Source: a virus. From it: a stretch of DNA of 64,000 nucleotides. The stretch is from IMG/VR virus record IMGVR_UViG_3300028581_000028, positions 20,314-84,313 of that record. One strand, given 5' to 3'. Made by a program: the position numbers and the translations under genes. The notes beneath the pieces are model-generated. The model was not told the origin of the DNA and searched no databases. It was given only the letters and a program-made list of their open reading frames with translations. The first letter of the stretch is position 1; each line of letters starts with the position of its first letter. Shown here one piece after another: positions 1-64,000 of this stretch.

Positions 1-31
1 TATACTTACCATAATTTTGCCTTGTATTTTT

Positions 32-98
32 ACAAATATATACAATTTAGGTGTACATAACTCTAATGTTGATAAATCTTAAAAACAACCTAACTTTG
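32..98. promoter_or_regulatory. Divergent Bacteroidota-type -7 promoter elements
   Basis: TAACTTTG (+, 91-98) upstream of ORF 124..441; TATATTTG on the minus strand (33-40) upstream of an ATG at 10-12. Both match the TAnnTTTG consensus. Confidence 0.5.
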
Positions 99-123
99 TT
101 TTTGTTAATAAATATGTGAATAT

Positions 124-441
124 ATGGAAGGTATTACAAAGACAGATACGAAACAGTCAGAGGATTTCAACAAAAACGAAAAACAACTAAACTTCAATCG
201 GATCAAGGGTACAATTACCGAACTTAACGATGGCGAGAAGTTTTGCTCTATCACCCTCAATATCGGACACGAAAATATCCGCCAAGTAAACTTGGTTATA
301 AAGAAAAATGGCTTTGATGCCATTACCAGTAAATTCAAAATTGGGCAGAAGGTGTTTGCGACTTTTTATCTCACCAGCCGATTTAAAAATGGTCGCTGGT
401 ACACAATGGCAAACGTATTATCGATTGAGGATACTGCTTAA
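124..441 (+). CDS. DUF3127-like OB-fold (SSB-like) protein
   Basis: C-terminal KIGQKVFATFYLTSRFKNGRWYT pattern resembles Bacteroidota DUF3127; only convincing plus-strand gene in the window. Confidence 0.6.
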   Translation: MEGITKTDTKQSEDFNKNEKQLNFNRIKGTITELNDGEKFCSITLNIGHENIRQVNLVIKKNGFDAITSKFKIGQKVFATFYLTSRFKNGRWYTMANVLSIEDTA

Positions 442-806
442 GGTGATATCACAAAAAATGCCAATCCCTCTGCACACTTTTTAATTGAACTTGCCCTCTC
501 GTTGAGACTTTTTATCTGGGCTTCAATAACATCTCGGCTATTTGATACATAGTACCCCTTTGATGTTGCTATTAATGGCAATAAAGAGTTGCTCCTAATA
601 TGATTAACGCATTTGCGTAATCTGGGTTCGGTCATCTTTATTTTTTTACCCTTTTTTACAAGGTACAAGTTCATATTACTTACGATCTGGGGAGCTTTGA
701 TCGGATTAGCCTCCGTGTGCGTTTTAAAGCCCTCAACCAGTATAGGTATTAACTCAAGCTCTAATTCGTTTAATTCGGCTGTAATATCCTCGAAATTAGT
801 TATCAT
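438..806 (-). CDS. Conserved phage winged-helix-like protein
   Basis: EPRLRKCVNHIR...LIATSKGYYV pattern. Confidence 0.55.
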   Translation of the reverse strand: MITNFEDITAELNELELELIPILVEGFKTHTEANPIKAPQIVSNMNLYLVKKGKKIKMTEPRLRKCVNHIRSNSLLPLIATSKGYYVSNSRDVIEAQIKSLNERASSIKKCAEGLAFFVISP

Positions 807-1090
807 TTGTCAACTGTATTTATCACCTTTATTTCGTAATCGATATGTCTGCCTTTGTGTATCCCAGTATTAATTAAGTTGCAGATATCCTCGTAAAGTA
901 ATGGCATATCCCCAAATTCTGTATCGTAAATAACGAGATCGTATCTACCAACGTGCATCCGAGTAGCCTTATAATGTTTTTTTATTGATAATAATTCAAG
1001 CTCGACTGGGTTTACGCTTCGATCCTCGCATCGAAACCAAATCTTTTTGCCGATTAACTTTTCTGGGCAGAAGGTATCTTCCATAATCAC
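803..1090 (-). CDS. Hypothetical protein
   Basis: ORF overlapping both neighbours in a tightly packed operon. Confidence 0.55.
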   Translation of the reverse strand: MIMEDTFCPEKLIGKKIWFRCEDRSVNPVELELLSIKKHYKATRMHVGRYDLVIYDTEFGDMPLLYEDICNLINTGIHKGRHIDYEIKVINTVDK

Positions 1091-1589
1091 TCGGTTCTTG
1101 TTTCTATAAAATGCACCCCAGATACCGAGCTATCAAAAGCACCGTTTAATAGCTTGTATAGTTTTGTAAGGGCTGGGTACTCGTCTGTAAAAAACATCTT
1201 ACCATCCGTTGCCTTGTTGATTTCGTTTTTCAACTGGAGTGCGTAGTCTTTCGATATGCCCTCAATGTCGGCTTTCGTTACTCTTAATTGCATTTTGCTT
1301 ATTGTTAATTATTTAATGGTAATTTTATCTAACTGAAAACTATATGTAATAGTCTTAATTGTATTATGTGGGATTGCAAGGCTAAATGGCTTTAGTGTTT
1401 TATCCATTGGCAATCCGCAAAAGGTAGAATTAATATAATCATAAAATATCCTCATTAACAAAGAGGCATCTTTTTTTTCTTCTATTTTAAACTTTATAGA
1501 TACATATCCACCCTTAGGTAGCATACAGTTAAGCCTTGTATCTGGAGTTTGTGTTTTAATACTGATTATACTTAACATACTATTTATTT

Positions 1590-2081
1590 TTAGTTTAACT
1601 TATTTATTTTTGCCTTATTCCCAAAACATTTTATTGCGTACTCGTTATATGCTTTTACTGCATCTATTTCGTTTTCAAAATACCCTATATGAATAAGTTT
1701 GCCATCAAACTTTATTCTGGCTAAATAACGGGCTGGGCGAAAGGATACCCCAATATACTTAGAGGTCTTTTCCCTACCGATTTGTGTTTTTGAGTTTTTT
1801 TGAGTGTTGTCTGATCTTCTGATGTATATTAAATTTTCCTTTAGGCAGTTTAATGTATTGCCATCTTTAAAACATATTTGCCAATGTCTGCTAACTGGCA
1901 AACCAATTACCAACTGGTGTAAATATGTTCTAATACTATGCCCCATTAATGTTCTGGATGTTCTGGCATAAAACTTCTTTTTAACTCTGGAAGCGTGAAA
2001 CGGAACATCGTGATACTTTTCATAAATATCATCATCTATTAACGCTTTTTGGTTTTGAGTTAAGGGTAAATATTTTGCCAT
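1590..2081 (-). CDS. HNH-AP2 homing-endonuclease-like protein (degenerate HNH)
   Basis: YLHQLVIG..FKDGNTLNCLKENL (HNH_3-like) plus TSKYIGVS..YLARI..HIGYFENEIDAVKAYN (AP2). Confidence 0.8.
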   Translation of the reverse strand: MAKYLPLTQNQKALIDDDIYEKYHDVPFHASRVKKKFYARTSRTLMGHSIRTYLHQLVIGLPVSRHWQICFKDGNTLNCLKENLIYIRRSDNTQKNSKTQIGREKTSKYIGVSFRPARYLARIKFDGKLIHIGYFENEIDAVKAYNEYAIKCFGNKAKINKLN

Positions 2082-2533
2082 TGCAAATTATCTTTTTTCA
2101 GTTGGTTTTGGTTGTTTTTCAGATATGGACTTTAGCCAGTACATAATAACCCCATCAAACTTTACTCTTTCTGTTAAAGAGTGTATCGGGAGGTTTATAT
2201 CCATCTGTTTAAAGATATTCCAAAGAGTATCCATATTGGCTGGGGTTACCGCAACATTAATTGTTTCGGTGTATCTTTTGTCTGTATTTACGTTAAAATC
2301 CATACCGTTAAATATTGCGGATATTATCCCAGTTTTTTAGAAAGGCGATCATCAAAGCATAATCACAATGACCACCACCGTTTTCGTTTTCTATCTGAAT
2401 GTATGTTCCAATCGTGTGTTGGATTACAAGCGTGTACTCACGGTTTGTTTCGTACCCACAAGAACCGTTTTGTCCCCTAAAAATTGCTTTTACTTTTTTC
2501 ATTTTGCTTATTGTTAATTATATTATTAATTAT

Positions 2534-2908
2534 TTACAGAATTTGATCCCTCCTATGTTCAAAACAGTTTTGCATATCCACTTGGCAAGTATTTGGGATA
2601 AAGGTTACTGGCTTGTTTAACTTACTGCAGACTCCGTACTGGATCATAACCTCTGATTTATCGAACTGAAACTTCATTTTATCGGCTTCGGTCAATAGGG
2701 CATCCCAGCGTTCCAGATCGTAGTATCGATCCTTGTACCATTTTGCCTTTTGGATGAGTTTATTTTTAATGGTCGTAAAGTAGTCAAATTGCCATTTATG
2801 GTGTGCCTCTTGCGATGCCTTAAACTTTTCGATATCACGTTGTAAATGTTTACAGTCGTTGCAATTGCAATCAATTTTCTGGAGCAGTATAAGACTCTCT
2901 TTATCCAC
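2534..2908 (-). CDS. Cys-rich hypothetical protein
   Basis: DCNCNDCKH and further Cys residues near the C-terminus. Confidence 0.6.
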   Translation of the reverse strand: MDKESLILLQKIDCNCNDCKHLQRDIEKFKASQEAHHKWQFDYFTTIKNKLIQKAKWYKDRYYDLERWDALLTEADKMKFQFDKSEVMIQYGVCSKLNKPVTFIPNTCQVDMQNCFEHRRDQIL

Positions 2909-3134
2909 GATTAAAAATCTTTAAATTGTTGCTTTGCTTTATCTAATTTATTTAGCCATTCGTTGAGTTTTTTCTTTGACCATTCTTGGCGATTAGATAA
3001 CTCCTCTGATGCCTCGCTGTATCTGGTATAAAGGATTACGTTATCCTTGCATTTTTTCAAGTAAGCGAGTAGCCGATTGCCTTCTGATACCCGTGTTTTT
3101 AACACCTCTAATTCTTGCTCCGTCATATCGCTGG

Positions 3135-4235
3135 TTATTCAAAATCGGTTGCTTGAACATCTACCTTTGCGGATACCTTTGCGACTATCTTGGCTATATA
3201 AACACCATCGGATGGGAATACGCATTGTCTGGCAAATTCCTTCGCTTTATCTATGTCTAAGCAAGTCATTAATATTACCCCCTTTTCAAGTACAACATAC
3301 TGGTGACCATCTTTGCCAAGTGTTTCTGGCTTACTTAATCCATTTTTAACCTCATCTGTAAAACTGGGTTCTTTTTCAAACTTTACTTTTTTAGTTCTAC
3401 TCCGTGCAATAGATTTACTGTTTTGCTGGGCTTCGGCTACAAATTCCATCGAGTCTTGCTTTATTAAGGCTTCGACACAATTAATCTGCTTATCCTCAGT
3501 TTCGTAAATACGTTTAACGGTAATCTTATCGTGTAGCTCGACTAATTCTTTAAAGTTATTTGCTGGTTTTAAACGATGAAGGTTATAATTATTCTTTGCG
3601 AGTGCATATTTTATGTCTTTAATATACTGCCTTTCTTTATAATTAAAATTGCCCTTTTTAGTATAAATCTGGGAGTTTGTAGTCATCTTTTTATTAGTTG
3701 AAGCCTCCCTTATGTTATCAAATATTTTTTTTGCCCTAATGGTGCTAATCGAGTCAACCCGTGATTTGTACGTTGCTTGTGCAATTCTTTTAATGTACCC
3801 CAGCCTTATTGCGTAAGTAAGCACCGCCTTGTTTACTTTGTATTTTGCGATAATAGAGTCTTGTACAGATGAGGCAATGTATCCACCGTTATCCAGCATT
3901 AAAATAATAAAATCGTTGAGGCATTCTTTAATATCATCAACCCTTTTCCCGTAGGTTTCTTTGTTGTGTGTACGCTTCGGCTTCATTGCGTATGCCTTTT
4001 GGCTCTCCTCGAAGTTATCTGCGATTGGGGGTGCAAAATCTTCGCCCTCTGGAGTTATTACATAAAGCCCGATTTTTTCTCTGCGTAGCAACCCCTTGTT
4101 TTTCATCTCAAATAGTAGGGTGTTTGCATAACTACTGCTTGATTTGAGTACTTTTTGGACTACGGTTGCGTTAATAGTCTTTTTTGGCTGACTACGAATG
4201 TAGAGGACTACTTTTTCTGCGTTTTCTTTGTTCAT
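3135..4235 (-). CDS. Hypothetical protein with N-terminal winged-helix-like domain
   Basis: 366 aa; LFEMKNKGLLRREKIGLYVITPEG is a wHTH wing-like motif. Confidence 0.55.
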   Translation of the reverse strand: MNKENAEKVVLYIRSQPKKTINATVVQKVLKSSSSYANTLLFEMKNKGLLRREKIGLYVITPEGEDFAPPIADNFEESQKAYAMKPKRTHNKETYGKRVDDIKECLNDFIILMLDNGGYIASSVQDSIIAKYKVNKAVLTYAIRLGYIKRIAQATYKSRVDSISTIRAKKIFDNIREASTNKKMTTNSQIYTKKGNFNYKERQYIKDIKYALAKNNYNLHRLKPANNFKELVELHDKITVKRIYETEDKQINCVEALIKQDSMEFVAEAQQNSKSIARSRTKKVKFEKEPSFTDEVKNGLSKPETLGKDGHQYVVLEKGVILMTCLDIDKAKEFARQCVFPSDGVYIAKIVAKVSAKVDVQATDFE

Positions 4236-4260
4236 ACTTATTCATGTTGGTTATACTTAT

Positions 4261-4485
4261 TTATGTTATTTTTTTAGGCTTTAAAATAGTAACTTTTGTT
4301 TTTCCATCAGAAAAGTCGTGATTTTCCACCGTGTATCCCAGCGATAAATAGTGTTCTTTAAAATATTCGATTGATGCGTATTTATCATTTTCCTTGTGAA
4401 CATTAAACACAATACCAACACCATCGACCACCAGCGTCCCCATATTGCTATCGTTTAATATTTTACATAGTTTTTTATCCGACAT
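4261..4485 (-). CDS. Hypothetical protein (start moved to ATG at 4485)
   Basis: The track's TTG start at 4533 lies inside the promoter motif; ATG at 4483-4485 follows it. Confidence 0.5.
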   Translation of the reverse strand: MSDKKLCKILNDSNMGTLVVDGVGIVFNVHKENDKYASIEYFKEHYLSLGYTVENHDFSDGKTKVTILKPKKIT

Positions 4486-4498
4486 ACGCTTTATTATG

Positions 4499-4539
4499 TT
4501 GCACAAATATACAACATATTTATCAGATTGCAAGTCTTT
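4499..4539 (-). promoter_or_regulatory. Conserved phage promoter (Bacteroidota sigma-A type), copy 1
   Basis: AAAGACTTGC...TTGTATATTTGTGCAA; TTG and TAnnTTTG are 19 bp apart; motif recurs at 29320 and 59378. Confidence 0.75.
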
Positions 4540-4572
4540 CGAACAATATTTTGTTGATAAAGTTGGATATTG

Positions 4573-5184
4573 CTATGCTATTGCGTTATCTATTGCACTT
4601 CCTATTTGTTTATAAATAGGAAGATTTGAGTGTGGATCGGCTACCTTGCCTATTGCTGGATCAAGTACCGTTGCTCCATTTTGCTTAAACTTGTCGTAAT
4701 ACTTATTGACCGTAGCCTCTGTAATGTTTTTATTATTACCCCATCCCCACGATCCTTTTACGACATAATACTTAGCTTCTGGGAATGCTGTTTTTAATGC
4801 TGAAAATAGCCCTTTAATATCCTCATTGGGATTAAACCCACCATTAGTACCAATATTAATAACTACACTCCCTACATCGCTACTTGGGGGATATTTTGCA
4901 ACTGCGTTTTTAAGCCAACTAAGGCTTTGACCAGCCTTCCAAAGATTTGCCTCCGATCCAGTTTCTCCCAGCTTTACAATTTTTTTAGAGTTTTTGGCAA
5001 TAAACGGAGTCTGGGAGTCTCCAATTATAATATTCTTTTTAGTTTTATTAATTACGGGTTGAGATTCATCAGCTTTACCCTTTTGCTTTGTTTTTTCGTA
5101 ATAAACAAGCCCAGCAACTGCCAGTACCAATATAGCACCAGATATATAGTAAGCGTTTTTAGTAAACCAGTTCTCTTTACCCAT
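4573..5184 (-). CDS. Membrane-anchored SGNH/GDSL-like hydrolase
   Basis: N-terminal TM helix; IIIGDSQ, INIGTN and DPH blocks. Confidence 0.7.
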   Translation of the reverse strand: MGKENWFTKNAYYISGAILVLAVAGLVYYEKTKQKGKADESQPVINKTKKNIIIGDSQTPFIAKNSKKIVKLGETGSEANLWKAGQSLSWLKNAVAKYPPSSDVGSVVINIGTNGGFNPNEDIKGLFSALKTAFPEAKYYVVKGSWGWGNNKNITEATVNKYYDKFKQNGATVLDPAIGKVADPHSNLPIYKQIGSAIDNAIA

Positions 5185-5269
5185 AATAAACAGTTTTAAT
5201 TAAACCTTTTATTGAATAAACAATTGCGGTAGTAAATTATTAATACCGCATTATTTAATGTTTTCAAAG

Positions 5270-5455
5270 CTATACTTTAGCTTCTTCGTGTACTACTTTA
5301 TTGGCTTCTTCTTTTTGCTTATCTAAGTAAGGCTTTACGACATATCTCCAGCCTAAGTACCCAGCAACTAAAATAACGCCAATCCAAAGCAGTGTATAAT
5401 CACCGCCTTTTGTCTGGGTTGCCCCAGCACCACCAGTATCAAATTTTGCAACCAT
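5270..5455 (-). CDS. Small single-pass membrane protein
   Basis: Hydrophobic LLWIGVILVAGYLGW. Confidence 0.6.
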   Translation of the reverse strand: MVAKFDTGGAGATQTKGGDYTLLWIGVILVAGYLGWRYVVKPYLDKQKEEANKVVHEEAKV

Positions 5456-5458
5456 AAT

Positions 5459-6052
5459 TTATTTTTTAGAGAGTGTATAAATTTCTTCACCCGTTTCGAG
5501 TAATTTATAATTGGTAGTTTCAACCCCATTCTCCTCGCCATCTTTATAGTGTTCAAATAGGGTATTATAGGTGTTTTTAGCCCTAACTTTAATCTCATCG
5601 GCAGACCATTTAACCTTGCCAGTCTTAAACATCTCATCGAGTTCTGCTTCGATTTTAATGCCTAATTCTTTATTGGCTTCGGAATTGTCCCCAGCATTGT
5701 TATCGTCCCCAGCATTATCATCAGCTCCAGTATCGTCACCCTGATTGCCCTCGTTATCGTTTAAATCCTCTTTAATTTCATCGGCATCGTGAGGAATCTT
5801 ATCATCGTTTTCGTCTTTTTCGTCCACGAAGTCAAGGATTTCGTTCACAACCCATTTGTCGTTTGCTTTTACTTTAGCAAGGGTGTCTTTACTGGCTTTT
5901 TTGCCTTTAGATTCTGCAGTCGTGATAATTGTTTCGATTTTTTTAATCGTAGCAATACCAATTCTGGCATCCTCTGGGAGATCCGATAACTTAAGCTCGT
6001 GTTCAGCCATCAGTTTCTCATACGCATACTTATAAACTTTCTCGTCACTCAT
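5459..6052 (-). CDS. Acidic hypothetical protein
   Basis: 197 aa ORF with D/N/G-rich linker. Confidence 0.65.
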   Translation of the reverse strand: MSDEKVYKYAYEKLMAEHELKLSDLPEDARIGIATIKKIETIITTAESKGKKASKDTLAKVKANDKWVVNEILDFVDEKDENDDKIPHDADEIKEDLNDNEGNQGDDTGADDNAGDDNNAGDNSEANKELGIKIEAELDEMFKTGKVKWSADEIKVRAKNTYNTLFEHYKDGEENGVETTNYKLLETGEEIYTLSKK

Positions 6053-6096
6053 AATTATTTGTTTTTAAAATATATAAATTGTGTTACCTTATTTTT

Positions 6097-6741
6097 TTAT
6101 GCTTTACCGCCCTTACGGTATCCGTAGTCACCCTCTTCGAACTGGGTGCGAACCATTTTAGGCTTTATGTTTTTCTTTTTTGTGTTTCCGCCACGTTTTT
6201 TCTTTTCCTTTAACGATTCTAAAACCTTTTCCAGTTTTTTAATGGCGAGTTTATACTCGTTAATAAGGGTTTGGATTTCCGATTCTGTTACTTCGCCTTT
6301 TTTAGCACGATTTTCTACGTTTGTAGTTACCTTTTCTGAGGTGCGTTCAACCGCCTCGTGATTTTTTGTTGCTGGACGTTTTTTAGGTTCGTTCTTACGA
6401 GCTTCTGCTCTGGCTTTAGCCTTTGCCTTTTGTGTTCTGGCTTTAGTTAAAAGCTCATCAATGTCGTACCCAGATTTTTTGGCTGATTCCTCACGTTTTT
6501 CAAGCTCGGCACAATCTGCCTCGCCCTCTTTACGTTTTGGGGCAGAAGCCTTTTCCTTTTTAGCTTTAGGCTCGGATTTGGCTTTAACTTTGGTTTCTTT
6601 TTTTTCGAGTTCGGCTAATGTTTTTTCCAGTTCATCGATCTCGCCTTTAGCAAAATCCTTTTCATCTTGGGGAACATTGGCATCTGCGATGAGTTCCTTG
6701 TACTCCGCAATTTCTTTTTTAATATCATCAATTTTTGCCAT
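6097..6741 (-). CDS. Lys/Glu-rich coiled-coil protein, possibly virion-internal
   Basis: Charged helical composition; ends with YRKGG motif. Confidence 0.55.
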   Translation of the reverse strand: MAKIDDIKKEIAEYKELIADANVPQDEKDFAKGEIDELEKTLAELEKKETKVKAKSEPKAKKEKASAPKRKEGEADCAELEKREESAKKSGYDIDELLTKARTQKAKAKARAEARKNEPKKRPATKNHEAVERTSEKVTTNVENRAKKGEVTESEIQTLINEYKLAIKKLEKVLESLKEKKKRGGNTKKKNIKPKMVRTQFEEGDYGYRKGGKA

Positions 6742-6745
6742 ATTA

Positions 6746-7165
6746 CTAATTGTTTTTAGATTTTATATTTTCGATCTGTTTTGTAACAATTTTAAGACGA
6801 GTCTTTAATATTGTATTTTTGGCATCCTTTTTAAGCATACCAGAAATAATTTTAAGCCTTGTTTCAAGTACTTTCAGCGTTGGTGCTGGTTTATCTTCTG
6901 CAGATGCCTCTGCTGGTTTTGTGCCTTCTTTTGCACCAGATTTTAAATAAATAGAGTAAATGTGTTTATCTATATCAAGTGCCAAAGGGATTTGCTCCGC
7001 ACCGTTATTTGTCTGTTTACGCAAAAAGTTTACAATCTGGGGGAGGCTGAAATCCATACCAGTCATTTCTTTTACAATTACCTGCTTTTCTGGGAAGATT
7101 AAACTAAAATCTACCCCTTTGTCAGCCAGTTCGAGTGTTTTATAATTATTAGATTGCATTTTCAA
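6746..7165 (-). CDS. Hypothetical protein
   Basis: ORF in operon; repeated L.TRLKI motif. Confidence 0.55.
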   Translation of the reverse strand: MKMQSNNYKTLELADKGVDFSLIFPEKQVIVKEMTGMDFSLPQIVNFLRKQTNNGAEQIPLALDIDKHIYSIYLKSGAKEGTKPAEASAEDKPAPTLKVLETRLKIISGMLKKDAKNTILKTRLKIVTKQIENIKSKNN

Positions 7166-9158
7166 GAGCTTTTAATTGTGAATAATATAATTGTCCAATA
7201 ATATCATTAAAATCGGGATGTTTTACAATTTCGGGTTCGCCTTGTTTTGTTCTTTCTACCGCAGTCAGTAAAAAGCCCAGCAATGCGTAAAAATATTTTA
7301 TGTACTCTGACCTTTTCTCTTCCCATAACGCAAACTTACTAATTTTTGATTCATCATCAAAATTAATAAACATCGTTAAGTTATTCTCCGTGTAAATGAT
7401 TTGTTTATCAACAACCAAGCATACATTATGATTATCGTTAAAAATAGATACCCCCAGCCAGTTAGCACCCTCTTCAGCGTAGGATATTTGTGTGTTTAGT
7501 AAATTAAGCACCCCTAATTCTTTTAAACAGTCCGCTAATATTGACTTGTAAGCTATTTCTGGATCAAAATAATCTGGGTTTATATACTGTACATAACGCA
7601 ATAAACTCTTGGCTACTTCCCGATCTAAATCTTGCAATTCCTTTACGGTAATATCTGGGATTTCGCTTTGGGTTCTTCCACTATATTCGTTAAGATACAA
7701 TAACGATCTTTTTAACGCTGGAGTTAAATGACTACGCATAAAAGCACCCGTGTCGGCTGGATATACGTTATAATTTCTAAACTCTTCTGCAATTTTAATA
7801 AATACTTTAAATGCAAGAGATTCAAATAATTCCCCAGTATCTGCTCTGGGTTCGACCAATATTAAATCCTTAGTATTTACCCATCCAGAGTTAATTTTTA
7901 AGTTTGGATCATTAATTTTTGTAATATTATCCAGCCAAACAAAATTGCCACCGATCCCGTTTTGTAGACCGTTGTATGGATTACCCCAAGATATGTACTT
8001 AGTGCCAATTATTCCAGAATACCCCTCTTGTTTATCATTAAGATACTCTACTTTATCGCCATAAGTTGCAATTTCGCCTCTTAGAAATTGTTCTTGATCA
8101 TCCCAGCCATTATAAGATAATACATAATATTTGTTTATATCCGAATCAATATCGTAAGCGTACCCAATAGCACCGTTGTTTTTATGATTATGCTTTACAA
8201 CAACATAATTCGGAGCTTTAAAATAAATATCATCCTCAAACCAAAAATCGCCTTTGGGCTTATCGTTTGGATCGGCATATATTACAGTAACATTTGCCCT
8301 TTGTTTTTCTGTTTTTTGATTTACAAAATTAACAAGTGCGTAATGTTTTTGATCCCTACTAAGAACGGAATCCCCAATGGTTACAAACGCATCTGGTCTA
8401 ATATAAACATCCTCGCCATCAATGTTTACAAGAAAATTAGCCTTTTGTTGACCAATTTTTTGTTTATCTAATATGCAAGTTTTACCAGCATATTGCCCGT
8501 GAATTATATAGCCAGTAATCTCGTTTTCTTTTTCATCTTCTCCTTCGCCTTGACCTTCTCCCTCGCCCTCTCCTTCACCTTGACCTTCTCCCTCGCCCTC
8601 ACCTTCACCCTCACCTTCTCCCTCTCCTTCACCCTCACCTTCTCCTTCGCCATTGCCTTTTCTTTTACCCTTTCCTTTTCCTTTGCCAGAACCACCACCT
8701 TCACTTTCGCCATCATCTTCTCCAGAGTCTTGACCTTCGTCATCGCCCTCGCCTTGATCTTCGCCTTCTCCTTTGCCCTTTCCTTTTCCTTTACTTTTTC
8801 CTTTACCAGTACCTTTACTTTCGCCATTATCTTCGCCAGAGTCTTGACCTTCTTGATCGCCTTCTCCCTCGCCTTGACCTTGACCTTCTTGATCGCCTTC
8901 TCCCTCACCTTGACCTTGACCTTCTTGATCGCCTTCTCCCTCACCTTGACCTTGACCTTCTTGTTCTCCCTCGCCTTGACCTTGACCTTCTCCATCGCCA
9001 TCTTGACCGCCTTGACCTTCTTCGCCACCCTCAGAACCACCACCACCACCCGTACCGCCTTCGGTCTTGGGGGCTTGACCTTGTTCTGTAGTTTTCTCTT
9101 CTGGATCGAGTCCGACTGTTACAATTTCGGGATCGTTATTTTCATCATTCTCTGCCAT
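7149..9158 (-). CDS. Large protein with Gly/Glu/Gln low-complexity N-terminus
   Basis: 669 aa; QEGQGQGEGEGD and (GE)n repeats. Confidence 0.75.
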   Translation of the reverse strand: MAENDENNDPEIVTVGLDPEEKTTEQGQAPKTEGGTGGGGGSEGGEEGQGGQDGDGEGQGQGEGEQEGQGQGEGEGDQEGQGQGEGEGDQEGQGQGEGEGDQEGQDSGEDNGESKGTGKGKSKGKGKGKGEGEDQGEGDDEGQDSGEDDGESEGGGSGKGKGKGKRKGNGEGEGEGEGEGEGEGEGEGEGEGQGEGEGEGEGQGEGEDEKENEITGYIIHGQYAGKTCILDKQKIGQQKANFLVNIDGEDVYIRPDAFVTIGDSVLSRDQKHYALVNFVNQKTEKQRANVTVIYADPNDKPKGDFWFEDDIYFKAPNYVVVKHNHKNNGAIGYAYDIDSDINKYYVLSYNGWDDQEQFLRGEIATYGDKVEYLNDKQEGYSGIIGTKYISWGNPYNGLQNGIGGNFVWLDNITKINDPNLKINSGWVNTKDLILVEPRADTGELFESLAFKVFIKIAEEFRNYNVYPADTGAFMRSHLTPALKRSLLYLNEYSGRTQSEIPDITVKELQDLDREVAKSLLRYVQYINPDYFDPEIAYKSILADCLKELGVLNLLNTQISYAEEGANWLGVSIFNDNHNVCLVVDKQIIYTENNLTMFINFDDESKISKFALWEEKRSEYIKYFYALLGFLLTAVERTKQGEPEIVKHPDFNDIIGQLYYSQLKALENAI
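8535..9060. repeat. Coding tandem repeats (6-bp and 36-bp units)
   Basis: Three near-identical 36-bp units (ccttgaccttgaccttcttgatcgccttctccctc) plus a duplicated GQDSGED..GKGKGKGK block. Confidence 0.9.
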
Positions 9159-9167
9159 ATCAATATT

Positions 9168-12100
9168 TTATTTTTTAGATTCCATTTTTTCACGAATCAA
9201 CTTAAACGTATTATAATAAGGTTCAACCGAATTTATGGTAAAATTGGTATAATCGCCACCGCTTAATTCTCCGATTATGTTTTTACCTTCTTTTATTTTA
9301 ACCGTATAATTATTAAACGAACTCATCGTATATTCTCTTTCTCCATTACGAGATGCCCTATCATCATCGGACATATAATCACGAATATACTCATTCTTTG
9401 TGCTGGTCTTTAATTTGCGATATATTTGAGTAAACACCCATAATCTGCGTAACCTCTCGCCCAGCCTTTTATCATCGGTCATTGCCTCTCGATCTGTAGC
9501 AAATACAGTACTCCGTTTAGCTTGTTTGTAAACGGAATCCCGATTATCTATGCCAAATTGCTTTAACAAATCGGCTATACTTATTTTACTGGCTTTTTTA
9601 ATCAGCTTTTCGATATGTTCGGGGCTATCTTTTGTTGGCTTTGGCTTATCGCTGGGAGTTGCTTTTTTGCGAACAACCTCAGTTGGAGGAAGCCCGTTTT
9701 TAGCCCGTAATTTATTGACCGCCCTACGAACATCCTCGTAGTATTCTTTAGATACAAATTTATTACCCTCTCTGCCAGTAGCCAAAACAACCTCTAATTC
9801 AGCAATTCTGGTTAATGCCTTTTCCTTATTTTTATCTGTAGAAGCACCGCTTGTTTCTGGTTTTGTTTCGGCTGGTTTATCCGTACCCTTTACTCCTTTT
9901 TTAAGAATTGGCACTTCGGTTTTTAAGGCTATTTTATGTGCCTCTTCATAGCTCATATTTTCGTAAACCATTAACTCGAACTCAGTAAGCTCGTGCTTAA
10001 TAGTAGCCTCTCTGCCAACCGCATCCAAGTCTTGATCGATCCAAATTTCGTTTTTGGGAATAAATTCGTAATCGCTTGATACAAAATGGTGACCGCCCAT
10101 CGTAAAGTCTGGGTAGTGTTTTAAATTAACATAGTTTCTGTTTACAGAATAAATGTAAACCTTTTTATTTCTGATTGGAACTACTTTAATAAGTACGGTA
10201 TTTAGTCCATCTTCGGGCTTTGGGGTTTTCGTTTTTAAAACCTCAACAAACCATTTATTTTTATCGGGAATATATTCAAACCCTACTTGTTCGGCTAATT
10301 CTTTTAAATTACTGTAAGTTTTTCCACCGTAAGTAAATCCGCCATCGGCTTGTGTAACAACCCCATAATATTCTTTTAAATAATTACGCAATTGGTTGGC
10401 GGTATACCATTTGCCTTCCGCATTTTCTTCTGGTTCGCCATCCTTTTCGCTTTGGGCTGATGCCTCGCTGGGCTTTTGCTCTGGCTTTTTAGTTGGCTTT
10501 TCTGGAGTTGGAGGAACTGCATCTGTAAGGTCGTTCAGTTTTTTAACAAATATCAGCATATTTAAAAACTGGGTGTCCTCCTCCTTGTTTTCTTTAGGGA
10601 AGAATATTTTATCAAGTGCAGTATTTACGATCTCGATGTTTTTATCCATCAATTTACGGTCTACAGTTATATCATAGTTTAAATCTTCTGAGAATTTTTG
10701 TTTTACTAAATAGCATAAAAATAATTTACAAAAGACTTCTTCGACTCCGCCAAGTTCCTTAATTGTATTTGGATCGATTCCTACCGCAATGGCATCGTTT
10801 ATGGCTGGTCTTCCAATAAGGTCTGCTATAATATGCCCAAGCTCGTGCAATAACGGTTCTGGTGTTGTAGATTCGAATAAGTGAATTGTGTACTTGCCAT
10901 CTTCCGCCAACTCGATTGCACCATCTGGCTTATTGGTAGGGATGCCATCAAGCTCAAAATCATCAAAAATAACTGATACTTTATCGTCATCGATTGACTC
11001 GGATGTCATTGGCAATAAGTACCCAGCAAGTTCAACTTCCGACTTTGAGCTTTTTTGAACCTCCCTTGATTCTACCTCGCCAAGAAGTGCCTCGTATGTA
11101 TTAAAAAATATATTTGATACTTGTTGCTCCGTATAGCCTTGTCCCAGCATCCTATTGGCAATAACTCCAGCGTCCCTCATATATCCAAAAACCGTATCCA
11201 TTTGTTTTAACATAACATCACCGAAGTACTTGTTAAGGCTATCGAGTTTTGCATTATCCAGCTTTTTTAACACCACCATCATATTAGCGTTCAAGTGCAA
11301 CTCCATTAAGCCATCAACGACCATTTTAGTATTTTCGTAATATGCTTTATCGTTATCGGGCTTGTACATTAACTCAACCGCCATTTGTCCGAACTTGGCA
11401 AAACAGTCTTCCAGTATTACATTGTATTTTTCAGCACTATAAAGCCCTCCGCTTTTAGCATTTCTGGTATATATGTCTATGATATTTTTTAAAACGTAGA
11501 AGTATTTTTTAATATTCTCGCCACCGATTGCTTGGATCATTTTTGCGAGAAATTGATTGCCACCAGTACCAAATCCCTCAATGCGTTGGATTGCGTGTTG
11601 TACCTCGTGAAGTAATACCGTTTTTAAATCATATAATTTGGGATTGCCAAATATCATTATATAATTTAACTCTGGGTTGTAATAAAACGAGTACATCTTG
11701 CTATCTGTAGTCGCAAAAAATATTGGCAAATTAAATAATTTGGGATAATGCTTGTAAAGTGTTGGGTGTTGAAGAATATCGCTTAAATATGTATCCCAGC
11801 CCAATTTTAAATACTCCTCCATTAGCTTTGTAGCCAATTTCCCAGCGTCTTTTGTGGGTACTAATTTTAGTATATTATAAATTTTCGTTGGGTTGTCATT
11901 AACATCAAATCGGCTTCCGTGTTTAAAATAAACATTTGGGGTGTCGTAACTTGGAATAGTCATATCTGCATCCAAAATCGGCTTCCGCCATTTATAATCA
12001 AAGCGATTAAAGTACCAGCCAGTCTTTGCATAAATATCGCTGATAGATAACTTATTTCTATACATATCCTTTGCCTCTTGTAGTTGGGAATCGGCTGATA

Positions 12101-12755
12101 ATAACGCTGATTTTTCGCCAACGTAAAAGTATCTTAACTTATTAATGGAATCGGGGATAAGCCCTCCATCTGGATTCCTTACCGCCATTAATATTTTACT
12201 TACACACTCGCCATAAAACGATTTTCCAGTTTTTGTTTTGTGAAAATGGTCAAGGTTATCGGCAATTGCAATAACTGGAGTCATTACATATTCGGGGATA
12301 TAAAGAAAGCGGTTTAACGCATCTATGTAGTTATCCCGACTATAAATATTGAATATATTATTGAATGTAGTTTCTTGAAGTTTGCGGTTTATGTTTTGTA
12401 AGTCGGTTTTTTTAGCCTCCAAAAAAAATTCGATCAGTTTCTTTTTATGTGCCTCACTTGTTTTGCCATAATAGTAATCCAGTAACCGATAAAACAATGT
12501 GTTTTGAGTGTCAAATGTCGATTGAAAATAGCCTAATGAATAATAAACCCCGTCTTTGTTATAAGGGTTGTTTTTATAAATACTCATCAATATTCTTGGT
12601 ACGATTGCGATGTTTTTAATATCGGTAATTCTGCTTGTTGTATCATCGTACCAGTAAAAAAATGAAATATAATTGCCTTCTTCCAAATTCTTAAATTCGG
12701 CTGGTAAAAACGCACCTATTTCTGTATTTAAAAGGTCTTGTATGGTGATTTTCAT
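9168..12755 (-). CDS. Large polyvalent protein (LPD23-like plus zincin HExxH domains)
   Basis: AKDM..DIYAKTGWY..DYKWR (LPD23-like); LLHEVQHAIQRIEGFGTGG; LLHELGH; IKHELTE..YEEAH. Confidence 0.7.
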   Translation of the reverse strand: MKITIQDLLNTEIGAFLPAEFKNLEEGNYISFFYWYDDTTSRITDIKNIAIVPRILMSIYKNNPYNKDGVYYSLGYFQSTFDTQNTLFYRLLDYYYGKTSEAHKKKLIEFFLEAKKTDLQNINRKLQETTFNNIFNIYSRDNYIDALNRFLYIPEYVMTPVIAIADNLDHFHKTKTGKSFYGECVSKILMAVRNPDGGLIPDSINKLRYFYVGEKSALLSADSQLQEAKDMYRNKLSISDIYAKTGWYFNRFDYKWRKPILDADMTIPSYDTPNVYFKHGSRFDVNDNPTKIYNILKLVPTKDAGKLATKLMEEYLKLGWDTYLSDILQHPTLYKHYPKLFNLPIFFATTDSKMYSFYYNPELNYIMIFGNPKLYDLKTVLLHEVQHAIQRIEGFGTGGNQFLAKMIQAIGGENIKKYFYVLKNIIDIYTRNAKSGGLYSAEKYNVILEDCFAKFGQMAVELMYKPDNDKAYYENTKMVVDGLMELHLNANMMVVLKKLDNAKLDSLNKYFGDVMLKQMDTVFGYMRDAGVIANRMLGQGYTEQQVSNIFFNTYEALLGEVESREVQKSSKSEVELAGYLLPMTSESIDDDKVSVIFDDFELDGIPTNKPDGAIELAEDGKYTIHLFESTTPEPLLHELGHIIADLIGRPAINDAIAVGIDPNTIKELGGVEEVFCKLFLCYLVKQKFSEDLNYDITVDRKLMDKNIEIVNTALDKIFFPKENKEEDTQFLNMLIFVKKLNDLTDAVPPTPEKPTKKPEQKPSEASAQSEKDGEPEENAEGKWYTANQLRNYLKEYYGVVTQADGGFTYGGKTYSNLKELAEQVGFEYIPDKNKWFVEVLKTKTPKPEDGLNTVLIKVVPIRNKKVYIYSVNRNYVNLKHYPDFTMGGHHFVSSDYEFIPKNEIWIDQDLDAVGREATIKHELTEFELMVYENMSYEEAHKIALKTEVPILKKGVKGTDKPAETKPETSGASTDKNKEKALTRIAELEVVLATGREGNKFVSKEYYEDVRRAVNKLRAKNGLPPTEVVRKKATPSDKPKPTKDSPEHIEKLIKKASKISIADLLKQFGIDNRDSVYKQAKRSTVFATDREAMTDDKRLGERLRRLWVFTQIYRKLKTSTKNEYIRDYMSDDDRASRNGEREYTMSSFNNYTVKIKEGKNIIGELSGGDYTNFTINSVEPYYNTFKLIREKMESKK

Positions 12756-12756
12756 A

Positions 12757-13080
12757 TTATACTATACTTGCCAATATTTGTAAATCGTTAAAAAACCCAA
12801 CGTAGCACCCTTGCTTTGATTCAAAGTCTGGGGATAATTCACCAGTATTTACATCAAAAGCATAAAGTCCGTATCGTTTATCCGATATTGAATAATTATG
12901 ATAAGTCAATACTTGTGATACAACAAAAACATAATTTTTTATCTTATCGTTCACCCCTAATTCGTAATTACTTTCGACCTTATACGTTCCCTTCTCTGGA
13001 AGAGGTTTCAAGGATTCTTGTAAGTTTTTATCAAGGATATAATCGATAATTTTGTCCCTTATTTCTTTTTTAATTTCCAT
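12757..13080 (-). CDS. Hypothetical protein
   Basis: ORF in operon. Confidence 0.55.
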   Translation of the reverse strand: MEIKKEIRDKIIDYILDKNLQESLKPLPEKGTYKVESNYELGVNDKIKNYVFVVSQVLTYHNYSISDKRYGLYAFDVNTGELSPDFESKQGCYVGFFNDLQILASIV

Positions 13081-13086
13081 ATTTTT

Positions 13087-14343
13087 TTATCTGTATTTGG
13101 AACAATCAATATCTTGTCTTTTTGGTTCTTCGCTTGGATCGGGAGGTAAAAACTCGTAGCCCATTTTAGCCAAGATCTCTTTATTTTTAGTTTCGGCATT
13201 ACAGATGATCCTTTTGAGTTCGTTTTTAGAGTCCTCAATAGATTTGATCTCCGCACCTCCTAAGAAATAATAAAGCGTATCTTTTTCTGTTTCAAGATTC
13301 CCTTTTTTCTGCTCTCGATATAATGTTTTTTCAAAAGTCTGTTTACTTGGCATACTTCCTAAACTGGTATCATACTCATCATCGAATAAGTATTGTTGTG
13401 CCATATAGTAACTAAATTGCCTTATTCTGAAAAAACTCGGATCGGCTAAAACGTAAAGCAGACTCAAACTATCCATTGTTTCTGTATAGTCTTTTACGTC
13501 CATAATATTAAAACGATGTCCGTATTGGCGACTGCCATCGAATTTTAAATTAGAGTTGCTTAATCCAATACAAGCAGTTAAGCGTACCGAATACCCTACC
13601 GACTCCAAAAAGTTAGCACATATTACTGCAGTAACCCCAGCCCAATAGGTTTTTTCTCCCCAGTTTTGCCCGACTAAAATAAATAGCCTTACTGCCCGAT
13701 TCGGTCTTGGAAGTTTTTCTTTAAACAAAAACGACTTTTTATTGCTACTGTTAAACTGTTTAACCCCATCCTCTTCCAGTATGGTTAAGACCGCCTCACT
13801 GCCATCAAGATTTAACTTAAATAACAACTGCCCTTCTTTATTTGTCTTTTGTTTTTTATCAGCATCAAATACCTCAACACCCTCACCCAGACCAAAATAT
13901 CTATCGTGTTTTTTACTATACAATGCTGGAGTTTCATCCACTTGCATCATTGCACGTTCAAAACTAAACACTCCGATCTCTTTATCCGTTGGCTTAATAA
14001 CTTCCTTTGGGATAATACCTTGCGATACCTTTTCCAGCATATTTAAGTAAGGAGATAATTCTAAATAAGCCATATTGTACAAAGGCATATTCATAAAATA
14101 TTTCCTTGCCATTGCTTCTTCGTAGTCTGTTGGCAAAGGCTCTCCGTATGCTATAATATTGGAAGCGGTAGCACCAGCCCTTAAACTGTTATTAACAGAA
14201 TTAGGACGACTTTTGATATACGATCCATAACTGGAACGCTGGGTGTCGGCTTTTGCTTTTTCGCAAATCTTATCCCAGTAGTTACAGTAATCGTGTACTC
14301 CCTTAAATTTGATTATCGTTCCTTTTACACTATAGGATGCCAT
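13087..14343 (-). CDS. VWA-like partner of AAA+ ATPase
   Basis: Adjacent to the AAA+ gene; FLESVGYSVRL..VKDY..LADPSFFR pattern of degenerate VWA proteins; no clear MIDAS motif. Confidence 0.5.
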   Translation of the reverse strand: MASYSVKGTIIKFKGVHDYCNYWDKICEKAKADTQRSSYGSYIKSRPNSVNNSLRAGATASNIIAYGEPLPTDYEEAMARKYFMNMPLYNMAYLELSPYLNMLEKVSQGIIPKEVIKPTDKEIGVFSFERAMMQVDETPALYSKKHDRYFGLGEGVEVFDADKKQKTNKEGQLLFKLNLDGSEAVLTILEEDGVKQFNSSNKKSFLFKEKLPRPNRAVRLFILVGQNWGEKTYWAGVTAVICANFLESVGYSVRLTACIGLSNSNLKFDGSRQYGHRFNIMDVKDYTETMDSLSLLYVLADPSFFRIRQFSYYMAQQYLFDDEYDTSLGSMPSKQTFEKTLYREQKKGNLETEKDTLYYFLGGAEIKSIEDSKNELKRIICNAETKNKEILAKMGYEFLPPDPSEEPKRQDIDCSKYR

Positions 14344-14374
14344 TTTTTCGAGTATTTATTTTGTAAACCGTAGC

Positions 14375-15679
14375 TTACGATTGAGCTTCTGCTTTAGTTT
14401 CTTTTTTCACTTTAACACCCTTGTAGTCGATTCCTCTAAGCCTTACAATATCGGCATTAAATTGCGACACGGATGTTTTTTCAGCCTCGCCCAATATAGT
14501 AGCTAAATTAACCATATTATCGCCCTCAAGCGATTTAAACTGGGCTGTATTTTTAAGGTTTGTAGCTCGATCTTTTGCTAAATCATCAACAAAAGACATA
14601 ATGCTATCTTTTAATGTTTTACCACCAACAAAGCCTTGTCTTGGATCGGGATCAGTTCCTACTGGAGCAAAAGCCAATGGGCTTCTTAGTTTACGAAGCA
14701 TTTGCATTTCGTAAACACGGTTAAAGTTTAACATTGATCGGATAGTGATTGCCTCAACGCTATCTTCCGTTTTCTGTAAAAAGTCTCTCAACCCTTGACT
14801 GATGTTATAAACTGCCTTGTATGTAAGCGAGTATTCGAGTACTCTATCTTCCTTAATTTCGTAAAAGCTTCCAACAAAACGGTCAACCAGCGAGTAGTCT
14901 TGTCTGTTATTTCCAGAGAAGTTACCGCTTGTTGTTTTCATATTGGTATTCCCAGCACCTATAACCATAAAGTCTGGATGTTTTGGGATCGCCTCACCTC
15001 TTCCAGAGGTTAAAATAGCACCCTCATCTGCCGACATTGATAAGGCATCGTTTAAAAGACCAGCAGTATTTGGATCAAGTTTTGGCAATTCATCGATAAT
15101 AAATACTGCACCGTATTTCCACGCCAACTCCATCTGCCCCTCTGTATAACCTCGTATGCTAAAACCACCAACGATTTGCATCGGAGATGTCCATTGGCTA
15201 CAGTTCAAAATATAGTACGGAGGAATTGGCTGGTTTGGATTTGGCGATTTGGAATCGGTTTTTTTATTGGCTTGATATGATCTATTACAATCCTTTGGAT
15301 CGCCCAGTAAATATTTTGCGACATTTTTTGCCATTACTGTTTTACCAGTTCCAGCCTTGCCCCAGAGGTAAACATTATTTTTAAGTAGCAAGTCATCGCA
15401 TATTTGCTTAAACACTCCTTGATTAGTGTTTATTTTACTATCGCAACTGCCTTGTTCCCCTTGTTTCATTGGGTTTTTTGGGATATTGGAACTTTGCGTT
15501 GTCCCAGTTGCAGAAGTCTCTCCTTTTGCCATAATTAAAGTTTTAAGATTTGTATCTAAATTTTCATATTTTACTTCTTTGTTGGCTAATTCTTTTTGAA
15601 TAGCCTTGCTGATTAATTCTTGTTGAGTGATGTGTTCACTTTTCAACTCATCCAACAATTCTTTTACTGCGTCTGCCAT
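14375..15679 (-). CDS. MoxR/CbbQ/CobS-like AAA+ ATPase
   Basis: Walker A GKAGTGKT, Walker B FIIDE, LLNDAL, HPDFMVIGAGNT, DYSLVDRF. Confidence 0.9.
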   Translation of the reverse strand: MADAVKELLDELKSEHITQQELISKAIQKELANKEVKYENLDTNLKTLIMAKGETSATGTTQSSNIPKNPMKQGEQGSCDSKINTNQGVFKQICDDLLLKNNVYLWGKAGTGKTVMAKNVAKYLLGDPKDCNRSYQANKKTDSKSPNPNQPIPPYYILNCSQWTSPMQIVGGFSIRGYTEGQMELAWKYGAVFIIDELPKLDPNTAGLLNDALSMSADEGAILTSGRGEAIPKHPDFMVIGAGNTNMKTTSGNFSGNNRQDYSLVDRFVGSFYEIKEDRVLEYSLTYKAVYNISQGLRDFLQKTEDSVEAITIRSMLNFNRVYEMQMLRKLRSPLAFAPVGTDPDPRQGFVGGKTLKDSIMSFVDDLAKDRATNLKNTAQFKSLEGDNMVNLATILGEAEKTSVSQFNADIVRLRGIDYKGVKVKKETKAEAQS

Positions 15680-15689
15680 ATTACTGTTT

Positions 15690-18600
15690 TTATAATGATT
15701 TTAATTTAATTATAAAGTCTTGTGCGGTGTCCCAATTTAAAGGAATTTTCACTTTTTCCCGTTCCTCTTTGCTGGATGTTTTTACTTGCTTATCATCGCC
15801 ATTATCATCGCCATCTTCATCGCTTGGTTTAGAGGCTTTATCAATGTTTTCGGCAATAACTTGACCAGCATAATAGGAGTCAACCAGTCCGATTGCATAA
15901 CTTGGCGACACCCCAATGGTTTCTTGGGCTAAAGATTCGATGCCAATATAATCATCACCCAGCTCTTTAACCTTATTTATAAAATCAATTTTAACCGCTT
16001 CGTCCCCAATAGTATTAAGGATGTTTACTACCGCTTTCCTTTCGGTAATATTTGCTGGTACTAAATTAAATAAGCTACATTGTATAACAGATAAAGCGAA
16101 CCTTAACGATATCATCCCATATTCGTTTTCTGGCACTTCTCTAAAGCTGTTATCGATATAATCTGGGGGAGTATTTTCTCCAAATGGTAATAATGGGTAG
16201 TAGTCGTAAATTCCCTCTTCTGATTTTTGTTCATCCTTAAACTCGTACATATCCCTACCCTTGTAGATAATATAGTCGTTATCGCCATCTTTTGATTTAA
16301 TTTCCATTAACACCTTAAACTCAGCATTAAAATAGTTTAGCAAAGACTTAAGTTGTTGTGTTGATGTGGAATCTATATTAAAGGTCAAAAATTTCATTTT
16401 AAAGAAATATTTTGGCGATCCAGCAGATAACATATCAACGGTGCGGTAAATTAACTTACCCTTTTTACCGATTATATTTTCAATTGCCTCAGATATTTCG
16501 GTTGTGAGATAATCAGACAAGTATAATTTATTGGGCTTTTTTAATTCTTTGTCTTTTCCTACTGTATAAATCCCAGTACAGAGGTTAAAACTTATTGCAC
16601 CATTTTCATCTCTTAAAAAGCCTTCGTTTTTAGATGGCAACCATATCCATTTTAGTTTTTCAATCGCCATTAACTGCTCTATAAATCTTTCGCTGTTTAT
16701 AGCCCCGAAAACTGGAGTAAATCCATCGGACACCTCAATATATTTACCCATCCATAACTTGATCCCAGTTTCAACCGTACCAGCAATGGTCGAGTATTTA
16801 ATTAGCCTCTTTTTACGTTTATAATTTGCGTTACCGCTAAACATATCTCCAGTAACCTCAAATGCTTTAAATAGCTCCCCAGTAAGTACTCGCATCCTAT
16901 CTCTTTCGTCTGACTTCTGGATTTCCCAAGCCTTTGCCATTGCATCTTCCTTCTGCGATATGCTTCCGCCCATTATCCAGTCGATAATATTTTGGTACTG
17001 GGAAGTTAGAGTCATTTTTAAATGAGGTCGTATTTTAGACAAGGATGCGATTTCAATCTCAAGGTTCATTGGCGAAAACTTGTTATCACTTTTACTTAGC
17101 GATTTAATACCAACAACAACTCCAACCCCGTACTGAATACTTTTTCGTTTAGTGTCCGACTCCCAAGCCCCATCCTCAAGAATATCAATATCAAAAGGCA
17201 CTTGTACTGGTCTGTTTGGGTAGAACCAGATCAGCGTATTTTTTATTTTCGCAAATTTCAATGTTGCTTTACTTACCGCATCGGCAATTAATTGGCGATG
17301 ATTGGCGATAATCTCTTGTTTTTCATCATCTGATTCTGCGTTGGATGTATCAGCCTCTCCAAAAGATTTGGCTATACTAATCAACCTTTCGTCAACGTAT
17401 TTGCCAAAATCGTAAATTAAATTATTATGATTTGCCCTATGATCTTTCGATCCAGCGATCAAATCTTTTGCGTCACTAAGCTCCTCTTTACTGTATGGTT
17501 TGCCTTTAGGGGTTACCCATTTATCCTCAATAAATACAGACTTAGTAAATTGATTTTCGTTATTGCCTCTGAATAAAACTTTTTTGTTTCTGGTCGATGC
17601 GTTAATATCTTCCATCGATGTTTCCAAATCCCAATCATCCGCCTCAATAAAGCGTTTTTTAAGTTTTACATAATAAGCGTTCATCCTATCGTAAAAACTC
17701 TCTTGATTGGCTATTTTCTTTGTTTCATCTTTTTCGTTAAGATCTCCGCAAGGCAATTTCTCCAGTTCACGCAAGTAATTTTCAAACTTTTTATCTTTAC
17801 TTCCGCCCTTTTCATACCAGTCGTTATTTTCATCCAGTATAGCTTTATAGCCCTCGTTACCAGCTTCCTCTAAAAACTCGATTAATGCTATGTAACCGTA
17901 TTTATTTGCCATATCCTCAATCTCGTTGCCCTCAATATCGAGTATTTGAGATGCCTTCTCGGATTGTCTTACGTTCCCAGTAGTATTTGCGTCCAATGAC
18001 CGCAGTTTTCTACGCAACATCATCAGCTTTCTAATCTCGCTTGGGATCGTTGATACAACGTACATATAGGATGGGTTGTTTACTTGACCAGTTCTATTGA
18101 TCCTACCCCATTTTTGCACTTCGGTAGCTACATCAAGCTCAACTTGATGAATTACCATTACTCTTGGTCTTTTATCGATATAATCAAGCTTCGAGTGAAG
18201 TGATATCCCAGTACTTCCAGCAGTATTTAAAATAATAACATCGGATTTTCCAGCGTTAAACCTTGCGGTTTTATCTGTAGCCGATTCCTTTTTAATCGAA
18301 ACTATCTCAAAACGTCCATCTGGATCGGGTATTGTTTTATTACCATCAGCATCAACGAGCTTTAATGGGATTATCGCCATACTTCGTTTTGTCACCTCCT
18401 CAACGATAAACTTCTTTTCTTTGGTGTATTTATCGTCCCAGCTTTCACGGTAGGCATTTTCTATTTTTTGCACCATCGCATCAAGCGGTGATAACGGTAA
18501 ACCAGATGTTGCCCTTTTCATTTGTGCTACCTTTTCGGCATACAAAACTCCGTTATCAGCGTAGTCTTCATCTTTAATGATTGCCCGTGCTATAACGATC

Positions 18601-20294
18601 TCTTTTCGTGCAGTGTTTACTGGCTTAAATGTAAGTTTACCGCCATTTAAACTCTCAATAATATTGATAAGTGTTTTTGCGTAGTCGTTATCTTGTTTTG
18701 ATATAATATCCCCGATTTTATATCCCAGAGTTTTAAGCCCAGCCTCTGCAGTATTTCTTACCGCAACTACTGGCTTGTAGTTTGTGTGCATCTGGTACTT
18801 GCGATTCCCCTCTTGGCAATCGATCATTATCGGGTTGCCCTTTTCGTCTTCACGCTTTCTCATAACATCAATAACAGTATCGGCAACAAACTCCGTTTTG
18901 ATCGCAAACAATAAGTTTTCAATCCATTGGAATCTGTTTTTAAGGATGTTGGTCGTGTTAAACGTGAAAGTATAGTTGTTTTTATTTCTTTCGTACCATT
19001 TTGCCTTTTGATCCTCTTTGGTTGGCTTTGTATCCCATTTTTTTACAAGCTCTACCTTGTGTTCTAAGCAATATCTTTCTAAGGCATTGCTTACCGCTTT
19101 TTTGTATAGTTTGCTATTGGCAAAGCTATCGATTACGTTATACAATGCCATAATATCATCGTACATCGCAAAGTCTTTTGGCTTATCGGATAAAGGCATA
19201 TAACGATAATCGACCTTTAACGTAGATAAATCCCTTCCTCTTCTGATCATCTGCCCAGATTTAACAAGCAAGGATGCGATATATTCTTGTATAGCCTCAC
19301 CATTTTCGGCAACCGCATCAGTAATTGTTTGAGGTCTGATTTTACTATCTGCGATATCGGTCTTTGGGATATATAACATCATTGATTTCGGCACTTTCGC
19401 ATAAGTAGCCGATGCGAACATAACTCCGCTTGATAATGCTATAAGTTCAGATAAGTTAATGGCAATATTTCCATCCCCAGCACCTTTGTGACTTTCGTCC
19501 AGTACAAAAATACTGTTAGGGGCGAGTGCCTTTAACATTTCATATTTTGCAATTGCGTTGGTGTTTTTTGGGTTGTCAACGTCTTGCGATAACTGGCTAT
19601 AAGTAAGTAAAATGATATCGAAATCTTTTGGCATCTCGTTCTTTTTACAAAACTCAACCGTTTTTTTGGTGTCGAAAGGTTCAAATAAGGTTATTGTTTG
19701 CTCCCCTATTGTTTTTTGTACGATGCCATCATCGTTAAAAATAAACGGGTTTGGTAACTCGTTATCGCTTTCTGCTGGTGCGATTCCGCTAAAGCCTCCA
19801 ATATCCCAAAAGTCTCTATAAATATCAGAAAATAAATGCGATCCAATAGTCATAAATATTGGGTTTTTTTTGATATGGTACGCATATCTAAGGATTCCAG
19901 CGACCACTCTTCCCTTGCCAATTCCAGCCATATCACCTAAGATAAAGCCTTTTCCGTTCTCGATCTGGGTTATTGCCAGAGCTATTGCGTCCACTTGTTC
20001 AGATGAAAAGGCTTGGCACACCATAATACGTGAGTTATAGCCTAATTTAACCCTCACAAATTCTGCAGTATCAATACCGTTGCCTCTGAATTTATTTAAT
20101 GCTTCTACGGTCTCGTAGGATAATTTTGCTGGGATAACCGCACCAATTGGGATACAAGATGATGCCGATTGATAAGGCATATAGTTACGGTCTTCTTTTA
20201 CCGCCTTCAGAATATCTTTGGCTTGGTTTTGATCGCCTTCCATTATTTCTGTTCCCTCTTTAGAGGTTGTCATAGTTCCTTTAATGTCTGCCAT
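15690..20294 (-). CDS. Strawberry-notch family SF2 helicase-like protein
   Basis: GFILGDMAGIGKGR, VLDESH, FASAT, AGSTGISLH, QKWGRINRTGQ. Confidence 0.85.
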   Translation of the reverse strand: MADIKGTMTTSKEGTEIMEGDQNQAKDILKAVKEDRNYMPYQSASSCIPIGAVIPAKLSYETVEALNKFRGNGIDTAEFVRVKLGYNSRIMVCQAFSSEQVDAIALAITQIENGKGFILGDMAGIGKGRVVAGILRYAYHIKKNPIFMTIGSHLFSDIYRDFWDIGGFSGIAPAESDNELPNPFIFNDDGIVQKTIGEQTITLFEPFDTKKTVEFCKKNEMPKDFDIILLTYSQLSQDVDNPKNTNAIAKYEMLKALAPNSIFVLDESHKGAGDGNIAINLSELIALSSGVMFASATYAKVPKSMMLYIPKTDIADSKIRPQTITDAVAENGEAIQEYIASLLVKSGQMIRRGRDLSTLKVDYRYMPLSDKPKDFAMYDDIMALYNVIDSFANSKLYKKAVSNALERYCLEHKVELVKKWDTKPTKEDQKAKWYERNKNNYTFTFNTTNILKNRFQWIENLLFAIKTEFVADTVIDVMRKREDEKGNPIMIDCQEGNRKYQMHTNYKPVVAVRNTAEAGLKTLGYKIGDIISKQDNDYAKTLINIIESLNGGKLTFKPVNTARKEIVIARAIIKDEDYADNGVLYAEKVAQMKRATSGLPLSPLDAMVQKIENAYRESWDDKYTKEKKFIVEEVTKRSMAIIPLKLVDADGNKTIPDPDGRFEIVSIKKESATDKTARFNAGKSDVIILNTAGSTGISLHSKLDYIDKRPRVMVIHQVELDVATEVQKWGRINRTGQVNNPSYMYVVSTIPSEIRKLMMLRRKLRSLDANTTGNVRQSEKASQILDIEGNEIEDMANKYGYIALIEFLEEAGNEGYKAILDENNDWYEKGGSKDKKFENYLRELEKLPCGDLNEKDETKKIANQESFYDRMNAYYVKLKKRFIEADDWDLETSMEDINASTRNKKVLFRGNNENQFTKSVFIEDKWVTPKGKPYSKEELSDAKDLIAGSKDHRANHNNLIYDFGKYVDERLISIAKSFGEADTSNAESDDEKQEIIANHRQLIADAVSKATLKFAKIKNTLIWFYPNRPVQVPFDIDILEDGAWESDTKRKSIQYGVGVVVGIKSLSKSDNKFSPMNLEIEIASLSKIRPHLKMTLTSQYQNIIDWIMGGSISQKEDAMAKAWEIQKSDERDRMRVLTGELFKAFEVTGDMFSGNANYKRKKRLIKYSTIAGTVETGIKLWMGKYIEVSDGFTPVFGAINSERFIEQLMAIEKLKWIWLPSKNEGFLRDENGAISFNLCTGIYTVGKDKELKKPNKLYLSDYLTTEISEAIENIIGKKGKLIYRTVDMLSAGSPKYFFKMKFLTFNIDSTSTQQLKSLLNYFNAEFKVLMEIKSKDGDNDYIIYKGRDMYEFKDEQKSEEGIYDYYPLLPFGENTPPDYIDNSFREVPENEYGMISLRFALSVIQCSLFNLVPANITERKAVVNILNTIGDEAVKIDFINKVKELGDDYIGIESLAQETIGVSPSYAIGLVDSYYAGQVIAENIDKASKPSDEDGDDNGDDKQVKTSSKEEREKVKIPLNWDTAQDFIIKLKSL

Positions 20295-20295
20295 T

Positions 20296-22164
20296 TTATA
20301 ATGTGTTATCTTCGACTATGTTAAATAATTGTTCAAGTATCTCCTCCAGCGTACTACAGTAAGTTAAATTTACCGCATCGGATACAGATACTTTTGATGT
20401 TTTTGGATCATTTACTTTTGATGCGTCTTGAGTTATTTTATCCCTAAACGCAGTAACCCTTTTTTCAATTCTTGCAGACCAAGTTTGGTATGCTGAATGA
20501 TTAACAATAAAATCTTTTATCTTTTCCGTGCTGGTGCTTGTTATTGTTTCGCCAAGATACGTTTCTGTTAAGTTATTAAACTCATCATAAAACTCTTGCT
20601 CAAAATCAACATCCTCCACGTTGCGTCCACTTTTTATAATATTAGCACGGATTTCGTTTTTGAAGTTTTCTATTGCCCTCTCAATCCTTTTCTCGAAAAT
20701 GTTTTCGAGTTTTGGGAAGCTAAGTGCAAAATCATCCCCAGCAACGATAATTCCGTTTAACTCTTCAGCGTTAAAACCGCCAAGTATATAATCACCGCCA
20801 CTTTTGAATATATCGGGGTTAAAAAAGATTTCAGTCTTATTCATATCTTCGACTTTTTCAATATTTACATAATGTTTATTATCAATGAGGTCAAGACGTT
20901 TTTCGTTATCGTGATTACATACTTTGCAAGTATGTGTATCCTCGTTTGCCTTAAGCCATTTATGACCGCATTTAGCACAAGTAACTCTGCCACCAAGCTC
21001 CATTTTTTGCTCCGCCCTACGTTGTTCGCTAATGGCTATTGCAAGGGCTTGTTTGCGATCAGTTACCAGTTGTCCGCTTGAGCTTCTTAATCTGCCTTCC
21101 TTAAACTCGTGCATAACGGTAGCTATTTTGCCACCATCTTTAAAACCTTCAACTTCTGCCAGTTTTGTGTAATAATGTTCATCCTTTTCCAGATGTTCAA
21201 CCGCAACGTGTTTAGGTGCTTCCTTTGGGGTTATTTCGTGGCTATATAGTTTACGGAATGTTTTATCGTGTTCGTGTTCCTCGTTGATGCCCATTGCCAG
21301 TTCTTTCTTTGGGTAAGATTTAACGGGTACTTTGCCACCTTTTTTTAGTGTATTTAAAGGATCGTGGATATACTCATCCATTTCCCATAAATCCCAGTTA
21401 TCGCCATTTTTAATTGCAAAATAATGTCCAAGTCCATCATCGTACTCAAGTTGGAGTACAATATCTTGATATTTACCAGCACTATCACCCAACCCTACAA
21501 TTTTATATTTCTCGCCATCAATTTTTATAAGACCACCCTTTTTCATCTCCGTGATATTATTATCGCCAATGTGTTTATCGATAACATCTTTCATATATCC
21601 GAAGCCATTTTCAACTTTGTTAAGCCATTTAAGATCGGCAATAATGCGTTCAATTTTATCGTCCTCTTTATGCCTCAACCCAAATGTTTGCCATTTTACA
21701 TAGAACCAGTTTTCTTTAGGTAGCCAGTACCCTCTTTTAATAACCCTTTCAAGATTTTCAAAAGCCTCGTTATTATAAGCGTTACTGCCCAATGCCCATA
21801 CATCTGGGTGTTGATCTTTAATTTTTTTTGCGTAGTTGTAAATTAACTTTGATGGGACATTATTGGGATTAAACTGTATTGTACGACCACCTTTTTTGTA
21901 CTCATCGGCATCCGCCATAACTTCGTCTGGGGGCAGTATAGGAACTCCGTTACCAGCCGATTGATTTATTTTAGATAATTCTTTCCAATGTTTTTTACTG
22001 GCTTCTCTATTTATAATAACCTCACCGCCCTCCAGTTCTACTATTTGCTTGGTATCGGTTACGATTGCTTTTATTCCACCGAGATGCTTACCATCTTTAT
22101 CGTAATGGCGTTTGCCTTTCAGAGTGCCACCTTTTTTTCCGTTGCTTGTTTGTTTGACCGCCAT
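20296..22164 (-). CDS. Multidomain probable virion-internal protein (DUF5661- and DUF6496-like modules)
   Basis: ELEGGEVIIN motif; ELAMGINEEHEH..YYTKL; KIATVMHEFKEGRLRSSSGQLVTDRKQALAIAISE; CxxC finger; repeated xK(K/D/S)GG linkers. Confidence 0.6.
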   Translation of the reverse strand: MAVKQTSNGKKGGTLKGKRHYDKDGKHLGGIKAIVTDTKQIVELEGGEVIINREASKKHWKELSKINQSAGNGVPILPPDEVMADADEYKKGGRTIQFNPNNVPSKLIYNYAKKIKDQHPDVWALGSNAYNNEAFENLERVIKRGYWLPKENWFYVKWQTFGLRHKEDDKIERIIADLKWLNKVENGFGYMKDVIDKHIGDNNITEMKKGGLIKIDGEKYKIVGLGDSAGKYQDIVLQLEYDDGLGHYFAIKNGDNWDLWEMDEYIHDPLNTLKKGGKVPVKSYPKKELAMGINEEHEHDKTFRKLYSHEITPKEAPKHVAVEHLEKDEHYYTKLAEVEGFKDGGKIATVMHEFKEGRLRSSSGQLVTDRKQALAIAISEQRRAEQKMELGGRVTCAKCGHKWLKANEDTHTCKVCNHDNEKRLDLIDNKHYVNIEKVEDMNKTEIFFNPDIFKSGGDYILGGFNAEELNGIIVAGDDFALSFPKLENIFEKRIERAIENFKNEIRANIIKSGRNVEDVDFEQEFYDEFNNLTETYLGETITSTSTEKIKDFIVNHSAYQTWSARIEKRVTAFRDKITQDASKVNDPKTSKVSVSDAVNLTYCSTLEEILEQLFNIVEDNTL

Positions 22165-22535
22165 CTAATCCGATTTTAAGTTCGGTAAGGAACAAAAATA
22201 ATTACAAAGAACAACGAAAGCAACTGAATTGCAATATTTATTCAATCGCTTATATGTTTGTGCAATTGCACATTAATATAATTTATAGGGCTACAATATC
22301 AGTATAAGTAACGGTTTAAACTTGTTTTTTATTTTCATTAAAAAGTTTAATTGTAAATATTAAATAATACTTTCCACCAGACAACTCGTTCAATCGAATA
22401 TGATTTACAATTACATTTATCACACTCTTGGGGTGCGTGAGTGATTGGTTTAATATGATAAAACCAATCGCAGTGACATCTTCCGCACCCGTGTTTTATC
22501 CCTTTTTGCCATCTTCTGAAAAGTTTTCTCATTGT

Positions 22536-23078
22536 TTAAATCTCCATTGGTTCACTCCATAATTTACGCAGTTCCTCGTACTCGCTTTCAGATAAATCGA
22601 TTTCTATTGAAGACTGTTTTTCATTCCATTTAACATCTGGATGTACACTACGATAAAGCCTTATTTTACCATTTGTAATTGCAACCATCCCATCTCTAAT
22701 TATACAGTTAAAATTACTTTGATTAAACTGAAACTTGTAAGTATAACGTGAATTGCGGTTAATTGGGATGTTATAATTTTCCTTAAATTGTTTAATTAAT
22801 TCTGTTTTTAAATACTCCTCATTATCGATATCTTTAACAAACGTGCCATCGCAAACCCTATCCAGCGAATAACACCCAGAGATCTCCTCAAACCAGCCCA
22901 CTGCTGAATGAGTCGATAATATACTCGCTTTATTGGATACGGTCACCGCTTTAATTTCACCGTTATCTAATTTAATATCAACTTTACACCCGATCCCATA
23001 AGTACCATTAAACACCCTAACTTGTTCCTCAAGTTCCGCTAATGTTTTTTGCACGATTCCGTTATTTGTATTTTGCAT
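22536..23078 (-). CDS. Hypothetical protein
   Basis: 180 aa ORF. Confidence 0.6.
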   Translation of the reverse strand: MQNTNNGIVQKTLAELEEQVRVFNGTYGIGCKVDIKLDNGEIKAVTVSNKASILSTHSAVGWFEEISGCYSLDRVCDGTFVKDIDNEEYLKTELIKQFKENYNIPINRNSRYTYKFQFNQSNFNCIIRDGMVAITNGKIRLYRSVHPDVKWNEKQSSIEIDLSESEYEELRKLWSEPMEI

Positions 23079-23082
23079 ATTG

Positions 23083-23499
23083 TTAAGATGTTTTAGGTGA
23101 CTTGACCATATCTTGAGCTACTTTATTTTGCCAAAATGCTTTATCCTTAAATTTTCCGTTTCTTGTACACGATATAAACTCGTTGCCAAATTTATAAAAA
23201 CGCAAGTATTTTAACTCCCAGCAACCCGTTGGAGTTTCGAACTCCAGTATCCGCCATTTTCTTTCTCCCCCCGACTCCGTAAAAAGCCTTTCTATAATTG
23301 CCTTAACCTCCTCCAGCGTAAAAAAGTATTTTTTATCCTCTGGGTTAAACTCAAGTAATTCTTTGGGCATCTCGATATCGTGTGGGGTTGTTTCAGCCAA
23401 GCAATGAAAATCCCTTGTATCAACGTGAATTTGTGTTATTTTATCGCTGGTGTAGTCAACCTCATTGTGATTGATCCACTCTGGTTCTTTTTCTACCAT
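23083..23499 (-). CDS. Hypothetical protein
   Basis: 138 aa ORF. Confidence 0.6.
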   Translation of the reverse strand: MVEKEPEWINHNEVDYTSDKITQIHVDTRDFHCLAETTPHDIEMPKELLEFNPEDKKYFFTLEEVKAIIERLFTESGGERKWRILEFETPTGCWELKYLRFYKFGNEFISCTRNGKFKDKAFWQNKVAQDMVKSPKTS

Positions 23500-23501
23500 A
23501 A

Positions 23502-23975
23502 CTACTTTTTATCTATCTTTTTATTAAACGATTCTTTAAACTCTTTAAACGCAAGTAAGGGTACTTCAACCCAGCGATCTAATCGGGTATCAAGATCTTT
23601 TTCTATTGCCTCTAATATTGTTTGTTTTTGGGCATTTAGAGTTTTATCAATCACCTCCGCAATTTTAAAACATTGTACAATATTAACCCCCATTAATGCC
23701 TCTTGAAGTTCTTTGATTTGGATAATCTTTATCCGTTGGGCTTTTTGCACTTCATCCACCTCTATTACGTTTTTATTTTGCCAGAAGTCGCATACTATAC
23801 AGTTGCCATTATGAATAACACAAGCATCAGAATGGTTGAAATTTGGGCTTGTACAACATTTATCTCTGCCTAAAAAAGCATTACAAAAAAGAGAGTCTTT
23901 GTCGCCTTGCCAAGTAGTGCAGTCATTCAGACAATTATTACAAATAAATGTTTTATCGTTATCAGTTGTTTCCAT
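23502..23975 (-). CDS. Cys-rich hypothetical protein
   Basis: 157 aa ORF with several CxxC motifs. Confidence 0.55.
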   Translation of the reverse strand: METTDNDKTFICNNCLNDCTTWQGDKDSLFCNAFLGRDKCCTSPNFNHSDACVIHNGNCIVCDFWQNKNVIEVDEVQKAQRIKIIQIKELQEALMGVNIVQCFKIAEVIDKTLNAQKQTILEAIEKDLDTRLDRWVEVPLLAFKEFKESFNKKIDKK

Positions 23976-24299
23976 ATTATAGTTATTTTAAATTTTTTTC
24001 GCCCAGTACCCATCCCCTATTACATATATAATTTTGTCTGGGAAATGAATAACTTCTTCAATTAAAAAATATTTGCGAGTAAAAAATATAGAGTCATCAT
24101 CATTAAGCATTTCTTTTATTTTATCCCAAATCGGATAAGGGTTTATCGAATTAATTTTTTTTCTCAGTTTATTTATGGCTGTTTTTGTTACAAAAAGATG
24201 TTCTCTTTTACTTGGATTTGTAACGACTTCGTAATCGATGGCGATTGCTTCTATTAATTGCCAATCGGGATTTATACTTATTTGGGTTCTCATATCGTT

Positions 24300-24878
24300 T
24301 TATTTACTAAATTCTTTAATTTTCAAAGCCTTGAAATGTGCAAGATAACCCTCTTCTTCTTTTAACCTTTCAGTCGCCTTTTTAAGCTCGGCTTCAACTT
24401 CCGCCACCCTTCTTTTTAGGTGTTTAACCCCAGCCTCCATATTCTCCAGCCCCTCTTATATTGCCTTTGCTCTGGTTTTAAAATATGTGTTATCGTACAT
24501 AAGATTACCATCGATATCCGTATTGGGATATCCGTATTTATCTGTAAACGTTTCAACAACTCCGTTATCGTTATAAGTATATACTGGCAATCGCTTTTCG
24601 ATCTCGTCTTGACCGTTGATAATATCGTGTATCTGCCCATTATCAATAAGCTCTTGGAGTTTATCCCAGATAAATAATAACTCCTCTGGCTTGTGTTCCG
24701 TAGCTAAACATTTTCTGCCTTGATTAAATGTATCCAAAGCGTATTTTAACCGAAGTGTTTTTTTGTCTACGCTAATTAATTTATGACACATCGGGCTTCC
24801 GACTGCAATGTAATCCTCGTTATTATTTACAGTATAGCCAGTATTATTGAGTAGTTTTTTTAATAGTCTTGCTTTCAT
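24300..24878 (-). pseudogene. Hypothetical gene interrupted by an in-frame TAA at 24456-24458
   Basis: The frame stays open for 51 more sense codons after the stop, to TAA at 24300-24302, filling the gap to the next gene. Confidence 0.55.
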
Positions 24879-24889
24879 TTCTATTTGTT

Positions 24890-25441
24890 TTAATTTAGGG
24901 ATGCCAACCAGACTGCGTGTTCGCTTACTTGCTTACTCAAGTCCAACTTATCATTGGTTAAACAAGCAACATAATATTTTCTGTATAAACTCAAAAACTC
25001 AAGTGCCGAATCAAACACTTTTTCGTCTTTTGTATGTAAGATAATGTACGCACATAGCCCAAGATAATATGGCTTCATATACGAAAAAACATAATACAAG
25101 TCTGGTGATTTTACATACTGCCCCATTGCCGATAACACTTTTTCGTCATTGTTATCTACACTCTTTTTATGGTCTGCTTGAATAAAATCCGCCATCCACT
25201 CCAACGGGTAAAAAACTGGCATCCCCCCAATCTGCTCCAAAAACTCATCGGGGAATCTGCTTCCATTTTCTCCGTAGTTATCGCTTGGGTTGTGATTCTT
25301 TTTTGCTATTTCTATTTTTTGCAAAAAATCGTTTTTAGCATCCCCATCTGGCATTTTATCAATATCTTTCAATGACATAAAGCCACCAGCGAATAGAAGT
25401 TTAGCCTTTCTGCTTTTTTTCGACATATATTCTTTTAACAT
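24890..25441 (-). CDS. Hypothetical protein
   Basis: 183 aa ORF with AATAAGT-ATG start. Confidence 0.6.
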   Translation of the reverse strand: MLKEYMSKKSRKAKLLFAGGFMSLKDIDKMPDGDAKNDFLQKIEIAKKNHNPSDNYGENGSRFPDEFLEQIGGMPVFYPLEWMADFIQADHKKSVDNNDEKVLSAMGQYVKSPDLYYVFSYMKPYYLGLCAYIILHTKDEKVFDSALEFLSLYRKYYVACLTNDKLDLSKQVSEHAVWLASLN

Positions 25442-25447
25442 ACTTAT

Positions 25448-25822
25448 TTATTTTAAAATTAATTCCTCTTGAGTCAATGCAAAATATAAGTTTTGTAGCT
25501 CGTGAACGTATTTAATAGACTTAGATGTTTCGTTGCGTATTATCTCGTCCAGAGTCCAGCCAAAGCCACCGCCATACCATAAGCAAAACCTTGTTTTTGG
25601 GAATTCTACATATTCCGATAATTCTCTTCCCAAATTTAAGGAATAATGTTTTCGTTTAAGCTCAAGCCCAAACTTCGCCAACCATTCTTTTGTTAATGGG
25701 ATTCCCTCTGCACCCTCTGGATTCCCATCTATTTCTTCGATATCGTGGGCAGACACCTCCCATACTTTTTTTTTGTCGGTAAGCCAAACAAGATTCCCGA
25801 TCCTTAATTCTCTTGCTACCAT
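25448..25822 (-). CDS. Conserved Bacteroidota phage protein (YopX-like)
   Basis: ELRIGNLV..IPLTKEWL..KYVHELQNLYFALT. Confidence 0.65.
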   Translation of the reverse strand: MVARELRIGNLVWLTDKKKVWEVSAHDIEEIDGNPEGAEGIPLTKEWLAKFGLELKRKHYSLNLGRELSEYVEFPKTRFCLWYGGGFGWTLDEIIRNETSKSIKYVHELQNLYFALTQEELILK

Positions 25823-26122
25823 AATTATTTTATATTAGCTGGAGGAATGTTATTCTGCCTAAGTGTATCGACTGCTATTTTAGATAACGTACACAAAGAC
25901 CTCAATTTAAAGCCAATGGATACCTCCCAGTAATTCCAGTTTTTAAACTTACGCAATAAACGAAAACCTTGACACTCAAAATGTCCCTCGCTTTGATCCG
26001 CCAATATCCTCTGCTTAACTAATGTTACGCCATCATCATAAACCCCAAAGTGTGTTTTTGATAGGTTGTTGTTTATCGTTGTAGTTCTGAAAAATCCAGT
26101 ATTTATTAATTTTCCATCCATT

Positions 26123-26491
26123 TTATTTGTTTGCTAATTCGATTAATATATCTGCGTGACATTTACTTTTTAAAGAACAAAAACAAGCAAGGTCTTTGCC
26201 TCGTAGCTCGTTAATATCGTTTTGCTTAAATTTATCCGACCAGTACTGCAGATCTTGGTCTGCAAACTGCGTACCCGTTGCGATATGCCTAAACAAATGT
26301 ATAACATCATCAAGATCTCCGATTCGTAAATAAACCCATTTATCGAGTATCTTTCTCCGATACCCAGCATCGATGTATATCACCCCAGCCAATAATTTTA
26401 ACGGGTTGCCCCATTTCGTTGGTCGTCCAACGTAAATACAATTATCTGGCATAGTCCACCCTTTTGTCCTTTTGCGTTGAATACGTTGCAT
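26123..26491 (-). CDS. DUF4326 domain protein
   Basis: YVGRPTKWGNP..ELRGKDLACFC..CHADIL. Confidence 0.85.
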   Translation of the reverse strand: MQRIQRKRTKGWTMPDNCIYVGRPTKWGNPLKLLAGVIYIDAGYRRKILDKWVYLRIGDLDDVIHLFRHIATGTQFADQDLQYWSDKFKQNDINELRGKDLACFCSLKSKCHADILIELANK

Positions 26492-27129
26492 TATACTGGC
26501 TTATTTAAGAGATAATTCGTGGATCAAATCCTTTTGTGTTCCGTAAACATCATATTCGTACAATAAGTGCGGTGAAGATTCAAAATTGCCCTCTTTGGAT
26601 ACCAAGTCCAGCGAGTACCTTGCGATAACTCTTTCAAATGGATATTCCTCGTCAAAAATTCTCTTAACGTGATTAACTATCTGTTTTATTAGCCCAGCCT
26701 CCAGCGTTTTAGTTTGGATGTTAAAGTCTATTTTTGCAACAACACCTTTTCGGATCTCGTTTTTGTACATAAAAAAAACGACTTGCCCGACTCTATACTT
26801 GTAGTTTATTATTAACTGATTCATTTTTTTGCTTTTTATTTAATCGAAGTTTTTTAACTACATCCGTATTTTCGTAAACATATCCGTAGTGTTTACAGAT
26901 TCCGCTTTTGTTATTTCTGGGCTGGTAATCCTCGCACATTTTACCGCAAGTTCCATTTTTCTCGCCAACTTCCATTACCTCTTTGCAGAAAAAGAATTCG
27001 GAATCGTTTTCCATTTTAGCCTCAAATACATCCATCTTTTCGATACCGTTTTCTCGCATATACTCTAAATGATATTCGAGAGGATAACAATATTCGGAGT
27101 CACCGTCTTTGTAATAATACTTAGCCATA

Positions 27130-27573
27130 TCAATTATCGATATACGGTTTAAACTCTCTCGGTAGCGGTTTTTCAGCTCCTTGAGGCATATCCCCTACGT
27201 TGCAAAAAGCGTAATTAAACTTAGACATCGCAGAGTTGTACTCAGAGGCGAGTTGGTTGTACGAAGCCTTTATTCCAGATAGTTCAGACTGCCAGATTGA
27301 CAACTGTTCCCGATCATCCCTCGCCCAGTCTTTTCGTGCCACCCCTTTATACTGGTCTTTTAAATCTTTGATCCTTGTATCGTACACTCCCATATCCGCA
27401 ATCTTTTTATCTAAGGCAGAGGACATATCCTTGTAGTATTCGTACTTCTTTAGCAATTCTGATGGCTTAAACTCTTTATAAGCAGTATCAAGCCCATCGT
27501 TTGCGTACCTACACGAAGCAAGTGCAACTACCATAAAGATAATTGCACTTATTTTTAAAAGGTTACTTTTCAT
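27130..27573 (-). CDS. Putative lipoprotein
   Basis: Signal peptide ending VALASC; YNQLASEYN helix. Confidence 0.65.
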   Translation of the reverse strand: MKSNLLKISAIIFMVVALASCRYANDGLDTAYKEFKPSELLKKYEYYKDMSSALDKKIADMGVYDTRIKDLKDQYKGVARKDWARDDREQLSIWQSELSGIKASYNQLASEYNSAMSKFNYAFCNVGDMPQGAEKPLPREFKPYIDN

Positions 27574-28132
27574 TTGTTAGTTCCATATTAAGAACAATGT
27601 TTTTAACCGCTAAAGGCTGGTCGGATATATGAACAAGCATCCCCCCAGTAACATACTGCTGGTGATAAATGCCTCTTGTATCAAACCAAAAAATATATTC
27701 TATTGAGTTTCCGTAAGTACCATCGTCTTGTAAAACTTCCGTAGTTCTGCATTTTTGTCCACCTATATTTACATCAAAGCCATAAGTGTCCCAAGATACA
27801 TTAGTCCCGTTATTATCAACAACACTCGTAGGGGTTAATCTTTTACCGCTTGATGTTACTTTTCCTTTTACCGTAGAATAAATCAGTACTTGTCCCGAAT
27901 ATGCCGATATAATATACAGATGTTTAATCGATCCAACCGTGTTATCAACTTTATATCTTGCTAAGATATTGACTTGCTCGGTTGTATGACCATTTACATC
28001 TGTTTGAACTTCGACATTAGCTTTTTGTACTCCGCTTGAAGATACTGGCTCGGCTGGAGTTGTTGTTTGACCGCAACGTGTTGTAAATAAAACAACACAC
28101 AATAAACACATAATTAAATTTAACTTTCTCAT
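27563..28132 (-). CDS. Putative lipoprotein
   Basis: Hydrophobic signal followed by Cys; VKGKVTSSGKRLTP and QDDGTYG motifs. Confidence 0.6.
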   Translation of the reverse strand: MRKLNLIMCLLCVVLFTTRCGQTTTPAEPVSSSGVQKANVEVQTDVNGHTTEQVNILARYKVDNTVGSIKHLYIISAYSGQVLIYSTVKGKVTSSGKRLTPTSVVDNNGTNVSWDTYGFDVNIGGQKCRTTEVLQDDGTYGNSIEYIFWFDTRGIYHQQYVTGGMLVHISDQPLAVKNIVLNMELTNEK

Positions 28133-28157
28133 ATTGATTTTTGTTTTAAATTATTAA

Positions 28158-28496
28158 TTAACAAACCTTATTTTTTATTTTTTTGATGTTTAAATCCCAA
28201 GTTTGAGTGTACGGTTGACCATTCTCGATATCTATCCAAAGGGCATTTAAAAACTCGTCCCGTTCCTCTGGTGATAATGTTATATATAAAGCCCTATATT
28301 GTAATGGGATACTTAAATTATTAACATCCATTATTGACTCCCTTATTCTTTCTTTTTCTTTTTTTGGAGCTTTAAATATGCTAAACCCCCATACACATAG
28401 CACGAGAAAAGCAATAAATATAAACATCACTATAATTAACACCGAAACAAGCTCTTGCGTTTCCTTTCCCATATTATTATAAACTAACAATTCCAT
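28158..28496 (-). CDS. Membrane protein
   Basis: Single long hydrophobic helix. Confidence 0.55.
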   Translation of the reverse strand: MELLVYNNMGKETQELVSVLIIVMFIFIAFLVLCVWGFSIFKAPKKEKERIRESIMDVNNLSIPLQYRALYITLSPEERDEFLNALWIDIENGQPYTQTWDLNIKKIKNKVC

Positions 28497-28514
28497 TTTA
28501 TACTTTTAAAATAA

Positions 28515-28976
28515 TTAATACTCTTGATGATCTTGTGACTCGTAAATTCTGGGATCGATAACCCCAGTTTGAATAAGTATCTCTCGCACCTTTACCCAGT
28601 CAACGTATGGTCGCAAAAAGCTATCTGCTGGGTGTACCAAAGGGCATCCCAGCGAGGCATCATCGATATACAGCTCCGCATAAGCCTTCGGGCTATCCGT
28701 CCAGTTCTTTTGCTCTGGGTTGGTGTTTATACCGTAAAGCGTGACATCCCTCTCTTTAAACCAGTTTATTGCATCAGTTAAAAAAGTACCGCCCTTTTTA
28801 GTAATATTATAATCCGTTGAGGTTGGGTTTTCTATATCTGATCTCATTGTATAAAGTATTAACTGATGCCCGTTGGCAATCAGCTCTTTTAATACTTCGG
28901 TTGCACCAATCTCCTCCCCTATTGCTGGGAATTCGTGAGTGACAACAGTACCATCAAAATCTACTGCGATAATCAT
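28515..28976 (-). CDS. HAD-superfamily hydrolase (BT0820-like)
   Basis: IAVDFDGT, ILYTMR, SPKAYAELYIDD. Confidence 0.85.
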   Translation of the reverse strand: MIIAVDFDGTVVTHEFPAIGEEIGATEVLKELIANGHQLILYTMRSDIENPTSTDYNITKKGGTFLTDAINWFKERDVTLYGINTNPEQKNWTDSPKAYAELYIDDASLGCPLVHPADSFLRPYVDWVKVREILIQTGVIDPRIYESQDHQEY

Positions 28977-29319
28977 ACTTTAATTTGTTTTAGATGTTCA
29001 CGACACTCGTTTTGAGTTCCAATAAAATCAATATAATCTCCGTTATCTCCGCCAAGAAAATCCAATCTATCGTGGAACTCTTTTTCTTTTGGGTTACTGC
29101 CGTGTCGGTATGTTTTAAATCCCTCCATTTCGAAATCTGTTTCGCTTAATGTCTTAATTCGTTTTACCGCATCATCGCACAGATAAACGATTTTAACACC
29201 ATCGCCACCGCCCATATATTTAACCGCATCTTGCTCGTTATCAAAGACTCCGTAGTATAGGGTTTTCACTTTATCTACTACTAAAAATATCATACTTATT
29301 CGTTTTTGTTAGTATTATG

Positions 29320-29361
29320 TTGCACAAACGTACAACATAAATAATCCGAAAGCAAGTCTTT
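29320..29361 (-). promoter_or_regulatory. Conserved phage promoter, copy 2
   Basis: AAAGACTTGC...TTGTACGTTTGTGCAACATAATA, near-identical to the copy at 4499. Confidence 0.75.
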
Positions 29362-29386
29362 TTTAATTTATTTTTTAACTTATTCT

Positions 29387-29962
29387 TCAAACAATATATC
29401 TTACTTCTTTTGGGTATAATATTATTTCTGTTTCTGGGAATAAAAATGGGAATAGTAAACAAGTTTTGACTGTTAGTTTAAATTCTTGCTTAAACATATA
29501 ATTATAAACATTTGTAAATATATTATTATAAACTACTTCATCTGCAAATATAGGAGTACAAACGTCTGGTTTAAATATGTTTTTTGTTAAATGTTTAAAG
29601 TGTGTTTTTTGTTTATATTCAGATTTAATTGCGTCATCAACCATACTGGAATCGGGAAGTATATTTTTGTTATAATATTCGAGTAAATCATATTTAGAAG
29701 ATACTCGCATATTGCCAATTATGTATGTGGAAGAATTTAAGTCTATTAATACCTCCTTGTATGATTTAAACGGGTTTTCGCAAACAAACAAAATGTTATC
29801 TGTAAACAAATCACCAAAATTAAGCAGTTTTACATCTTTAGATGCCTCCGTTTGTTCTATAATTATCCCAGTACCTCTTGGGGTTGTTTTTGGGTATCCT
29901 TTATTTGTCCCTTTGTATGTTAATACTAATGGGATACTTGCATTGTTTTCGTTATATTCCAT
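29387..29962 (-). CDS. Hypothetical protein
   Basis: 191 aa ORF. Confidence 0.55.
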   Translation of the reverse strand: MEYNENNASIPLVLTYKGTNKGYPKTTPRGTGIIIEQTEASKDVKLLNFGDLFTDNILFVCENPFKSYKEVLIDLNSSTYIIGNMRVSSKYDLLEYYNKNILPDSSMVDDAIKSEYKQKTHFKHLTKNIFKPDVCTPIFADEVVYNNIFTNVYNYMFKQEFKLTVKTCLLFPFLFPETEIILYPKEVRYIV

Positions 29963-30160
29963 AATTTAATTTACTTTATATTTCCATTATTAGTTTAGTT
30001 ATTCTCCCAACGTAAGATTTTCTATGTAACCCAGTACCGTTATAGTGTAATGTTGTTTTTTTGCCAGTTAAACAACATATATAATAAAGAAAAGTCTTGC
30101 CATTTTTTTCTATAACCTTGTAGCACTTTGCCTCTTCCGACCATACTTCCGTTGCCATAC

Positions 30161-30832
30161 TTATTTGTTTTTAAGGATACGTTCTAAATTGCTTTTTTTG
30201 TGGATAGTCGTAAACCTTTGGATTTCGGCTATCAACTCCAGCAACTTCTCTTTGCTGGGTTCTGGAAGATTATTACGACCAGAGTCTGCCCCTATGTTCA
30301 CTTGGATGGGCTGACAAGCCCTTAATGTATCAACCAACTCGTCCAAATCAAAATCCATTATGGGTTCTATTGTAACGTATTTGTCAAAACAGTCCAGATT
30401 TGCCATTGCACTTGCTCTGGTATTTGAAAACGGGCTATTACCCATTATCTCTGGGTAAAATCTATTTGTTTCAATAGTTGTACAAATAACGGATTCGCTG
30501 GGAAATAAGCATCTGTTATTGGCAATAAAGGTTGGGTTTTTAGTTTGAAAAAAGTATCGGTTGTTGGGGTACGCTTTACAATGGTTTAACGTCTGAATAA
30601 TCCAGTCCATATTTATATCTTTTGCAAACATATCGCAACTGCTTCCTATAAAAATAAAGTTACCGCTACCCAAGTCGGTCTTTAACTCTTTGGCATCAAA
30701 ACGTACTGGCTTTTGACTGCCAAAACGCTTCATATAACAGTAACTACAGTTATGAAAACACTTGCCCTTTGTGGTGTTGAAAGTATGGCTTATAAAGTCA
30801 TACATATTGCCTTTTGATACATTTAATCCCAT
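30161..30832 (-). CDS. DUF5131/gp37-gp68-like radical-SAM-type protein
   Basis: CFHNCSYC (CxxxCxxC), FQTKNP, VTIEPI, VNIGADSG. Confidence 0.8.
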   Translation of the reverse strand: MGLNVSKGNMYDFISHTFNTTKGKCFHNCSYCYMKRFGSQKPVRFDAKELKTDLGSGNFIFIGSSCDMFAKDINMDWIIQTLNHCKAYPNNRYFFQTKNPTFIANNRCLFPSESVICTTIETNRFYPEIMGNSPFSNTRASAMANLDCFDKYVTIEPIMDFDLDELVDTLRACQPIQVNIGADSGRNNLPEPSKEKLLELIAEIQRFTTIHKKSNLERILKNK

Positions 30833-31135
30833 ACTTATTTGTTTTTTTGTTTAAATTTTCTGTAAGCGGTAAATAATACTTTAAAAAACTTATAAACCAT
30901 ATACACATCGCAGAGGCAGTAAAATAAGCAAAACAGATATGTTATTAAAAAAATGATCCATAGCCATAATGTTGGAGTATGCCAGTTTTTATACCACCAA
31001 AAACTCTGGGTTGGCACTGCTATAACGATAAGCCATTTGCCAAAAATAAACATAAACTTTTCAAAGCCTTTTCGGTGCTTGTAATCTACTTGTTCGTAAG
31101 CCTTTTTTACAAAGTTGTCTAAATTCATATCCCTA

Positions 31136-31654
31136 TTATTGTTTTGTTTTTAATTCTGCGTTTTCTCGCCTTAAGCTCTCGTTTTCCAGCGTTAAACTCT
31201 TGATTCGGGAGTTTGACTTGACCGCCACATTCTCTTCACGGTTATTGCGTTGTTTTAGGTTGTTGATCTCCTTTTCGAGTTCCCCGATCCGTTGCTTTAA
31301 TTCCTCTGGGGAGTCGTGATGGGCAGATGCCTTGCTTGTAAGATGCCAAAACCCACATTTGCACAAGTAAGCTCGTACTGGGATAACTTTCTTTTTAGAT
31401 GTTTTTTTGATCTTTTCTAAGCTATAAAGGGCATCTTGTTCGCATCTGAAGTGTACTTTTTTACAAGTACTTGGTTGGTTATCTTTTATAATATCCATCC
31501 GCCCATCCGCCCAATGCTTTACGATTTGCCCATCTTTGTTCATATAGACCATCGGAAGCCCTCGCCCCCAAGTGTCTTTAATGACTTCTTGCTGGAGCAG
31601 TTCTTTAAACTTAGGGGAGTTTAAATATTTAAGATGTTCCTCGTCTGCACCCAT
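31136..31654 (-). CDS. Hypothetical protein with Zn-finger-like motif and coiled coil
   Basis: RAYLCKCGFWHLTS. Confidence 0.55.
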   Translation of the reverse strand: MGADEEHLKYLNSPKFKELLQQEVIKDTWGRGLPMVYMNKDGQIVKHWADGRMDIIKDNQPSTCKKVHFRCEQDALYSLEKIKKTSKKKVIPVRAYLCKCGFWHLTSKASAHHDSPEELKQRIGELEKEINNLKQRNNREENVAVKSNSRIKSLTLENESLRRENAELKTKQ

Positions 31655-32433
31655 TATATTGTGCTTATAAAATCAAATAACTGTTTAGTCCAACGGGCAT
31701 CTCCCAATGCGTTATGTACGTTTACTTCTTTGGGATATGTGCTGGAGCTTTTTAATTCTTTTAAAACTTGATCTGGGTTACAATGTTTAGCCTTTGCAAA
31801 ACCTTCTGCCTTTTCATCGATCATTTGTTTTAAATCTCTGCAATACATTGGGTAATAACTCGGAAGGTTGTTCATTTTGCCAAATAACCAGCAAAAAACA
31901 ACCCAGTCATAATCGGCATAATAACCATAAAATGTCGGCATTATTAAAGACTCCAGTAAAGGCTTGTCTAATAAAGCATCGTGATATCGTTTTTCAATCG
32001 CCTCCGATGTAGTAAACCTCAAGATATCATCTGCTATCTGTTTATTTGTTTTGCCATATAACTCCAGCAGAGTCCGTAAACTACTTGGGTTAAATAACTC
32101 AGACTGAAGTCGTGAATATATTTTACTATCTGCAACTGGCTCTGTTTCGACCATATAACGATTAGATAATTCGTTGAATATTGGTCGCAATACGTTTTCT
32201 CTTAGCCAGTAGTATTTATAAGTCTTACCGCCATCTTTTAGCGATTTATCTTGCCTTAAGTCGTATCTATTCCAAGCCTCACGGACATTGAATTCTTTAG
32301 ATATCGCATAATATTCACGACCATCATCAGCCACGATCCCGATTGAAATAAGATCAATGGTTGGCTTTGTTATTTTGCCAAATAATTTTTTTTGAGTTCC
32401 TTCAACAAACTCCGTGTCTATAAAATAGTTCAT
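31654..32433 (-). CDS. DEDDh 3'-5' exonuclease (Rv2179c/DUF5051-like)
   Basis: FIDTEF, YADYDWV, HNALGDARW. Confidence 0.85.
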   Translation of the reverse strand: MNYFIDTEFVEGTQKKLFGKITKPTIDLISIGIVADDGREYYAISKEFNVREAWNRYDLRQDKSLKDGGKTYKYYWLRENVLRPIFNELSNRYMVETEPVADSKIYSRLQSELFNPSSLRTLLELYGKTNKQIADDILRFTTSEAIEKRYHDALLDKPLLESLIMPTFYGYYADYDWVVFCWLFGKMNNLPSYYPMYCRDLKQMIDEKAEGFAKAKHCNPDQVLKELKSSSTYPKEVNVHNALGDARWTKQLFDFISTI

Positions 32434-32435
32434 AG

Positions 32436-32765
32436 TTAAATCGTATAAGGTTTTTTAATTTCTCGAAAATGGGTTATACTGCCATCGTTGTTTGATGCCC
32501 AGCCAGTACCGTTCCAAGTCTCGTAATGTTGTTTATTGCATTTCTCTCGATAAACCTCATAACGACCATACTTTTCTGGTTTTTGGTTGCTGGTCGATAT
32601 CCACCCAGCGTTATCGTTTTCTTGTCGAACTTCTTTTCCGTATTCTAAGAACATTAAAATCAGCGTATCCTCTGATACGTTTTTGTCTGCACAGATAACC
32701 TCAATGCAACGAAACATATAATCGTTACTTTTACTCATAGCCTTTATTTTTTCAAGATTATTCAC
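32436..32765 (-). CDS. DUF551-like protein
   Basis: WIS..KPEKYG..WNGTGW..ITHFREI. Confidence 0.5.
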   Translation of the reverse strand: MNNLEKIKAMSKSNDYMFRCIEVICADKNVSEDTLILMFLEYGKEVRQENDNAGWISTSNQKPEKYGRYEVYREKCNKQHYETWNGTGWASNNDGSITHFREIKKPYTI

Positions 32766-33403
32766 TTTTTTATTGGCTTATACTCCACGACTTTAACATC
32801 TCTGTATCCGTCCTTGTCCTTGCGTTGTCGCATAAAGGATAACATAGTATCTCTTTCTTTAGCGGAGCTTACAATTACGCTTTTTGTTTTACCACCAGTA
32901 TTGTAACTGATTTTAAATTGTTTTTTTGGCATAACGATTAATTTAGATGCTTCCGCCCCATAAATGAGAGGCGATGGCGAGGTTTACAAACTTGAATTAT
33001 TTTTGGTATTTTTTCTGTTTTTTGGTTATACATTTTCCAAGATGCGTACATCTTCTCTCTGGCAATGCGGAGTACCTTTTGTTCTTTCGTTTCGGCTTCT
33101 ATATTACTTACATAAGTAAACGATCCAGAATAAGATAGCCCACTTTGTGTTGATATACAATACCCAAACCCATAGTCCGTTGGGGTTGTATCTCCGTATC
33201 CGTATGGCTGATTGCTTACCATAATTAGCCCAGTACCTCTTTTTGTTTGCCTTCCGCTTGTTTTAACTTATTTGCCTTCCGCATCTTTTTAACCTCAATG
33301 TAATAGATGTTTCTCTCTGCAAAGGTAGTCTTTTCTCCGTTCTTTATCCTACGACCAATTTCATACAATTTCTTTTGCATATTCTTGTTTTTTTGAAAGT
33401 TGA

Positions 33404-33772
33404 TTAATTAGTTTTGATTGGCTTAACGAAATCCTCACTACATCGTGGGCAGTGATACCCGATTGGTTTTTCGACTATGTTTTTACAATACGGACATTCG
33501 CAACTTTGATCTTCTCCGTGTCGCAATTCTTTGGCTATTGGCTCGATTTTATTGCCAGTACTTGCATCTTTGCTATCTGGATAAGGATTTGTATCTCTCA
33601 GCCTTCCAAGATCAGCACCAAGCCACATAACCCCCTCTTGAAGTTTAGTTATGGCTAAACTTCTCTCCCGTGAGGTCGGTAATTCTTTAATACGCTGAAT
33701 AATTTCGTCTGTTTCTTTGCGGAGTTGTTTGTTTGCTACAATTTCTTGCTCCCTTTTTTCTTGGTCTTCCAT
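33404..33772 (-). CDS. Acb2/Tad1-like hairpin (possible cyclic-nucleotide sponge) protein with C-terminal Zn ribbon
   Basis: SRERSLAITKLQEGVMWL motif; C-terminal CPYC..CPRC. Confidence 0.55.
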   Translation of the reverse strand: MEDQEKREQEIVANKQLRKETDEIIQRIKELPTSRERSLAITKLQEGVMWLGADLGRLRDTNPYPDSKDASTGNKIEPIAKELRHGEDQSCECPYCKNIVEKPIGYHCPRCSEDFVKPIKTN

Positions 33773-33783
33773 CTTACTGTTTT

Positions 33784-34570
33784 TTAATTATTAATATCTG
33801 ATATACTTATTTCTTTGTTGAAAATTTTGTCTGTATTTATATCCATCAGATCGGCAAATTCTACCTCGCAGAAAGTCCCGCAGTCTGGAAGTATTGGTTG
33901 CTCGTATCTGCCATCGGCATCCGTTAATTCGTCCAGATATCTGCCCTTTACACAAGTAGCACCAATTTTACGTTCCAGTTTAGCCATTCTATCGTATTCT
34001 GCTGGGAAGTATTTGCGTACAAGCCTAAAGTATCCCACCCTTTACGCAACAAATACAGTTATTGTTTTGAAATCCCAATCTGTACATTTCGGGCATCTTG
34101 ATATCGTTTTTTAAGATGAGGTAGGCACATTGTTCTTTATTTAATCCTTTCTCAATAAGCGGATACACGGGCTTTGTTTTTGGATACTGCTGGGAGAATC
34201 TAATGGCACGATTGATCTCCTTTTTTACAAACTCAAATCCAAAGACTTGATGGCTAAATGGGATCTCCTTTTCGACTTGTTCCCTTACCTTCTTTTTTAA
34301 CCAAAGGGTACACGGTGATCCACTCGCACCGTTAATGAATTTTCTTTTTTCGCATACTTCAAACTGGTCGTCATAAACAAGGCTTCTTCTCCGATGAATT
34401 TCTACCCCGATCCACTTCTCGCAATTCTCTATAAATCTATCGTTATCTGGGTGTGCGGTAGCTATATCAATATAAATTAAAATACAGTTTTCCTTACCAT
34501 ACTTTTCGACTGCCAGTTTACAAGCAACCGCAGATGTCAAACCGCAACTAAACCAACAAATAACCTTCAT
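33784..34570 (-). pseudogene. PAPS-reductase-family gene split by a frameshift near 34035
   Basis: WFSCGLTSAVA PP-loop and NNNCICCVKGG in ORF 34025..34570; the expected GY..DRMAKLERKIG continuation is in another frame (33784..34038). Confidence 0.75.
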
Positions 34571-34882
34571 CTTATTCTCCTATTTATTTCTGCGTTTATT
34601 ATATGCTTAAATAATTTGCCCATAAGTCATCGCTGGGTTTATATTATACCTCTGGACGATTAAATCGGTATACTTAAATACATAGTCGTTGATTTTACCA
34701 AAAAGCTCAAGTGATTGGGAGAAGTCTGCATTAATTATCCCCCTCACACTCGATGTACTAAAGTTATGGTCGTAATCTATCTCCAACTGCTCCAGCCGTG
34801 AGGTCGGGATCGTCTGGAGATAGTTACTCGCCAATGCATCTTTAATAATGTTATACTTTATGATTAAATCAGTATCCATCGG

Positions 34883-35767
34883 CTATAATTCATCCATTAA
34901 CACGAGTTCTTTATCCCAAGCACCCAATATCTGCCAGTAAATACCAAAAGGCGACTGCACCAGCAAAATAGGATCGTTACGCTTCTCCTCATCTTTAAAC
35001 ATTTTCTTTTCTGCAATCACATAAAATATCGGGCTTTTTTTACATAACTTTTTCACGTTATCCTTGTAAGCCTTCATAATTTCCATCGCCTCTTTTGGAA
35101 ATTTTGGTATAAACAAATCAGATGTTTTAAGCACCAGCTCGTACTTGTTTACCAACGCATTAATTTTATCGGTAGTTGTACAGTCGTACTGCTCGAAAAA
35201 GTCTTTAAACTCAGCGTATTGCTTTCTGTTTTCCAAGCGTGTAACCATATCAATAACCTCTTTTTTGGCATAACGGTTTTGCTTGATAAATTCCTTTTTC
35301 ATTTTTAAAACAAGGATTTTTTCGTCCAGATTTTCGAGTGTAACTGGTACTGGGATCGTTTCCAGTTCTTTCCAAACATCAATCGGTTTTAGCTTAAGTT
35401 TTGGCTCTACCTCTTCCATTTTATCGCTTACCCCCAATACCATTCTTGGTTGACCTTGCATTGCTATTGGCTCTGCGGTCGCCATCATATCGCCACCTTG
35501 AAAACTACCATTAGCACCATATTCGTTTAGAAAGTCATACAAGTAAATTTCTTCTTGCTCATCTCCACCGTATTCGGCAATGTTATCGCTTACACTATAT
35601 TGAATTTTACGTTGCATCTCCATCACCGCCTCAATCATAATTTTAGCCTCGCCCTTTTTACGTTCAAGGTGTCTTTTAGCCTTTGCCTTACTGCTAAAAA
35701 ATACTGGAGTCTTAAAAAGCTTCAAAAAGCCTTTCTTTTCTGGTTTTGAATCTTTCTTTTTTGCCAT
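34883..35767 (-). CDS. Conserved phage hypothetical protein
   Basis: C-terminal DPILLVQSPFGIYWQILGAWD. Confidence 0.65.
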   Translation of the reverse strand: MAKKKDSKPEKKGFLKLFKTPVFFSSKAKAKRHLERKKGEAKIMIEAVMEMQRKIQYSVSDNIAEYGGDEQEEIYLYDFLNEYGANGSFQGGDMMATAEPIAMQGQPRMVLGVSDKMEEVEPKLKLKPIDVWKELETIPVPVTLENLDEKILVLKMKKEFIKQNRYAKKEVIDMVTRLENRKQYAEFKDFFEQYDCTTTDKINALVNKYELVLKTSDLFIPKFPKEAMEIMKAYKDNVKKLCKKSPIFYVIAEKKMFKDEEKRNDPILLVQSPFGIYWQILGAWDKELVLMDEL

Positions 35768-35783
35768 ACTGATTTAATTTATT

Positions 35784-36383
35784 TTATTGATTATTACTTG
35801 GATATAACGCTTTAAATACTTGCCAACCCCTACCCATAAAGTCAAACATTCCTTGAATATCAACGGGTGCATAATGAATAAATATCATCTCGCAACCCCA
35901 TTTATCTTTGTACTTTACAGATAATTTACCGCCATCAGACTCCTCATCCCAGTCGATGATCAAAGCCTTGTGTAATGAAACATTATTGCCAGTTTCCTTG
36001 TCTATATAACGAATACTGTTCATATAATACTCCATATCTTTATTTTTAAAAATCTCAACATTATACTTATCGCAATCGATTATCATTCCCTCACTTCCGT
36101 TTGATGTAATAAACCTTTGCTTTTTGTTAAGTTTTTCGAGTTCTTTGATACCAGTAAAACAGTAATTGCATTGTTTTAACTGTTCTATTATTTCTTGTGC
36201 AGTGCCTTTTAACCCTCTGATCCATTCAATATTGCTGGTGTCTTTTCGAGTCATACACATTGCCACACTTTTTACTGCTTCAACCTCGTCATACACATTG
36301 ATAACTTGTTTGCGTGTATAATCCTCTGGATCATCGCTTACAACATCAATTAAATAAGTAACCTCAAAATATTTTCGTTCCAT
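35784..36383 (-). CDS. Hypothetical protein
   Basis: 199 aa ORF. Confidence 0.6.
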   Translation of the reverse strand: MERKYFEVTYLIDVVSDDPEDYTRKQVINVYDEVEAVKSVAMCMTRKDTSNIEWIRGLKGTAQEIIEQLKQCNYCFTGIKELEKLNKKQRFITSNGSEGMIIDCDKYNVEIFKNKDMEYYMNSIRYIDKETGNNVSLHKALIIDWDEESDGGKLSVKYKDKWGCEMIFIHYAPVDIQGMFDFMGRGWQVFKALYPSNNQ

Positions 36384-36387
36384 AATG

Positions 36388-36648
36388 CTAATATTTTGCT
36401 ATTAATATTTTTAAGCTCATAAAGACATATCCCTTTTCGATCCCAAATTGACCGCCTTTTAAAATATACGTCACCTCTGCAAGTACATATCCGTATTTAT
36501 ACTGATTGTTTTGCCCATCATAGTTTTCCAAACATAAAATATCAAACTGCTGAAAGTTCCGATCATCCTTGCGAACCTCAAATGTTTTATATCCGTGTGC
36601 TACTTGGTTAAAGTAGTCTGTATGAGTTTTTAAATGATGTATTTCCAT
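36388..36648 (-). CDS. DUF3850/ASCH-like protein
   Basis: HHLKT..YF..GYKTFEVRKDDRNFQ..VTYIL..GYVFMSL. Confidence 0.85.
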   Translation of the reverse strand: MEIHHLKTHTDYFNQVAHGYKTFEVRKDDRNFQQFDILCLENYDGQNNQYKYGYVLAEVTYILKGGQFGIEKGYVFMSLKILIAKY

Positions 36649-37031
36649 ACTTATTTTTTATTTTTGGAACTGTAACGAATCTACTTCTTTAATGGTTAAT
36701 TCAGAATAAACCATCTCCTTTGTTTGCGGAGATGATGCCATTGTATCAACCGCCCTTGCAACTGCGGTAACTATATTTACGGATGTAAAACTGGGTAATG
36801 CTACAAAAGCCCCAGTATCTAATTTAAATGTCGCACTATATATTTTCATATTTCTTTATTTTCATCAAACTTTGAATAAATCATTACAGAAAAAAATATA
36901 AGTTGTATGTAAAAAACCCAGTACAACTTCATATTTACATAACTCCAGCCCAGCAACATCGATGTTGGTTCTGATTGAATTCTGGCAAAAACATCCTTTT
37001 TTAATCTTATTTGTTTTGTCCGTTTACGCAT

Positions 37032-37529
37032 TTACACAAATATTAAAATTGATCCCTTATAAGCCCAGCGTTTTTGTACTTTAACCCACCAGATATCGCT
37101 ATCGTTTTTACGCAAACTATCTTTTATTGCCTTCGTAATGTTGTCTTCGTCTGGGGTGCTTTCGTGTGGCATCCCATTGTACTTTGCTTTTTTCTTTTCC
37201 GACCACCCATCTGGCATCGGAATAAAATAAACCGCCTCAAATACTTTAGGGAGTACAAAGCCCATAAGGTTCGCTTGGGCTATCATATTTTTTTTAAAAT
37301 AGAAGTACTCGGTGACAACTGGTCTCTGCCTCTTTTTCGGATCTTTATGATCGGGGTTTGTAAAAATGCGATCCCGATTTGTCATCCTTATCGCCCCCAT
37401 CGGCACTATATCGAAAAGATAAAACTCTCTGCTCTGGTCAAGCACATATCTGGTTGCCAAAACCTCCAGACGTTTGCCCTTTTGGTGATGACACTTGCCG
37501 AAACTATGTTTTATCCTTTTAACGACCAT
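37032..37529 (-). CDS. rusA: RusA-family Holliday junction resolvase
   Basis: FIPMPDGWSEKKK..PDEDNITKAIKDSL..DSDIW. Confidence 0.8.
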   Translation of the reverse strand: MVVKRIKHSFGKCHHQKGKRLEVLATRYVLDQSREFYLFDIVPMGAIRMTNRDRIFTNPDHKDPKKRQRPVVTEYFYFKKNMIAQANLMGFVLPKVFEAVYFIPMPDGWSEKKKAKYNGMPHESTPDEDNITKAIKDSLRKNDSDIWWVKVQKRWAYKGSILIFV

Positions 37530-38763
37530 TTTAACTCTTTATTTTTTTCTCCAAACACAAAAAGCAGTATCCCAAATCCAACCCATTTCTTCGGCTTTCT
37601 TTAACATATTATTGTAGCGATTTAGACAAACCATTTCGTTCTTTTCGTTGAATTGTTTTATAAACTCATCTTGGCTTATATTATCACATTTGATTGGCTC
37701 TTCTATCTGAAGACCATTTTGATATCTTGTAATTTTGTTTACATAATCCTTATTTTTTGATTTTTCAACATAAACAATATGGGCATTTGCCATAACCCGT
37801 ATTGGTCGACCATCGATTTTTATAAAATCTGTTTTAATGTTTTCGTCAAACATATCTACATCAAGCATATCAGTAGTTTTCATATTATCCTTTATAATTT
37901 ACATTTCTACCGCTTAAGTTTTTTCCGTTTGCCTCTTCCCAAGCCCAGTACGATTGATTAGTAAACTCCCTAACAAATTCATCTGGGGTTTTTCCATATC
38001 TCTCTACCGTGTTTAAAAACTCCCCAGTCGTCCCATCTGACTGCGATATTTTCTCAATTGCAACGATATCCTCGCTGGTCTTTTTTGCGTTAATAACGAT
38101 TGCATCTTTATCGGAGTGTATTAAAAAATCAAAGAACTTCAAATCTTTTTGGTTGACTTTTATGATATTTTTAAAGCCCACGATAAATTCGTCTACGGGT
38201 ATGCTATATTGCTCCATCGGGAATATAGGATGCGAGTACTGGCTGCCACTTTGCGATATGCCTTTTTGATAAACAAGGTCGCTATGATTTTCTGCTTTTT
38301 CCAAAACCACAACCCAAGCATTAGGTTGAATTTCGATCTCGAAACCAAATACGTTTATTTTTTTTGTAAGCATTTTATTCAACTTTTAAAGGGATTTTAG
38401 CAATCTTTATTATACTGGCAACTATTTTACTCATACAGTCTTTACAAATATCATCGAGGTGTACAGATAAGTTTTTATCGCTGGAGTTGGTCATCCCTTG
38501 CATTTTCAAATAACCCTTGCCCTTTTTATTCTTGGTTATGTCCGCCCCACAAAGATCGCAATATGTGAATTCCTTTACCATTATTTGCTATTTAATTCTT
38601 TTTTGATCAGCCTTTTTGATATAGCTCTTCTCTTGCCAGAAGTATATTGTTTCATCCAGCGTCTTACGTGTCCAGCCCACTCACCGTTAATAAAGGAATT
38701 TTGTTTATGTCCGACTCTTAATTTGCCCATAACTTAACACATACTTATTTATTTACAGTAAAT

Positions 38764-40032
38764 TTAAAACAATTTTCCTTGACTCAAAAATGTTTCGAGT
38801 CTTTTTTCTGCGATTTTACAATATTCTGCACTCATCTCGCTTCCGATGAATTTTCTATTTGACCGCAGTGCAACCTCTCCCGTGCTTCCAGTCCCCATAA
38901 ATGGATCGTAAACAACACCGCCCTCGAATTCTGCTACACAACCGCAATCCGATAACTCAGTAATATACTCAGTTTCTCCCTTCTCGCTTGGCTTGTATTT
39001 TATGGTCGTCATCTGGGCATCGAAAGTATCATCAAATCCCAGTATCTCTTTAATAACAATCCAGTCCTCTGCAGTCGGGTAGCTCTCGCCACTAAACCAA
39101 TGATGTGTGGCTTGGGATTGCATAGTAAACTCGATCTGCTCAACTGTTTGGCTACCCTTCCATTTTTTAAGGTACGCAACGATATCTTTTATTGCTGGAA
39201 GATCTCTTGCCTCGACCAGCCCAGACCTTTCTTGCACGGAATAAGGCTTCGATCTATCCCAAACTACGGTACCACGATCAGCATTATCAAATAAGACTGG
39301 TTTTGATATTTTAAATCTCGGTTGTTTGCACTTAGAACATACAAATTCGGGACAACTGGATAACATTGGTTTGACCAGCAACGAGTCGTTATAACTGGCA
39401 TAATGTTTATTCGGGCTGGGCTTTGTTGGGATATCCCAAAAGTCTGCTACATCACCGCAGTTTTTACCCTTTTCGCTTTGCCCTAACCAGTCAACATCTC
39501 CGCTAAAATTATTTACGTTGCCCTTGCCATTGTATTTTATCCTATTAGCTCCACGATTATCAGCGTTTTTATGTCTATCCCTCACGGCATCTAAATCGAA
39601 AAAGTAATTTTCGCTTTTAACCATAAAGAAAAAGTACTCGTGTTTTTTCGAAAAGCGATCCGTTACGCTTTCTGGCATCGCATTGCGTTTTGCCCATACT
39701 ACATCATTGCGAACTATCCAGCCACGATCCATACACCCGATTGCAAATCGATGAGGCAATAACAATAATCTTTTATCGCCATCGTAGGAATCCCCCATAT
39801 TGATCCATACACTCCCAGTTGGCTTTAGTTTATCATAAAGCACATACATCATTTGCCAAAGATTTTCCAGATAAACGATAAAGCTATGTTCTTGTCCCCA
39901 TTGACCAGCGTACCCATAATCTCGTAGTTTCCAGTACGGAGGCGAGGTGATAACACAATCTAAAAAGTTATCGGGCATCCTACGAAGAGTTGCCAGACAA
40001 GGCTCATTATATATTTTGTTTAACTCCATCAC
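38764..40032 (-). CDS. N4/N6 DNA methyltransferase (beta class) with internal insertion
   Basis: TSPPY, WAKRNAMPESVTDR, HYASY, YDPFMGTGST; insert between CSKC and CGC. Confidence 0.9.
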   Translation of the reverse strand: MMELNKIYNEPCLATLRRMPDNFLDCVITSPPYWKLRDYGYAGQWGQEHSFIVYLENLWQMMYVLYDKLKPTGSVWINMGDSYDGDKRLLLLPHRFAIGCMDRGWIVRNDVVWAKRNAMPESVTDRFSKKHEYFFFMVKSENYFFDLDAVRDRHKNADNRGANRIKYNGKGNVNNFSGDVDWLGQSEKGKNCGDVADFWDIPTKPSPNKHYASYNDSLLVKPMLSSCPEFVCSKCKQPRFKISKPVLFDNADRGTVVWDRSKPYSVQERSGLVEARDLPAIKDIVAYLKKWKGSQTVEQIEFTMQSQATHHWFSGESYPTAEDWIVIKEILGFDDTFDAQMTTIKYKPSEKGETEYITELSDCGCVAEFEGGVVYDPFMGTGSTGEVALRSNRKFIGSEMSAEYCKIAEKRLETFLSQGKLF

Positions 40033-40271
40033 CAGATCACGTTATTAGGTAATATTTCGCTACCGCTTTTTACATTTTGCTGAACCCCATTATTCCAAAA
40101 TATTGCCTCGCAAGGAGTAACCATCTGGAAAGAGTCGCATCTAATAGCAGTACTTCGCTGGTTCATCCCAGTACCGTTAAGGATATTTAGGGTGTACCGC
40201 TTATCCTCTCTGGCACTCTCACACCCAAGTAACGTAAGAGATAATGCGAGTAAAAAGATTAATTTTTTCAT
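40029..40271 (-). CDS. Putative lipoprotein
   Basis: MKKLIFLLALSLTLLGC lipobox. Confidence 0.65.
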   Translation of the reverse strand: MKKLIFLLALSLTLLGCESAREDKRYTLNILNGTGMNQRSTAIRCDSFQMVTPCEAIFWNNGVQQNVKSGSEILPNNVIW

Positions 40272-41922
40272 ACTTATTTTAGTTGGTTTGATAATACTTT
40301 ATCGACCTCGTCATCTGTAAGTTGGCTGGTTGTTTTATAGCCTTTTTTAATGCCATACTGGAGAACCTTTCTGACCTCCTCTTTTGTCATTGGCATCCCT
40401 TTGTGTTCAAATGCCTTCCAACTTTTGTTTATTTGCTGTAAAGCTCCTAAAATGTCCGCATCCATACTTTATTTTTTTTTAAATAAAACACCCCAAATTA
40501 CAAAGGTTAAAATCAAAACTATTTTCAGAGTATTGCTCATATCCTTTAATCCTTTTTATACTCATAAGTCCAATCGTCTGTATCGCCTTTCAAATACTTA
40601 AAGGCTTTCTTTTTCCAGATTTCTTTTTGCTTTGTCAACTCAACGGTCAAAGGAACATCTTTCCCAGCTCCAAACATCCCCTCTTTATATCCGCAGTACG
40701 GACACCACCATTCGTAACCATCGTGTCTAAAAGTCCAAATTAATGGCACTTGCTTTTCGTGGCAATCGCAGATCTTGATTATTGGTTCGTTCATAATTTA
40801 TCTTTGTTTTTGATTAGGTAAAAGCAATATACGATAACCCCTCTTTTCTCAATTCATCGTGTAATATTTTACGCACACTGGTGTATTTAAAAACATTTAT
40901 TAATTCGTAAAATAATTGTAGCGGAGGCATATCGAATATTTTGCCATCGTACTCGTAGTCATAACTTGCATATAAGTCAATGTTTTTGCCAGATATGAGA
41001 GGTCTTAACTTATTTGCAAAGGTTAAAACCCCAATCGTTAAACTTTCATCTCTATTATTGGCACTATCAAGTATAATAACCGCCATATTTTGATAGTCCA
41101 TTTCAAAGAATTCATCTTGAAACAAGTACGCTGACTGGTTGTTCCAAAAATACGAAACAAAATAATTCCAAGCCTTTGTTATTTTATCAAAGTGTTCGCA
41201 TTTAGTACCCTTAATATCCAAAGCTGAAGATTGAAAATAATAATCATTCTCTTTGTTATAATCTTTACTGTTTATTGGTCGTGATCTATCCATATTCGTT
41301 TTATTATCTTTTGTAATTGCGAGAATAAGACCAGCTAAATTCTTTCTGGTTTTGGAATTCTTTTTTATAATCGGTCTTCGGCACAAATGCTTTCCCTATT
41401 TCTGTTTTTGTAACCCGTCCTAATCTAAAATTTTTAACTATTCTTTTTAATTCGGATACTGCTTTATCTAAACCAGTTTCTAAAACGTACCAGTAATTTG
41501 TCCTTACGAGATCATCAAAGGGCTTCCCAAATGCTGTTTCACGACCACCCCAAGTGCCAATTCCTTGCTGGAAAACAGAGTTACCAAAAGCGATTAACAC
41601 CGCTTCGTACCTTTCCCAGTCATCGCTTGTACCATTTGACTTCATCGAGATTTCGATGTTAAATATTTTCTCGTATTGCTTTTTATTCTTCGCCATTTTG
41701 CCCGTTTTTGTTTTCATTATCTGCCAGTTTTTTTAATATTTTATTGCATTTTTTACAACTACAACGACTCTCTATAATCGTTGAATTTATGTATGGGTGC
41801 TTTTTGGAATATAACCCACAAGCAGTTACAAATCGGTGATGCCCGCTTTTTGTCCAGTCGTAGTCTGTATGATAATGTATTATTCCAAAAGGTAGTCTTC
41901 CACGCATATACTTATTTTTTTA

Positions 41923-42606
41923 TTATCCGAATAACGTTCCTTGACTTTGCATCCCAGCGAGTCGCTTTGCTCCAGCATTAAACCACTTGGGATCAAGTTC
42001 AGTCCCGATAAACTTTCTGCCCTCTTTATGACAAGCGACTGCAGTACTAAAGCTCCCCAAAAAACCATCAAATACCATATCGCCTTTATTACTGCTATGT
42101 AGAATAATCCTACGGATTACATTATAATCTTTTTCGTGTGGATGGCTATTGACATCGTGTTGAACGTGATTCATTTTCCAGACGTTGCTTACATCATTGG
42201 AGTTGTACTTTGCCTTGCCCTTTTCGAGTACTAAACAGACCTCGTATTGATTTCTGAAACCATATCCCATCCCGATATTGTTTTTTACTAAAATGCAAAG
42301 CATACGGTAATTAAATCCGTGTGCAATAGCATACTCTTTTATTTGGAAACAAAACTTGTGATTGCTGAATAAATAAAGACTGGTATCGTTTTTCATTTTC
42401 GGAAGTATTGCGTCCAAAAAACGATAATTGATACTCTCATCCTCGTTATTTAAAATCTCTTTAGAGTCCCTTCCATACCCGATTCCATCCCCGTAAGGAG
42501 GATCAACGATTACGAGGTCAAGGCACTCGTTTGGCATTACCGCAATTAAGTCAAAGCAATCTGCTTGGAATACGGTGTTTTCTTTAAATTCTATTTTATT
42601 TTCCAT
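41923..42606 (-). CDS. N4/N6 DNA methyltransferase (beta class)
   Basis: VDPPY, HPHEK, FDGFLGSFST. Confidence 0.9.
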   Translation of the reverse strand: MENKIEFKENTVFQADCFDLIAVMPNECLDLVIVDPPYGDGIGYGRDSKEILNNEDESINYRFLDAILPKMKNDTSLYLFSNHKFCFQIKEYAIAHGFNYRMLCILVKNNIGMGYGFRNQYEVCLVLEKGKAKYNSNDVSNVWKMNHVQHDVNSHPHEKDYNVIRRIILHSSNKGDMVFDGFLGSFSTAVACHKEGRKFIGTELDPKWFNAGAKRLAGMQSQGTLFG

Positions 42607-43172
42607 AAATAATTATCAATAAATTCTTCATCCGTTTCTCTGATGTTTAACTTACATCCGCAATAATTCGCAAAGTCTAATAATAGCACCTTACGACCAG
42701 CGTGATCGCCACGTTCAATTCTGTTTTTATCGATCTCCACGATCCTATCAACAAAAGAACGACTACCAACCCACCAGCTATGACCATCCCATCGCATAAT
42801 CTCCCAATCCGATGTGGATGGCTTCACCCAGTAGTATCCATTTTCTAAAACCATATCTTTAAGTTTAAATAGACACATCTTTTGAAAATGCTTCATATAA
42901 ATACCTTTTGCCGAGCTTTGTTAAAGTCCACTTTGTAGTCACCAGTCCCAGTTCCGCCACAATACATTTGGCAGTATTCCCAGTATGGTATCCAGAGGCA
43001 CATTTGAGCAAAGCGTTTTTAACTACGTCACGCTTCGAGGTATCTCCGAAGTTTGCATTACCCCAAGCAGTGTTTAATTCCTCGTCTGATATTAACTTCT
43101 CTAATTCGCTGATATTGTTTTCCATACTTATTTGTTTTATATGCTATTTGAGTGCTATAATTAAATAGCACA

Positions 43173-43370
43173 TTAAAGATATTTACTTACACTATTTGCG
43201 GTCACCCCCCTTTTGACCAGCCCATCCTCAATCAGCTTGGTAAAAACACGGTAAGCGGAATTATATCCGCAACAACATTTTCTTTGAATTAGCGAGATCG
43301 ATATATCGTCCCCACTTTTAAATCGCAACAAAACTTCTTTTCTGTTTTTGGTATCTTGTTCTTGTTGCAT
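43173..43370 (-). CDS. Stand-alone FtsK-gamma-like winged helix
   Basis: ISISLIQRK..GYNSAYRV..LIEDGLV parallels FtsK gamma S.S.LQR...GYNRAAR. Confidence 0.6.
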   Translation of the reverse strand: MQQEQDTKNRKEVLLRFKSGDDISISLIQRKCCCGYNSAYRVFTKLIEDGLVKRGVTANSVSKYL

Positions 43371-43417
43371 TGCGGTAATACTATCGTGTTCTATACTGTT
43401 TTTTTTGATTTAAATTA

Positions 43418-43437
43418 GGCTGGGGATCGCCCCAGCC
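43418..43437 (-). terminator. GC-rich hairpin, possible terminator
   Basis: GGCTGGGG-ATCG-CCCCAGCC just after the stop of 43447..43830; weak U tract. Confidence 0.5.
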
Positions 43438-43446
43438 CTCTTTTAA

Positions 43447-43830
43447 TTAAAGTGATTTTAATCTTTTATTGCCATCGTTATCCAATGCCACTGCAACATT
43501 TGGCACAAATGTCAACGCTTCTGCACAAGCGATAACCTCGCCATCTTTATTGCGAAATTCAGTTGTTACTTGTACAACACAACCATTCCCAGTCACCATT
43601 GCTTTAGTCGATTTCATCCAGCCTTGCTCTTTACTGGAGGCTTTGCCGATCAACTGGAATAAATCCCCGTTCCCAAAAACTTTTAAATCGGATGTTTTTG
43701 TCTTTGCCTCTTCGATGTTTGTATTATCCAGAGGTTTTTTTGCTTGAAATGTACAAGCTTCACCAGTACCACCAGCTTGTCCGCTTTCGTTTCCTTTTTC
43801 TTTTTTTACTTCGTCTGTGTTGTCGTCCAT
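43447..43830 (-). CDS. Conserved phage hypothetical protein
   Basis: KASSKEQGWMKSTKAM..GCVVQVTT..AEALTFVP. Confidence 0.65.
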   Translation of the reverse strand: MDDNTDEVKKEKGNESGQAGGTGEACTFQAKKPLDNTNIEEAKTKTSDLKVFGNGDLFQLIGKASSKEQGWMKSTKAMVTGNGCVVQVTTEFRNKDGEVIACAEALTFVPNVAVALDNDGNKRLKSL

Positions 43831-44193
43831 AAAATATGTGTTAAAATTTTGCTACTCTTTTACATTAGGTTTTCGCATCCCCTATTTTATTTATATACTT
43901 TATCAACGCATTTTTTAACCTCCTCTTTTGTAAGATTAAATCGGTGCATCAAGTCGTTAAAACTAATCGCCCATTTATTTTCTTTTGCTTTTTTTAAATA
44001 CTCTATACACGCTTTCATTTCTTTGTTTTTTTTATTTAATTTTTAATAAAGGGTTCGCCTCCCTTTTTTGCTTGTTGTGTCGTACTGGTGTATGTCTGGC
44101 TTCAAACAAGCGGTGTTGCTCTTGAGTTTTGTTTAACCCCTTACGCAAAATTAAACATCCAATTACGCAGTCTGTAGACACGTTGTAAATATT

Positions 44194-44736
44194 TTATTTT
44201 AAATTAATAAGTGTTTCTTTGTACTGGTCGAGGCACTCGTTTATAGCAGTTATAATTGCACCTTCAAGCCTTCCGCCTTCCGCAACAACACCATCGCAAT
44301 GATTATAACTTAAAGCATTCTCCAGTATCGATTTAATATCTGGCTTTGCTACTGGTACTACATCCTCACTCGGTTTATTTGCTGGTTGATAGCCTTGCAT
44401 TAATAAATCTGCAGTATTTGGTACTACCTCTGCCATCGTTTTAGGCAGTAGCTCGTAGCATTGCTTAAATACATCTTCGGCACAATGCAAATATTCAAAA
44501 CGATCACCATTAGGGGTTTTAACAATATAATCCCCAGCATCAGCCTGTTTATTTCCATAAGGAGTTGGGATAATTAAAAACCAGTTATGGTTTGCTTTAC
44601 TGATCTTTTTACTGATCCCAGCACCGCTAAACGCAGTTGCCCGTTTTTCTGTAAATTCTATGCACTCAACTTTATTATCCCCAGTAAACTGCATCGCCTT
44701 TACAATAATCGGTATTTGTCTGTATTCTTGTACCAT
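44194..44736 (-). CDS. Phage protein of the YRKKPV/PGDYG-like family
   Basis: YRQIPIIVKAMQFTG..IPTPYG..GDYIVK..DVFKQCYE. Confidence 0.55.
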   Translation of the reverse strand: MVQEYRQIPIIVKAMQFTGDNKVECIEFTEKRATAFSGAGISKKISKANHNWFLIIPTPYGNKQADAGDYIVKTPNGDRFEYLHCAEDVFKQCYELLPKTMAEVVPNTADLLMQGYQPANKPSEDVVPVAKPDIKSILENALSYNHCDGVVAEGGRLEGAIITAINECLDQYKETLINLK

Positions 44737-45294
44737 TTTTTATATTTTATACTTGTTTAAGAATATCTCAAATTCTCTTAAAAAACCATCGATCTGATCG
44801 TAAGATATCCAGCAAAACTTTTGCCCATTAAGAGATACTTCCGTGTCCCTAAGTATACCATCAAAATCAGACTCGCATTTAAAATAAAACAGATGTTTGC
44901 CATCAATTCTTTCCGTTCTTTCTTTTATAGTATTGGGCTTTATTTTTGGCATAGAGTTTTTATTTTAATTGATTTGCATTTTCTATAATACTCCAATCGA
45001 TATCTTTGGATTCCGCACATATTTTACACGCTTGTGTGTGCGTACAGTCGCAAACCTCTTTTTTAGTTGCGGTTTGTACTTCTGGTTTTGGCTTATCCTT
45101 GCATTTATCTTTTGCAAGTTTTATGGCAATAGTTTTGGATATTTTTTTGCAAGGGAATAATTTACAGTCATCGCAATCCGACTCGTTAATTTTTTTCTCA
45201 AATTTTCGAAAGTCCAGTTGCTTTGGAGAATAATAGTTTTTTCTCTGTTTATTCATTTGCGTTGCCCGATTCCGATTAAAGCTATGCAAGTCCA

Positions 45295-46185
45295 TTATTT
45301 CTTGGGTTTATTTAATGCTAATTTAATTGCATCGGCATAAGATACTCCGTTGTTTGTTAATGACATTATCTGATCGTGTCGTTTTGGCTCTCTTGCCTTT
45401 AGGCGATCAAATCTTGTTTTATCAAACTGGCATCCAAATCCACAATACGCACATCCCGTATTGGTTTCGCCCTTATCGTAAATATCCGAGTATTTAAGGT
45501 TGTTTTGTTTTACAAACGCCCAGACATCCTCTTTCGTCCAAATCGATAAAGGCATACATTTATTATCCTTGAGGTTTATACACCCAGTCTTTAAGTAACC
45601 GCCTTTGCGTGTGCCACTATCCGTTGCCATTGTTCCAATAAAAAATCCATCCTTAAGGTATTTTTGCATTGGTTTCTTTTTAAGCAAGTGACAGCATTTA
45701 TACGTTAAATCAAACGGGGCATCAATAAGATGTTTATACTTTTCTGGGAGCTTAAATGATCTGGTTTTACTACCATCTCTTTTGATACCAGTTAAAAATA
45801 GCCGAACTGTATCTTGGTTTTTGCTGGTTGGATATTTACAGTCGTGTATCATTCTTGCGACCTTTTTGCTGATTAAAGGAAAGCCAAACTCTTTTACTAT
45901 TTTAATAAAAGTTGTTTCTGGTCTTACGATCTCTACATTATCAACCTCCCTTACAAATTTTAGTATTTCGATAAACTCGTTGGTAGTATTTGAAAAGACT
46001 GCAGTTCTGTTTTTATCCAGCAATCGAACCAACTTTAACATTACGGTACTATCTATGCCCCCAGAAAACCCGATTTTGCTATTTGGGTACTGAGCAATAA
46101 AAGAGTCGATAACGTAAAGCGAATGATCTATCTTTTGAGATAAGCTCCACTTAAGTCTTTGTTGTAATTCCTCGCTGGATACCAT
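45295..46185 (-). CDS. PAPS-reductase-family protein
   Basis: FSGGIDSTV, FSNTTNEF, CCHLLKKKP, PLSIWT, NTGCAYCGFG. Confidence 0.85.
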   Translation of the reverse strand: MVSSEELQQRLKWSLSQKIDHSLYVIDSFIAQYPNSKIGFSGGIDSTVMLKLVRLLDKNRTAVFSNTTNEFIEILKFVREVDNVEIVRPETTFIKIVKEFGFPLISKKVARMIHDCKYPTSKNQDTVRLFLTGIKRDGSKTRSFKLPEKYKHLIDAPFDLTYKCCHLLKKKPMQKYLKDGFFIGTMATDSGTRKGGYLKTGCINLKDNKCMPLSIWTKEDVWAFVKQNNLKYSDIYDKGETNTGCAYCGFGCQFDKTRFDRLKAREPKRHDQIMSLTNNGVSYADAIKLALNKPKK

Positions 46186-46721
46186 TACTGGAAAACTTTA
46201 GCAAGAGAGTAACGAGTGCCTTTGCCATTTTTGTTTATGGGACGAGATTTACTGGCAATGTCCATCATTAGCACCTTCACCGCCTTGCTTTTCTCTCCGT
46301 GTTCTTGAATTGCTTTTCTTAAAGCGTTTTTTTGCCAGTAGTTGAGTCTGACTTCATCATCTCCCACCATAATTTTTGGGAGTACTGTACTGGGAACTTT
46401 TATCGGGTTTTCTTTTTTTACGGGTACAGCCTTAACCGTTTTATTACTTGGGCTTTTTACAGCGTATTTTTTATCAATTAATACTTCTATGTCGACACTA
46501 TCCGATAAGGCAAACTCACCGCCTTTTTTATACATCCCCTCTTGGAGTCGCCAAATTAACTCTGATGTTTTATTGTTTACTGCGATTCCGCACATTGCCA
46601 GTCCTATGCGAGTATAGTTGGTCTTCTGGTCTGTACTAAGCCTTGCTACGACTTTTGTTTTATCGGATAAAGTAACCTTATCGCTGGGCTTTAGCTTTTT
46701 AGAGTCTTTGTTAGTTGCCAT
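46185..46721 (-). CDS. Hypothetical protein
   Basis: 178 aa ORF. Confidence 0.6.
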   Translation of the reverse strand: MATNKDSKKLKPSDKVTLSDKTKVVARLSTDQKTNYTRIGLAMCGIAVNNKTSELIWRLQEGMYKKGGEFALSDSVDIEVLIDKKYAVKSPSNKTVKAVPVKKENPIKVPSTVLPKIMVGDDEVRLNYWQKNALRKAIQEHGEKSKAVKVLMMDIASKSRPINKNGKGTRYSLAKVFQ

Positions 46722-47767
46722 ATATCACATACTTATTTAGTTAATACCATTATTATCGCTATTATCAACATTATCAATTCAATACAGCCGATAAACAAGG
46801 CAAAAGTCGACCTTTTGCTATGTTTATTTTGCTTATTGTTAAAGTAGTCCATTTTATTTTATGGTTTTTCGGCTGATTATTATGCTTATTGTTATGTGCG
46901 ACCATATTATCATCGGTAATTATACCCTCTACAATTATCACCTTGTGCGATGTGTTCAACTTGATTCCAGTTGTCATCAATCACCTTTTTATTCGCCTCA
47001 TCGATCCTCATACACTCCAGCCCTTTTGCTCCGCCAACCAAATACTTACAACACTTTACACCCTTACCCAGTTTGCAAACATTTTTAATGTGATCGTAAT
47101 CCTCGTTTAAGTCCATATATTTAACTATATCGGGTTATTTGTAATATTTTACACTCGCAACCAACCTTTGACCATTGCATCAAGACCTTAAGCTCAACCT
47201 CTGAATAGAATTGAGCTTCCACTACTTGCGAATGAATTGCTTCATCCCCCTCTGTAGTGTTTTCTGGGTGTTTTAGAGTAGTTAAAACAATAAACTTTTC
47301 CATAATTATTGTTGTTGCTGGGCTTTTTGCCAAATTAGTTTAGAGTCCGTAAATATCTGCGGTTTAGTTATAGCTACCCTTGTCCGTTTATCAGTATAAC
47401 GATATGCTACACTACCATCAGAGTATTTAACTATTTCGCTATCGAAAATAGAGGAATCCAGTATATCTATCTGGATATCCCCTATGTTTATACTTTGTTT
47501 AATTCTTAATATTGCTACTTCGGTAATCATTATTCAAATATACATAATAAGTTTATTTATCAGCTACTTTAAAGCCCCTTCCTCCGTTTAAGTGATATGG
47601 AATATCTCTTAATATGGAAGTGTTTTCAAAGACCAACATTCCAACAAAACTTTTTCTTTCTTCGACAACGATAACCTCGCAACCAATATTACTTTGGAGC
47701 TTACTGCCCAAAAAGATCGGTTGTAAATCATCATCGTACATCCCAGTAAAGATTGGTTTCATAATTT

Positions 47768-48523
47768 TTATTTTTCTAAGATTTGTTTTCTTATCCTTTC
47801 GATTAATTTTAAAAAATACAAAGGAAAATCCCTTGTCAGTATCCATTCCGCAAAGCGAATGTTATGTTCTACCTTTTTGCCCTTTTCTTGTCCGAAGTTA
47901 AATACATAATCTCCCCTTTTGCCTTTAAGTATTTTCTCAGTCCACTCTGCCCGATTATTTGGGTTACAAAATTTAGCCAGTTCCCCAATCTTTTTGCCCT
48001 TTAATTCTGGGTACTTTTCAATCTGTTTAAAAAATACTCTCATCGTGGCTAAAGTATCGGCTCTGGAGCTATGTTTATCGGTATAGTCGCTACCGCAGTA
48101 GTATCTATGTGCCGAAGCCAAATCTCGCTTCTCAAAATGTTTAAAAATATAGCATACATCAATACTATGAACTTGCTCTGCGTCTGGAAAATCTATTCCG
48201 CAACGGCAAAACTCCTCTTGAAGTAAAGGGTTATCGTAACTATTATTGTTAAAGCCAATAATATAACAATCCCTCATAAAGTCATAAACATCAACTGCTA
48301 CATCTTTAAATTTCGGGCAGTCTTTTACCATATCGTCTGTAATGCCATTTACCGCAGTTGCAAAGCTGGGGATCGACATCTCTGGGTTAATTAGCCTCTC
48401 GAATTCAACCTCAGTTTTATCTGGCATAACTTTAAGGATGAAAATACTTACGATCCGATCCTTTGCGGTATCCAGACCAGTTGTTTCCAAATCGTAAAAT
48501 GCCAAAGGTTTTCTAAAATTCAT
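47768..48523 (-). CDS. DnaQ/PolIII-epsilon-like 3'-5' exonuclease
   Basis: FYDLETTG, GFNNNSYD, HSSRADT; C-terminal FNFG motif. Confidence 0.9.
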   Translation of the reverse strand: MNFRKPLAFYDLETTGLDTAKDRIVSIFILKVMPDKTEVEFERLINPEMSIPSFATAVNGITDDMVKDCPKFKDVAVDVYDFMRDCYIIGFNNNSYDNPLLQEEFCRCGIDFPDAEQVHSIDVCYIFKHFEKRDLASAHRYYCGSDYTDKHSSRADTLATMRVFFKQIEKYPELKGKKIGELAKFCNPNNRAEWTEKILKGKRGDYVFNFGQEKGKKVEHNIRFAEWILTRDFPLYFLKLIERIRKQILEK

Positions 48524-48829
48524 ACTTATTTTTTTTTATTTCGATTAACTAAATACTCCACAAACTGCATTATGTAAACAATCGCAACCATAAACGCAAC
48601 CGCCAACACCAGTAATAATATAGGGTGTTGCCCGACATAATCATTAAAAGCGTTATGGGTTGTTTCGTTCATTGTTATTTTTTAGCATTGTTTTTACTAC
48701 TCTGCAATTTTAATATATTTTGTACGTTTGTGCAAGTCAATGGGCGAATATATTTATTAACAGTTCCATCACATTTTACAACTAATTCGACTTTAATTCT
48801 TTTACGCTTTTTTCTCATAACGAATTCCA

Positions 48830-49090
48830 TTATTTATCTTTATTAATATGGAATACTTCCTCGACTGGTCGTCCAAGAGCTTTTGCAATCTTTATCGCAA
48901 TTGGCAAGGATATACATTGTCTTTGCCCATTGATAATTCTGGATAGATGTGCTGGATTAGTTTCAACAAGATCAGCCAACTCCTTCTGCGACATATCAAT
49001 CTCCTTCATTATTTTTTTAATGCTATTGGAGTACATCTTACTCTTCGCCTTGCGTACTACTTTTTTCTTTGTTTTTAATTTGGTTATCAT
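48830..49090 (-). CDS. XRE-family HTH regulator
   Basis: MSQKELADLV..HLSRIING..AIKIAKALG..VEEVF. Confidence 0.9.
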   Translation of the reverse strand: MITKLKTKKKVVRKAKSKMYSNSIKKIMKEIDMSQKELADLVETNPAHLSRIINGQRQCISLPIAIKIAKALGRPVEEVFHINKDK

Positions 49091-49111
49091 AACCCGAATA
49101 TATTAATGAGT

Positions 49112-49699
49112 TTATACTTTTTCATCGTTATTTTTATTATTCTTTTTTAACAAGAAGGTCTTTGTATTATCAAACACCGTTGGGGTTTTATCGTTTATGT
49201 TTAACGTCCCCAGCAACTCTTTTATCTCCTCTGTAGTATATCCAGTAAATACAAGGAACTTATCTTGACTTACACGGACACCAATACAATGATTAAGATC
49301 GACAAATGTGTAATCCTTTACAAGATCGATCTTGCCCTCGATTATCATTAGCTTGTGTTCAACGAGATTAAATATTTCGTTGACCTCTTTTAGTAAATCA
49401 CGATCCCAGCTAATGTAATTCTTTATTGTTTTTTTACCGTGAAGTATAGTTGCGTGATCGCATTTAAAAATATCGGCAAGGATTCGAAGCTTAATCCTTA
49501 ATTTAGACAAGCAAACAAATATTGCAACATACTTTATCTTAACAATCTCTGCCTTTCTGGTCTTTAAATCATAATCCGACATTGGCTGATTATAATACCC
49601 AGCGACTATCTCTTTTATGAAATCTACTTGCTTACGAAGAATAGATAATTGTACATAATCATCGTATTGTTCGCCTCGTTTTTCTTTTTCCATAACCAT
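49112..49699 (-). CDS. Protein with DnaA C-terminal-like HTH
   Basis: TRKAEIV..IFKCDHATILHG; adjacent to dnaB. Confidence 0.7.
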   Translation of the reverse strand: MVMEKEKRGEQYDDYVQLSILRKQVDFIKEIVAGYYNQPMSDYDLKTRKAEIVKIKYVAIFVCLSKLRIKLRILADIFKCDHATILHGKKTIKNYISWDRDLLKEVNEIFNLVEHKLMIIEGKIDLVKDYTFVDLNHCIGVRVSQDKFLVFTGYTTEEIKELLGTLNINDKTPTVFDNTKTFLLKKNNKNNDEKV

Positions 49700-49702
49700 A
49701 TT

Positions 49703-51226
49703 TTAAAAAGGTAAATCATCTTCTTCTGGCTTCATACCAAAGTTCCCAACATTATTGCTGGGGTTGACATCAAACTCTGTATTTTGAGGCATTGCACCAA
49801 ATCCTACTGATGTAGTTTCTTCTTGTTTGTCCCACATCGGATGATTGGTTACTTTAGTTAGCGAGTGTATAAACTGCAAAGGAACTTCGCCCAACTCCCC
49901 GTTTCTATGTTTTGCCACTATCAATAAAAACAACCCTTTAGTTTCTAATGTATCGCTTCCGATCTCGTAGGTATCGATCCCATAATATTCGGGACGATAA
50001 CAGAAAATAACCATATCCGCATCTTGCTCTATTTGACCAGACTCCCTCAAGTCCGCCAACATTGGCTTTTTATCCGTTCTGGTTTCTGCAACACGACTCA
50101 ACTGGGATAATGCAATAATTGGAATATCCAACTCTTTTGCAAGACCTTTTAATCCCCTCGATATCTCGGCAATTTCTTGTTCCCTATTGCGAATATCAAG
50201 ACCGCTTCGCATTAATTGTAAATAATCGATTACAATTAATTTAACGCCCTTTTCACGCACCAGCCTCCTTGCCTTGCCCTTTAATTCTACAAGCGATATA
50301 TTAGGGGTGTCATCGATATATAATGGTGCTGATAATAATTTACCGCAAGTCTTTTCAATATGCAACACCTCACCCATTTCAAGTTGTTTTTTAATGATCC
50401 TCGAAGCGTCTATCGTTGATAAATGCGATTGCATTCTTCCGCCAAGCTGGGATTTCGACATCTCTAAACTAAATATGCCAACGGGGATATCTTTTTCTAT
50501 TGTAGGGAATGTCACCATACTTAACGCAACTGCAGTCTTCCCCATACTCGGTCTTCCAGCGATTATTATAAGATCGCTTTTTTGCCACCCAGAAGTCATT
50601 TTGTCCACCAATCTTAGCCCAGTAACAACTCCAGACTGTACACCCGTTTCTGCAACGATCTTACTCTCCTCTATGTTGGATAAATGGATATCTTTTATGG
50701 ATGATATCTCGTAATTCATTATCGACTTAATGCTATCATCGAGCTTTAACTGTAACTCCGCAAATACATCAAATACATCCTCCTCGTCTGCATACGCTTT
50801 AGTTATAGAGCTGGAACAGATTTGTATAATCTGCCTCTGTATAGATTTTTGTTGTAAAATTTTAATATGAAAATCAACGTGACTTGCGGATGCCACTCTC
50901 CCAGTTAGCTTTGTTAAATATAATGCACCGCCTACCTCGTCCAGCTTTTTATCGTCCCTTAGTTTTTGGCAAAGGGTTAATACATCTATTGTTTGATTAG
51001 CGTGATACATTTCAATAAACGCATTGGCAATAATTCTGTTTGCCTCTCTGTAAAACAAGCCCTCGCTAAAGTCTTTAATAACCCGATCAAATGATCCAGA
51101 GTCGATTATTAAAGCACCCAGTACCGCCTCCTCCAGTTCGAGTGCTTGTGGGGGAATTTTACCAAGTTCCGTAAACTCAACGACTGTATTACGCTTGTTA
51201 TATTTTTTATCTTTATCCCCAGCCAT
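49703..51226 (-). CDS. dnaB: Replicative DNA helicase DnaB
   Basis: PPQALELEEAVLG, AGRPSMGKT, FSLEM, IDYLQL, LSQLSR, LRESGQIEQDAD, AKHRNG. Confidence 0.97.
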   Translation of the reverse strand: MAGDKDKKYNKRNTVVEFTELGKIPPQALELEEAVLGALIIDSGSFDRVIKDFSEGLFYREANRIIANAFIEMYHANQTIDVLTLCQKLRDDKKLDEVGGALYLTKLTGRVASASHVDFHIKILQQKSIQRQIIQICSSSITKAYADEEDVFDVFAELQLKLDDSIKSIMNYEISSIKDIHLSNIEESKIVAETGVQSGVVTGLRLVDKMTSGWQKSDLIIIAGRPSMGKTAVALSMVTFPTIEKDIPVGIFSLEMSKSQLGGRMQSHLSTIDASRIIKKQLEMGEVLHIEKTCGKLLSAPLYIDDTPNISLVELKGKARRLVREKGVKLIVIDYLQLMRSGLDIRNREQEIAEISRGLKGLAKELDIPIIALSQLSRVAETRTDKKPMLADLRESGQIEQDADMVIFCYRPEYYGIDTYEIGSDTLETKGLFLLIVAKHRNGELGEVPLQFIHSLTKVTNHPMWDKQEETTSVGFGAMPQNTEFDVNPSNNVGNFGMKPEEDDLPF

Positions 51227-51612
51227 TATACTTCGTATTTAAAGTCAGTCCAATGAATAATCTTTCCAGTAAAATTTACCTTATACCAGCAATTAAAAAA
51301 GGATACCCGATCTGGAAATCCTTCGTTTTTAATTAGGGCATTCATTATAGCTTCGTTTGTAGTTACGTTTACGCCATCAATATACACCATAACCCTCCAA
51401 CTCTCGTTTAATTGACCAGCATTATTACAAGCCCAATAAAACTGTATTTTTTGCGTTGATACACAATCTGCATTGTGAAAACATACAGAACCAGCCTTAA
51501 ATATTATACCTCTACCAGCTCTCCAACGATTATTTCCATCTCGCCTTATTGTATGAATTATAAACCCATTTATAATTGGCTCTTGATAAATTCTTTTAAA
51601 TATAATTACCAT
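51226..51612 (-). CDS. ASCH-like protein
   Basis: IHTIRRD..RWRAG..NEGF..FF..GKIIHW. Confidence 0.5.
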   Translation of the reverse strand: MVIIFKRIYQEPIINGFIIHTIRRDGNNRWRAGRGIIFKAGSVCFHNADCVSTQKIQFYWACNNAGQLNESWRVMVYIDGVNVTTNEAIMNALIKNEGFPDRVSFFNCWYKVNFTGKIIHWTDFKYEV

Positions 51613-51895
51613 ATCCCTATTTTTTTATTGCTTTTAAAACCGTGTATCTAATTAATGAGGGCATAATAACTCCAGCCAAGCCAATTGCAATCATTGTACT
51701 TTTACTCATCTTATTTGGCATTTTAACTGCTGGGTTGTATTTTATCGTTTTGCCGTCCTCCAGTATCCGATTATAACTACCGCAGTATTCACACTTAACG
51801 GTATTTGTTTGTGTCGAGGGCAGTCCGCCTCCACATCCGCAACAATTTATTGACCTTGTTTCTTGCATACTTATTATGTTATACAAACATACAAC

Positions 51896-52489
51896 TTATT
51901 CGTCCAATCCCAGTATTTTCGCATTGGTTTTTACGTTGGTGTTTTGACTTTTATCCTTATTGTTTGGTAACCAGTAAGAAAAATGCTTTGCACAATCCCC
52001 CCAGCCAGTATATTTTTTCTCAAATGCTTTCTGCTCTTTAATAAACAACTCTATTAGATCGGATAATTGCTTTTTATTGATCCCGTGCTTAAGTTGGATA
52101 AATTCGTGCATATTTTTAGCATTCCTTAAATCTTCCTCGAACTTATCTATGCTTTGTAAATTAGCAACAAATACATCAACGCTAACTTTATCCAGTCGGC
52201 TTCTATCGATATACTTATTCCAGCAATTATAAAATCTGATTTCTGCTTCTGTTATTGCGATCAGCCCACCCTTTTGCAACTCGTTAAACGATACCTCAAA
52301 TTTATTATAAAATGGGATATCCGCCTTTAACATCTCAAAGGCATTGGAATTAACATTTGTTGGCTTTTTATCGCTGAAGTGCTTTGTGAGGCAACTTATG
52401 TAAAGCATCTTGGCAATAGCTGATAGTTTTATCTCGGATACCTCCTTAAATATTTTGTCAATCGTATAAAGGTTGATAACGGTAAGCAT
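51896..52489 (-). CDS. Putative replication-initiation-related protein
   Basis: Helical N-terminus, DCAKHFSYWL C-terminus, located upstream of dnaB; function inferred from position. Confidence 0.35.
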   Translation of the reverse strand: MLTVINLYTIDKIFKEVSEIKLSAIAKMLYISCLTKHFSDKKPTNVNSNAFEMLKADIPFYNKFEVSFNELQKGGLIAITEAEIRFYNCWNKYIDRSRLDKVSVDVFVANLQSIDKFEEDLRNAKNMHEFIQLKHGINKKQLSDLIELFIKEQKAFEKKYTGWGDCAKHFSYWLPNNKDKSQNTNVKTNAKILGLDE

Positions 52490-52672
52490 TTAATTATATA
52501 TTAGATAGTATAATACAAATAAATGTTATTGCGGTCATCCCAATTAGCCATAACCAATGTTTTACCATTAGCCATTTTTTATTGTATGGTTTACCCTTTA
52601 TCTCGTGAAGTAAACACTCGGCATAATATCCTCCCAGTAACATAGCTTTAATACTTTTATTATCTGTAGATT

Positions 52673-52987
52673 TTATTTTACTGGCATCCCCCAAACATCT
52701 CCAGTAACCCTAACTTTTTTGCCACTTGTTTTAACCTCGACAATAACATTTTTCATAAACTCCCCCGTTGGATATTGTTTAACTGCATCGTCCACCGCAG
52801 ATTCTAATGCTTGTTTGTTTTTTACCTTTGCTTTTCCAATTACGTCTTTAGCAATAAGAACATATTCCGTTTTACTATCAACATTCCTCGTGGATATCAT
52901 TGTTAGTTTACCAAGTCTATTATAGCAAGAACTTGTTGCCATACATACAATGGCTAAAATCGAGATAATCATTAATCTACTTTTCAT
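52673..52987 (-). CDS. Putative lipoprotein
   Basis: Signal ending ATSSC; RLGKLTMISTRNVD. Confidence 0.6.
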   Translation of the reverse strand: MKSRLMIISILAIVCMATSSCYNRLGKLTMISTRNVDSKTEYVLIAKDVIGKAKVKNKQALESAVDDAVKQYPTGEFMKNVIVEVKTSGKKVRVTGDVWGMPVK

Positions 52988-53020
52988 TTTAATTATTTTT
53001 TAAGGTTTAGAAATTAAATT

Positions 53021-53269
53021 TTAGTTTATGTACTTTTTAGATAATTCAGTTAAATGGAATTTGGTATGGCTTTTATGGGCTTCCTTTAATAAATATCCCT
53101 TTTTCTCCAACTTGCTTAAGTGATAATTTATTAAACTGGTTGGTACTCCAAATATCTCCCTTAAGTGCCAACTTACAACATATTGGTAATTTACATAAAG
53201 AGTATCCAATACCCTTTTTAGCCACATTTTTTCTGTTTCGTTTAATATTAAATCGTCCTCTATATTCAT
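53021..53269 (-). CDS. Winged-helix DNA-binding protein
   Basis: INYHLSKLEKKGYL..FHLTE. Confidence 0.6.
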   Translation of the reverse strand: MNIEDDLILNETEKMWLKRVLDTLYVNYQYVVSWHLREIFGVPTSLINYHLSKLEKKGYLLKEAHKSHTKFHLTELSKKYIN

Positions 53270-53936
53270 AATTAATTTATTTTATTTTTTCGTTAATCCT
53301 CTTCTCCAGAATTAGTCCAAGTTCTGTAAGTTTATAATACTTTTTACTTTGGTATGGTCTTGTTTTTATTAGCCCTTTTTTAACAAGCGATCTTGTGGTG
53401 TTTGGGTGATATAAGTTGCTATCTTTAAGCAACGTCTTGTTTTTTATAATATACTTAAGACACTCAAGTTGTTTATTGGTAAGTTTTTTAATAATCTTAT
53501 TTCTAATAATAATGTCATATACCTCTAAACCAATACAAACTATACCCATCGCAACCGAAGCGTTAATTAAATGCTTGTTAATGTTTATTATTTTCGTTTT
53601 GGGTTTTTTAATCTTTTTCTTTTTGTGCGTTTTAATCTTTACCATAACTAAGGTTTTTTTATTGTTTTAGCAATTTCTTTAATATCGATCCCCAGTAAGC
53701 TCAACGCTTTTTTAAGTCTATCAGCACAAGGCTCTGCGACTTCATCGCTTTGATGTTCTATGATCCGTAAATGGCTATCAAAGAACTTTGGCAAGTCTAT
53801 TATTAACGACCATTCTTCTAAACGCAATTGCTGGGGCAATTCTGTTTTGCTCAACACCTCTCTTATCGCATTTAATAAAGCGACTTTATCGGTTGTTGCT
53901 CTTATTTTTATTATTGGTTTCTTCTGCACCATTATT

Positions 53937-54239
53937 TTATTTTAATAAATTAAAACAATCATCTAATTCAATTTGAGTACACCATTGCAATCCCGATACA
54001 TCAATATTAATAGGTATTCTTTCTTTTGCAAGTTCTTTGGCGACTTCTATTCCCAACCATCTTCTACCCCTATTATAAATAATATACCACCCTTTACATC
54101 CATTATCTTCTTTTATTGGTAAATATTGCGGACAAACACCTCCTATATCAAACAGATATCCTTTTCTAAAGGCTAAAGTATGACCGTTAAACTTAAAGTG
54201 ATTTGAATAATTGATAATATAATTGTCCGAATTTTGCAT
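53937..54239 (-). CDS. Hypothetical protein immediately left of the cassette array
   Basis: 100 aa ORF; no tyrosine-recombinase motifs seen. Confidence 0.6.
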   Translation of the reverse strand: MQNSDNYIINYSNHFKFNGHTLAFRKGYLFDIGGVCPQYLPIKEDNGCKGWYIIYNRGRRWLGIEVAKELAKERIPINIDVSGLQWCTQIELDDCFNLLK

Positions 54240-54254
54240 CTGATTATTATTTAC

Positions 54255-54288
54255 TTACAAAGGTTATTAGCTATATAAGATGTTATCG
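54255..54288 (+). other. Putative attI-like cassette insertion site
   Basis: Lone GTTATCG core (G at 54282) with no preceding hairpin; its flank pairs with the R'' end of cassette 1. Confidence 0.5.
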
Positions 54289-54293
54289 GCAAC

Positions 54294-54980
54294 CTAAAAA
54301 GACAGCGTACCTTGTTTGATACTTTCTGAAATTCGTTTGATTGCCTTGTCAATATATTCTTTGTCGATTTCAACAGCGGTTAAGTGTAAATTCATTTTAT
54401 CTAAACGGTTGGCTTTATCAACTGCCAAAGCTATTGAACCGCTCCCGAAATGGGTGTCTAAAATCTTTGCGTTTAGTTCAGCATATTTTGTAATTACCCA
54501 ATCATATAAATCAATTGGTTTTTGCGTTGGGTGTATTTTACCATTTTCGCTCCTGCTTAATAGTTTCTTTATTCGAGTAGGTTTTTTAAATGAAGTCCAA
54601 GCCATTTCACCATCTGCAAAACTCATCCCCTCACCTATCATTTTATCCCATATTAAAAAACATTTTGCACTTCCTAAGTATTCTAAAAAATAGTTTCCAC
54701 CCCAAATAATCTGATTTTTTGAAACGCGCTTCAGTTGTTCAAAATATTCATTGTTTGGCGTTGCATTATCCCAACCCTTTGTTTTAAATTGTTTAAAATA
54801 TGTTCCGCTTGTTTCAATATCAATTCCATAAGGAGGGTCAACAATAGCCAAATCAAAGTATTTATCAGGGTATTGCTTCATAATTTCCATACAGTCAGCG
54901 TGGAAAAGAGAAAGAAAAGGCAGCCGATAACACTCGCTATACGCAAGCTGGGGTGTAGTGGTATTTTGAAGGTCTGTCAT
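54294..54980 (-). CDS. Cassette 1: N6/N4 DNA methyltransferase (beta class)
   Basis: VDPPY, HPTQKP, LDTHFGSGS; ATG lies in the attC1 loop. Confidence 0.9.
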   Translation of the reverse strand: MTDLQNTTTPQLAYSECYRLPFLSLFHADCMEIMKQYPDKYFDLAIVDPPYGIDIETSGTYFKQFKTKGWDNATPNNEYFEQLKRVSKNQIIWGGNYFLEYLGSAKCFLIWDKMIGEGMSFADGEMAWTSFKKPTRIKKLLSRSENGKIHPTQKPIDLYDWVITKYAELNAKILDTHFGSGSIALAVDKANRLDKMNLHLTAVEIDKEYIDKAIKRISESIKQGTLSF

Positions 54981-55053
54981 TTTAATTTAGTTTTGTGTAA
55001 TTTGATACTTTTGCGCTTCTAAACCCCGCCAGCGCATAGCGGAAACGTTATAA
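54925..55053 (+). repeat. attC-like site 1
   Basis: CGATAAC..CGCTATACGCAAGCTGGGGT / ACCCCGCCAGCGCATAGCG..GTTATAA. Confidence 0.85.
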
Positions 55054-55131
55054 GCAAGCTGGCAGACGTGCTTCGATTTAACATTTCGGTTGAAAAAATT
55101 AAAATAAAAAAGCCCACGCACATCAGTTTTT

Positions 55132-55827
55132 TCAAAACTGTAAGGTTTGTTGTATTGCATCATAATTAGTTTTGTTGTTTGACCATATTGCTTCCGTTGT
55201 TTTAAACATAGCACCTTGCATATCTACCATTGGTTTAAATGGCAACCAATCAGCTTTAGTGTTTTCACATACTATTGCTTGTCCATTTCTATCTTTGCAC
55301 CATTCAGCAAGTTTTTTAAAGTCAATTTGTTTATTACTGCACTTGTATTCGTGTCCACCAAATTGATATGGTGGGTCTATAAACCAAGTTGCTTCTTCGT
55401 TTTCTAAATCTTCATAACTTGCTTCCCTTATTTCCCAATGTTTAATTTTATGCAGTTGTGTAGCAACATTATTTAATTGTGTTACTATTCCATCAACAGC
55501 ATAACTACTTACCGTTTTTCTTAATCCTGTTGTTCCTTGTTGCACTATAAATCCTAAAAATATTTTTTCATCAGCACTTAAATCAAAGTTATCAAGTGTT
55601 TCCCCAAGTTTTAAAATTGGCAATTTCCTAATATCGTTTTCACTACATTGTTGTAGCCATTTCCAAGTCCTTACTATTATGTGGTATTTATCTACAAGCA
55701 AAACATCGTTCTGCCAATATTTCAAGCTATACCTTGCACTTCCAGCAAAGGGTTCAATTATCCTTTTGTGTTTCGGTGGTGGATAGTAGTCCACTATTTT
55801 TGATTTGCTTCCGTAATAACTAAACAT
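55132..55827 (-). CDS. Cassette 2: Dam/D12-like (alpha class) adenine methyltransferase
   Basis: FSYYGSK, IEPFAGSA, FIDPPY. Confidence 0.85.
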   Translation of the reverse strand: MFSYYGSKSKIVDYYPPPKHKRIIEPFAGSARYSLKYWQNDVLLVDKYHIIVRTWKWLQQCSENDIRKLPILKLGETLDNFDLSADEKIFLGFIVQQGTTGLRKTVSSYAVDGIVTQLNNVATQLHKIKHWEIREASYEDLENEEATWFIDPPYQFGGHEYKCSNKQIDFKKLAEWCKDRNGQAIVCENTKADWLPFKPMVDMQGAMFKTTEAIWSNNKTNYDAIQQTLQF

Positions 55828-55905
55828 ATTTTCCCACGCTTTTTTTTATTTTAATTTTTTCTTTAGTGCTTCGATTTGGCATTTGTGCTAAACAATCCAG
55901 CCAGC

Positions 55906-56003
55906 TTATAACAGCGGTTTTGTGCTATTTGCCCCATTAAGTTTGTCGTTAAATTGAAACATTGTGCAAGGGCAAACAGACACAAAGCCGCAAACCGTTA
56001 TGC
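55906..56003 (+). repeat. attC-like site 2
   Basis: TTATAAC.GCGGTTTTGTGCTATTTGCCC / GGGCAAACAGACACAAAGCCGC..GTTATGC. Confidence 0.85.
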
Positions 56004-56009
56004 ACAAGT

Positions 56010-56240
56010 TTAAGAACCTGCGACATCACATCCTTTTCCGATTGAAAGTGATTTTTTAAATATCTCAACTTTTTGAGTATAATCATTAACAAATCCAATA
56101 GACGTTACTCTAAATGATTTTTTATTGTTTTTAAAAACGTAACGCATTTGGATAAGTTTGTAATATCCACTACTTTCAAACATTCCTACATCAAACCATT
56201 GTGATTTTTCAGGAAATAAATAATTAATTAGCTTTTTCAT
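56010..56240 (-). CDS. Cassette 3: small hypothetical protein (MKKLINYLFPEK...)
   Basis: ATG at 56238-56240 with A-rich leader; the frame also stays open into attC3. Confidence 0.6.
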   Translation of the reverse strand: MKKLINYLFPEKSQWFDVGMFESSGYYKLIQMRYVFKNNKKSFRVTSIGFVNDYTQKVEIFKKSLSIGKGCDVAGS

Positions 56241-56275
56241 TTTATATTGTTTTAAAATTAATAATAAAAACCTGT

Positions 56276-56373
56276 GCATAACCGCACCTATAAGCAATAC
56301 AGCCAATGAGCTTTAGTTGTAACTTTATAGCGTGGTGCATGGCTGTACTGCTCATAGCTGCAACACGTTAGCA
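56276..56373 (+). repeat. attC-like site 3
   Basis: GCATAAC..CTATAAGCAATACAGCCA / TGGCTGTACTGCTCATAG..GTTAGCA. Confidence 0.85.
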
Positions 56374-56415
56374 ACAAGCGTAAGAAAGTCCTACGCTCAT
56401 TACCAACTTGGAAAA

Positions 56416-56616
56416 TTAATCTTTACTAATTTCCCATTCCTTTTTAACAAATCCAGAGAATGAACCAAATTTCTTTTTAAACTTGGATAAACACTCCTTT
56501 TTTGTTTGTCCGTAATAACTATATCTTGCCCCATTATGGAACTCGACAGTTAAATTGAACTCTTCACCGTCTTTTGGTCTTTTGCCTTTTGTACGGTCGA
56601 TGACTTTTATTGCCAT
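56416..56616 (-). CDS. Cassette 4: small hypothetical protein
   Basis: 66 aa ORF filling the cassette body. Confidence 0.65.
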   Translation of the reverse strand: MAIKVIDRTKGKRPKDGEEFNLTVEFHNGARYSYYGQTKKECLSKFKKKFGSFSGFVKKEWEISKD

Positions 56617-56641
56617 GATAAAAAATGTATTAAACGCCAGT

Positions 56642-56772
56642 TGCTAACACTGTATAAATTCAAGTTGGGCGTTGTTCAAACTTGAAACAGTTGTGCTACT
56701 TATATCATTTTGGTAGGTTGACAGGGCATCACACTTAATCCCAACCTGAAATTTATACAGATACCGTTATGT
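56642..56772 (+). repeat. attC-like site 4
   Basis: TGCTAAC.CTGTATAAATTCAAGTTGGG / CCCAACCTGAAATTTATACAG..GTTATGT. Confidence 0.85.
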
Positions 56773-56778
56773 GTAATG

Positions 56779-57435
56779 TTAAGAAGCATCCGTGCAACTT
56801 TGAAGCACTTCAAAACATAATTGTTCAGGGATTCTACTTCTTTCGTAATGTCCGTTTTTACCTTGCGTTCCTGTTTTTGCTCCACGTCTTGCACTTTCAT
56901 GGTGGCAATGCTTATTCATTACATTACCTTGCTTATCGTATTTGTAATTGTGGCATTCGGATCTTGGTATCCATGTTTTTGAGTTAGTCCAAATATCTGT
57001 TGGCTTTGCTCGATCATCTCCATATTGGCAGTACCAAACTGTATGCCTTTTAAATTCTTGCATCCATTCCATGTGTCTTAACATTCCACGTGGGTTTTCA
57101 ATAAAAAACACCATGTTTGGGTTTATAGCCAACCAGTCTTTTATTAGCTTAATAAAGTGTTGGTTTACGACATCACATTTTTTAGCATAATCGCTTTTAG
57201 GTTCTGTTTTATTCCTATGTGTGCTTATCGCTGCAATAGTGTATGTGGTGCAATCAGGCGAAGCCCAAACAACATCAGGAATAAAAGGCACATCTTCTTT
57301 TTTAAGTTCGCCAATATCAATCGAAAGGTTAATGTTTTCGTATTGTTCCCAATCAACTGAAAAAACATTCATTCCTAATTTATCAGCAACTTTACCAATA
57401 CTTCTCGATCCTGCAAATAATTCTAATATATTCAT
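56779..57435 (-). CDS. Cassette 5: compact C5-cytosine-methyltransferase-like protein
   Basis: LELFAGS (motif I), WASPDC (motif IV), FIENP (motif VI), YCQYG..KPTDIW. Confidence 0.8.
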   Translation of the reverse strand: MNILELFAGSRSIGKVADKLGMNVFSVDWEQYENINLSIDIGELKKEDVPFIPDVVWASPDCTTYTIAAISTHRNKTEPKSDYAKKCDVVNQHFIKLIKDWLAINPNMVFFIENPRGMLRHMEWMQEFKRHTVWYCQYGDDRAKPTDIWTNSKTWIPRSECHNYKYDKQGNVMNKHCHHESARRGAKTGTQGKNGHYERSRIPEQLCFEVLQSCTDAS

Positions 57436-57463
57436 AATTAATAATTTACTAATAAAACACTAC

Positions 57464-57556
57464 ACATAACAAAGGCTATAAGCAATTGCCTATCAGCGTT
57501 TGTGGTTAATTGAACAGTATTTACAAGGCAACTGCTCATAGCCTCGAACGTTAGGT
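57464..57556 (+). repeat. attC-like site 5
   Basis: ACATAAC..AGGCTATAAGCAATTGCCT / AGGCAACTGCTCATAGCCT..GTTAGGT. Confidence 0.85.
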
Positions 57557-57574
57557 GTAATGCCAGCGGACACC

Positions 57575-58255
57575 CTAAAACATTCGGAGTTGGCTGACAA
57601 AATCTTTAAAACGCTTTTCTTGTGCTTCATAATAATCTTTGTTAAGTTCAAAACCTGTAAAGTTGAAATTTCCTTTAGCACAAGCAATTCGGCTACTTCC
57701 TGAACCTAAATGAGTGTCTAAAATCAAATTGCCTTGCTCTGCATAATTTTGTAAAATCCAATCGTAAATATTTATATGCTTTTGGCAAGGATGTATTTTT
57801 CCTTTAAATGTATAGTCAACTTTCAATTTGCCATCAAATCCATTCATATTACCAATATCTGAAAATCGTATCATTTTACATTTGCCATCAAAAGAAGTCC
57901 ACGCCAATTCAAATTCATCAAATTCTCGTTTCCCTAAATATCCTGCTTTTATAACTGATTTGTCCCAGCATATCCATTGCCGTTTTATTGGCAAATTAAA
58001 GTAGTTTCCGCCCCACACTATTTGATTTTTAGAAACTCTAAATAACTGCTCCCAATATTCGTCTGTTGGTCTTTCTTTGTCCCATTCAGCTATTCCAATT
58101 CCGTAAGGTGGGTCAACTATTGCAAGGTCAAAATGATTATCAGAAAAGCGTTTTAAACCCTCTACACAATCCTCATTATACACCACAGAAGGCACTGCAC
58201 CTAACACGGTATTGGCAAAATTGCCGTTCTGTTTTTCAATTAAACTTTCGTCCAT
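57575..58255 (-). CDS. Cassette 6: N6/N4 DNA methyltransferase (beta class)
   Basis: VDPPY, HPCQK, LDTHLGSGS; ATG lies in the attC6 loop. Confidence 0.9.
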   Translation of the reverse strand: MDESLIEKQNGNFANTVLGAVPSVVYNEDCVEGLKRFSDNHFDLAIVDPPYGIGIAEWDKERPTDEYWEQLFRVSKNQIVWGGNYFNLPIKRQWICWDKSVIKAGYLGKREFDEFELAWTSFDGKCKMIRFSDIGNMNGFDGKLKVDYTFKGKIHPCQKHINIYDWILQNYAEQGNLILDTHLGSGSSRIACAKGNFNFTGFELNKDYYEAQEKRFKDFVSQLRMF

Positions 58256-58322
58256 AATTTCAACTTTTGTTTTTCAATTTATCTTTCGGTTCGGCAACTT
58301 CGCCAATACCCATACGTACGTT
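58199..58322 (+). repeat. attC-like site 6 (terminal, degenerate R')
   Basis: ACCTAAC..GGTATTGGCAAAATTGCCG / CGGCAACTTCGCCAATACC-CATAC-GTACGTT. Confidence 0.8.
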
Positions 58323-58402
58323 CTTCTGTATCCATGCTGTTTATTTTTTTGGTTTAAAGGGGCGAGGCATAAGCCCCAACCCCTCCTTCTGAACAAAGCA
58401 TC

Positions 58403-59344
58403 TTAATTAACTATTTCGATTTCTTGTTTTGTATTTTTGCCAATCCAGTCCATTATGGTATTATATGCAATGAGGTTTATGTGATAACCTCTGCCAGTCA
58501 TAATAAACTCTGTTTTTTGTTTTGTATTGGTTGAGTGATTTGTATATCTGGTAACTCCGTTAAATAACCCCCATAATGTTGCTCCCTCTAACTCCATCTC
58601 GGTCTTCATAGCCAGATTTACCTTTTCGGCTACCTTTAGCTTATTTCCGTTAATATCGCCTTTTTTAGCATCAAGGTTAATGTCGAAACATTCCTTAAGA
58701 ATACTGGCAAAGATCTCGTCACGTAATGGAGTATCTGACATTATCTTGAAATTTTTCATAAGTTTTTCATCCATTACAATAGTACGTCTTAACTCTTGCA
58801 TCGCCAATTTAATGCGTTCTACCGCAGACTCGGAGTGTCTAAATTTGGGTATATCTCTGTATGCCTTATAAAATGTATTTTCACATACAACGACTGTATT
58901 TGAACTACCAAATCCAATCGAGGTTGATCCGTTATGGCTATTAAGAGCAGTAATGTGTCGCCTTACTGAACTCTTGCCAATAAACTCGGTCTTTAACTCG
59001 CATTGTAAATACACTTTTTTACCCTCGTGTAGCATCCCTCCACGACTAACATCAAGTCCGATGCCCTCACTTGCCAGTACCAGCGTTTCGGCTAATTGGC
59101 TATTTTGGTAAGGGATGTATTTATCGGTAACTGATCCAAGCCATTGTTTTGTATCCTTTCTAAAAATACCAGTACTGCCAGATTTTAGTCCATTAATGTC
59201 TGGATCGTCTGATAATGTAACTAAAGGAATTTGAATTACAGACCAGTTTAAGCCAGTAGATTCAAGTACATCGAGAATTTTCTCGTTTTGTTCGTAGGTA
59301 GTAACTACCTTTTGTTCGTTTTGGTTTACAGTTGCTTCGTTCAT
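58403..59344 (-). CDS. DUF932 family protein
   Basis: GLNWSV, GSVTDKYIPYQN, NSHNGS, VVCENT, TLWGLFNGVTRYTNH. Confidence 0.85.
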   Translation of the reverse strand: MNEATVNQNEQKVVTTYEQNEKILDVLESTGLNWSVIQIPLVTLSDDPDINGLKSGSTGIFRKDTKQWLGSVTDKYIPYQNSQLAETLVLASEGIGLDVSRGGMLHEGKKVYLQCELKTEFIGKSSVRRHITALNSHNGSTSIGFGSSNTVVVCENTFYKAYRDIPKFRHSESAVERIKLAMQELRRTIVMDEKLMKNFKIMSDTPLRDEIFASILKECFDINLDAKKGDINGNKLKVAEKVNLAMKTEMELEGATLWGLFNGVTRYTNHSTNTKQKTEFIMTGRGYHINLIAYNTIMDWIGKNTKQEIEIVN

Positions 59345-59377
59345 ACTTATTAATTTTAACGGTTATTTAATTACTTA

Positions 59378-59419
59378 TTGCACAAATATACAATCGAGAT
59401 AATTAAAATGCAAGTCTTT
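59378..59419 (-). promoter_or_regulatory. Conserved phage promoter, copy 3
   Basis: AAAGACTTGC..TTGTATATTTGTGCAA, upstream of the DUF932 gene and the cassette array. Confidence 0.75.
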
Positions 59420-59571
59420 ATTAATATATTTTTTATTGTTTTATACATTAGTATATTACAATTAACATTATAATTTATTAATTTATATATGTTGCACAAT
59501 TATATAACATAATCAATTAACTGTTAATATATAAGTTATTAATTTGATAATGCCGACTTTTATAATTAACA

Positions 59572-59937
59572 TTAATCTAATTCAAAGCCATTAATCTCAT
59601 AAAATCTGGAATGATATAATGCTAATTGGGTTTCAGATAATATTTTCTTAGTTCTGGATGTGTTTAACTCAAAAAAGTTATTCTTGTTTTTCATTATAAC
59701 ACGTCCAGCCCAGTTAAATATCATTTTATCCTTGTGCTTTATCCCTTGACAAGCGTTATAATCCAAGAAAAGAGTGTACTCCTCACCGCTTATTAAATTG
59801 CCCATATACGAGGTTACGTTATTTTTTCTAATGGCTAACTGTTTTCCTTCTTCGGTTGTAAAAAGGTTATACCATAAATCGCCACTATCTGCATCTCGCA
59901 GTTCGGCTTTAATGAATATCAGTTTTTTCTTTTGCAT
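59572..59937 (-). CDS. Hypothetical protein
   Basis: 121 aa ORF with AATAAGT-ATG start. Confidence 0.6.
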   Translation of the reverse strand: MQKKKLIFIKAELRDADSGDLWYNLFTTEEGKQLAIRKNNVTSYMGNLISGEEYTLFLDYNACQGIKHKDKMIFNWAGRVIMKNKNNFFELNTSRTKKILSETQLALYHSRFYEINGFELD

Positions 59938-59939
59938 AC

Positions 59940-61031
59940 TTATTTTGTTTTAGTTGTTTTAAAATATAATTGCTGGGGAGAATATCTGTAATACTTTGGT
60001 GTATCTGGCTTTTTTAATTCGATCCACTCTACAGCCTTATTTATTCTATCAAGGTTTGTGTACTCAAATGTTTTTGATTTGGTGTTGTATCCTTGTGCTT
60101 TAAAAAAAGCATCAACCTCTGCCTTCCTTTCGGTAGTTGTAAACACACAATCTGTTAAAAACATAAGAAAATCATCGCCCAGTTGGTCGGCTAATTTTAA
60201 AAAGACATCGTAAACATATCCAATAATATTATGCCTAATATGTCTATACTCTGGCTCTCTTCTGTTTATGTAGCGTTTGGGCTTCCCTAATTCATCAACC
60301 TCCATATCCCGACCTTTATAATGGGTTTCCATTTCGCATTTATCCAGCGATCCGATTGAGGCATTTCTACCAAGTTTCCACTCTTTCTTTTTCAAACCCT
60401 TTTTATACGTTTGCTCTGTAATGTACCCAATTTTATAAATCGTTTCCCAGTAGCAATTATTAATATCAACCGAAACACAAACCTTATTTATGTTTTTTTC
60501 AATAGCATCAAGGTTAAATAATTGTTCTTTATAATCCCTCTCCCTTCGAACCAGCTTATCGGCATTCATACTTAGCCAAATATCAACATCAAACTTTACT
60601 GCCTTTGATAAATGAAATCCTTTTCCAACAACATCATCTGCATTAAACGGAATGTATGTTTTGCCATCGTATTTTATTTTTTCAGTTGTTCCGCTAACAA
60701 TTACAGTAAAATTATCACCCCTATCCTCTAAAAATTTTTTTATAACTCCGTAACGATTTTCATCGAGGATAAAAACCGACTTTGGAGGTCTGGGGGGTTT
60801 TATCGCAACGTCCCCGTTTATTTTTTGATCTCCGCCAATATTATCCTCTTGGGGTGCGTTTACTTTAACCTTGCCCTTCTTTTGTTTTAAAGGGCTTTCT
60901 TGGGCTAATTTCTTATCCTTTTTTTCAACAACTTTAACCGAGTTAATATCATTGTTAATAACCATCTCCTTATTATCAATAAGTTTACTCGGTTCTTCAC
61001 TTTTTTTCTTGGCTTTTTTAATCGCTTTCAT
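59940..61031 (-). CDS. Minimal family-B DNA-polymerase-like protein
   Basis: SVDINNCYW (motif A-like), KLGRNASIGSL (motif B-like), FLTDCVF (motif C-like), in the expected order. Confidence 0.55.
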   Translation of the reverse strand: MKAIKKAKKKSEEPSKLIDNKEMVINNDINSVKVVEKKDKKLAQESPLKQKKGKVKVNAPQEDNIGGDQKINGDVAIKPPRPPKSVFILDENRYGVIKKFLEDRGDNFTVIVSGTTEKIKYDGKTYIPFNADDVVGKGFHLSKAVKFDVDIWLSMNADKLVRRERDYKEQLFNLDAIEKNINKVCVSVDINNCYWETIYKIGYITEQTYKKGLKKKEWKLGRNASIGSLDKCEMETHYKGRDMEVDELGKPKRYINRREPEYRHIRHNIIGYVYDVFLKLADQLGDDFLMFLTDCVFTTTERKAEVDAFFKAQGYNTKSKTFEYTNLDRINKAVEWIELKKPDTPKYYRYSPQQLYFKTTKTK

Positions 61032-61045
61032 ACTTATTTTTGTTT

Positions 61046-61660
61046 TTATAAGCCCAGTCTTAATTGGCTTGTGAAGTCTTTAAAACGCTTTTCTTGTGCC
61101 TCAAAATAATCATTATCTATCTCAAATCCAGTAAACTCAAGCCCAGCTTTAAAGCAAGATATTCTACTACTTCCACTTCCAAGATGTGTATCAAGAATTT
61201 TCATATTTGGTTCGGAATAATTTTTTAATATCCAGTCGTATAGTTTTATTGGCTTTTGAGTCGGGTGTAAGCGATATAACTTAGGGTTACTTCCTTTAAA
61301 TATTTTTGCCAGTTTATCGAAAGAAGTCCAAGCGTATTCACACATTGCCAAGCTAAAATCTTCTCCAATTTGCTTATCCCATATTAAAAAACAACGAGTT
61401 GGTGGTAAATCAAAATAATTACCGCCCCAAATTATTTGATTTTTAGATACACGAAATAACTCGTCCCAGTACTCTTTGGTTGGAACATTATCCCAGTCTT
61501 TATTAACTATCTCGTTAAAATTCATCTTGCCACTACTACCGCCCTTAAACTTATCGCCAATTCCATACGGAGGATCAACGATTGCAAGGTCGAAGTGTTT
61601 ATTGGTAAAACGCTTAAGTCCTTGTACGCAATCCTCGTTATAAACCATATTTACTATCAT
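61046..61660 (-). CDS. N6/N4 DNA methyltransferase (beta class)
   Basis: VDPPY, HPTQKP, LDTHLGSGS. Confidence 0.9.
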   Translation of the reverse strand: MIVNMVYNEDCVQGLKRFTNKHFDLAIVDPPYGIGDKFKGGSSGKMNFNEIVNKDWDNVPTKEYWDELFRVSKNQIIWGGNYFDLPPTRCFLIWDKQIGEDFSLAMCEYAWTSFDKLAKIFKGSNPKLYRLHPTQKPIKLYDWILKNYSEPNMKILDTHLGSGSSRISCFKAGLEFTGFEIDNDYFEAQEKRFKDFTSQLRLGL

Positions 61661-61666
61661 AATTCG

Positions 61667-62341
61667 TTATTTAAAATCAATTCTTAATTGGCTTTTAAAA
61701 TCTGTAAACCGCTTCTCTTGGGCATCATAGTAATCTTTATCAAGCTCAAAGCCAACAAATTCAAGACCAGCCATATAACAAGCTATGCGACTACTTCCAC
61801 TTCCAACGTGAGTGTCGAGAATTTTATCGCTCTCTTTAGCATAATTATCAAGTATCCATCTATATAACGTAACGGGTTTTTGGGTAGGATGTATCCTTTT
61901 TTCCTTAATTTTCATATTTTCTTGCAACATCCCAGCCCATTTGTGTTTTACTTTTCTTACTGCAGTATTGAACGAAGTCCACGCAAGTTCGCAATCGGCA
62001 AAATCTGTACCGCCATTATCTTTATCCCAAACAATCCAACACGAACTATCAAACGGAATCTTGCTTATAAAATGGTTTGCTCCGAAAATTATTTGATTTT
62101 TAGAAACCCTCATCAGTTCTTTAAAAAACTCCTCGCTTGGTGCTGATTTATCCCAATCCTTTTTTAAATAATCGATTTTTTTAGCAACACCTCCTCCCTT
62201 GCCTTGCCCTTGATTATTTATGTCGATTCCATACGGGGGATCTATAATAGCCAGATCAAATAACTTGTCCGCATACATCTCTATGCCTCGTAAACAGTCC
62301 ACATTAAAAACTCGATTATCGTAATATCCTTGTTTTAGCAT
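61667..62341 (-). CDS. N6/N4 DNA methyltransferase (beta class)
   Basis: IDPPY, HPTQKP, LDTHVGSGS. Confidence 0.9.
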   Translation of the reverse strand: MLKQGYYDNRVFNVDCLRGIEMYADKLFDLAIIDPPYGIDINNQGQGKGGGVAKKIDYLKKDWDKSAPSEEFFKELMRVSKNQIIFGANHFISKIPFDSSCWIVWDKDNGGTDFADCELAWTSFNTAVRKVKHKWAGMLQENMKIKEKRIHPTQKPVTLYRWILDNYAKESDKILDTHVGSGSSRIACYMAGLEFVGFELDKDYYDAQEKRFTDFKSQLRIDFK

Positions 62342-62539
62342 AATTCTTTATTTAAAATATATAAACTTAACATCCTCCGCATTTTAGCTTTTCGGCTTTT
62401 GTGATCTTTAGAAGGTCTACTATGTTTTAGACCACACGCACAAGGAATTGGCAGTTTTGTAACCCCAAATTTACCAGTTGATGTACAATCAAATGGGTAA
62501 TCTTTTTTCTTAACTCCGTAAGGTTTCATATTTTATAAA

Positions 62540-63172
62540 TTAAAAGTCCATTTTTAACTGACTTTTATGAAAATTAAACTGCCTTTTGCCAGTTTCAAAA
62601 TATTTTTTATCAATCTCGCAAATATCGAGGTTAAAGCCCTCTATATCACAAGCAATCGCAATACTCATACTCCCCCCGTGAGTATCCAATATTTTATAAT
62701 TTGGCTTACCAAAGCGTTTTAACTGCCATCTATACAAATAAATTGGCTTTTGTGTTGGATGTATTCGTTCTATTCCATCTTTTGCATTTGCCCCAACCCA
62801 GCTTTTGTTAATCTTTCGCAAAGTTCCAGCGAAACTCGTCCACGCAAGTTCGCCATCGGCAAAATCATTATCCCCAGTTCCTTTATCCCAAAAAAGCCAA
62901 GCTCCCGTTGGTTTTAAAAACTCGGTCATATAATTACCTCCCCATACGATCTGGTTTCGAGATACACGAAATAACTGATCCCAATATTCTTGAGTTGGAA
63001 TTGCATTATCCCAATCGGCTTCTCCCCGATAAATTCTTTTTCCAGTACCGAGAGTCATTTTATTTACCCCGATTCCATAAGGGGGATCGTCAATCGCTAT
63101 ATCATAGCAATTGTCTGGCTTCCCCCTCATAAATTCAATACAATCACAGTTAAAAAAATTAATTTTTGGCAT
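62540..63172 (-). CDS. N6/N4 DNA methyltransferase (beta class)
   Basis: DDPPY, HPTQKP, LDTHGGSMS. Confidence 0.9.
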   Translation of the reverse strand: MPKINFFNCDCIEFMRGKPDNCYDIAIDDPPYGIGVNKMTLGTGKRIYRGEADWDNAIPTQEYWDQLFRVSRNQIVWGGNYMTEFLKPTGAWLFWDKGTGDNDFADGELAWTSFAGTLRKINKSWVGANAKDGIERIHPTQKPIYLYRWQLKRFGKPNYKILDTHGGSMSIAIACDIEGFNLDICEIDKKYFETGKRQFNFHKSQLKMDF

Positions 63173-63203
63173 ACTTATTCGTTTTTATTTTAATTTTTCA
63201 CTC

Positions 63204-64000
63204 TTAACTCGTTAAGGATTTTAACATTATAGCAAATTGATCTGGAGTTATTAGCTTTTTCTCAAGCATATCCATCGCTTTTGTCAACGCTTTCGCTTGT
63301 TCCTCCCTTGCTCTTGCCTTTGCAATCTCAACATCTTTATCTTTTTCAGTTGGTTCGGCTGGTTTTGTTGGAGCTTCGGCTGGTGGCTTTGGTTGTTCGG
63401 CTGGTGGTTCTGGTGGTTTTTTACCTTGATCCTCTGGTTTTGTTGGGGGAACTGGGATTTTTGTTTCGCATTCTTTTTGCCTTCCATCTGTTTTAACCTC
63501 GTAATTTACATAGGTAATCCAGTCGGTTTCAGATATTTCAAAGTATGCTGGTGGGCTATCTGTATAATAAAGCCGAAGATATTTGTGCATATTTTGTTTG
63601 TAATACTCCAGCATCTCCTCCTTCATCCCTTTAAACTCAAACTTTTCTCTCCCGTCATCAAAATACACCCCGATCATAACTCCTTCAAATGTAGGATCGC
63701 CCAATAATTTATCGGCAAAATCAAAAAATCCAAAACAGTCTGGAAAAACTTTAACATTACCGCCCTCCACATAAATAAAATAAAGTTGATCGATATTGTT
63801 TTCGACTTGTTTTATTGGATCGTTTAGAGTTGCTTTGTTAATAATACTGGCAAAGTGATTAAACTTTACCCCCAGTTTTTTCCCATTCTCACGGCAATAT
63901 TTACTTAAGATTTTTTGAACAAGTCGATATCGTGGAACTGGCTTATTTGGATCAGATGTGCCTCTTCCCTTTGTTTTACGGGGACTTCCGCCCTTTTTCT
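63204..64000 (-). CDS. Hypothetical protein with Pro-rich linker (5' end outside window)
   Basis: The frame of ORF 63204..63770 stays open to the window edge. Confidence 0.65.
   Translation of the reverse strand, partial: KKGGSPRKTKGRGTSDPNKPVPRYRLVQKILSKYCRENGKKLGVKFNHFASIINKATLNDPIKQVENNIDQLYFIYVEGGNVKVFPDCFGFFDFADKLLGDPTFEGVMIGVYFDDGREKFEFKGMKEEMLEYYKQNMHKYLRLYYTDSPPAYFEISETDWITYVNYEVKTDGRQKECETKIPVPPTKPEDQGKKPPEPPAEQPKPPAEAPTKPAEPTEKDKDVEIAKARAREEQAKALTKAMDMLEKKLITPDQFAIMLKSLTS

Follow-up and report, generated by a model that had tools for sequence, protein, structure and literature searches.

The window (the 64,000-nt stretch of DNA analysed here) derives from a large freshwater phage whose putative hosts are Flavobacterium-type bacteria. 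We identified in it a region that probably represents an array of six mobile cassettes, each with one gene, belonging to an integron-like system of Bacteroidota and their phages, with a host Xer-like recombinase as the most likely catalyst. It is not a classical integron. On the top (+) strand, each cassette unit comprises TTA and a flank of ~12 nt, a gene on the opposite strand, a complementary flank running to TAAC, an imperfect hairpin of 55-190 nt, and G. The features of the array, in order along the window, are:

54282..54297, + strand: proximal array boundary; G|TTATCGGCAACCT is the 5' flank of cassette 1, with TATATAAGAT just before it
54294..54980, - strand: g1 (cassette 1), N6/N4 DNA methyltransferase, 228 aa (ORF list; PF01555, E 1.8e-12)
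54920..55058, + strand: site 1, attC-like hairpin (R1 72.8 bits, E 1.1e-12; folds; TAAC end at 54931, closing G at 55047)
55132..55827, - strand: g2 (cassette 2), D12-class (Dam-like) adenine methyltransferase, 231 aa (PF02086; phrog_56)
55901..56008, + strand: site 2 (R1 match)
56010..56240, - strand: g3 (cassette 3), 76 aa (ORF list; family searches without match)
56271..56378, + strand: site 3 (R1 41.3 bits, E 2.9e-6)
56416..56616, - strand: g4 (cassette 4), 66 aa (ORF list; family searches without match)
56637..56777, + strand: site 4 (R1 56 bits; the sole window site in the R1 training set)
56779..57435, - strand: g5 (cassette 5), DNA methyltransferase, 218 aa (phrog_757, E 5e-26)
57459..57561, + strand: site 5 (R1 54.4 bits; bottom-strand fold z -3.8)
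57575..58255, - strand: g6 (cassette 6), N6/N4 DNA methyltransferase, 226 aa (PF01555, E 6.7e-13)
58194..58326, + strand: site 6, distal array end (R1 60.4 bits; degenerate closing core ACG|TACGTTC)

The sites are defined by a covariance model, R1, trained on 48 sites from phages, MAG contigs and one chromosome; most come from other genomes, and the window contributed site 4 only. R1 matches the 64-kb window exactly six times, on the + strand throughout (E 1e-12 to 3e-6), and thereby recovers all six hairpins proposed in the initial annotation. No further match was found in the rest of the 64 kb at E 0.1 (the next best has E 0.65). TAAC opens all six sites and GTTA closes five, with site 6 ending in the degenerate core listed above. 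Over the 48 sites, paired cells amount to 87.8% (62.5% in shuffles) and double-change cells to 207 (62 in shuffles), a level reached by 0 of 500 shuffles. Linear folds of single sites show a modest gain over shuffles (z 0.4 to -3.8). Covariation, rather than fold energy, is the strong evidence for the sites. The hairpin arms covary without being identical, and are partly conserved between cassettes. An asymmetric bulge (1 nt vs 5 nt) and fixed non-Watson-Crick positions complete the site geometry. Site 2 and its flanks share 96% identity with a site present in 37 records of cultured Flavobacterium phages (two are RefSeq duplicates), in which the partner gene is unrelated to that of the window.

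Each gene is bracketed by cognate flanks of ~15 bp that pair with their own partner only, as had been claimed for the flank after each GTT and the flank of the next site. A strict scan of the 84-kb record (GTTA plus 12 nt, up to 3 mismatches) recovers five of the six pairs, where mononucleotide shuffles yield 0-5 scattered pairs; the sixth (54282/54931) was read straight off the sequence. When each site is joined to the start of its own cassette, as in the circularised form, the bottom strand folds at -25 to -29 kcal/mol, compared with -15.5 to -19.8 kcal/mol for non-cognate starts. Cognate pairing is thus worth 9-10 kcal/mol in stability. At every one of the six sites, the bottom strand gives a more stable fold than the top. 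Flank position 11 is invariably A on the left and G in the reverse complement of the right, so that a G-T wobble forms in the bottom strand alone. At the proximal boundary, the TATATAAGAT upstream of 54282 resembles a motif, ATATAAAC(A/T)A|GTT, that lies downstream of chromosomal recombinases.

The ORF list agrees with the earlier reading of a single gene between neighbouring sites, and places all of these genes on the minus strand. The assignment of four of the six cargo genes to methyltransferases is likewise upheld, by PF01555 for g1 and g6, PF02086 for g2 and phrog_757 for g5. The g5 product has no match in a Pfam search, and its motifs appear C5-like by eye. In contrast to the orientation in classical cassettes, the phage cassette genes run antisense to the polarity of the sites, and each hairpin therefore lies upstream (5') of its gene. 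The ATG of g1 falls inside the loop of site 1 and that of g6 inside the loop of site 6 (in both cases the hairpin to the right of the gene), so that both the start codon and the ~17 initial codons come from the hairpin. The neighbours of the array in the window are a 100-aa ORF and a DUF932 protein.

Homologous cassettes are found again, in other contexts, in cultured Flavobacterium phages as well as in contigs from IMG/VR and lake metagenomes. The arrays of the cultured Flavobacterium phages comprise ~6-13 cassettes, the order of which is reshuffled. BLAST blocks between these phages stop at position +3/+4 of the following GTTA; many start at the G, and some extend up to ~25 nt into the preceding hairpin. 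For homologues of cassette 2 (g2) in IMG/VR contigs, the match starts exactly at 55047 in L052 and within 1-17 nt in L032, L031 and L028; for a homologue of cassette 5 (g5) in L009, it starts at 56766. Independent lake metagenome contigs, from runs X4 and X5, have a site-2-like hairpin joined straight to 57550 (cassette 6). In the same runs, the site 6 hairpin continues after 58317 with TACAGGCAATAC, so the hairpin end reads G|TTACAGGCAATAC, the start of a further cassette. Contigs from run X7 diverge exactly before 54282 and have a hairpin arm there instead. The cassettes are modular, and the homology shared by different genomes ends at the GTTA core, where the initial annotation had expected related phages to differ. 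Homologous cassette bodies have the same right hairpin and a different left one in 34 cases, and the reverse in 1. Thus, on the top strand a hairpin and the cassette body 5' of it travel together, which is the polarity expected of integrons. In about one third of homologous cassette pairs the hairpins differ on both sides, and in one 99%-identical pair the right hairpin alone was replaced; changes of these two kinds are not explained by a single crossover point.

Hairpin swaps that misfit one crossover point would be easier to accommodate if the hairpins were stem-loops with a regulatory function (translational leaders, terminators, or sites of mRNA processing or stability) and the genes were shuffled by general or phage-encoded homologous recombination at conserved short sequences. 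The PeSL of T4-type phages, mobile regulatory cassettes reportedly described by Arbiol et al. in 2010, are said to consist of a promoter and a stem-loop in conserved sequence and to recombine through homology in this way. The hairpins are intergenic within a single long operon, in phages the mRNA-sense strand is the one that folds better, start codons lie in two of the loops, and the partly conserved arms could offer homology. However, the breakpoints fall at a GTTA core of 4-9 nt and not in the longer conserved arms, which covary instead of staying identical, and the 34 to 1 asymmetry in linkage is unexpected from symmetric homologous exchange. Nor does regulation give a role to cognate flank pairing across a whole gene. 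In addition, the strand of the sites that is transcribed in chromosomal arrays is opposite to that in phage arrays, which counts against an RNA-only role, and the chromosomal sites are tied to a site-specific recombinase. We consider regulatory stem-loops a rather unlikely explanation.

The evidence for a host recombinase comes from chromosomes of the host group. R1 arrays lie directly downstream of a tyrosine recombinase gene, on the same strand, at 7 of 11 recombinase-bearing chromosomal or MAG loci with an examinable downstream flank. Such loci have at least 18 R1 sites in genome G178 and 15 in G256. The recombinase is XerA-like and lacks the IntI insertion, with 18 residues in place of the 60 of IntI4. 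The HxxR, H and Y motifs are retained in the alignment, so the enzyme looks catalytically intact. The Flavobacterium and Bacteroidales proteins share 42% identity across the full length. Some close homologues have no downstream array, or one cassette only. No recombinase was found in 11 phage records (that of the window, five complete cultured phages and five further IMG/VR records), so that action of the host enzyme on the phage DNA is presumed.

The cassettes might instead be moved by an unrecognised phage-encoded enzyme, from a nuclease or recombinase family without a profile, in which case the likeness to host arrays would reflect site ancestry only. Many virulent phages have arrays but no known recombinase, and the majority of the genes of this phage lack a match in family searches. 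Phage and host cassette pools also differ in cargo and gene polarity, so exchange between them may be rare; a search of the sampled chromosomal arrays for homologues of the window's cassette proteins found none. Yet one covariance model scores phage and chromosomal sites alike, and in one MAG array an antisense cassette of the phage type stands alongside sense cassettes. Among the unrelated phages examined no conserved gene adjoins the array, and the neighbours in the window differ from those in the Flavobacterium phages. A phage-encoded enzyme is therefore, in our view, quite improbable.

The initial annotation had invoked an IntI-type enzyme and knew of no characterised phage array. Neither point is upheld, as the IntI model TIGR02249 has no match above cut-off in 121 Flavobacteriaceae genomes, and phage CALINs (attC clusters) with methyltransferases were published by Qi et al. 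2023 (PMC9892861). Following their proposal, the array would be a classical CALIN of ordinary attC sites, with cassettes moved by IntI from a host integron. AAC/GTT cores, an imperfect hairpin and cognate R''/R' pairing are indeed the defining look of attC. In Polaribacter phage P12002L, two sites flank a methyltransferase gene, and IntI1 recombined one of the two in E. coli (PMC9892861); the flank pair of gp35 resembles those of the window, although it breaks the position-11 rule. However, R1 detects no site in P12002L, for which only two sites, with divergent predicted directions, were reported (PMC9892861). Flavobacterium phages are unmentioned in the main text and one supplement of that study, which screened 10,705 phage genomes. 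IntegronFinder 2.0 recorded one complete integron in Bacteroidetes, in Salinibacter (PMC9024848). With a recombinase that lacks the IntI insertion and a site geometry unlike that of classical attC, these observations make movement by canonical IntI very unlikely.

For the integron-like system with a host Xer-like recombinase, we propose that the bottom strand of each site would fold, and that in the excised circle the two flanks would pair and lengthen the stem to ~15 bp. A tyrosine recombinase would then cross over within the conserved AAC/GTT core. Recombination between two neighbouring sites would release a cassette circle, which could enter at another site or at the proximal array boundary. 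The likeliest catalyst would be a host-encoded Xer-like recombinase (of the 'integron-like' subgroup, rAID-1-type), such as probably runs the same-family arrays in Flavobacteriaceae chromosomes. Orphan DNA methyltransferases make up most of the phage cargo, with a presumed role in anti-restriction.

Like PeSL, the cassettes are small accessory genes of a hyperplastic phage region, each with a stem-loop, that are shuffled among related phages. Unlike PeSL, their stems covary, the fixed letters are the AAC/GTT cores only, and the breakpoints are at the core. The recombinase-array layout is the same as that of rAID-1 (recombinase-associated acquired interbacterial defence) clusters, which occur in gut Bacteroidales chromosomes with immunity-gene cargo and whose repeats their authors call reminiscent of integrons (Ross et al. 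2019, 10.1101/471110). Here the layout recurs, with R1-positive sites, in Flavobacteriaceae and a Bacteroidales MAG. As far as its available text goes, that report describes neither arrays in phages nor a model of folded sites, and gives neither a crossover point nor the polarity of the cassettes (10.1101/471110). The window has no recombinase and thus is not an rAID-1 cluster.

The integron-type reading of the initial annotation holds for the unit structure, the breaks at GTTA and the hairpin linkage, but not for the IntI enzyme, and the gene polarity is reversed. As in classical integrons and CALINs, single-gene cassettes are separated by imperfect hairpins running from ...AAC to GTT..., and the stretch that follows GTT is part of the next cassette, whose own distal flank it pairs with only once that cassette is circularised. 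Also shared are the linkage of the hairpin to the 5'-side cassette (top strand), the better-folding bottom strand, and sites that are near-uniform within one chromosomal array and diverse in mobile contexts. Unlike in classical integrons, no IntI was found here, the associated recombinase lacks the IntI-specific insertion, and the chromosomal recombinase gene is oriented as the cassettes are. The flank pairing extends over ~15 bp with a fixed wobble at position 11 (7 bp in classical attC), and the central bulge is asymmetric, 1 nt vs about 5. Phage genes, unlike those of classical cassettes, are antisense, with an upstream site that can contain the start codon. P12002L, too, is virulent, infects a member of the Flavobacteriia, and has methyltransferase genes between TAAC...GTTA hairpins and no integrase. 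As far as its text shows, the work of Qi et al. 2023 contains neither the long shuffled arrays of the Flavobacterium phages nor the connection with a host recombinase other than IntI (PMC9892861). As those authors proposed (PMC9892861), phages may tap cassette pools for anti-restriction, and swapping of methyltransferases would alter which host restriction systems the phage evades.

The array lies in a phage whose IMG/VR source record is linear, 84.3 kb long and estimated to be 61% complete, and the window stretch was found in lake-water metagenomes from many studies. Nearly all ORFs of the phage are on the minus strand; they encode a DnaB-like helicase, one further methyltransferase and many proteins without assignment. 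The array (54282-58326) comprises six minus-strand genes (g1 to g6), with an imperfect hairpin (sites 1 to 6) after each on the + strand.

Genes of the six cassettes (window positions)
g1: 54294-54980, minus strand, N6/N4 methyltransferase (PF01555)
g2: 55132-55827, minus strand, D12-class methyltransferase (PF02086)
g3: 56010-56240, minus strand, without family match
g4: 56416-56616, minus strand, without family match
g5: 56779-57435, minus strand, methyltransferase (phrog_757)
g6: 57575-58255, minus strand, N6/N4 methyltransferase (PF01555)

A gap of 80 nt (55049-55131) separates the boundary of cassette 2 from the stop codon of g2, and a short ORF (54987-55214) running from this gap through site 1 is probably not a gene. 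An Rfam scan of 53500-59000 found no relevant family. Outside the array, the phage encodes a DNA methyltransferase (phrog_67, 38764-40032), a PAPS-reductase-like protein (phrog_424, 45295-46185) and a protein with a porphyrin-biosynthesis-type match (phrog_249, 14375-15679).

We aligned 48 hairpin sites from cultured phages, IMG/VR contigs, MAG contigs and one chromosome, with one site taken from the window, and used them to train a covariance model (R1). The AAC and GTT cores are invariant (48/48 sites), TAAC and GTTA having been selection requirements. Covariation is strong in the two inner helices: the paired share is 87.8% of cells, compared with 62.5% after shuffling and 29-43% with partners slid, and there are 207 double-change cells compared with 62 in shuffles (0/500 shuffles match). 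Applied to the 64-kb window, R1 identified exactly six sites, all on the + strand (E values 1e-12 to 3e-6; scores 41-73 bits), which are the six hairpins of the initial annotation (54925-55053, 55906-56003, 56276-56373, 56642-56772, 57464-57556 and 58199-58322). Each of the six has the family layout of TAAC-N, covarying stem, loop, stem, about 5 nt, GTT(A) and cognate flanks.

To locate the flanks, we took each GTTA with its next 12 nt and looked for the reverse complement of these immediately ahead of a TAAC no more than 2.5 kb away. In the record this flank scan recovered five of the six pairs that bracket a gene, and shuffles yielded 0-5 scattered pairs. Every true pair (6/6 window pairs) has A at position 11 of the left flank and G at the same position of the reverse-complemented right flank. 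A crude hairpin scan recovered only three of the six sites and gave way to R1 and the flank scan. Fold energies of single sites are only modestly below those of shuffles, the minus strand being better (z down to -3.8) than the plus. When a site is joined to the start of its own cassette, as in a circularised cassette, the bottom strand folds at -25 to -29 kcal/mol, compared with -15.5 to -19.8 kcal/mol for other starts, and the bottom strand is stabler than the top at all six sites.

No relatives of the neighbouring DUF932 protein were found in IMG/VR, and a close backbone relative of the phage was not obtained; cassette homologues and unrelated phages were therefore used to follow variation. 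A counterpart of site 2 and both its flanks, at 96% identity, occurs in 37 records of cultured Baltic Flavobacterium phages (Muminvirus and Lillamyvirus; two are RefSeq duplicates), where the enclosed gene is unrelated and identity ends at GTTAT. These phages have arrays, located at 1.6-9 kb, in which about 6-13 similarly built cassettes, many of them with methyltransferases, stand in differing order. Pairwise BLAST blocks among these phages stop at +3/+4 of the next GTTA; many open on the G of a GTTA core, and some reach up to about 25 nt into the preceding hairpin (e.g., L003 3317-4104 and L006 1648-2435, identical at 100%). Cassettes are thus bounded at G|TT, as homology between genomes ends within the GTTA core and many blocks start at its G, the comparison placing the boundary to within the core rather than to a single phosphodiester bond.

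Linkage of genes to hairpins defines what moves. For homologous cassette pairs across all loci, the right hairpin was the same and the left different in 34, and the reverse held in one; both were the same in 20 and both different in 26. The mobile unit therefore consists of G|TTA-flank, gene, flank-TAAC, hairpin and G. On the 34 to 1 linkage we reject a transposon-like reading, in which a flank-bounded gene would move without its hairpin. The unit is laid out with integron polarity on the + strand. The integron-like architecture and mobility proposed in the initial annotation are upheld by the cognate folds, the breaks at the GTTA core and the linkage.

Hairpins are at times replaced without their gene. 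The bodies of L005:6656-7549 and L006:5425-6318 are 99% identical and their right-hand hairpins different (62% identity), and the hairpin of window cassette 2 differs from that of a 95% homologue in another locus (L052). A single crossover point does not account for these cases.

IMG/VR homologues of cassettes 2 and 5 begin to match at or near 55047 and 56766, in unrelated surroundings. We compared independent lake samples as Logan contigs, i.e., as assembled sequence. In a high-depth contig a site-2-like hairpin leads directly into cassette 6, whose G is at 57550. Further contigs have a hairpin arm (...CACAAAC) immediately before 54282, or have site 6 ending in G|TTACAGGCAATAC, where the new letters after 58317 are the start of a further cassette. 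A joint from 56364 to 57548 at ACGTTAG would drop cassettes 4 and 5; it occurs in one low-depth contig with a 23-nt side and is only a hint of such a deletion. Of the listed joints that link about 54500-54900 with 57990-58190, most were attributed to cross-mapping of g1 and g6, which are paralogous methylases, and set aside.

A relative of cassette 6 (57550-58223, 26 differences in 674 nt) was identified behind a site-2-like hairpin in two lake-metagenome runs (X4 and X5). The depth of its contigs is about 10x that of the rest of the region, which suggests that it belongs to a more abundant phage.

Misassembly of host DNA into the phage, raised at the outset as a possible source of the array, is ruled out by independent-sample contigs that cross both of its ends. 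The assembly is not chimeric because a 45,960-nt contig from an independent sample continues from the backbone into cassette 1; another contig runs from site 6 into the backbone.

Arrays of this type also occur in chromosomes. One common arm sequence, used as a search pattern against 185,579 species genomes, gave ten matches, eight of them true arrays on Bacteroidota-type MAG contigs. A search of these array-bearing MAGs for integron integrases returned two-part matches below threshold, one of which (L073:5308-6351) adjoins five uniform sites of about 120 nt with the same architecture. This recombinase passes NF040815, the XerA / 'integron integrase' equivalog (221.5 bits, cut-off 220), fails TIGR02249 (206.7 bits, cut-off 265) and can be aligned over its full length with XerA structures. 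A stretch of 60 residues in Vibrio IntI4, known as the IntI-specific insertion (Messier and Roy 2001; MacDonald et al. 2006), corresponds to only 18 residues in this protein. A search of 121 Flavobacteriaceae genomes yielded no match to TIGR02249 above cut-off and no canonical IntI. As far as these searches reach, the initial annotation, which looked to an IntI-type recombinase, misjudged the class of enzyme. A conserved N-terminal extension of about 75 aa, common to L073:5308-6351 (residues 1-74) and L071:3268-4335 and absent from XerA, could be an extra DNA-binding domain.

We identified homologues of the recombinase in 173 of 301 sampled Flavobacteriaceae genomes. R1 arrays lie directly downstream, on the same strand, at seven of the 11 recombinase loci with an examinable downstream flank, and they comprise at least 18 sites in one genome (G178) and 15 in another (G256). 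The seven include a Bacteroidales MAG, whose recombinase is 42% identical. One further MAG (L072) has two sites about 8 kb upstream of the recombinase, and some homologues have no cassette or one only. R1 gave no match at five homologue loci (L105, L106, L107, L109 and L113). The flank scan of these loci found no pair at L105, one cassette at L106, and one distant pair, probably by chance, at L107, L109 and L113.

A conserved ATATAAAC(A/T)A|GTT motif is present between the recombinase stop and the first cassette (L073:5207-5307, L104, L108, L110 and L112), preceded in two genomes by a 16-bp inverted repeat. The proximal boundary of the window array (54272-54284) reads TATATAAGAT|GTTA, a sequence only suggestive of an attI-like motif. 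The phage array lacks a platform. Neither the 84-kb record nor any of five complete cultured phages has a match to the PF00589 profile, and searches of the record and of five further IMG/VR records (three at least 90% complete) for homologues of the chromosomal recombinase found none.

Chromosomal cassettes have genes mostly in sense with site polarity (14 to 5). Phage cassettes are antisense, in 5/5 scored in the window, 53/56 in cultured phages and 43/50 in IMG/VR contigs, so that the hairpin is upstream of its gene. On polarity the initial annotation was incomplete. The ORFs of g1 and g6 open at an ATG in the hairpin loop (54931-54980 and 58206-58255), and one hairpin arm codes for approximately codons 8-17. 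Three genes read through the GTT core, each in another frame, so that what is conserved is the DNA. That opposite strands are transcribed in chromosomes and phages speaks for a structure conserved for its role in DNA and against one in RNA. One phage-type hairpin, with a 93-aa antisense ORF opening in its loop, was identified within a mostly sense array of a Flavobacterium sp. MAG contig (L056:6008-6363), which hints at exchange between phage and host cassette pools. A tblastn search with the six window cassette proteins gave no match in the sampled chromosomal arrays.

Our preferred mechanism, which we consider somewhat more likely than not, is that folded bottom strands are the substrate of a host Xer-like recombinase, that crossover takes place within the AAC/GTT core and that the intermediates are circular. 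The wider reading, which we hold to be evenly balanced, is that of an IntI-free integron analogue common to Bacteroidota and their phages, with a Xer-like host enzyme and folded long-flank sites. Virulent phages carrying only the array would borrow the enzyme during infection to trade anti-restriction methyltransferases. Their cassettes would be reversed, the site serving as a 5' leader that sometimes supplies the start codon, and the system would represent a second gene-capture lineage exploited by phages. One site family makes up both the long arrays of Flavobacteriaceae chromosomes, where a non-IntI recombinase is the neighbour, and the shuffled arrays of many virulent phages. If the proposed mechanism is right, there is a second enzymatic basis for cassette capture, phages alter their anti-restriction repertoire gene by gene, and standard integron finders miss a large mobile cassette pool in a phylum of major importance in water and gut. 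Phage-host pairs already exist in culture, and the Baltic Flavobacterium phages give direct experimental access.

Integrons are viewed as a bacterial device centred on IntI, and attC is an imperfect hairpin that has R''/R' (...AAC / GTT...) as its outer pair, L as its inner pair and a variable loop. As in classical integrons, window cassettes have a G|TT boundary and R'/R'' flanks that pair with their cognates only when circular. Unlike classical integrons, the window array has no IntI carrying the IntI-specific insertion (I2 helix region), and the phage arrays depart from the arrangement of sense genes with attC at the 3' end and a platform promoter next to attI. The window sites also differ from the usual description of attC in spacing, asymmetric bulge and 15-bp outer pairing. 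To our knowledge, Bacteroidetes are on record as nearly without integrons. IntegronFinder 2.0 reported one complete integron in the phylum (PMC9024848).

Phage-borne cassette arrays have been reported before, and the window array, initially thought to be without characterised precedent, is not the first. It has six sites within 4 kb and no recombinase, and would be a CALIN (at least two attC sites in a few kb, no IntI nearby) if these sites count as attC. Qi et al. (2023) described 17 phage CALINs, including that of Polaribacter phage P12002L, with two methyltransferases and two sites, one of which was recombined by IntI1; Flavobacterium phages are unmentioned in the main text and one supplement of that paper (PMC9892861). 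R1 identified no sites in P12002L, so the published sites are not claimed for the R1 family. The isolation paper for the Flavobacterium phages found that plating efficiency correlates with methyltransferase content, and its text makes no mention of hairpins (PMC7077304).

The chromosomal arrays resemble in layout the Bacteroidales rAID-1 clusters, defined by a XerD-like recombinase at the 5' end (identity to BF9343_RS08045 of 44% or more), at least two co-directional low-GC downstream genes and repetitive intergenic sequences (10.1101/471110). The window array lacks such a recombinase; the rAID-1-type layout is present in five chromosomal arrays (L073, L104, L110, L111 and L071). The authors of the rAID-1 paper already remarked on the integron-like character of the intergenic repeats (10.1101/471110).

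Follow-up and report, generated by a model that had tools for sequence, protein, structure and literature searches.

The window analysed here, a 64-kb stretch of lake phage DNA, contains an array of six one-gene cassettes, delimited by six attC-like hairpins (54923-58323) together with a lone core at 54282. The minus strand carries all six cassette ORFs of the ORF list, and DNA methyltransferases account for four of the six genes. Hairpins were scored with R1, a covariance model of the hairpin family built from 70 phage hairpins. The attI-like left end (54264-54290, plus strand) is composed of an L-box-like TAGCTATATAAG, the dinucleotide AT and the lone core G|TTATCGGC (54282-54290), with the crossover placed between 54282 and 54283. 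The lone core reads GTTATCGGC and is complementary to R'' of hairpin 1; neither a hairpin partner nor an R1 match was found for it at 54282-54290.

All hairpins are given on the minus strand, with AAC (R'') and G|TT (R') positions referring to the plus strand. Cassette 1 (54283-55047) harbours an N6/N4 DNA methyltransferase gene (54294-54980; PF01555, E = 1.8e-12), whose ATG lies within the loop of hairpin 1 (54923-55055, 81 bits; AAC 54929-54931, G|TT 55047). The gene of cassette 2 (55048-55997) specifies a Dam-like D12-class adenine methyltransferase (55132-55827; PF02086, E = 1.4e-6; phrog_56) and is flanked by a nested perfect inverted repeat of 20 nt (55092-55111 and 55842-55861). Its hairpin 2 (55904-56005, 79 bits; AAC 55910-55912, G|TT 55997) shares 90.6% identity with a hairpin of Flavobacterium phage filifjonk9-1, although the genes on both sides differ. 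Cassette 3 (55998-56367) contains a small ORF with no assigned function (56010-56306) and no Pfam or PHROG match, which starts with TTG (56306) in the ORF list and has an alternative ATG at 56243, together with hairpin 3 (56274-56375, 62 bits; AAC 56280-56282, G|TT 56367). The 66-aa ORF of cassette 4 (56416-56616; cassette 56368-56766) has no assigned function in the ORF list or from Pfam and PHROG searches and is accompanied by hairpin 4 (56640-56774, 71 bits; AAC 56646-56648, G|TT 56766). Cassette 5 (56767-57550) comprises a DNA methyltransferase gene (56779-57435; phrog_757, E = 5e-26) and hairpin 5 (57462-57558, 72 bits; AAC 57468-57470, G|TT 57550), and cassette 6 (57551-58316) an N6/N4 DNA methyltransferase gene (57575-58255; PF01555, E = 6.7e-13), whose ATG and first ~18 codons lie inside hairpin 6 (58197-58323, 88 bits; AAC 58203-58205).

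The right core of hairpin 6, which forms the junction with the phage backbone, is degenerate (G|TAC, 58316-58319). It was assigned by comparison with more than 20 near-identical copies, the others reading CCCATAC-G|TTA; hairpin 6 recurs at 93-99% identity in at least 24 phage contigs, with G|TTA as the core. A sequence-only reading of the window had contrasted a lone left core with a full hairpin at the right end. That contrast held, but the core is not formed by the GTT at 58320-58322, and the array therefore ends at 58316/58317.

A scan of the window with R1 recovered only the six sites, each on the minus strand and with scores of 62-88 bits; the next-best match scored 13.5 bits (E = 0.7), and the plus strand gave no match even at E ≤ 10. 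The arm duplexes of the six hairpins have energies of -17.9 to -21.9 kcal/mol, as against -13.0 kcal/mol or weaker for all other AAC..GTT pairs in the window. In the alignment of 70 hairpins, compensatory changes affect 15 of the 17 stem pairs, and 65 hairpins retain a particular G.T wobble. The extended core has the 9-nt consensus GTTAnnnGC, and such 9-nt cores form perfect inverted repeats across a gene in 77 of 123 cases, as opposed to 6 of 190 within one hairpin. No recombinase gene was found in the 84-kb contig, whose completeness is only about 61%. The stretch is a genuine cassette array of the integron type that lacks its own integrase, and its attC-like hairpin family occurs widely in chromosomes of Bacteroidota and in the phages of these bacteria.

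Cassette boundaries lie at plus-strand G|TT cores

Comparisons with other contigs show that the plus-strand G|TT cores delimit the cassettes. Contig L056 shares with the window exactly 56766-57540, corresponding to cassette 5 plus hairpin 5, and contig L004 shares 57547-58317. In more than 20 contigs, homology to the 3' flank of the cassette 6 gene ends at 57545-57550, i.e. at the G|TT core, and contigs from one lake run (X5) part ways exactly at 54282. A lake-metagenome relative lacks cassettes 3-5, with the joint exactly at plus-strand G|TT cores: in contigs from two lake samples, 55994 (right core of hairpin 2) is linked to 57550 (right core of hairpin 5). A weaker joint connects 56364 to 57548, and no left-core joints were found among the lake-metagenome contigs.

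The hairpin located 5' of a gene is co-conserved with it (mean identity 0.84), whereas the 3' hairpin stays at background (0.59 vs 0.565); for gene pairs that are 96% identical, the 5'-side hairpins show identities of 0.94-0.96 and the 3'-side hairpins of 0.61-0.66. Hairpin 6 also stands, nearly unchanged, in front of unrelated gene bodies, the breakpoints falling at its left core, and gene 2 is found elsewhere without either of its hairpins; exchange therefore also takes place at the other core or through homologous recombination.

Strand assignment of the sites

The sequence-only reading had taken the plus strand as the attC top strand and all six genes as inverted relative to it. This view is supported, and the best evidence for it is homology to bacterial arrays rather than the three strand features from which it was originally derived. 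A strand-neutral pattern scan gave more than 120 locations, the great majority of them in genomes of Bacteroidota, and R1 finds 193 hairpins there. Loci L203 and L204 illustrate the canonical layout, with all genes on the strand opposite R1 and each directly followed by its hairpin. The integrase of these arrays is an Xer-like tyrosine recombinase (NF040815, 221 bits) that is encoded on the gene strand just upstream of the cassettes and lacks ~40 residues at the position of the IntI-specific insertion. The first bacterial cassette starts at a lone G|TTATGCAAC, complementary to R'' of the first hairpin. Integrase and attI-like lone core are thus found at the AAC-A side, with the bacterial genes on that strand, a layout common to all ten integrase-bearing loci (lone core in nine). 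The TAAC-N4-6-TATAnnCGC-type signature of the left end of the window is present at 9 of 10 integrase-proximal bacterial sites and at 28 phage array ends. Given the same hairpin polarity and attI-like end, the plus strand of the window corresponds to the top strand. Consistently, AAC-A is on the top strand in 7 of 7 canonical attC sites (PMC9892861, Table S3), on the plus strand at five of the six window sites and on the antisense strand of 177 of 185 phage hairpins.

The opposite assignment would make the minus strand the top strand and the gene orientation canonical, with a hairpin after each gene, hairpin 6 as a fixed entry site providing a start codon and the 54282 core as a truncated last attC. 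Read on the minus strand, cassettes 2-5 do look canonical (start 25-78 nt past the core, stop 10-46 nt before the next hairpin), and near-copies of hairpin 6 stand ahead of unrelated gene bodies with breaks at GTTA within the reading frame. In the bacterial arrays of the same family, however, genes and integrase lie opposite the bulge-bearing strand and the lone core is at the integrase end. Moreover, 96%-identical genes retain the hairpin on their 5' and not on their 3' side, the metagenome joints connect plus-strand G|TT cores, and the attI-like signature ends 28 of 38 phage arrays, which would be unexpected for random truncations. This assignment is already disfavoured and appears most improbable.

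All three strand features of the sequence-only reading are present, far above chance, and differ in what they convey. The arm-mismatch feature was confirmed, with ten G.T wobbles on the minus strand and one on the plus strand in the six arm-to-arm duplexes. The proposed comparison of top- and bottom-strand folding likewise favoured the minus strand at all six sites (sites 1-6: -15.3, -18.1, -18.1, -16.4, -15.3 and -16.2 kcal/mol, as against -12.8, -17.4, -11.5, -13.5, -12.5 and -12.4 kcal/mol for the plus strand). The unpaired spacer is indeed longer on the GTT side of every site (plus strand: 4 nt ahead of GTT, 0-2 nt past AAC; an apparent 8-nt spacer at site 6 is an artefact of the misplaced right core), but its length is not a canonical strand criterion. 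According to the published rule, the extrahelical bases of the bottom strand sit on the arm opposite AAC (PMC5027507). The 4-nt bulge here adjoins AAC on the better-folding strand; by that rule it would mark the minus strand as top and argue against the assignment preferred here. Single-base stem bulges are inconsistent (left arm at site 1, right arm at sites 2 and 4), and the boundary inverted repeats are symmetric and have no power to distinguish the strands. The R1 strand is also the better-folding one in 105 of 136 bacterial hairpins, which identifies the fold asymmetry as a property of the site and not of the coding sense.

In phages, the better-folding strand is the sense strand at 156 of 185 hairpins, and the start codon lies within the hairpin in 96 of 186 cases. 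Both would fit a function in mRNA, with G.U-paired sense stem-loops presenting the start codon or marking processing sites. Modules would then be exchanged between conserved hairpins through homologous or illegitimate recombination, much as T4-type phages do with their promoter/stem-loop cassettes. The integrase-free contig would also agree with this, as would the failure of IntI1 to recombine P12002L_attC1 and the conservation of hairpin 6 far beyond that of the genes behind it, a pattern that a homologous block prone to recombination would show. Against it, hairpins with the same G.T wobble and loop repeats are antisense to the genes beside the integrase in bacteria, so that the asymmetry is a DNA-level property; each gene has perfect inverted 9-nt cores of its own on either side, and breakpoints land on the core to the base. 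As the primary role of the hairpins, an mRNA function is very unlikely; it could be a secondary, co-opted use.

Gene orientation and cassette traffic in phages

On phage contigs, 182 of 185 hairpins have their genes on the R1 strand (182 vs 3), as opposed to 22 of 161 on bacterial contigs (22 vs 139; Fisher p = 3e-68), the phage ratio of 182:3 deriving from a biased sample, because phage loci were mostly retrieved via homologues of two window genes. The rule covers at least four cultured genera, including Muminvirus, Lillamyvirus and Incheonvirus, ~70 metagenomic contigs and more than 120 distinct hairpins; Nonlabens and Tenacibaculum phages enter the count by methyltransferase match only. Nine bacterial loci have all genes on the R1 strand: of four that were checked, three hold phage-type genes, and five of the nine share genes with phage loci. 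Gene inversion is thus general for phage arrays and not peculiar to one phage.

Phage arrays run co-directionally with the phage genes at 182 of 185 hairpins, and their attI-like end is the transcriptionally distal end. In the window, a candidate Bacteroidota-type promoter motif is found on the minus strand (-7 element TATATTTG, 59390-59383; TTG ~20 nt upstream), where a promoter had been proposed from sequence alone (59378-59419). The earlier proposal of cassettes adapted to phage transcription instead of a Pc promoter fits the co-direction of the arrays and their distal attI-like end, on correlative grounds. The sense strand of phage hairpins has fewer -7 motifs than expected (4 vs ~14), and the cassettes therefore have no visible promoters of their own.

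Taken as a whole, an integron-type array with inverted genes and cassette traffic at G|TT is very probably the best explanation. A host-encoded Xer-like integron integrase would act in trans, with the folded minus (bottom) strand as its substrate and G|TT as the putative point of cassette insertion and excision. Since the genes are on the bottom strand, each window cassette consists, in reading direction, of a hairpin followed by its gene. As to the reason for the inversion, we infer that a separate phage pool of reverse-polarity cassettes may be kept because their genes then fit one-directional phage transcription, by which they can be read with the attI-like entry site at the far end of the operon. 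The recombinogenic strand would at the same time be the sense strand (the non-template strand and probably the lagging-strand template), which may raise cassette turnover.

The inversion might instead be real and have no function of its own, phages having drawn on a founder pool with 5'-side hairpins whose arrays were then oriented to phage transcription. Canonical bacterial and phage arrays share only hairpins and have zero gene-length homology, which indicates separate pools; no methyltransferase homologues were found in 229 kb of canonical bacterial arrays, and phage hairpins show no enrichment of a promoter motif on the sense strand. The breadth of the orientation rule across genera, contigs and hairpins, however, speaks against a founder effect. 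Turning an entire canonical array around would suit phage transcription just as well, but this arrangement is all but absent (3 of 185). Strand placement is known to matter in Vibrio cholerae, where excision changes more than 400-fold with the replication template that carries the bottom strand (PMC13108822). We regard such a founder origin as possible, if rather doubtful, and favour the maintained reverse-polarity pool.

Comparison with known integrons

Like classical and sedentary chromosomal integrons (IntI, attI, attC; V. cholerae repeats), the window has one-gene cassettes between imperfect hairpins of ~100-135 nt with ..AAC and GTT.. cores. In both, the sequence after G|TT complements the inverse core across the gene, a lone core begins and a full hairpin closes the array, one strand folds better and, in the bacterial family members, a tyrosine recombinase gene adjoins the lone-core end. 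Unlike in classical integrons, all six window genes lie on the bottom strand, the attI-like end of the phage array is transcriptionally distal, consistent extrahelical bases are replaced by a 4-nt AAC-side bulge and a conserved G.T wobble, and the cores of the family reach 9 nt. Its bacterial recombinase, moreover, is Xer-like and ~40 residues short at the IntI-specific insertion, and the phage contig has none. The 'reverse' integrons of Spirochaetota possess true IntI proteins and standard attC sites. As seems to be the case in these integrons, whose 'reverse' integrase orientation is mentioned in a preprint on archaeal integrons (10.1101/2022.02.06.479319), the integrase of the Bacteroidota chromosomal arrays is co-directional with the cassettes and not divergent.

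The closest phage precedent is Polaribacter phage P12002L, reported as a CALIN-type attC cluster lacking an integrase (Qi et al. 2023, PMC9892861). Both systems have methyltransferase genes between attC-like sites in virulent Flavobacteriia phages. P12002L_attC1, the single site of six that IntI1 failed to recombine in E. coli (PMC9892861), is a member of the hairpin family; it is built like the window sites (AAC, short spacer, stem, longer spacer, GTT), and here, as in the window, the methyltransferase genes run antisense to the predicted top strand. P12002L attC2 falls on the lone-core end of the P12002L array. Two P12002L sites were reported to have 'divergent directions', and a systematic gene inversion was not described (PMC9892861). 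The present analysis goes beyond P12002L with six window sites that have clear cassette signatures and a comparison of ~180 phage and ~160 bacterial sites. In the V. cholerae integron, toxin-antitoxin cassettes bear promoters, some being independent of Pc, and excision rates depend on which strand, with respect to replication, carries the bottom-strand hairpins (PMC13108822). These cases concern individual cassettes or an entire array inverted by experiment, whereas the window represents a natural array in which every gene is reversed with respect to its own site.

Cassettes and hairpin sites of the phage contig

The 84-kb IMG/VR phage contig, which is about 61% complete, carries all of its sizeable genes on the minus strand, and no tyrosine recombinase was found in it at this degree of completeness. 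Six ORFs, likewise on the minus strand, lie between 54282 and 58323: genes 1 and 6 encode N6/N4 methyltransferases, gene 2 a Dam-like enzyme and gene 5 a fourth methyltransferase (recognised by PHROGs), and genes 3 and 4 are small ORFs with no assigned function. Read on the plus strand, every gene is followed by an imperfect hairpin with the layout xxxTAAC - arm - loop - arm - 4 nt - GTTAxxx. There are thus six TAAC...GTTA sites combining an inverse core (..AAC) with a core (GTT..), site 6 having the degenerate core G|TAC (the bar marks the predicted crossover), and only a lone GTTATCGGC is present to the left of gene 1. The stabilities of the arm duplexes range from -17.9 to -21.9 kcal/mol, compared with -13.0 or weaker for all other AAC..GTT pairs in the window. 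Complementarity of the bases following G|TT to the inverse core across the gene is the classic signature of a cassette; in all six cassettes, these bases complement the inverse core of the next hairpin and not the core within their own hairpin.

The sites in the window were called with a family-specific covariance model, R1, built from 70 distinct phage hairpins (alignment A1), rather than with the model of IntegronFinder. R1 matched exactly the six sites, all on the minus strand, and detected no hairpin in the window outside 54923-58323, so that the methyltransferase-like genes at 59940-63172, listed in the sequence-only reading, do not belong to this cassette type. With six sites in 3.4 kb, the array shows the CALIN feature (at least two attC sites close together, no integrase nearby). 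Rfam gave no meaningful match. Compensatory changes affect 15 of the 17 stem pairs in the alignment, and 65 of the 70 hairpins retain one particular G.T wobble.

Loops of the 110-120-nt class contain roughly three tandem repeats of a motif resembling GCAC(A/T)AA(A/C)NTTCA in bacterial and phage sites (e.g. 5185-5320 of the Flavobacterium sp. locus L203 and the phage hairpins of alignment A1), to which an accessory factor may bind. In 96/186 phage cassettes the gene starts within the hairpin, often at the ATG of the conserved loop repeat GCACAAATGTTCA, which is also found in bacterial sites; its use as a start codon looks like co-option. Hairpin 6 (58197-58323) shows 93-99% identity across at least 24 phage contigs (L004, L014-L055), far above that of the genes behind it. 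These code for unrelated proteins, among them MT-A70-type methyltransferases, zinc-finger-like proteins and very short ORFs, to which the hairpin contributes a common N-terminal peptide of about 18-21 residues (MDESLIEKQNGNFANTVLG).

Gene 2 (cassette 2, 55048-55997) is nested in a second layer of repeats, comprising a perfect 20-nt inverted repeat (55092-55111/55842-55861) and a direct repeat (55068-55097/55866-55895). In phage filifjonk9-1, another gene is enclosed by the same outer cassette ends (the start, TTATAAGCAAGCTG, and hairpin 2), and in the lake metagenome run X9 gene 2 is joined at 55112 to a different cassette start; the gene appears to have been exchanged within a cassette frame that is itself conserved. 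Between the DUF932 gene on the right flank and hairpin 6, a GC-rich hairpin (GGGGCGAGGCATAAGCCCCAACCCC, plus strand) is located at 58358-58392, where the terminator scan made no minus-strand call. No empty (pre-insertion) site was found among viral-contig relatives of the DUF932 gene.

Assignment of the top strand

The sequence-only reading had identified the plus strand as the attC top strand, with all six genes inverted relative to it, on the basis of arm wobbles, spacer lengths and the two array ends. The wobble argument was borne out, with 10 G.T pairs on the minus strand compared with 1 on the plus strand, and the comparison of folding energies that it called for favoured the minus strand at 6/6 sites. 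The spacers are indeed unequal, with 0-2 nt on the AAC side and 4 nt on the GTT side. The published rule for attC sites places the extrahelical bases of the bottom strand on the arm opposite to AAC (PMC5027507), whereas the constant asymmetry seen here is a bulge of 4 nt that adjoins AAC on the strand with the better fold, so spacer length is not valid as a sole criterion for the strand. Stem bulges, considered as extrahelical bases, were inconsistent (one arm in site 1, the other arm in sites 2 and 4, none in sites 3, 5 and 6). Boundary repeats were rejected as a strand test on logical grounds, because inverted cores bracket each gene on either strand and both readings fit. With regard to the array ends, the lone core on the left (54282, attI side) and the complete attC on the right (hairpin 6) stood, but the right end was corrected: more than 20 near-identical copies of hairpin 6 read CCCATAC-G|TTA, so the right core in the window is G|TAC at 58316, where the array ends, and not the GTT at 58320. 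The canonical layout, in which a gene on the top strand is followed by its attC, is absent, as the six genes lie on the bottom strand.

Bacterial arrays were located by a strand-neutral pattern scan of 185,579 species genomes, which returned more than 120 places, nearly all in Bacteroidota; R1 matched 193 hairpins in 80 loci out of these places. In whole genomes, the arrays adjoin a Xer-like recombinase. In L203 and L204 (Arundinibacter), all cassette genes are opposite the R1 strand, each with a hairpin directly after it, and the integrase is situated just upstream, on the gene strand. In both, the first cassette opens at a lone G|TTATGCAAC whose sequence complements the first hairpin's inverse core. 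This layout is common to 10/10 loci with an integrase within 8 kb, and the lone core with a TATAnnCGC box is found in 9/10. By the ordinary definition (attI at the 5' end, followed by genes and attC sites), it makes the strand opposite R1 the top strand. L203 also contains an attI-like region (3000-3103) in which inverted GTCTGAC/GTCAGAC repeats lie after the stop codon of the integrase and ahead of the lone core, and the ATG of its first cassette lies inside the core GTTATGCAAC.

The bacterial recombinase scored 211-221 bits against NF040815 (cut-off 220), with only the L203 protein passing, and 204-209 bits in two pieces against TIGR02249, below the cut-off of 265. About 60 profile positions correspond to the IntI-specific insertion, and the recombinase has only 14-19 residues there. 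Among solved structures, it is closest to the archaeal XerA proteins 4a8e and 5hxy, with IntI4 (2a3v) next, matched in two stretches. The recombinase (L203:1938-2999, L204:1224-2900, homologues in L105-L149) carries an N-terminal extension of about 80 residues, or about 285 in Arundinibacter. A complete integron, with an IntI bearing the IntI-specific insertion, was found neither in the phage, whose contig yielded no tyrosine recombinase, nor in the bacteria, whose enzyme lacks the insertion; the results point to a Bacteroidota integron-like system with a Xer-like integrase devoid of the IntI insertion.

Hairpins of the same family are located between methyltransferase genes in the Flavobacterium phages Muminvirus filifjonk9-1 and Lillamyvirus hemulen6-1 and in Polaribacter phage P12002L. 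Polarity is rigid across 185 confident phage hairpins: the coding strand has the 4-nt bulge after TAAC in 179, carries AAC-G in 176 and folds better in 156, and AAC-A is found on the other strand in 177. Perfect 9-nt inverted cores among the phage relatives flank a gene in 77/123 cases, compared with 6/190 within one hairpin. Genes were on the R1 strand in 182 cases and opposite to it in 3 in the phage loci, 71 of which were gathered from IMG/VR via homologues of genes 5 and 6 and thus introduce a sampling bias into this orientation count, compared with 22 and 139 in bacterial assemblies (Fisher p=3e-68). Nine bacterial loci contain only hairpins of the phage-like orientation; three of the four that were checked hold phage-type genes (methyltransferase, primase, replication initiator), and five of the nine share genes with phage loci. 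No gene-length stretch common to a canonical bacterial array and a phage array was found, the hairpins alone being shared, and 229 kb of canonical bacterial arrays contained no methyltransferase homologues.

An asymmetry of this kind could also reflect the folding of mRNA. The R1 strand folds better in 105/136 bacterial hairpins as well, and arms and loop repeats are alike in bacterial and phage sites, which argues that the asymmetry belongs to the DNA site and not to an mRNA. Since bacterial arrays with the same site polarity have their genes on the opposite strand, plus is the top strand of the array in the window and all six genes are inverted relative to their sites, as originally proposed. 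This inversion is the rule for phage-borne arrays of the hairpin family and the opposite of the arrangement in bacterial arrays. One phage locus (L027) has an integrase homologue (37% identity) next to its attI-like end, although it is encoded on the gene strand. All components of the phage arrays are oriented along the direction of phage transcription, and the polarity of the sites relative to attI is fixed.

Array ends and natural variants

A lone inverse core, matching the core of the last hairpin, forms the downstream end of 28-34 phage arrays when these are read in gene direction. What comes after it is mostly T and a box resembling an arm (TAAC-N4-6-TATAnnCGC), in place of G and the bulge. 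The left end of the array in the window, which reads TAAC-ATCT-TATATAGC on the minus strand, has the same signature. Lone cores were also scored at 17/39 upstream ends of phage arrays, but most are preceded by a normal 3' arm, and these counts are confounded by weak hairpins that the detector missed; the downstream-end signature was therefore relied on instead.

Gene pairs shared between contigs revealed which hairpin travels with a gene: the 5'-side hairpin is co-conserved (mean identity 0.84), compared with 0.59 for the 3'-side hairpin and a background of 0.565. In two gene pairs that are 96% identical, the corresponding values are 0.94-0.96 and 0.61-0.66. The blocks that L056 and L004 share with the window (56766-57540 and 57547-58317, respectively) correspond exactly to G|TT, gene and hairpin on the plus strand. 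Exceptions are gene 2 in L040, which is accompanied by neither hairpin, and hairpin 6, which occurs ahead of unrelated gene bodies.

The phage is present in at least 12 lake metagenomes, in which joints were identified as contigs of related phages, not as excision events. An abundant relative (79-84x), present in two samples of separate studies, has a joint between 55994 and 57550 that leads from hairpin 2 straight into cassette 6 at the plus-strand G|TT and omits cassettes 3-5. In a third sample, a weaker joint connects the right core of hairpin 3 (56364) to that of hairpin 5 (57548). In a further sample, contigs match from exactly 54282 rightwards and have a normal hairpin arm before this position. 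No joints at a left core were seen in the lake metagenome contigs. Most joints from 545xx-547xx to 579xx-581xx were discarded as rearrangements, being cross-matches between the paralogous methyltransferase genes 1 and 6.

Expression, reason for the inversion and relation to known systems

The leftward promoter that had been placed ahead of the DUF932 gene coincides with a candidate Bacteroidota-type motif on the minus strand (59383-59413), with a predicted -7 element, TATATTTG, at 59390-59383 and TTG about 20 nt upstream. Promoters within the hairpin loops were considered as an alternative and rejected: the -7 motif TAnnTTTG is depleted on the sense strand, being found in 4/186 phage hairpins compared with about 14 expected. 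The phage hairpins differ in this respect from T4-type promoter/stem-loop mobile regulatory cassettes, each module of which has its own promoter beside the stem-loop. A scan for sigma-70 promoters and terminators, which is not suited to Bacteroidota, remained at chance level. Given the lack of sense-strand -7 enrichment in the hairpins, read-through from upstream would be the simplest model of expression. Six RNA runs contained no more than 0.09 of the sampled words and speak neither for nor against transcription. On the antisense (top) strand of the phage hairpins (L001-L074), TAnnTTTG occurs 28 times compared with about 14 expected; this excess may be a leftover of promoters serving top-strand genes in bacterial arrays.

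Three ideas on why the genes are inverted would all fit. The inversion might serve expression by one-directional phage transcription, with the entry site at the distal end. Alternatively, the recombinogenic strand might be more single-stranded when it is the non-template strand or the lagging-strand template; in Vibrio cholerae, placing bottom strands on the lagging template raised excision from below 7e-5 to 3e-2 (PMC13108822). Finally, it might reflect a founder effect in a closed phage cassette pool. A more comprehensive scenario is possible but rather doubtful: Bacteroidota phages may have their own reverse-polarity cassette pool, in which the hairpin precedes the gene and often provides its start codon. 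The recombinogenic strand would be the sense strand (non-template and probably lagging-strand template), so that the sites would fold readily during infection, and a Xer-like integron integrase supplied in trans by the host could insert and remove anti-restriction methyltransferases at a rapid pace through the attI-like site at the far end of the operon, as in an integron run backwards for the virus.

Clusters of attC sites in phages, including P12002L with two methyltransferases, were reported by Qi et al. 2023 (PMC9892861), where no systematic gene inversion and no bacterial counterpart are described. P12002L_attC1, the only one of the six sites that IntI1 failed to recombine in that study, belongs to the hairpin family, with a predicted top strand that runs antisense to the genes. 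P12002L_attC2, as published recombined by IntI1, coincides with the lone-core end of the array, overlapping a lone GTTAGGC core (L003 29175-29243), and may be an attI-like end rather than an attC. In the IntegronFinder 2.0 preprint, Bacteroidetes are represented by only In0 elements and one complete integron; a Bacteroidota integron-like system appears to have been missed by standard integron finders. No description of the hairpin family was found in the literature searched, the coverage of which was incomplete.

The cassettes provide a likely route for Bacteroidota phages to trade anti-restriction methyltransferases, and cultured test systems are available in Flavobacterium phages of the genera Muminvirus and Lillamyvirus on strains LMO6 and LMO9. 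In integron theory, the orientation of a cassette is linked to its expression from a promoter next to attI, and strand selection at attC serves to enforce this orientation. A large natural set of cassettes breaks this rule in one consistent direction and in viruses only, whereas bacterial arrays with the same site family obey it, which offers a clean natural contrast for determining whether expression, replication strand or transcription-driven folding fixes the polarity of cassette genes.

Follow-up and report, generated by a model that had tools for sequence, protein, structure and literature searches.

Hairpins and methyltransferase genes at the locus

The window, i.e. the whole 64,000 nt stretch of viral DNA analyzed here, derives from a lake-water, Flavobacterium-type phage, and every gene at 52-64 kb lies on its minus strand. 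This region contains six hairpins with their genes, a lone core at the array end and three methyltransferase paralogues located outside the cassettes:

54282-54290, no strand assigned: lone core, GCCGATAAC on the minus strand and GTTATCGGC on the plus strand; array end with no hairpin behind
54294-54980, minus: N6_N4 DNA methyltransferase B, 228 aa, Pfam PF01555
54928-55050, minus: attC-type hairpin 1, TAAC...GTTA, 123 nt, recognized by its fold, a covariance model and covariation among relatives
54978-54980, minus: ATG of methyltransferase B in the hairpin 1 loop, with an A-rich leader and A at -3
55909-56000, minus: hairpin 2, of a different sequence type, preceding a D12/Dam-like methyltransferase gene (55132-55827) that has its own downstream ATG
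56279-56370, minus: hairpin 3 (model 47.9 bits), preceding a small ORF with its own ATG, likely near 56240, and its end at 56010
56645-56769, minus: hairpin 4 (model 46.2 bits), preceding ORF 56416-56616 with its own ATG
57467-57553, minus: hairpin 5 (model 63.7 bits), preceding ORF 56779-57435 with its own ATG
57575-58255, minus: N6_N4 DNA methyltransferase A, 226 aa when counted from the loop ATG, Pfam PF01555
58202-58319, minus: attC-type hairpin 6 of the methyltransferase A cassette, with an ATG in its loop (model 32.8 bits, E = 3e-4)
58253-58255, minus: ATG of the leader MDESLIEKQNGNFANTVL in the hairpin 6 loop
61046-61660, minus: paralogue, N-terminus MIVNMVYNEDC
61667-62341, minus: paralogue, N-terminus MLKQGYYDNRVFNVDC
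62540-63172, minus: paralogue, N-terminus MPKINFFNCDC

The two methyltransferases of cassettes 1 and 6 gave PF01555 scores of 48.2 and 49.5 bits (cut-off 26.7), and both translations contain the catalytic DPPY motif as DPPYG; by these two properties both are N6_N4 DNA methyltransferases. ORF 56779-57435 has no Pfam match but looks like a C5 methyltransferase from its motifs. Hairpin 1, which belongs to the methyltransferase B cassette, extends from TAAC (55050-55047) to GTTA (54931-54928) and consists of a 5′ arm at about 55040-55023, a loop at 55022-54954 and a 3′ arm at 54953-54935. The arms of hairpin 6 (58292-58310 and 58208-58226) are 19 nt long and 89% complementary, and its outer core is degenerate (GAAC plus a 4 nt duplication).

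The hairpins were detected with the covariance model R1, which was built from phage and bacterial copies. The model matched five of the six hairpins, all on the minus strand: hairpin 1, itself in the training alignment, with 92 bits, and hairpins 5, 3, 4 and 6, which lie outside the training set, with 64, 48, 46 and 33 bits. Hairpin 2, which is of a different sequence type, was not matched by R1. A gapless stem scan found eight sites compared with one or two per shuffled genome. The bare TAAC-N40-70-GTTA pattern is useless as a detector since its 50 occurrences in the window are what chance would give (50.5 expected). A sequence-only profile searched with nhmmer found hairpin 1 alone in the window and was replaced by the covariance model. 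The Rfam search of the region returned a single chance match and no family.

The hairpins are attC-type sites homologous to those of Bacteroidota

Judged by sequence and predicted fold, the six hairpins are attC-type sites homologous to the attC of chromosomal arrays in Bacteroidota/FCB. Each is an imperfect hairpin in which an unpaired spacer separates the outer AAC/GTT cores from the inner L boxes, and the loop is variable; the spacer is asymmetric, with 5-6 nt facing 1-3 nt, unlike that of class 1 sites. A hairpin pattern search gave 110 bacterial matches, and model R1 connects the phage sites to arrays adjoining an integron-type tyrosine recombinase. In the Gelatiniphilus marinus array, a 278 aa IntI-like recombinase, whose best NCBIfam match is TIGR02249 with 205.6 bits (below the 265 cut-off), is followed by at least 11 ORF-then-hairpin units. 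When 16 hairpins were aligned, 95.6% of the cells paired and 11 of the 19 stem pairs showed double changes, which was matched by none of 500 shuffles.

The polarity of the phage cassettes is flipped. The gene and the hairpin 'S' strand coincide in phages (19 +/+) but are opposite in bacteria (43 -/-), so that each phage attC sits 5′ of its own gene. The canonical cassette layout, with the ORF on the attC top strand and attC 3′ of the gene, is not seen in the phage cassettes. In the preliminary description, every gene was assigned the hairpin on its 5′ side, and correctly so: the hairpin body tracks the downstream gene. For two hairpin types, copies of a single body have differing sequence on the upstream side in 32 of 33 and 17 of 17 cases, and it is the genes downstream that recur. 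When h6-type sites were located by the 5′ arm alone, at least 36 sites were parsed, with 32 different upstream contexts.

The order on the mRNA strand, i.e. stop, TAAC...GTTA and next gene, resembles a canonical array, and the polarity is unreadable from the cores because they are palindromic. Thus the hairpin might belong to the upstream gene, the downstream gene borrowing its start from the neighbor's attC as in the case of attI1 ORF-11. We regard this as highly improbable, as the upstream contexts change while the downstream genes recur and bacterial arrays of the same site family carry their genes on the other strand. Moreover, a metagenome variant joins a hairpin body, at the outer core, to a different upstream cassette end, and a borrowed start would go out of frame with each rearrangement.

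Cassette boundaries and recombination

The terminal inverted repeat formed by a gene's own flanks is perfect over 8-10 nt in six of six genes in the window, whereas non-own pairs average 0.5 nt. Since these repeats are cassette-specific, each hairpin in the array has a hybrid core; complementary cassette ends and hybrid array sites, as left by a crossover inside the core, are both present. The lone core at 54282-54290 is the terminal inverted-repeat partner of the 5′ end of the methyltransferase B cassette, GTTATCGGC (54931-54923). Of 20 distinct loci, 19 have GCCGATAAC as the 3′ end of this cassette, and directly beyond this end the sequences are no longer similar. In dozens of loci, similarity breaks at, or a few nucleotides from, the TAAC or GTTA cores.

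In one natural variant, the outer core of hairpin 5 is the joint. In lake metagenomes, an abundant relative has this core joined to the hairpin 2 body, and cassettes 3-5 are therefore absent from it; the contig ends before the gene beyond the body. Of the metagenome joints between 54.5-54.9 kb and 58.0-58.2 kb, most link the two paralogous methyltransferases and probably stem from other phages; these were not used.

The linkage between body and gene is not absolute, as the same h6-type hairpin body was found with 12 different downstream sequences, and body identity correlates only weakly with gene identity in the methyltransferase B family (r = 0.19); upstream identity is also weakly correlated. 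Homologous recombination clearly acts on these loci as well.

Searches of the 84 kb contig, which is estimated to be 61% complete, with TIGR02249 (IntI) and PF00589 gave no match, which would place the array among the CALINs; the intI gene that, along with attI, adjoins the array in a complete integron was not found on this contig. Among 43 related records, no recombinase scored above the IntI cut-off. A recombinase match in record G056 was ruled out as a hairpin neighbor because it sits on a different contig, and the true IntI genes of G059 and G060 are located about 90 kb from the hairpins there or on other contigs. P12002L_attC1, a related site and the one site of this kind assayed so far, gave no recombination with IntI1 (PMC9892861).

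These observations raise the alternative that the phage hairpins are RNA modules which insulate, process or stabilize the mRNA and display the start codon, and that they are no longer recombination sites, the genes being shuffled by homologous recombination. The lack of a recombinase on the contig and in most relatives and the inactivity of P12002L_attC1 with IntI1 fit this explanation. So do the heavy mosaicism with ultra-conserved 5′ gene blocks and two G.U pairs that are invariant on the mRNA strand of the aligned hairpins. However, the same invariant G.T pairs are present in bacterial attC sites, whose corresponding strand has no sense transcription. RNA modules would also leave unexplained why similarity breaks at the cores, why cassette-specific terminal repeats give every array hairpin a hybrid core, and why the natural variant is joined at a core. 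We therefore consider this explanation unlikely. The sites are presumably still recombined in phages, and the acting recombinase is probably short, IntI/Xer-like and encoded by the host or, now and then, by the phage; a recombinase of 276 aa is present in the L103 phage.

Putative start codons in the hairpin loops

In two of the six cassettes in the window, those of hairpins 1 and 6, the gene starts from an ATG in the loop if this codon is used, and about the first 18 amino acids are encoded inside the hairpin. In methyltransferase B, codons 1-9 are in the loop, and residues 10-19 are encoded by the 3′ arm (P-Q-L-A-Y-S-E) and the GTTA core (C-Y-R). Residues 1-21 form the leader encoded by the hairpin. 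The conserved core starts near residue 23, which aligns with residue 2 of PDB 5HEK, where the 5HEK chain itself begins. In methyltransferase A, N-G-N-F-A-N-T is derived from the 3′ arm of hairpin 6 and V-L from the GTTA core (58205-58202).

The preliminary description had located both ATGs in attC loops, and they indeed lie at 54978-54980 within the loop of the 123 nt hairpin and at 58253-58255 in the loop of hairpin 6. Its statement that methyltransferase B has no ATG, GTG or TTG between R'' and LFHADC also holds: the reading frame contains none between the loop ATG and M31, which is past LFHADC. The GTG alternatives noted for cassette 6 are present in frame past the core, directly before VYNEDC, and the translated starts of the non-cassette paralogues agree with the description of their N-termini as shorter and unrelated.

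The loop start is not confined to this phage. In about 20 related loci the hairpin varies, but an in-frame ATG is located 48, 54, 57, 60 or 66 nt upstream with no stop; in one locus (L001) the frame across the core differs and the loop ATG compensates. The leader MDESLIEKQNGNFANTVL is fused in frame to at least eight unrelated gene families, and in five others it is a short upstream ORF preceding a gene with its own start. For a second hairpin type, at least seven are fused and two are not. Taken together, the leader of the two hairpin types is in frame in 15 of 22 contexts (P = 9e-4 against one in three); the remaining seven have loop ORFs of 20-40 codons that end near the gene's own start. 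The first hairpin picker and some of the regular expressions were too strict and missed sites, so these fusion counts and the site-context counts above are lower bounds. In the fused proteins, Pfam domains (C5 methylase, MT-A70, radical SAM and PAPS reductase) start at residues 25-33 with profile positions 1-7.

A read-through loop ATG is present in 83 of 138 phage sites (60%; 35 of 79 downstream families) compared with 3 of 141 bacterial sites (2%; Fisher P = 2e-29, related loci not being independent samples). In the cultured Flavobacterium phage filifjonk9-1, the GenBank CDSs gp12, gp10, gp09 and gp07 begin in such loops. RNA runs, which came from unrelated habitats, shared only 0.09-0.12 of the words and have no bearing on expression. 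The proposal that the leader can serve as a protein-level tag proved workable: a methyltransferase A query gave nine loci that match residues 1-21 only.

If the loop ATG were unused, methyltransferase A would start at a GTG past the core and methyltransferase B at a non-AUG codon such as the CTG of codon 20 or, truncated, at M31; the loop ORF would be at most an upstream ORF that is in frame by chance. The GTG codons directly before VYNEDC, the paralogue N-termini of only 4-10 residues and the 7 of 22 contexts with a short loop ORF upstream of a gene with its own start are in line with this, and a start at CTG would give methyltransferase B an N-terminus as long as that of the paralogue at 62540-63172. 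Against this, methyltransferase B offers no ATG, GTG or TTG before its core, and a start at M31 would drop the conserved LFHADC, which is aligned to the start of the solved homologue 5HEK. Furthermore, the frame is kept over five leader lengths and one frame shift, the leader is in frame in 15 of 22 independent contexts, and Pfam domains begin directly behind the leaders. Disuse of the loop ATG is thus improbable, and translation probably does begin at this codon. The suggestion of a dual-coded recombination site gains support at the sequence level, in that the stem covaries, the loop ATG stays in frame over leader lengths and the leader is fused to unrelated genes.

The start region is predicted to be unpaired in the mRNA

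The preliminary description had taken the mRNA to be the better-folding strand. This applies to hairpins 3-6 and to the hairpin family but not to hairpin 1, which folds slightly worse on the mRNA strand (-32.0 kcal/mol) than on the other strand (-34.7 kcal/mol). The predicted unpaired probability of the start region is 0.81 for hairpin 1 and 0.61 for hairpin 6, and the loop ATG contexts have a predicted mean of 0.64 compared with 0.08 for the arms. The idea that the hairpin gates translation is not borne out, given that most of the start region should, by these predictions, be single-stranded within the large loop.

The contexts of the loop ATGs are similar to those of ordinary starts in the same phages, being A-rich with almost no G. 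Initiation in Bacteroidetes without a Shine-Dalgarno (SD) sequence is tuned by mRNA structure and A at -3 (PMC6847099). The loop ATG context and the predicted lack of pairing fit this mode of initiation.

A recombination site that may serve as a portable start module

Overall, we consider it likely that the array consists of flipped-polarity attC cassettes whose loop serves as a portable translation-initiation region. This reading builds on the hairpin anatomy, the homology to bacterial attC, the flipped polarity, the covariation, the frame conservation and the cassette-specific terminal repeats. The six hairpins would be recombination sites of a Bacteroidota/FCB integron variant; the phage cassette gene lies on the strand equal to the attC bottom strand of bacterial arrays. 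Because the polarity is flipped, the mRNA carries what is usually the better-folding version of the hairpin. The large A-rich loop would have been turned into an initiation region in two of six cassettes here and in about 60% of the sites of this kind in related phages. Ribosomes would start at the ATG exposed in the loop and translate the 3′ arm, then the GTTA core and, without a change of frame, the enzyme itself; the protein would gain a leader of 17-24 residues whose sequence is dictated by the hairpin. Since the hairpin would travel together with its gene, the crossover falling at the outer core, cassette shuffling would leave the frame intact.

A broader reading, to which we give slightly less than even credence, is that Bacteroidota phages keep their own pool of flipped-polarity cassettes, the loop having been exapted as an SD-less start module, together with short IntI/Xer-like mobilizers. 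The cassettes, mostly anti-restriction DNA-modification enzymes, would then be expressed wherever they land, and the mobilizing recombinases would lack the IntI insertion; we did not find such enzymes described as integron integrases. Speculatively, common hairpin-encoded leaders might also function as a shared protein tag.

attC sites are usually treated as non-coding DNA structures behind promoterless genes. Here one structure apparently has three roles, as a recombination site, an mRNA element displaying the start codon and the coding sequence of an N-terminus, and three constraints on about 120 nt would represent a natural case of overlapping structural and coding selection. This arrangement would account for shuffled cassettes that remain expressible without start signals of their own, and for the odd, shared N-termini that gene callers assign to related phage proteins. 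The leader peptides or the covariance model may provide a handle to find anti-restriction cassettes in phage metagenomes. The sites also suggest an integron variant that extends across the Bacteroidota and that finders relying on the integrase would record as integrase-less. Phage CALINs have been described before, as has the ORF-11 leader of attI1; for an inverted attC layout with a start in the loop we found no published description.

Comparison with known systems

Sedentary chromosomal integrons such as those with the Vibrio cholerae repeats carry one near-identical attC on many unrelated genes, with similarity ending at the inner core. The phage sites are alike in that one attC type occurs on unrelated genes. 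In the Vibrio cholerae-type integrons, by contrast, the genes are on the top strand upstream of attC, the IntI contains the insertion specific to it, and the loops are non-coding. In T4-type phages, PeSL cassettes are repeated intergenic stem-loops with expression signals between shuffled accessory genes, and the hairpins described here are likewise stem-loop modules carrying expression signals among shuffled phage genes. PeSLs are thought to act via homologous recombination; they carry promoters, not start codons, and have neither AAC/GTT cores nor cassette-specific terminal repeats.

Like the hairpins here, P12002L_attC1 is of the TAAC...GTTA kind, and it is located between two methyltransferase genes. 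Phage CALINs, i.e. attC clusters with no integrase, include that of Polaribacter phage P12002L with methyltransferase cassettes (Qi et al., 2023, PMC9892861), and our array is likewise an integrase-less phage attC array with orphan DNA methyltransferases. For P12002L, 'divergent directions' were reported without interpretation, and the study makes no mention of start codons, translation or coding overlap (PMC9892861).

In mRNA, attC sites fold into stem-loops that influence how the following cassette is translated, and this barrier can be relieved by short ORFs located within attC (Jacquier et al., 2009, as cited in PMC8876359). In the form summarized there, the attC follows its own gene on the 3′ side, transcription is of the top strand, and the short ORF does not supply the N-terminus of the cassette protein. 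In the class 1 integron, a short ORF of attI1 (ORF-11, ORF-18 or ORF-17) spans the crossover and helps to express cassettes that have no start signals, and N-terminal fusions by such leader ORFs are known for aac(6')-Ib (PMC8876359). As in attI1 ORF-11, the recombination site here appears to carry a translation-initiation region. However, ORF-11 is located in attI, occurs once per integron, makes use of a Shine-Dalgarno sequence and acts for the most part through termination-reinitiation coupling (PMC8876359). At the phage sites, in contrast, the putative start is placed in the attC loop of the cassette itself, is found in many cassettes, usually gives an in-frame fusion and has no SD sequence.

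A cassette array with a hairpin ahead of each gene

The window comes from a linear IMG/VR viral contig, 84 kb long and with an estimated completeness of 61%, of which it makes up the final 64 kb. Near-identical DNA is present in lake-water metagenomes, and the nearest cultured relatives are Flavobacterium phages, the likeness being confined to the methyltransferase genes. Every gene at 52-64 kb lies on the minus strand. Reading this strand from 58.3 to 54.3 kb, we found six single-gene units. In front of each stands a long, imperfect hairpin with a TAAC core at its start and a GTTA core at its end (h6 to h1).

Hairpins of the array and the genes behind them
58202-58319, minus: h6, before N6_N4 methyltransferase A (57575..58255, Pfam-assigned); outer core degenerate (GAAC)
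57467-57553, minus: h5, before ORF 56779..57435
56645-56769, minus: h4, before ORF 56416..56616
56279-56370, minus: h3, before a small ORF with its end at 56010
55909-56000, minus: h2, before a D12/Dam-like methyltransferase (55132..55827)
54928-55050, minus: h1, before N6_N4 methyltransferase B (54294..54980, Pfam-assigned)

By motif reading, ORF 56779..57435 looks like a C5 methyltransferase, without a Pfam match. A 98-aa ORF with a TTG start (56010-56306) begins within h3; an ATG near 56240 (MKKLINY, A-rich leader) is the likelier start of this small gene. The degenerate outer core of h6 (58311-58322) carries a 4-nt ACGT duplication, while about 30 other copies have TAAC, and the methyltransferase A cassette at this array end is probably fixed beside a DUF932 gene. 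Two repeats flank the D12/Dam-like methyltransferase cassette: a perfect inverted one of 20 nt (55092-55111 / 55842-55861) and, outside it, a direct one of 30 nt with 77% identity (55068-55097 / 55866-55895). One related locus, L018, shares the 3′ flank of this cassette.

The hairpins resemble the attC sites of a bacterial integron

Rfam contains no family for these hairpins. A pattern made from the commonest inner boxes had 110 matches in bacterial genomes, almost all of them in Bacteroidota and allied FCB phyla and many at contig ends, and the matching hairpins were 118-128 nt long. From 48 phage and bacterial copies we built a covariance model (R1), which matched h1, h5, h3, h4 and h6 in the window, all on the minus strand, with far lower scores on the reverse strand. 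In Gelatiniphilus marinus (L328, G048:C4:284001-304000; 2933-16930), R1 detected at least 11 consecutive sites, each preceded by an ORF on the opposite strand, and the row starts about 2 kb from a gene for a 278-aa tyrosine recombinase. The best NCBIfam match of this enzyme is the integron integrase model TIGR02249 (205.6 bits; cut-off 265), and the IntI-specific segment is absent; finders that require IntI would probably label the array a CALIN, an attC cluster lacking integrase. Chromosomal integrons are laid out in this way, so the hairpins are attC-type sites and the strand bearing GCTATGAGCAGT corresponds to the canonical bottom strand. In the bacterial rows of alignment A2, the loop motifs AACTTTTCAGTTTAGCAC ... 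TTTAAGCAC are conserved across different Bacteroidota families, an unusual property for an attC loop, the part termed 'variable'.

No recombinase was found on the 84-kb contig, nor any above the IntI cut-off in 43 related records. Among related contigs, L103 alone encodes a 276-aa recombinase, 39% identical to the Gelatiniphilus enzyme; together with a copy of its N-terminal fragment it occupies 5307-6759 of that contig, 1.2 kb downstream of the methyltransferase A cassette and beside a NinG-like gene. P12002L_attC1, the hairpin that separates gp36 from gp35 in Polaribacter phage P12002L, is the only such site with a published test, and its outcome with IntI1 was negative (PMC9892861).

Phage cassettes have the opposite gene polarity

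The ORFs flanking bacterial sites lie opposite the GCTATGAGCAGT strand (43 sites on both flanks, 41 more with one flank empty), with five phage-like exceptions. On viral contigs, in contrast, they lie on the GCTATGAGCAGT strand (both flanks at 19 sites, one flank at 3), so that each phage attC precedes its own gene on the 5′ side, which the cassette numbering of the preliminary description implied. The gene polarity of phage cassettes is thus flipped relative to bacteria.

Each of the six array genes has its own terminal inverted repeat extending the core, perfect over 8-10 nt compared with a mean of 0.5 nt for non-own pairs, which makes each array hairpin a hybrid with its joint in the core. 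In 19/20 distinct loci the methyltransferase B cassette terminates in stop-GGTTGCCGATAAC, where the likeness between loci ends; in the window this terminus, at 54282-54290, is a lone core that closes the array. In two lake metagenomes, the contig of an abundant relative links the h5 outer core (57553-57550) to the h2 body (from 55994), meaning that this relative lacks cassettes 3-5 and that the joint lies at a core. All three observations are consistent with an attC 5′ of its own gene. The relative (runs X4 and X7) is about 10-fold deeper than the window phage, and its contigs diverge directly past 58317 and 55058, the outer ends of h6 and h1.

Probable start codons of cassette genes lie in the hairpin loops

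The methyltransferase B ATG (54980-54978) lies within the roughly 69-nt loop of h1. The loop supplies codons 1-9, the 3′ arm P-Q-L-A-Y-S-E and the GTTA core C-Y-R. In-frame ATG, GTG and TTG are absent until M31. The closest solved homologue, PDB 5HEK, has a chain that begins where methyltransferase B residue 23 aligns (LSLFHADC...); residues 1-21 therefore extend the protein, and starting at M31 would cost it the conserved segment aligned to the chain start. The methyltransferase A ATG (58255-58253) is likewise located in a loop, between the h6 arms 58292-58310 and 58208-58226, but GTG codons follow the h6 core, so judged from the window sequence alone this gene may instead start downstream of the core. 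The N-termini of three tandem non-cassette paralogues (61-63 kb) are short and bear no likeness to either leader. These placements agree with the preliminary description, including its reservation about GTG. The h6 loop also contains a 24-nt direct repeat of 88% identity (58227-58250 / 58265-58288), whose second copy codes for leader residues ESLIEKQN.

R1 detected 138 sites in 79 viral loci. At 83 of these sites, representing 35/79 downstream families, the frame of a loop ATG stays open for >50 codons beyond the core; none of the eight short hairpins in viral loci shows this. In bacterial arrays such a read-through toward the next cassette occurs at only 3/141 sites (Fisher's test, P = 2e-29). 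A makes up 48% of phage loops on the mRNA-sense strand; in bacterial loops that same physical strand has 29% A and 41% T. Read-through loop ATGs are a speciality of the phages.

One leader is fused to unrelated proteins

A search for similar leaders, proposed earlier, was productive: the methyltransferase A query matched nine loci at residues 1-21 alone, where the same leader continues in frame into unrelated proteins. Using the hairpin 5′ arm alone, we gathered h6-type sites from 40 contigs (36 parsed sites). The upstream flanks form 32 clusters among 33 and the downstream flanks 12, the methyltransferase A family accounting for 23 sites. Eight gene families carry the leader as an in-frame fusion; in a further five it stops after 20-34 codons, and the gene possesses a separate A-rich start. 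For a second hairpin type, upstream flanks differ in 17/17 and downstream flanks form eight clusters, with seven families in frame and two not. Pooling both types, 15/22 contexts are in frame (P = 9e-4 versus one in three). Pfam domains of the fused proteins, which include C5 methylase, MT-A70, radical SAM and PAPS-reductase-like domains, start at residues 25-33 and at profile positions 1-7.

GenBank places the starts of CDSs gp12, gp10, gp09 and gp07 of the cultured Flavobacterium phage filifjonk9-1 in such loops, and gp12 and gp07, which are different genes, have the leader MNTNKTQAEQLPQDAV in common. An h2-like hairpin encloses the annotated CDS gp06 of this phage (L132, 2733-2837; VALCLFAPC...), which is unlikely to be a real gene.

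The stem is conserved as structure and the frame is kept open

Methyltransferase B homologues occur on about twenty related viral contigs, where roughly 100 nt 3′ of GTTA are near-invariant and the upstream hairpin varies in sequence type. Across 16 aligned hairpins, 95.6% of cells are paired and 11/19 inner-stem pairs show two-sided changes; 0/500 shuffled alignments matched the observed pairing and covariation, and slid registers fell to 29-46% pairing. Every variant has an in-frame ATG 48, 54, 57, 60 or 66 nt 5′ of the core without a stop, while the remaining two frames contain one to four stops. In L001, a 5-nt difference behind the core shifts the frame across it, and the loop ATG is in the matching register. 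Leader residues vary along with compensatory stem changes (PAIAYST, TAIGFIP, PQIAYSE). The alignments thus indicate that the hairpin is under structural selection with the frame kept open, and that the constraint on the leader is an open frame plus ATG rather than a given peptide.

The linkage between hairpin body and gene is strong in the h6 type and blurred in the methyltransferase B family. The 5′ gene blocks after GTTA (~100 nt in methyltransferase B, ~165 nt in methyltransferase A; window 54890-54931 and 58090-58205 compared with loci L003-L024 and L081-L114) are 97-100% identical between loci whose whole proteins are merely 54-77% identical, divergence setting in straight after DPPYG. 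These blocks suggest either that the specificity part is swapped by homologous recombination or that an unknown constraint acts on the DNA; their ultra-conservation points to homologous exchange acting in addition.

The stem is predicted to display the start codon

Bacteroidetes ribosomes do not use Shine-Dalgarno sequences; mRNA structure and upstream nucleotides, A at -3 among them, tune their initiation (PMC6847099). The loop ATG contexts resemble ordinary starts of the same phages, with A at -13 to -10 and -5/-4 and G nearly absent. In the predicted RNA ensemble, the unpaired probability from -18 to +12 is 0.81 for h1, 0.61 for h6 and 0.64 on average (81 sites), and that of the arms is 0.05-0.15. 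These predictions do not support the earlier proposal that the hairpin may gate translation: the stem would display the start codon in an open loop rather than hide it, and an influence of the stem, if any, would be felt during elongation across the 3′ arm, which lies 25-30 nt beyond the ATG. The accompanying claim that the mRNA is the better-folding strand holds for the family (121/148 sites, mean -4.3 kcal/mol) and for h3-h6, but not for h1 (-32.0 versus -34.7 kcal/mol). Two invariant G.T pairs recur in the bacterial copies as well as in h3 and h5, which are non-coding, and so belong to the site rather than to the coding.

Relation to known recombination sites

Phage CALINs bearing methyltransferase cassettes have already been published (PMC9892861), a report in which start codons and translation are unmentioned. 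Our literature search found no paper on attC loops that provide the start codon and N-terminus of their own, inverted cassette gene. Recombination sites with translation signals have two precedents in integrons: ORF-11, ORF-18 and ORF-17 of attI1, and short ORFs inside attC (PMC8876359).
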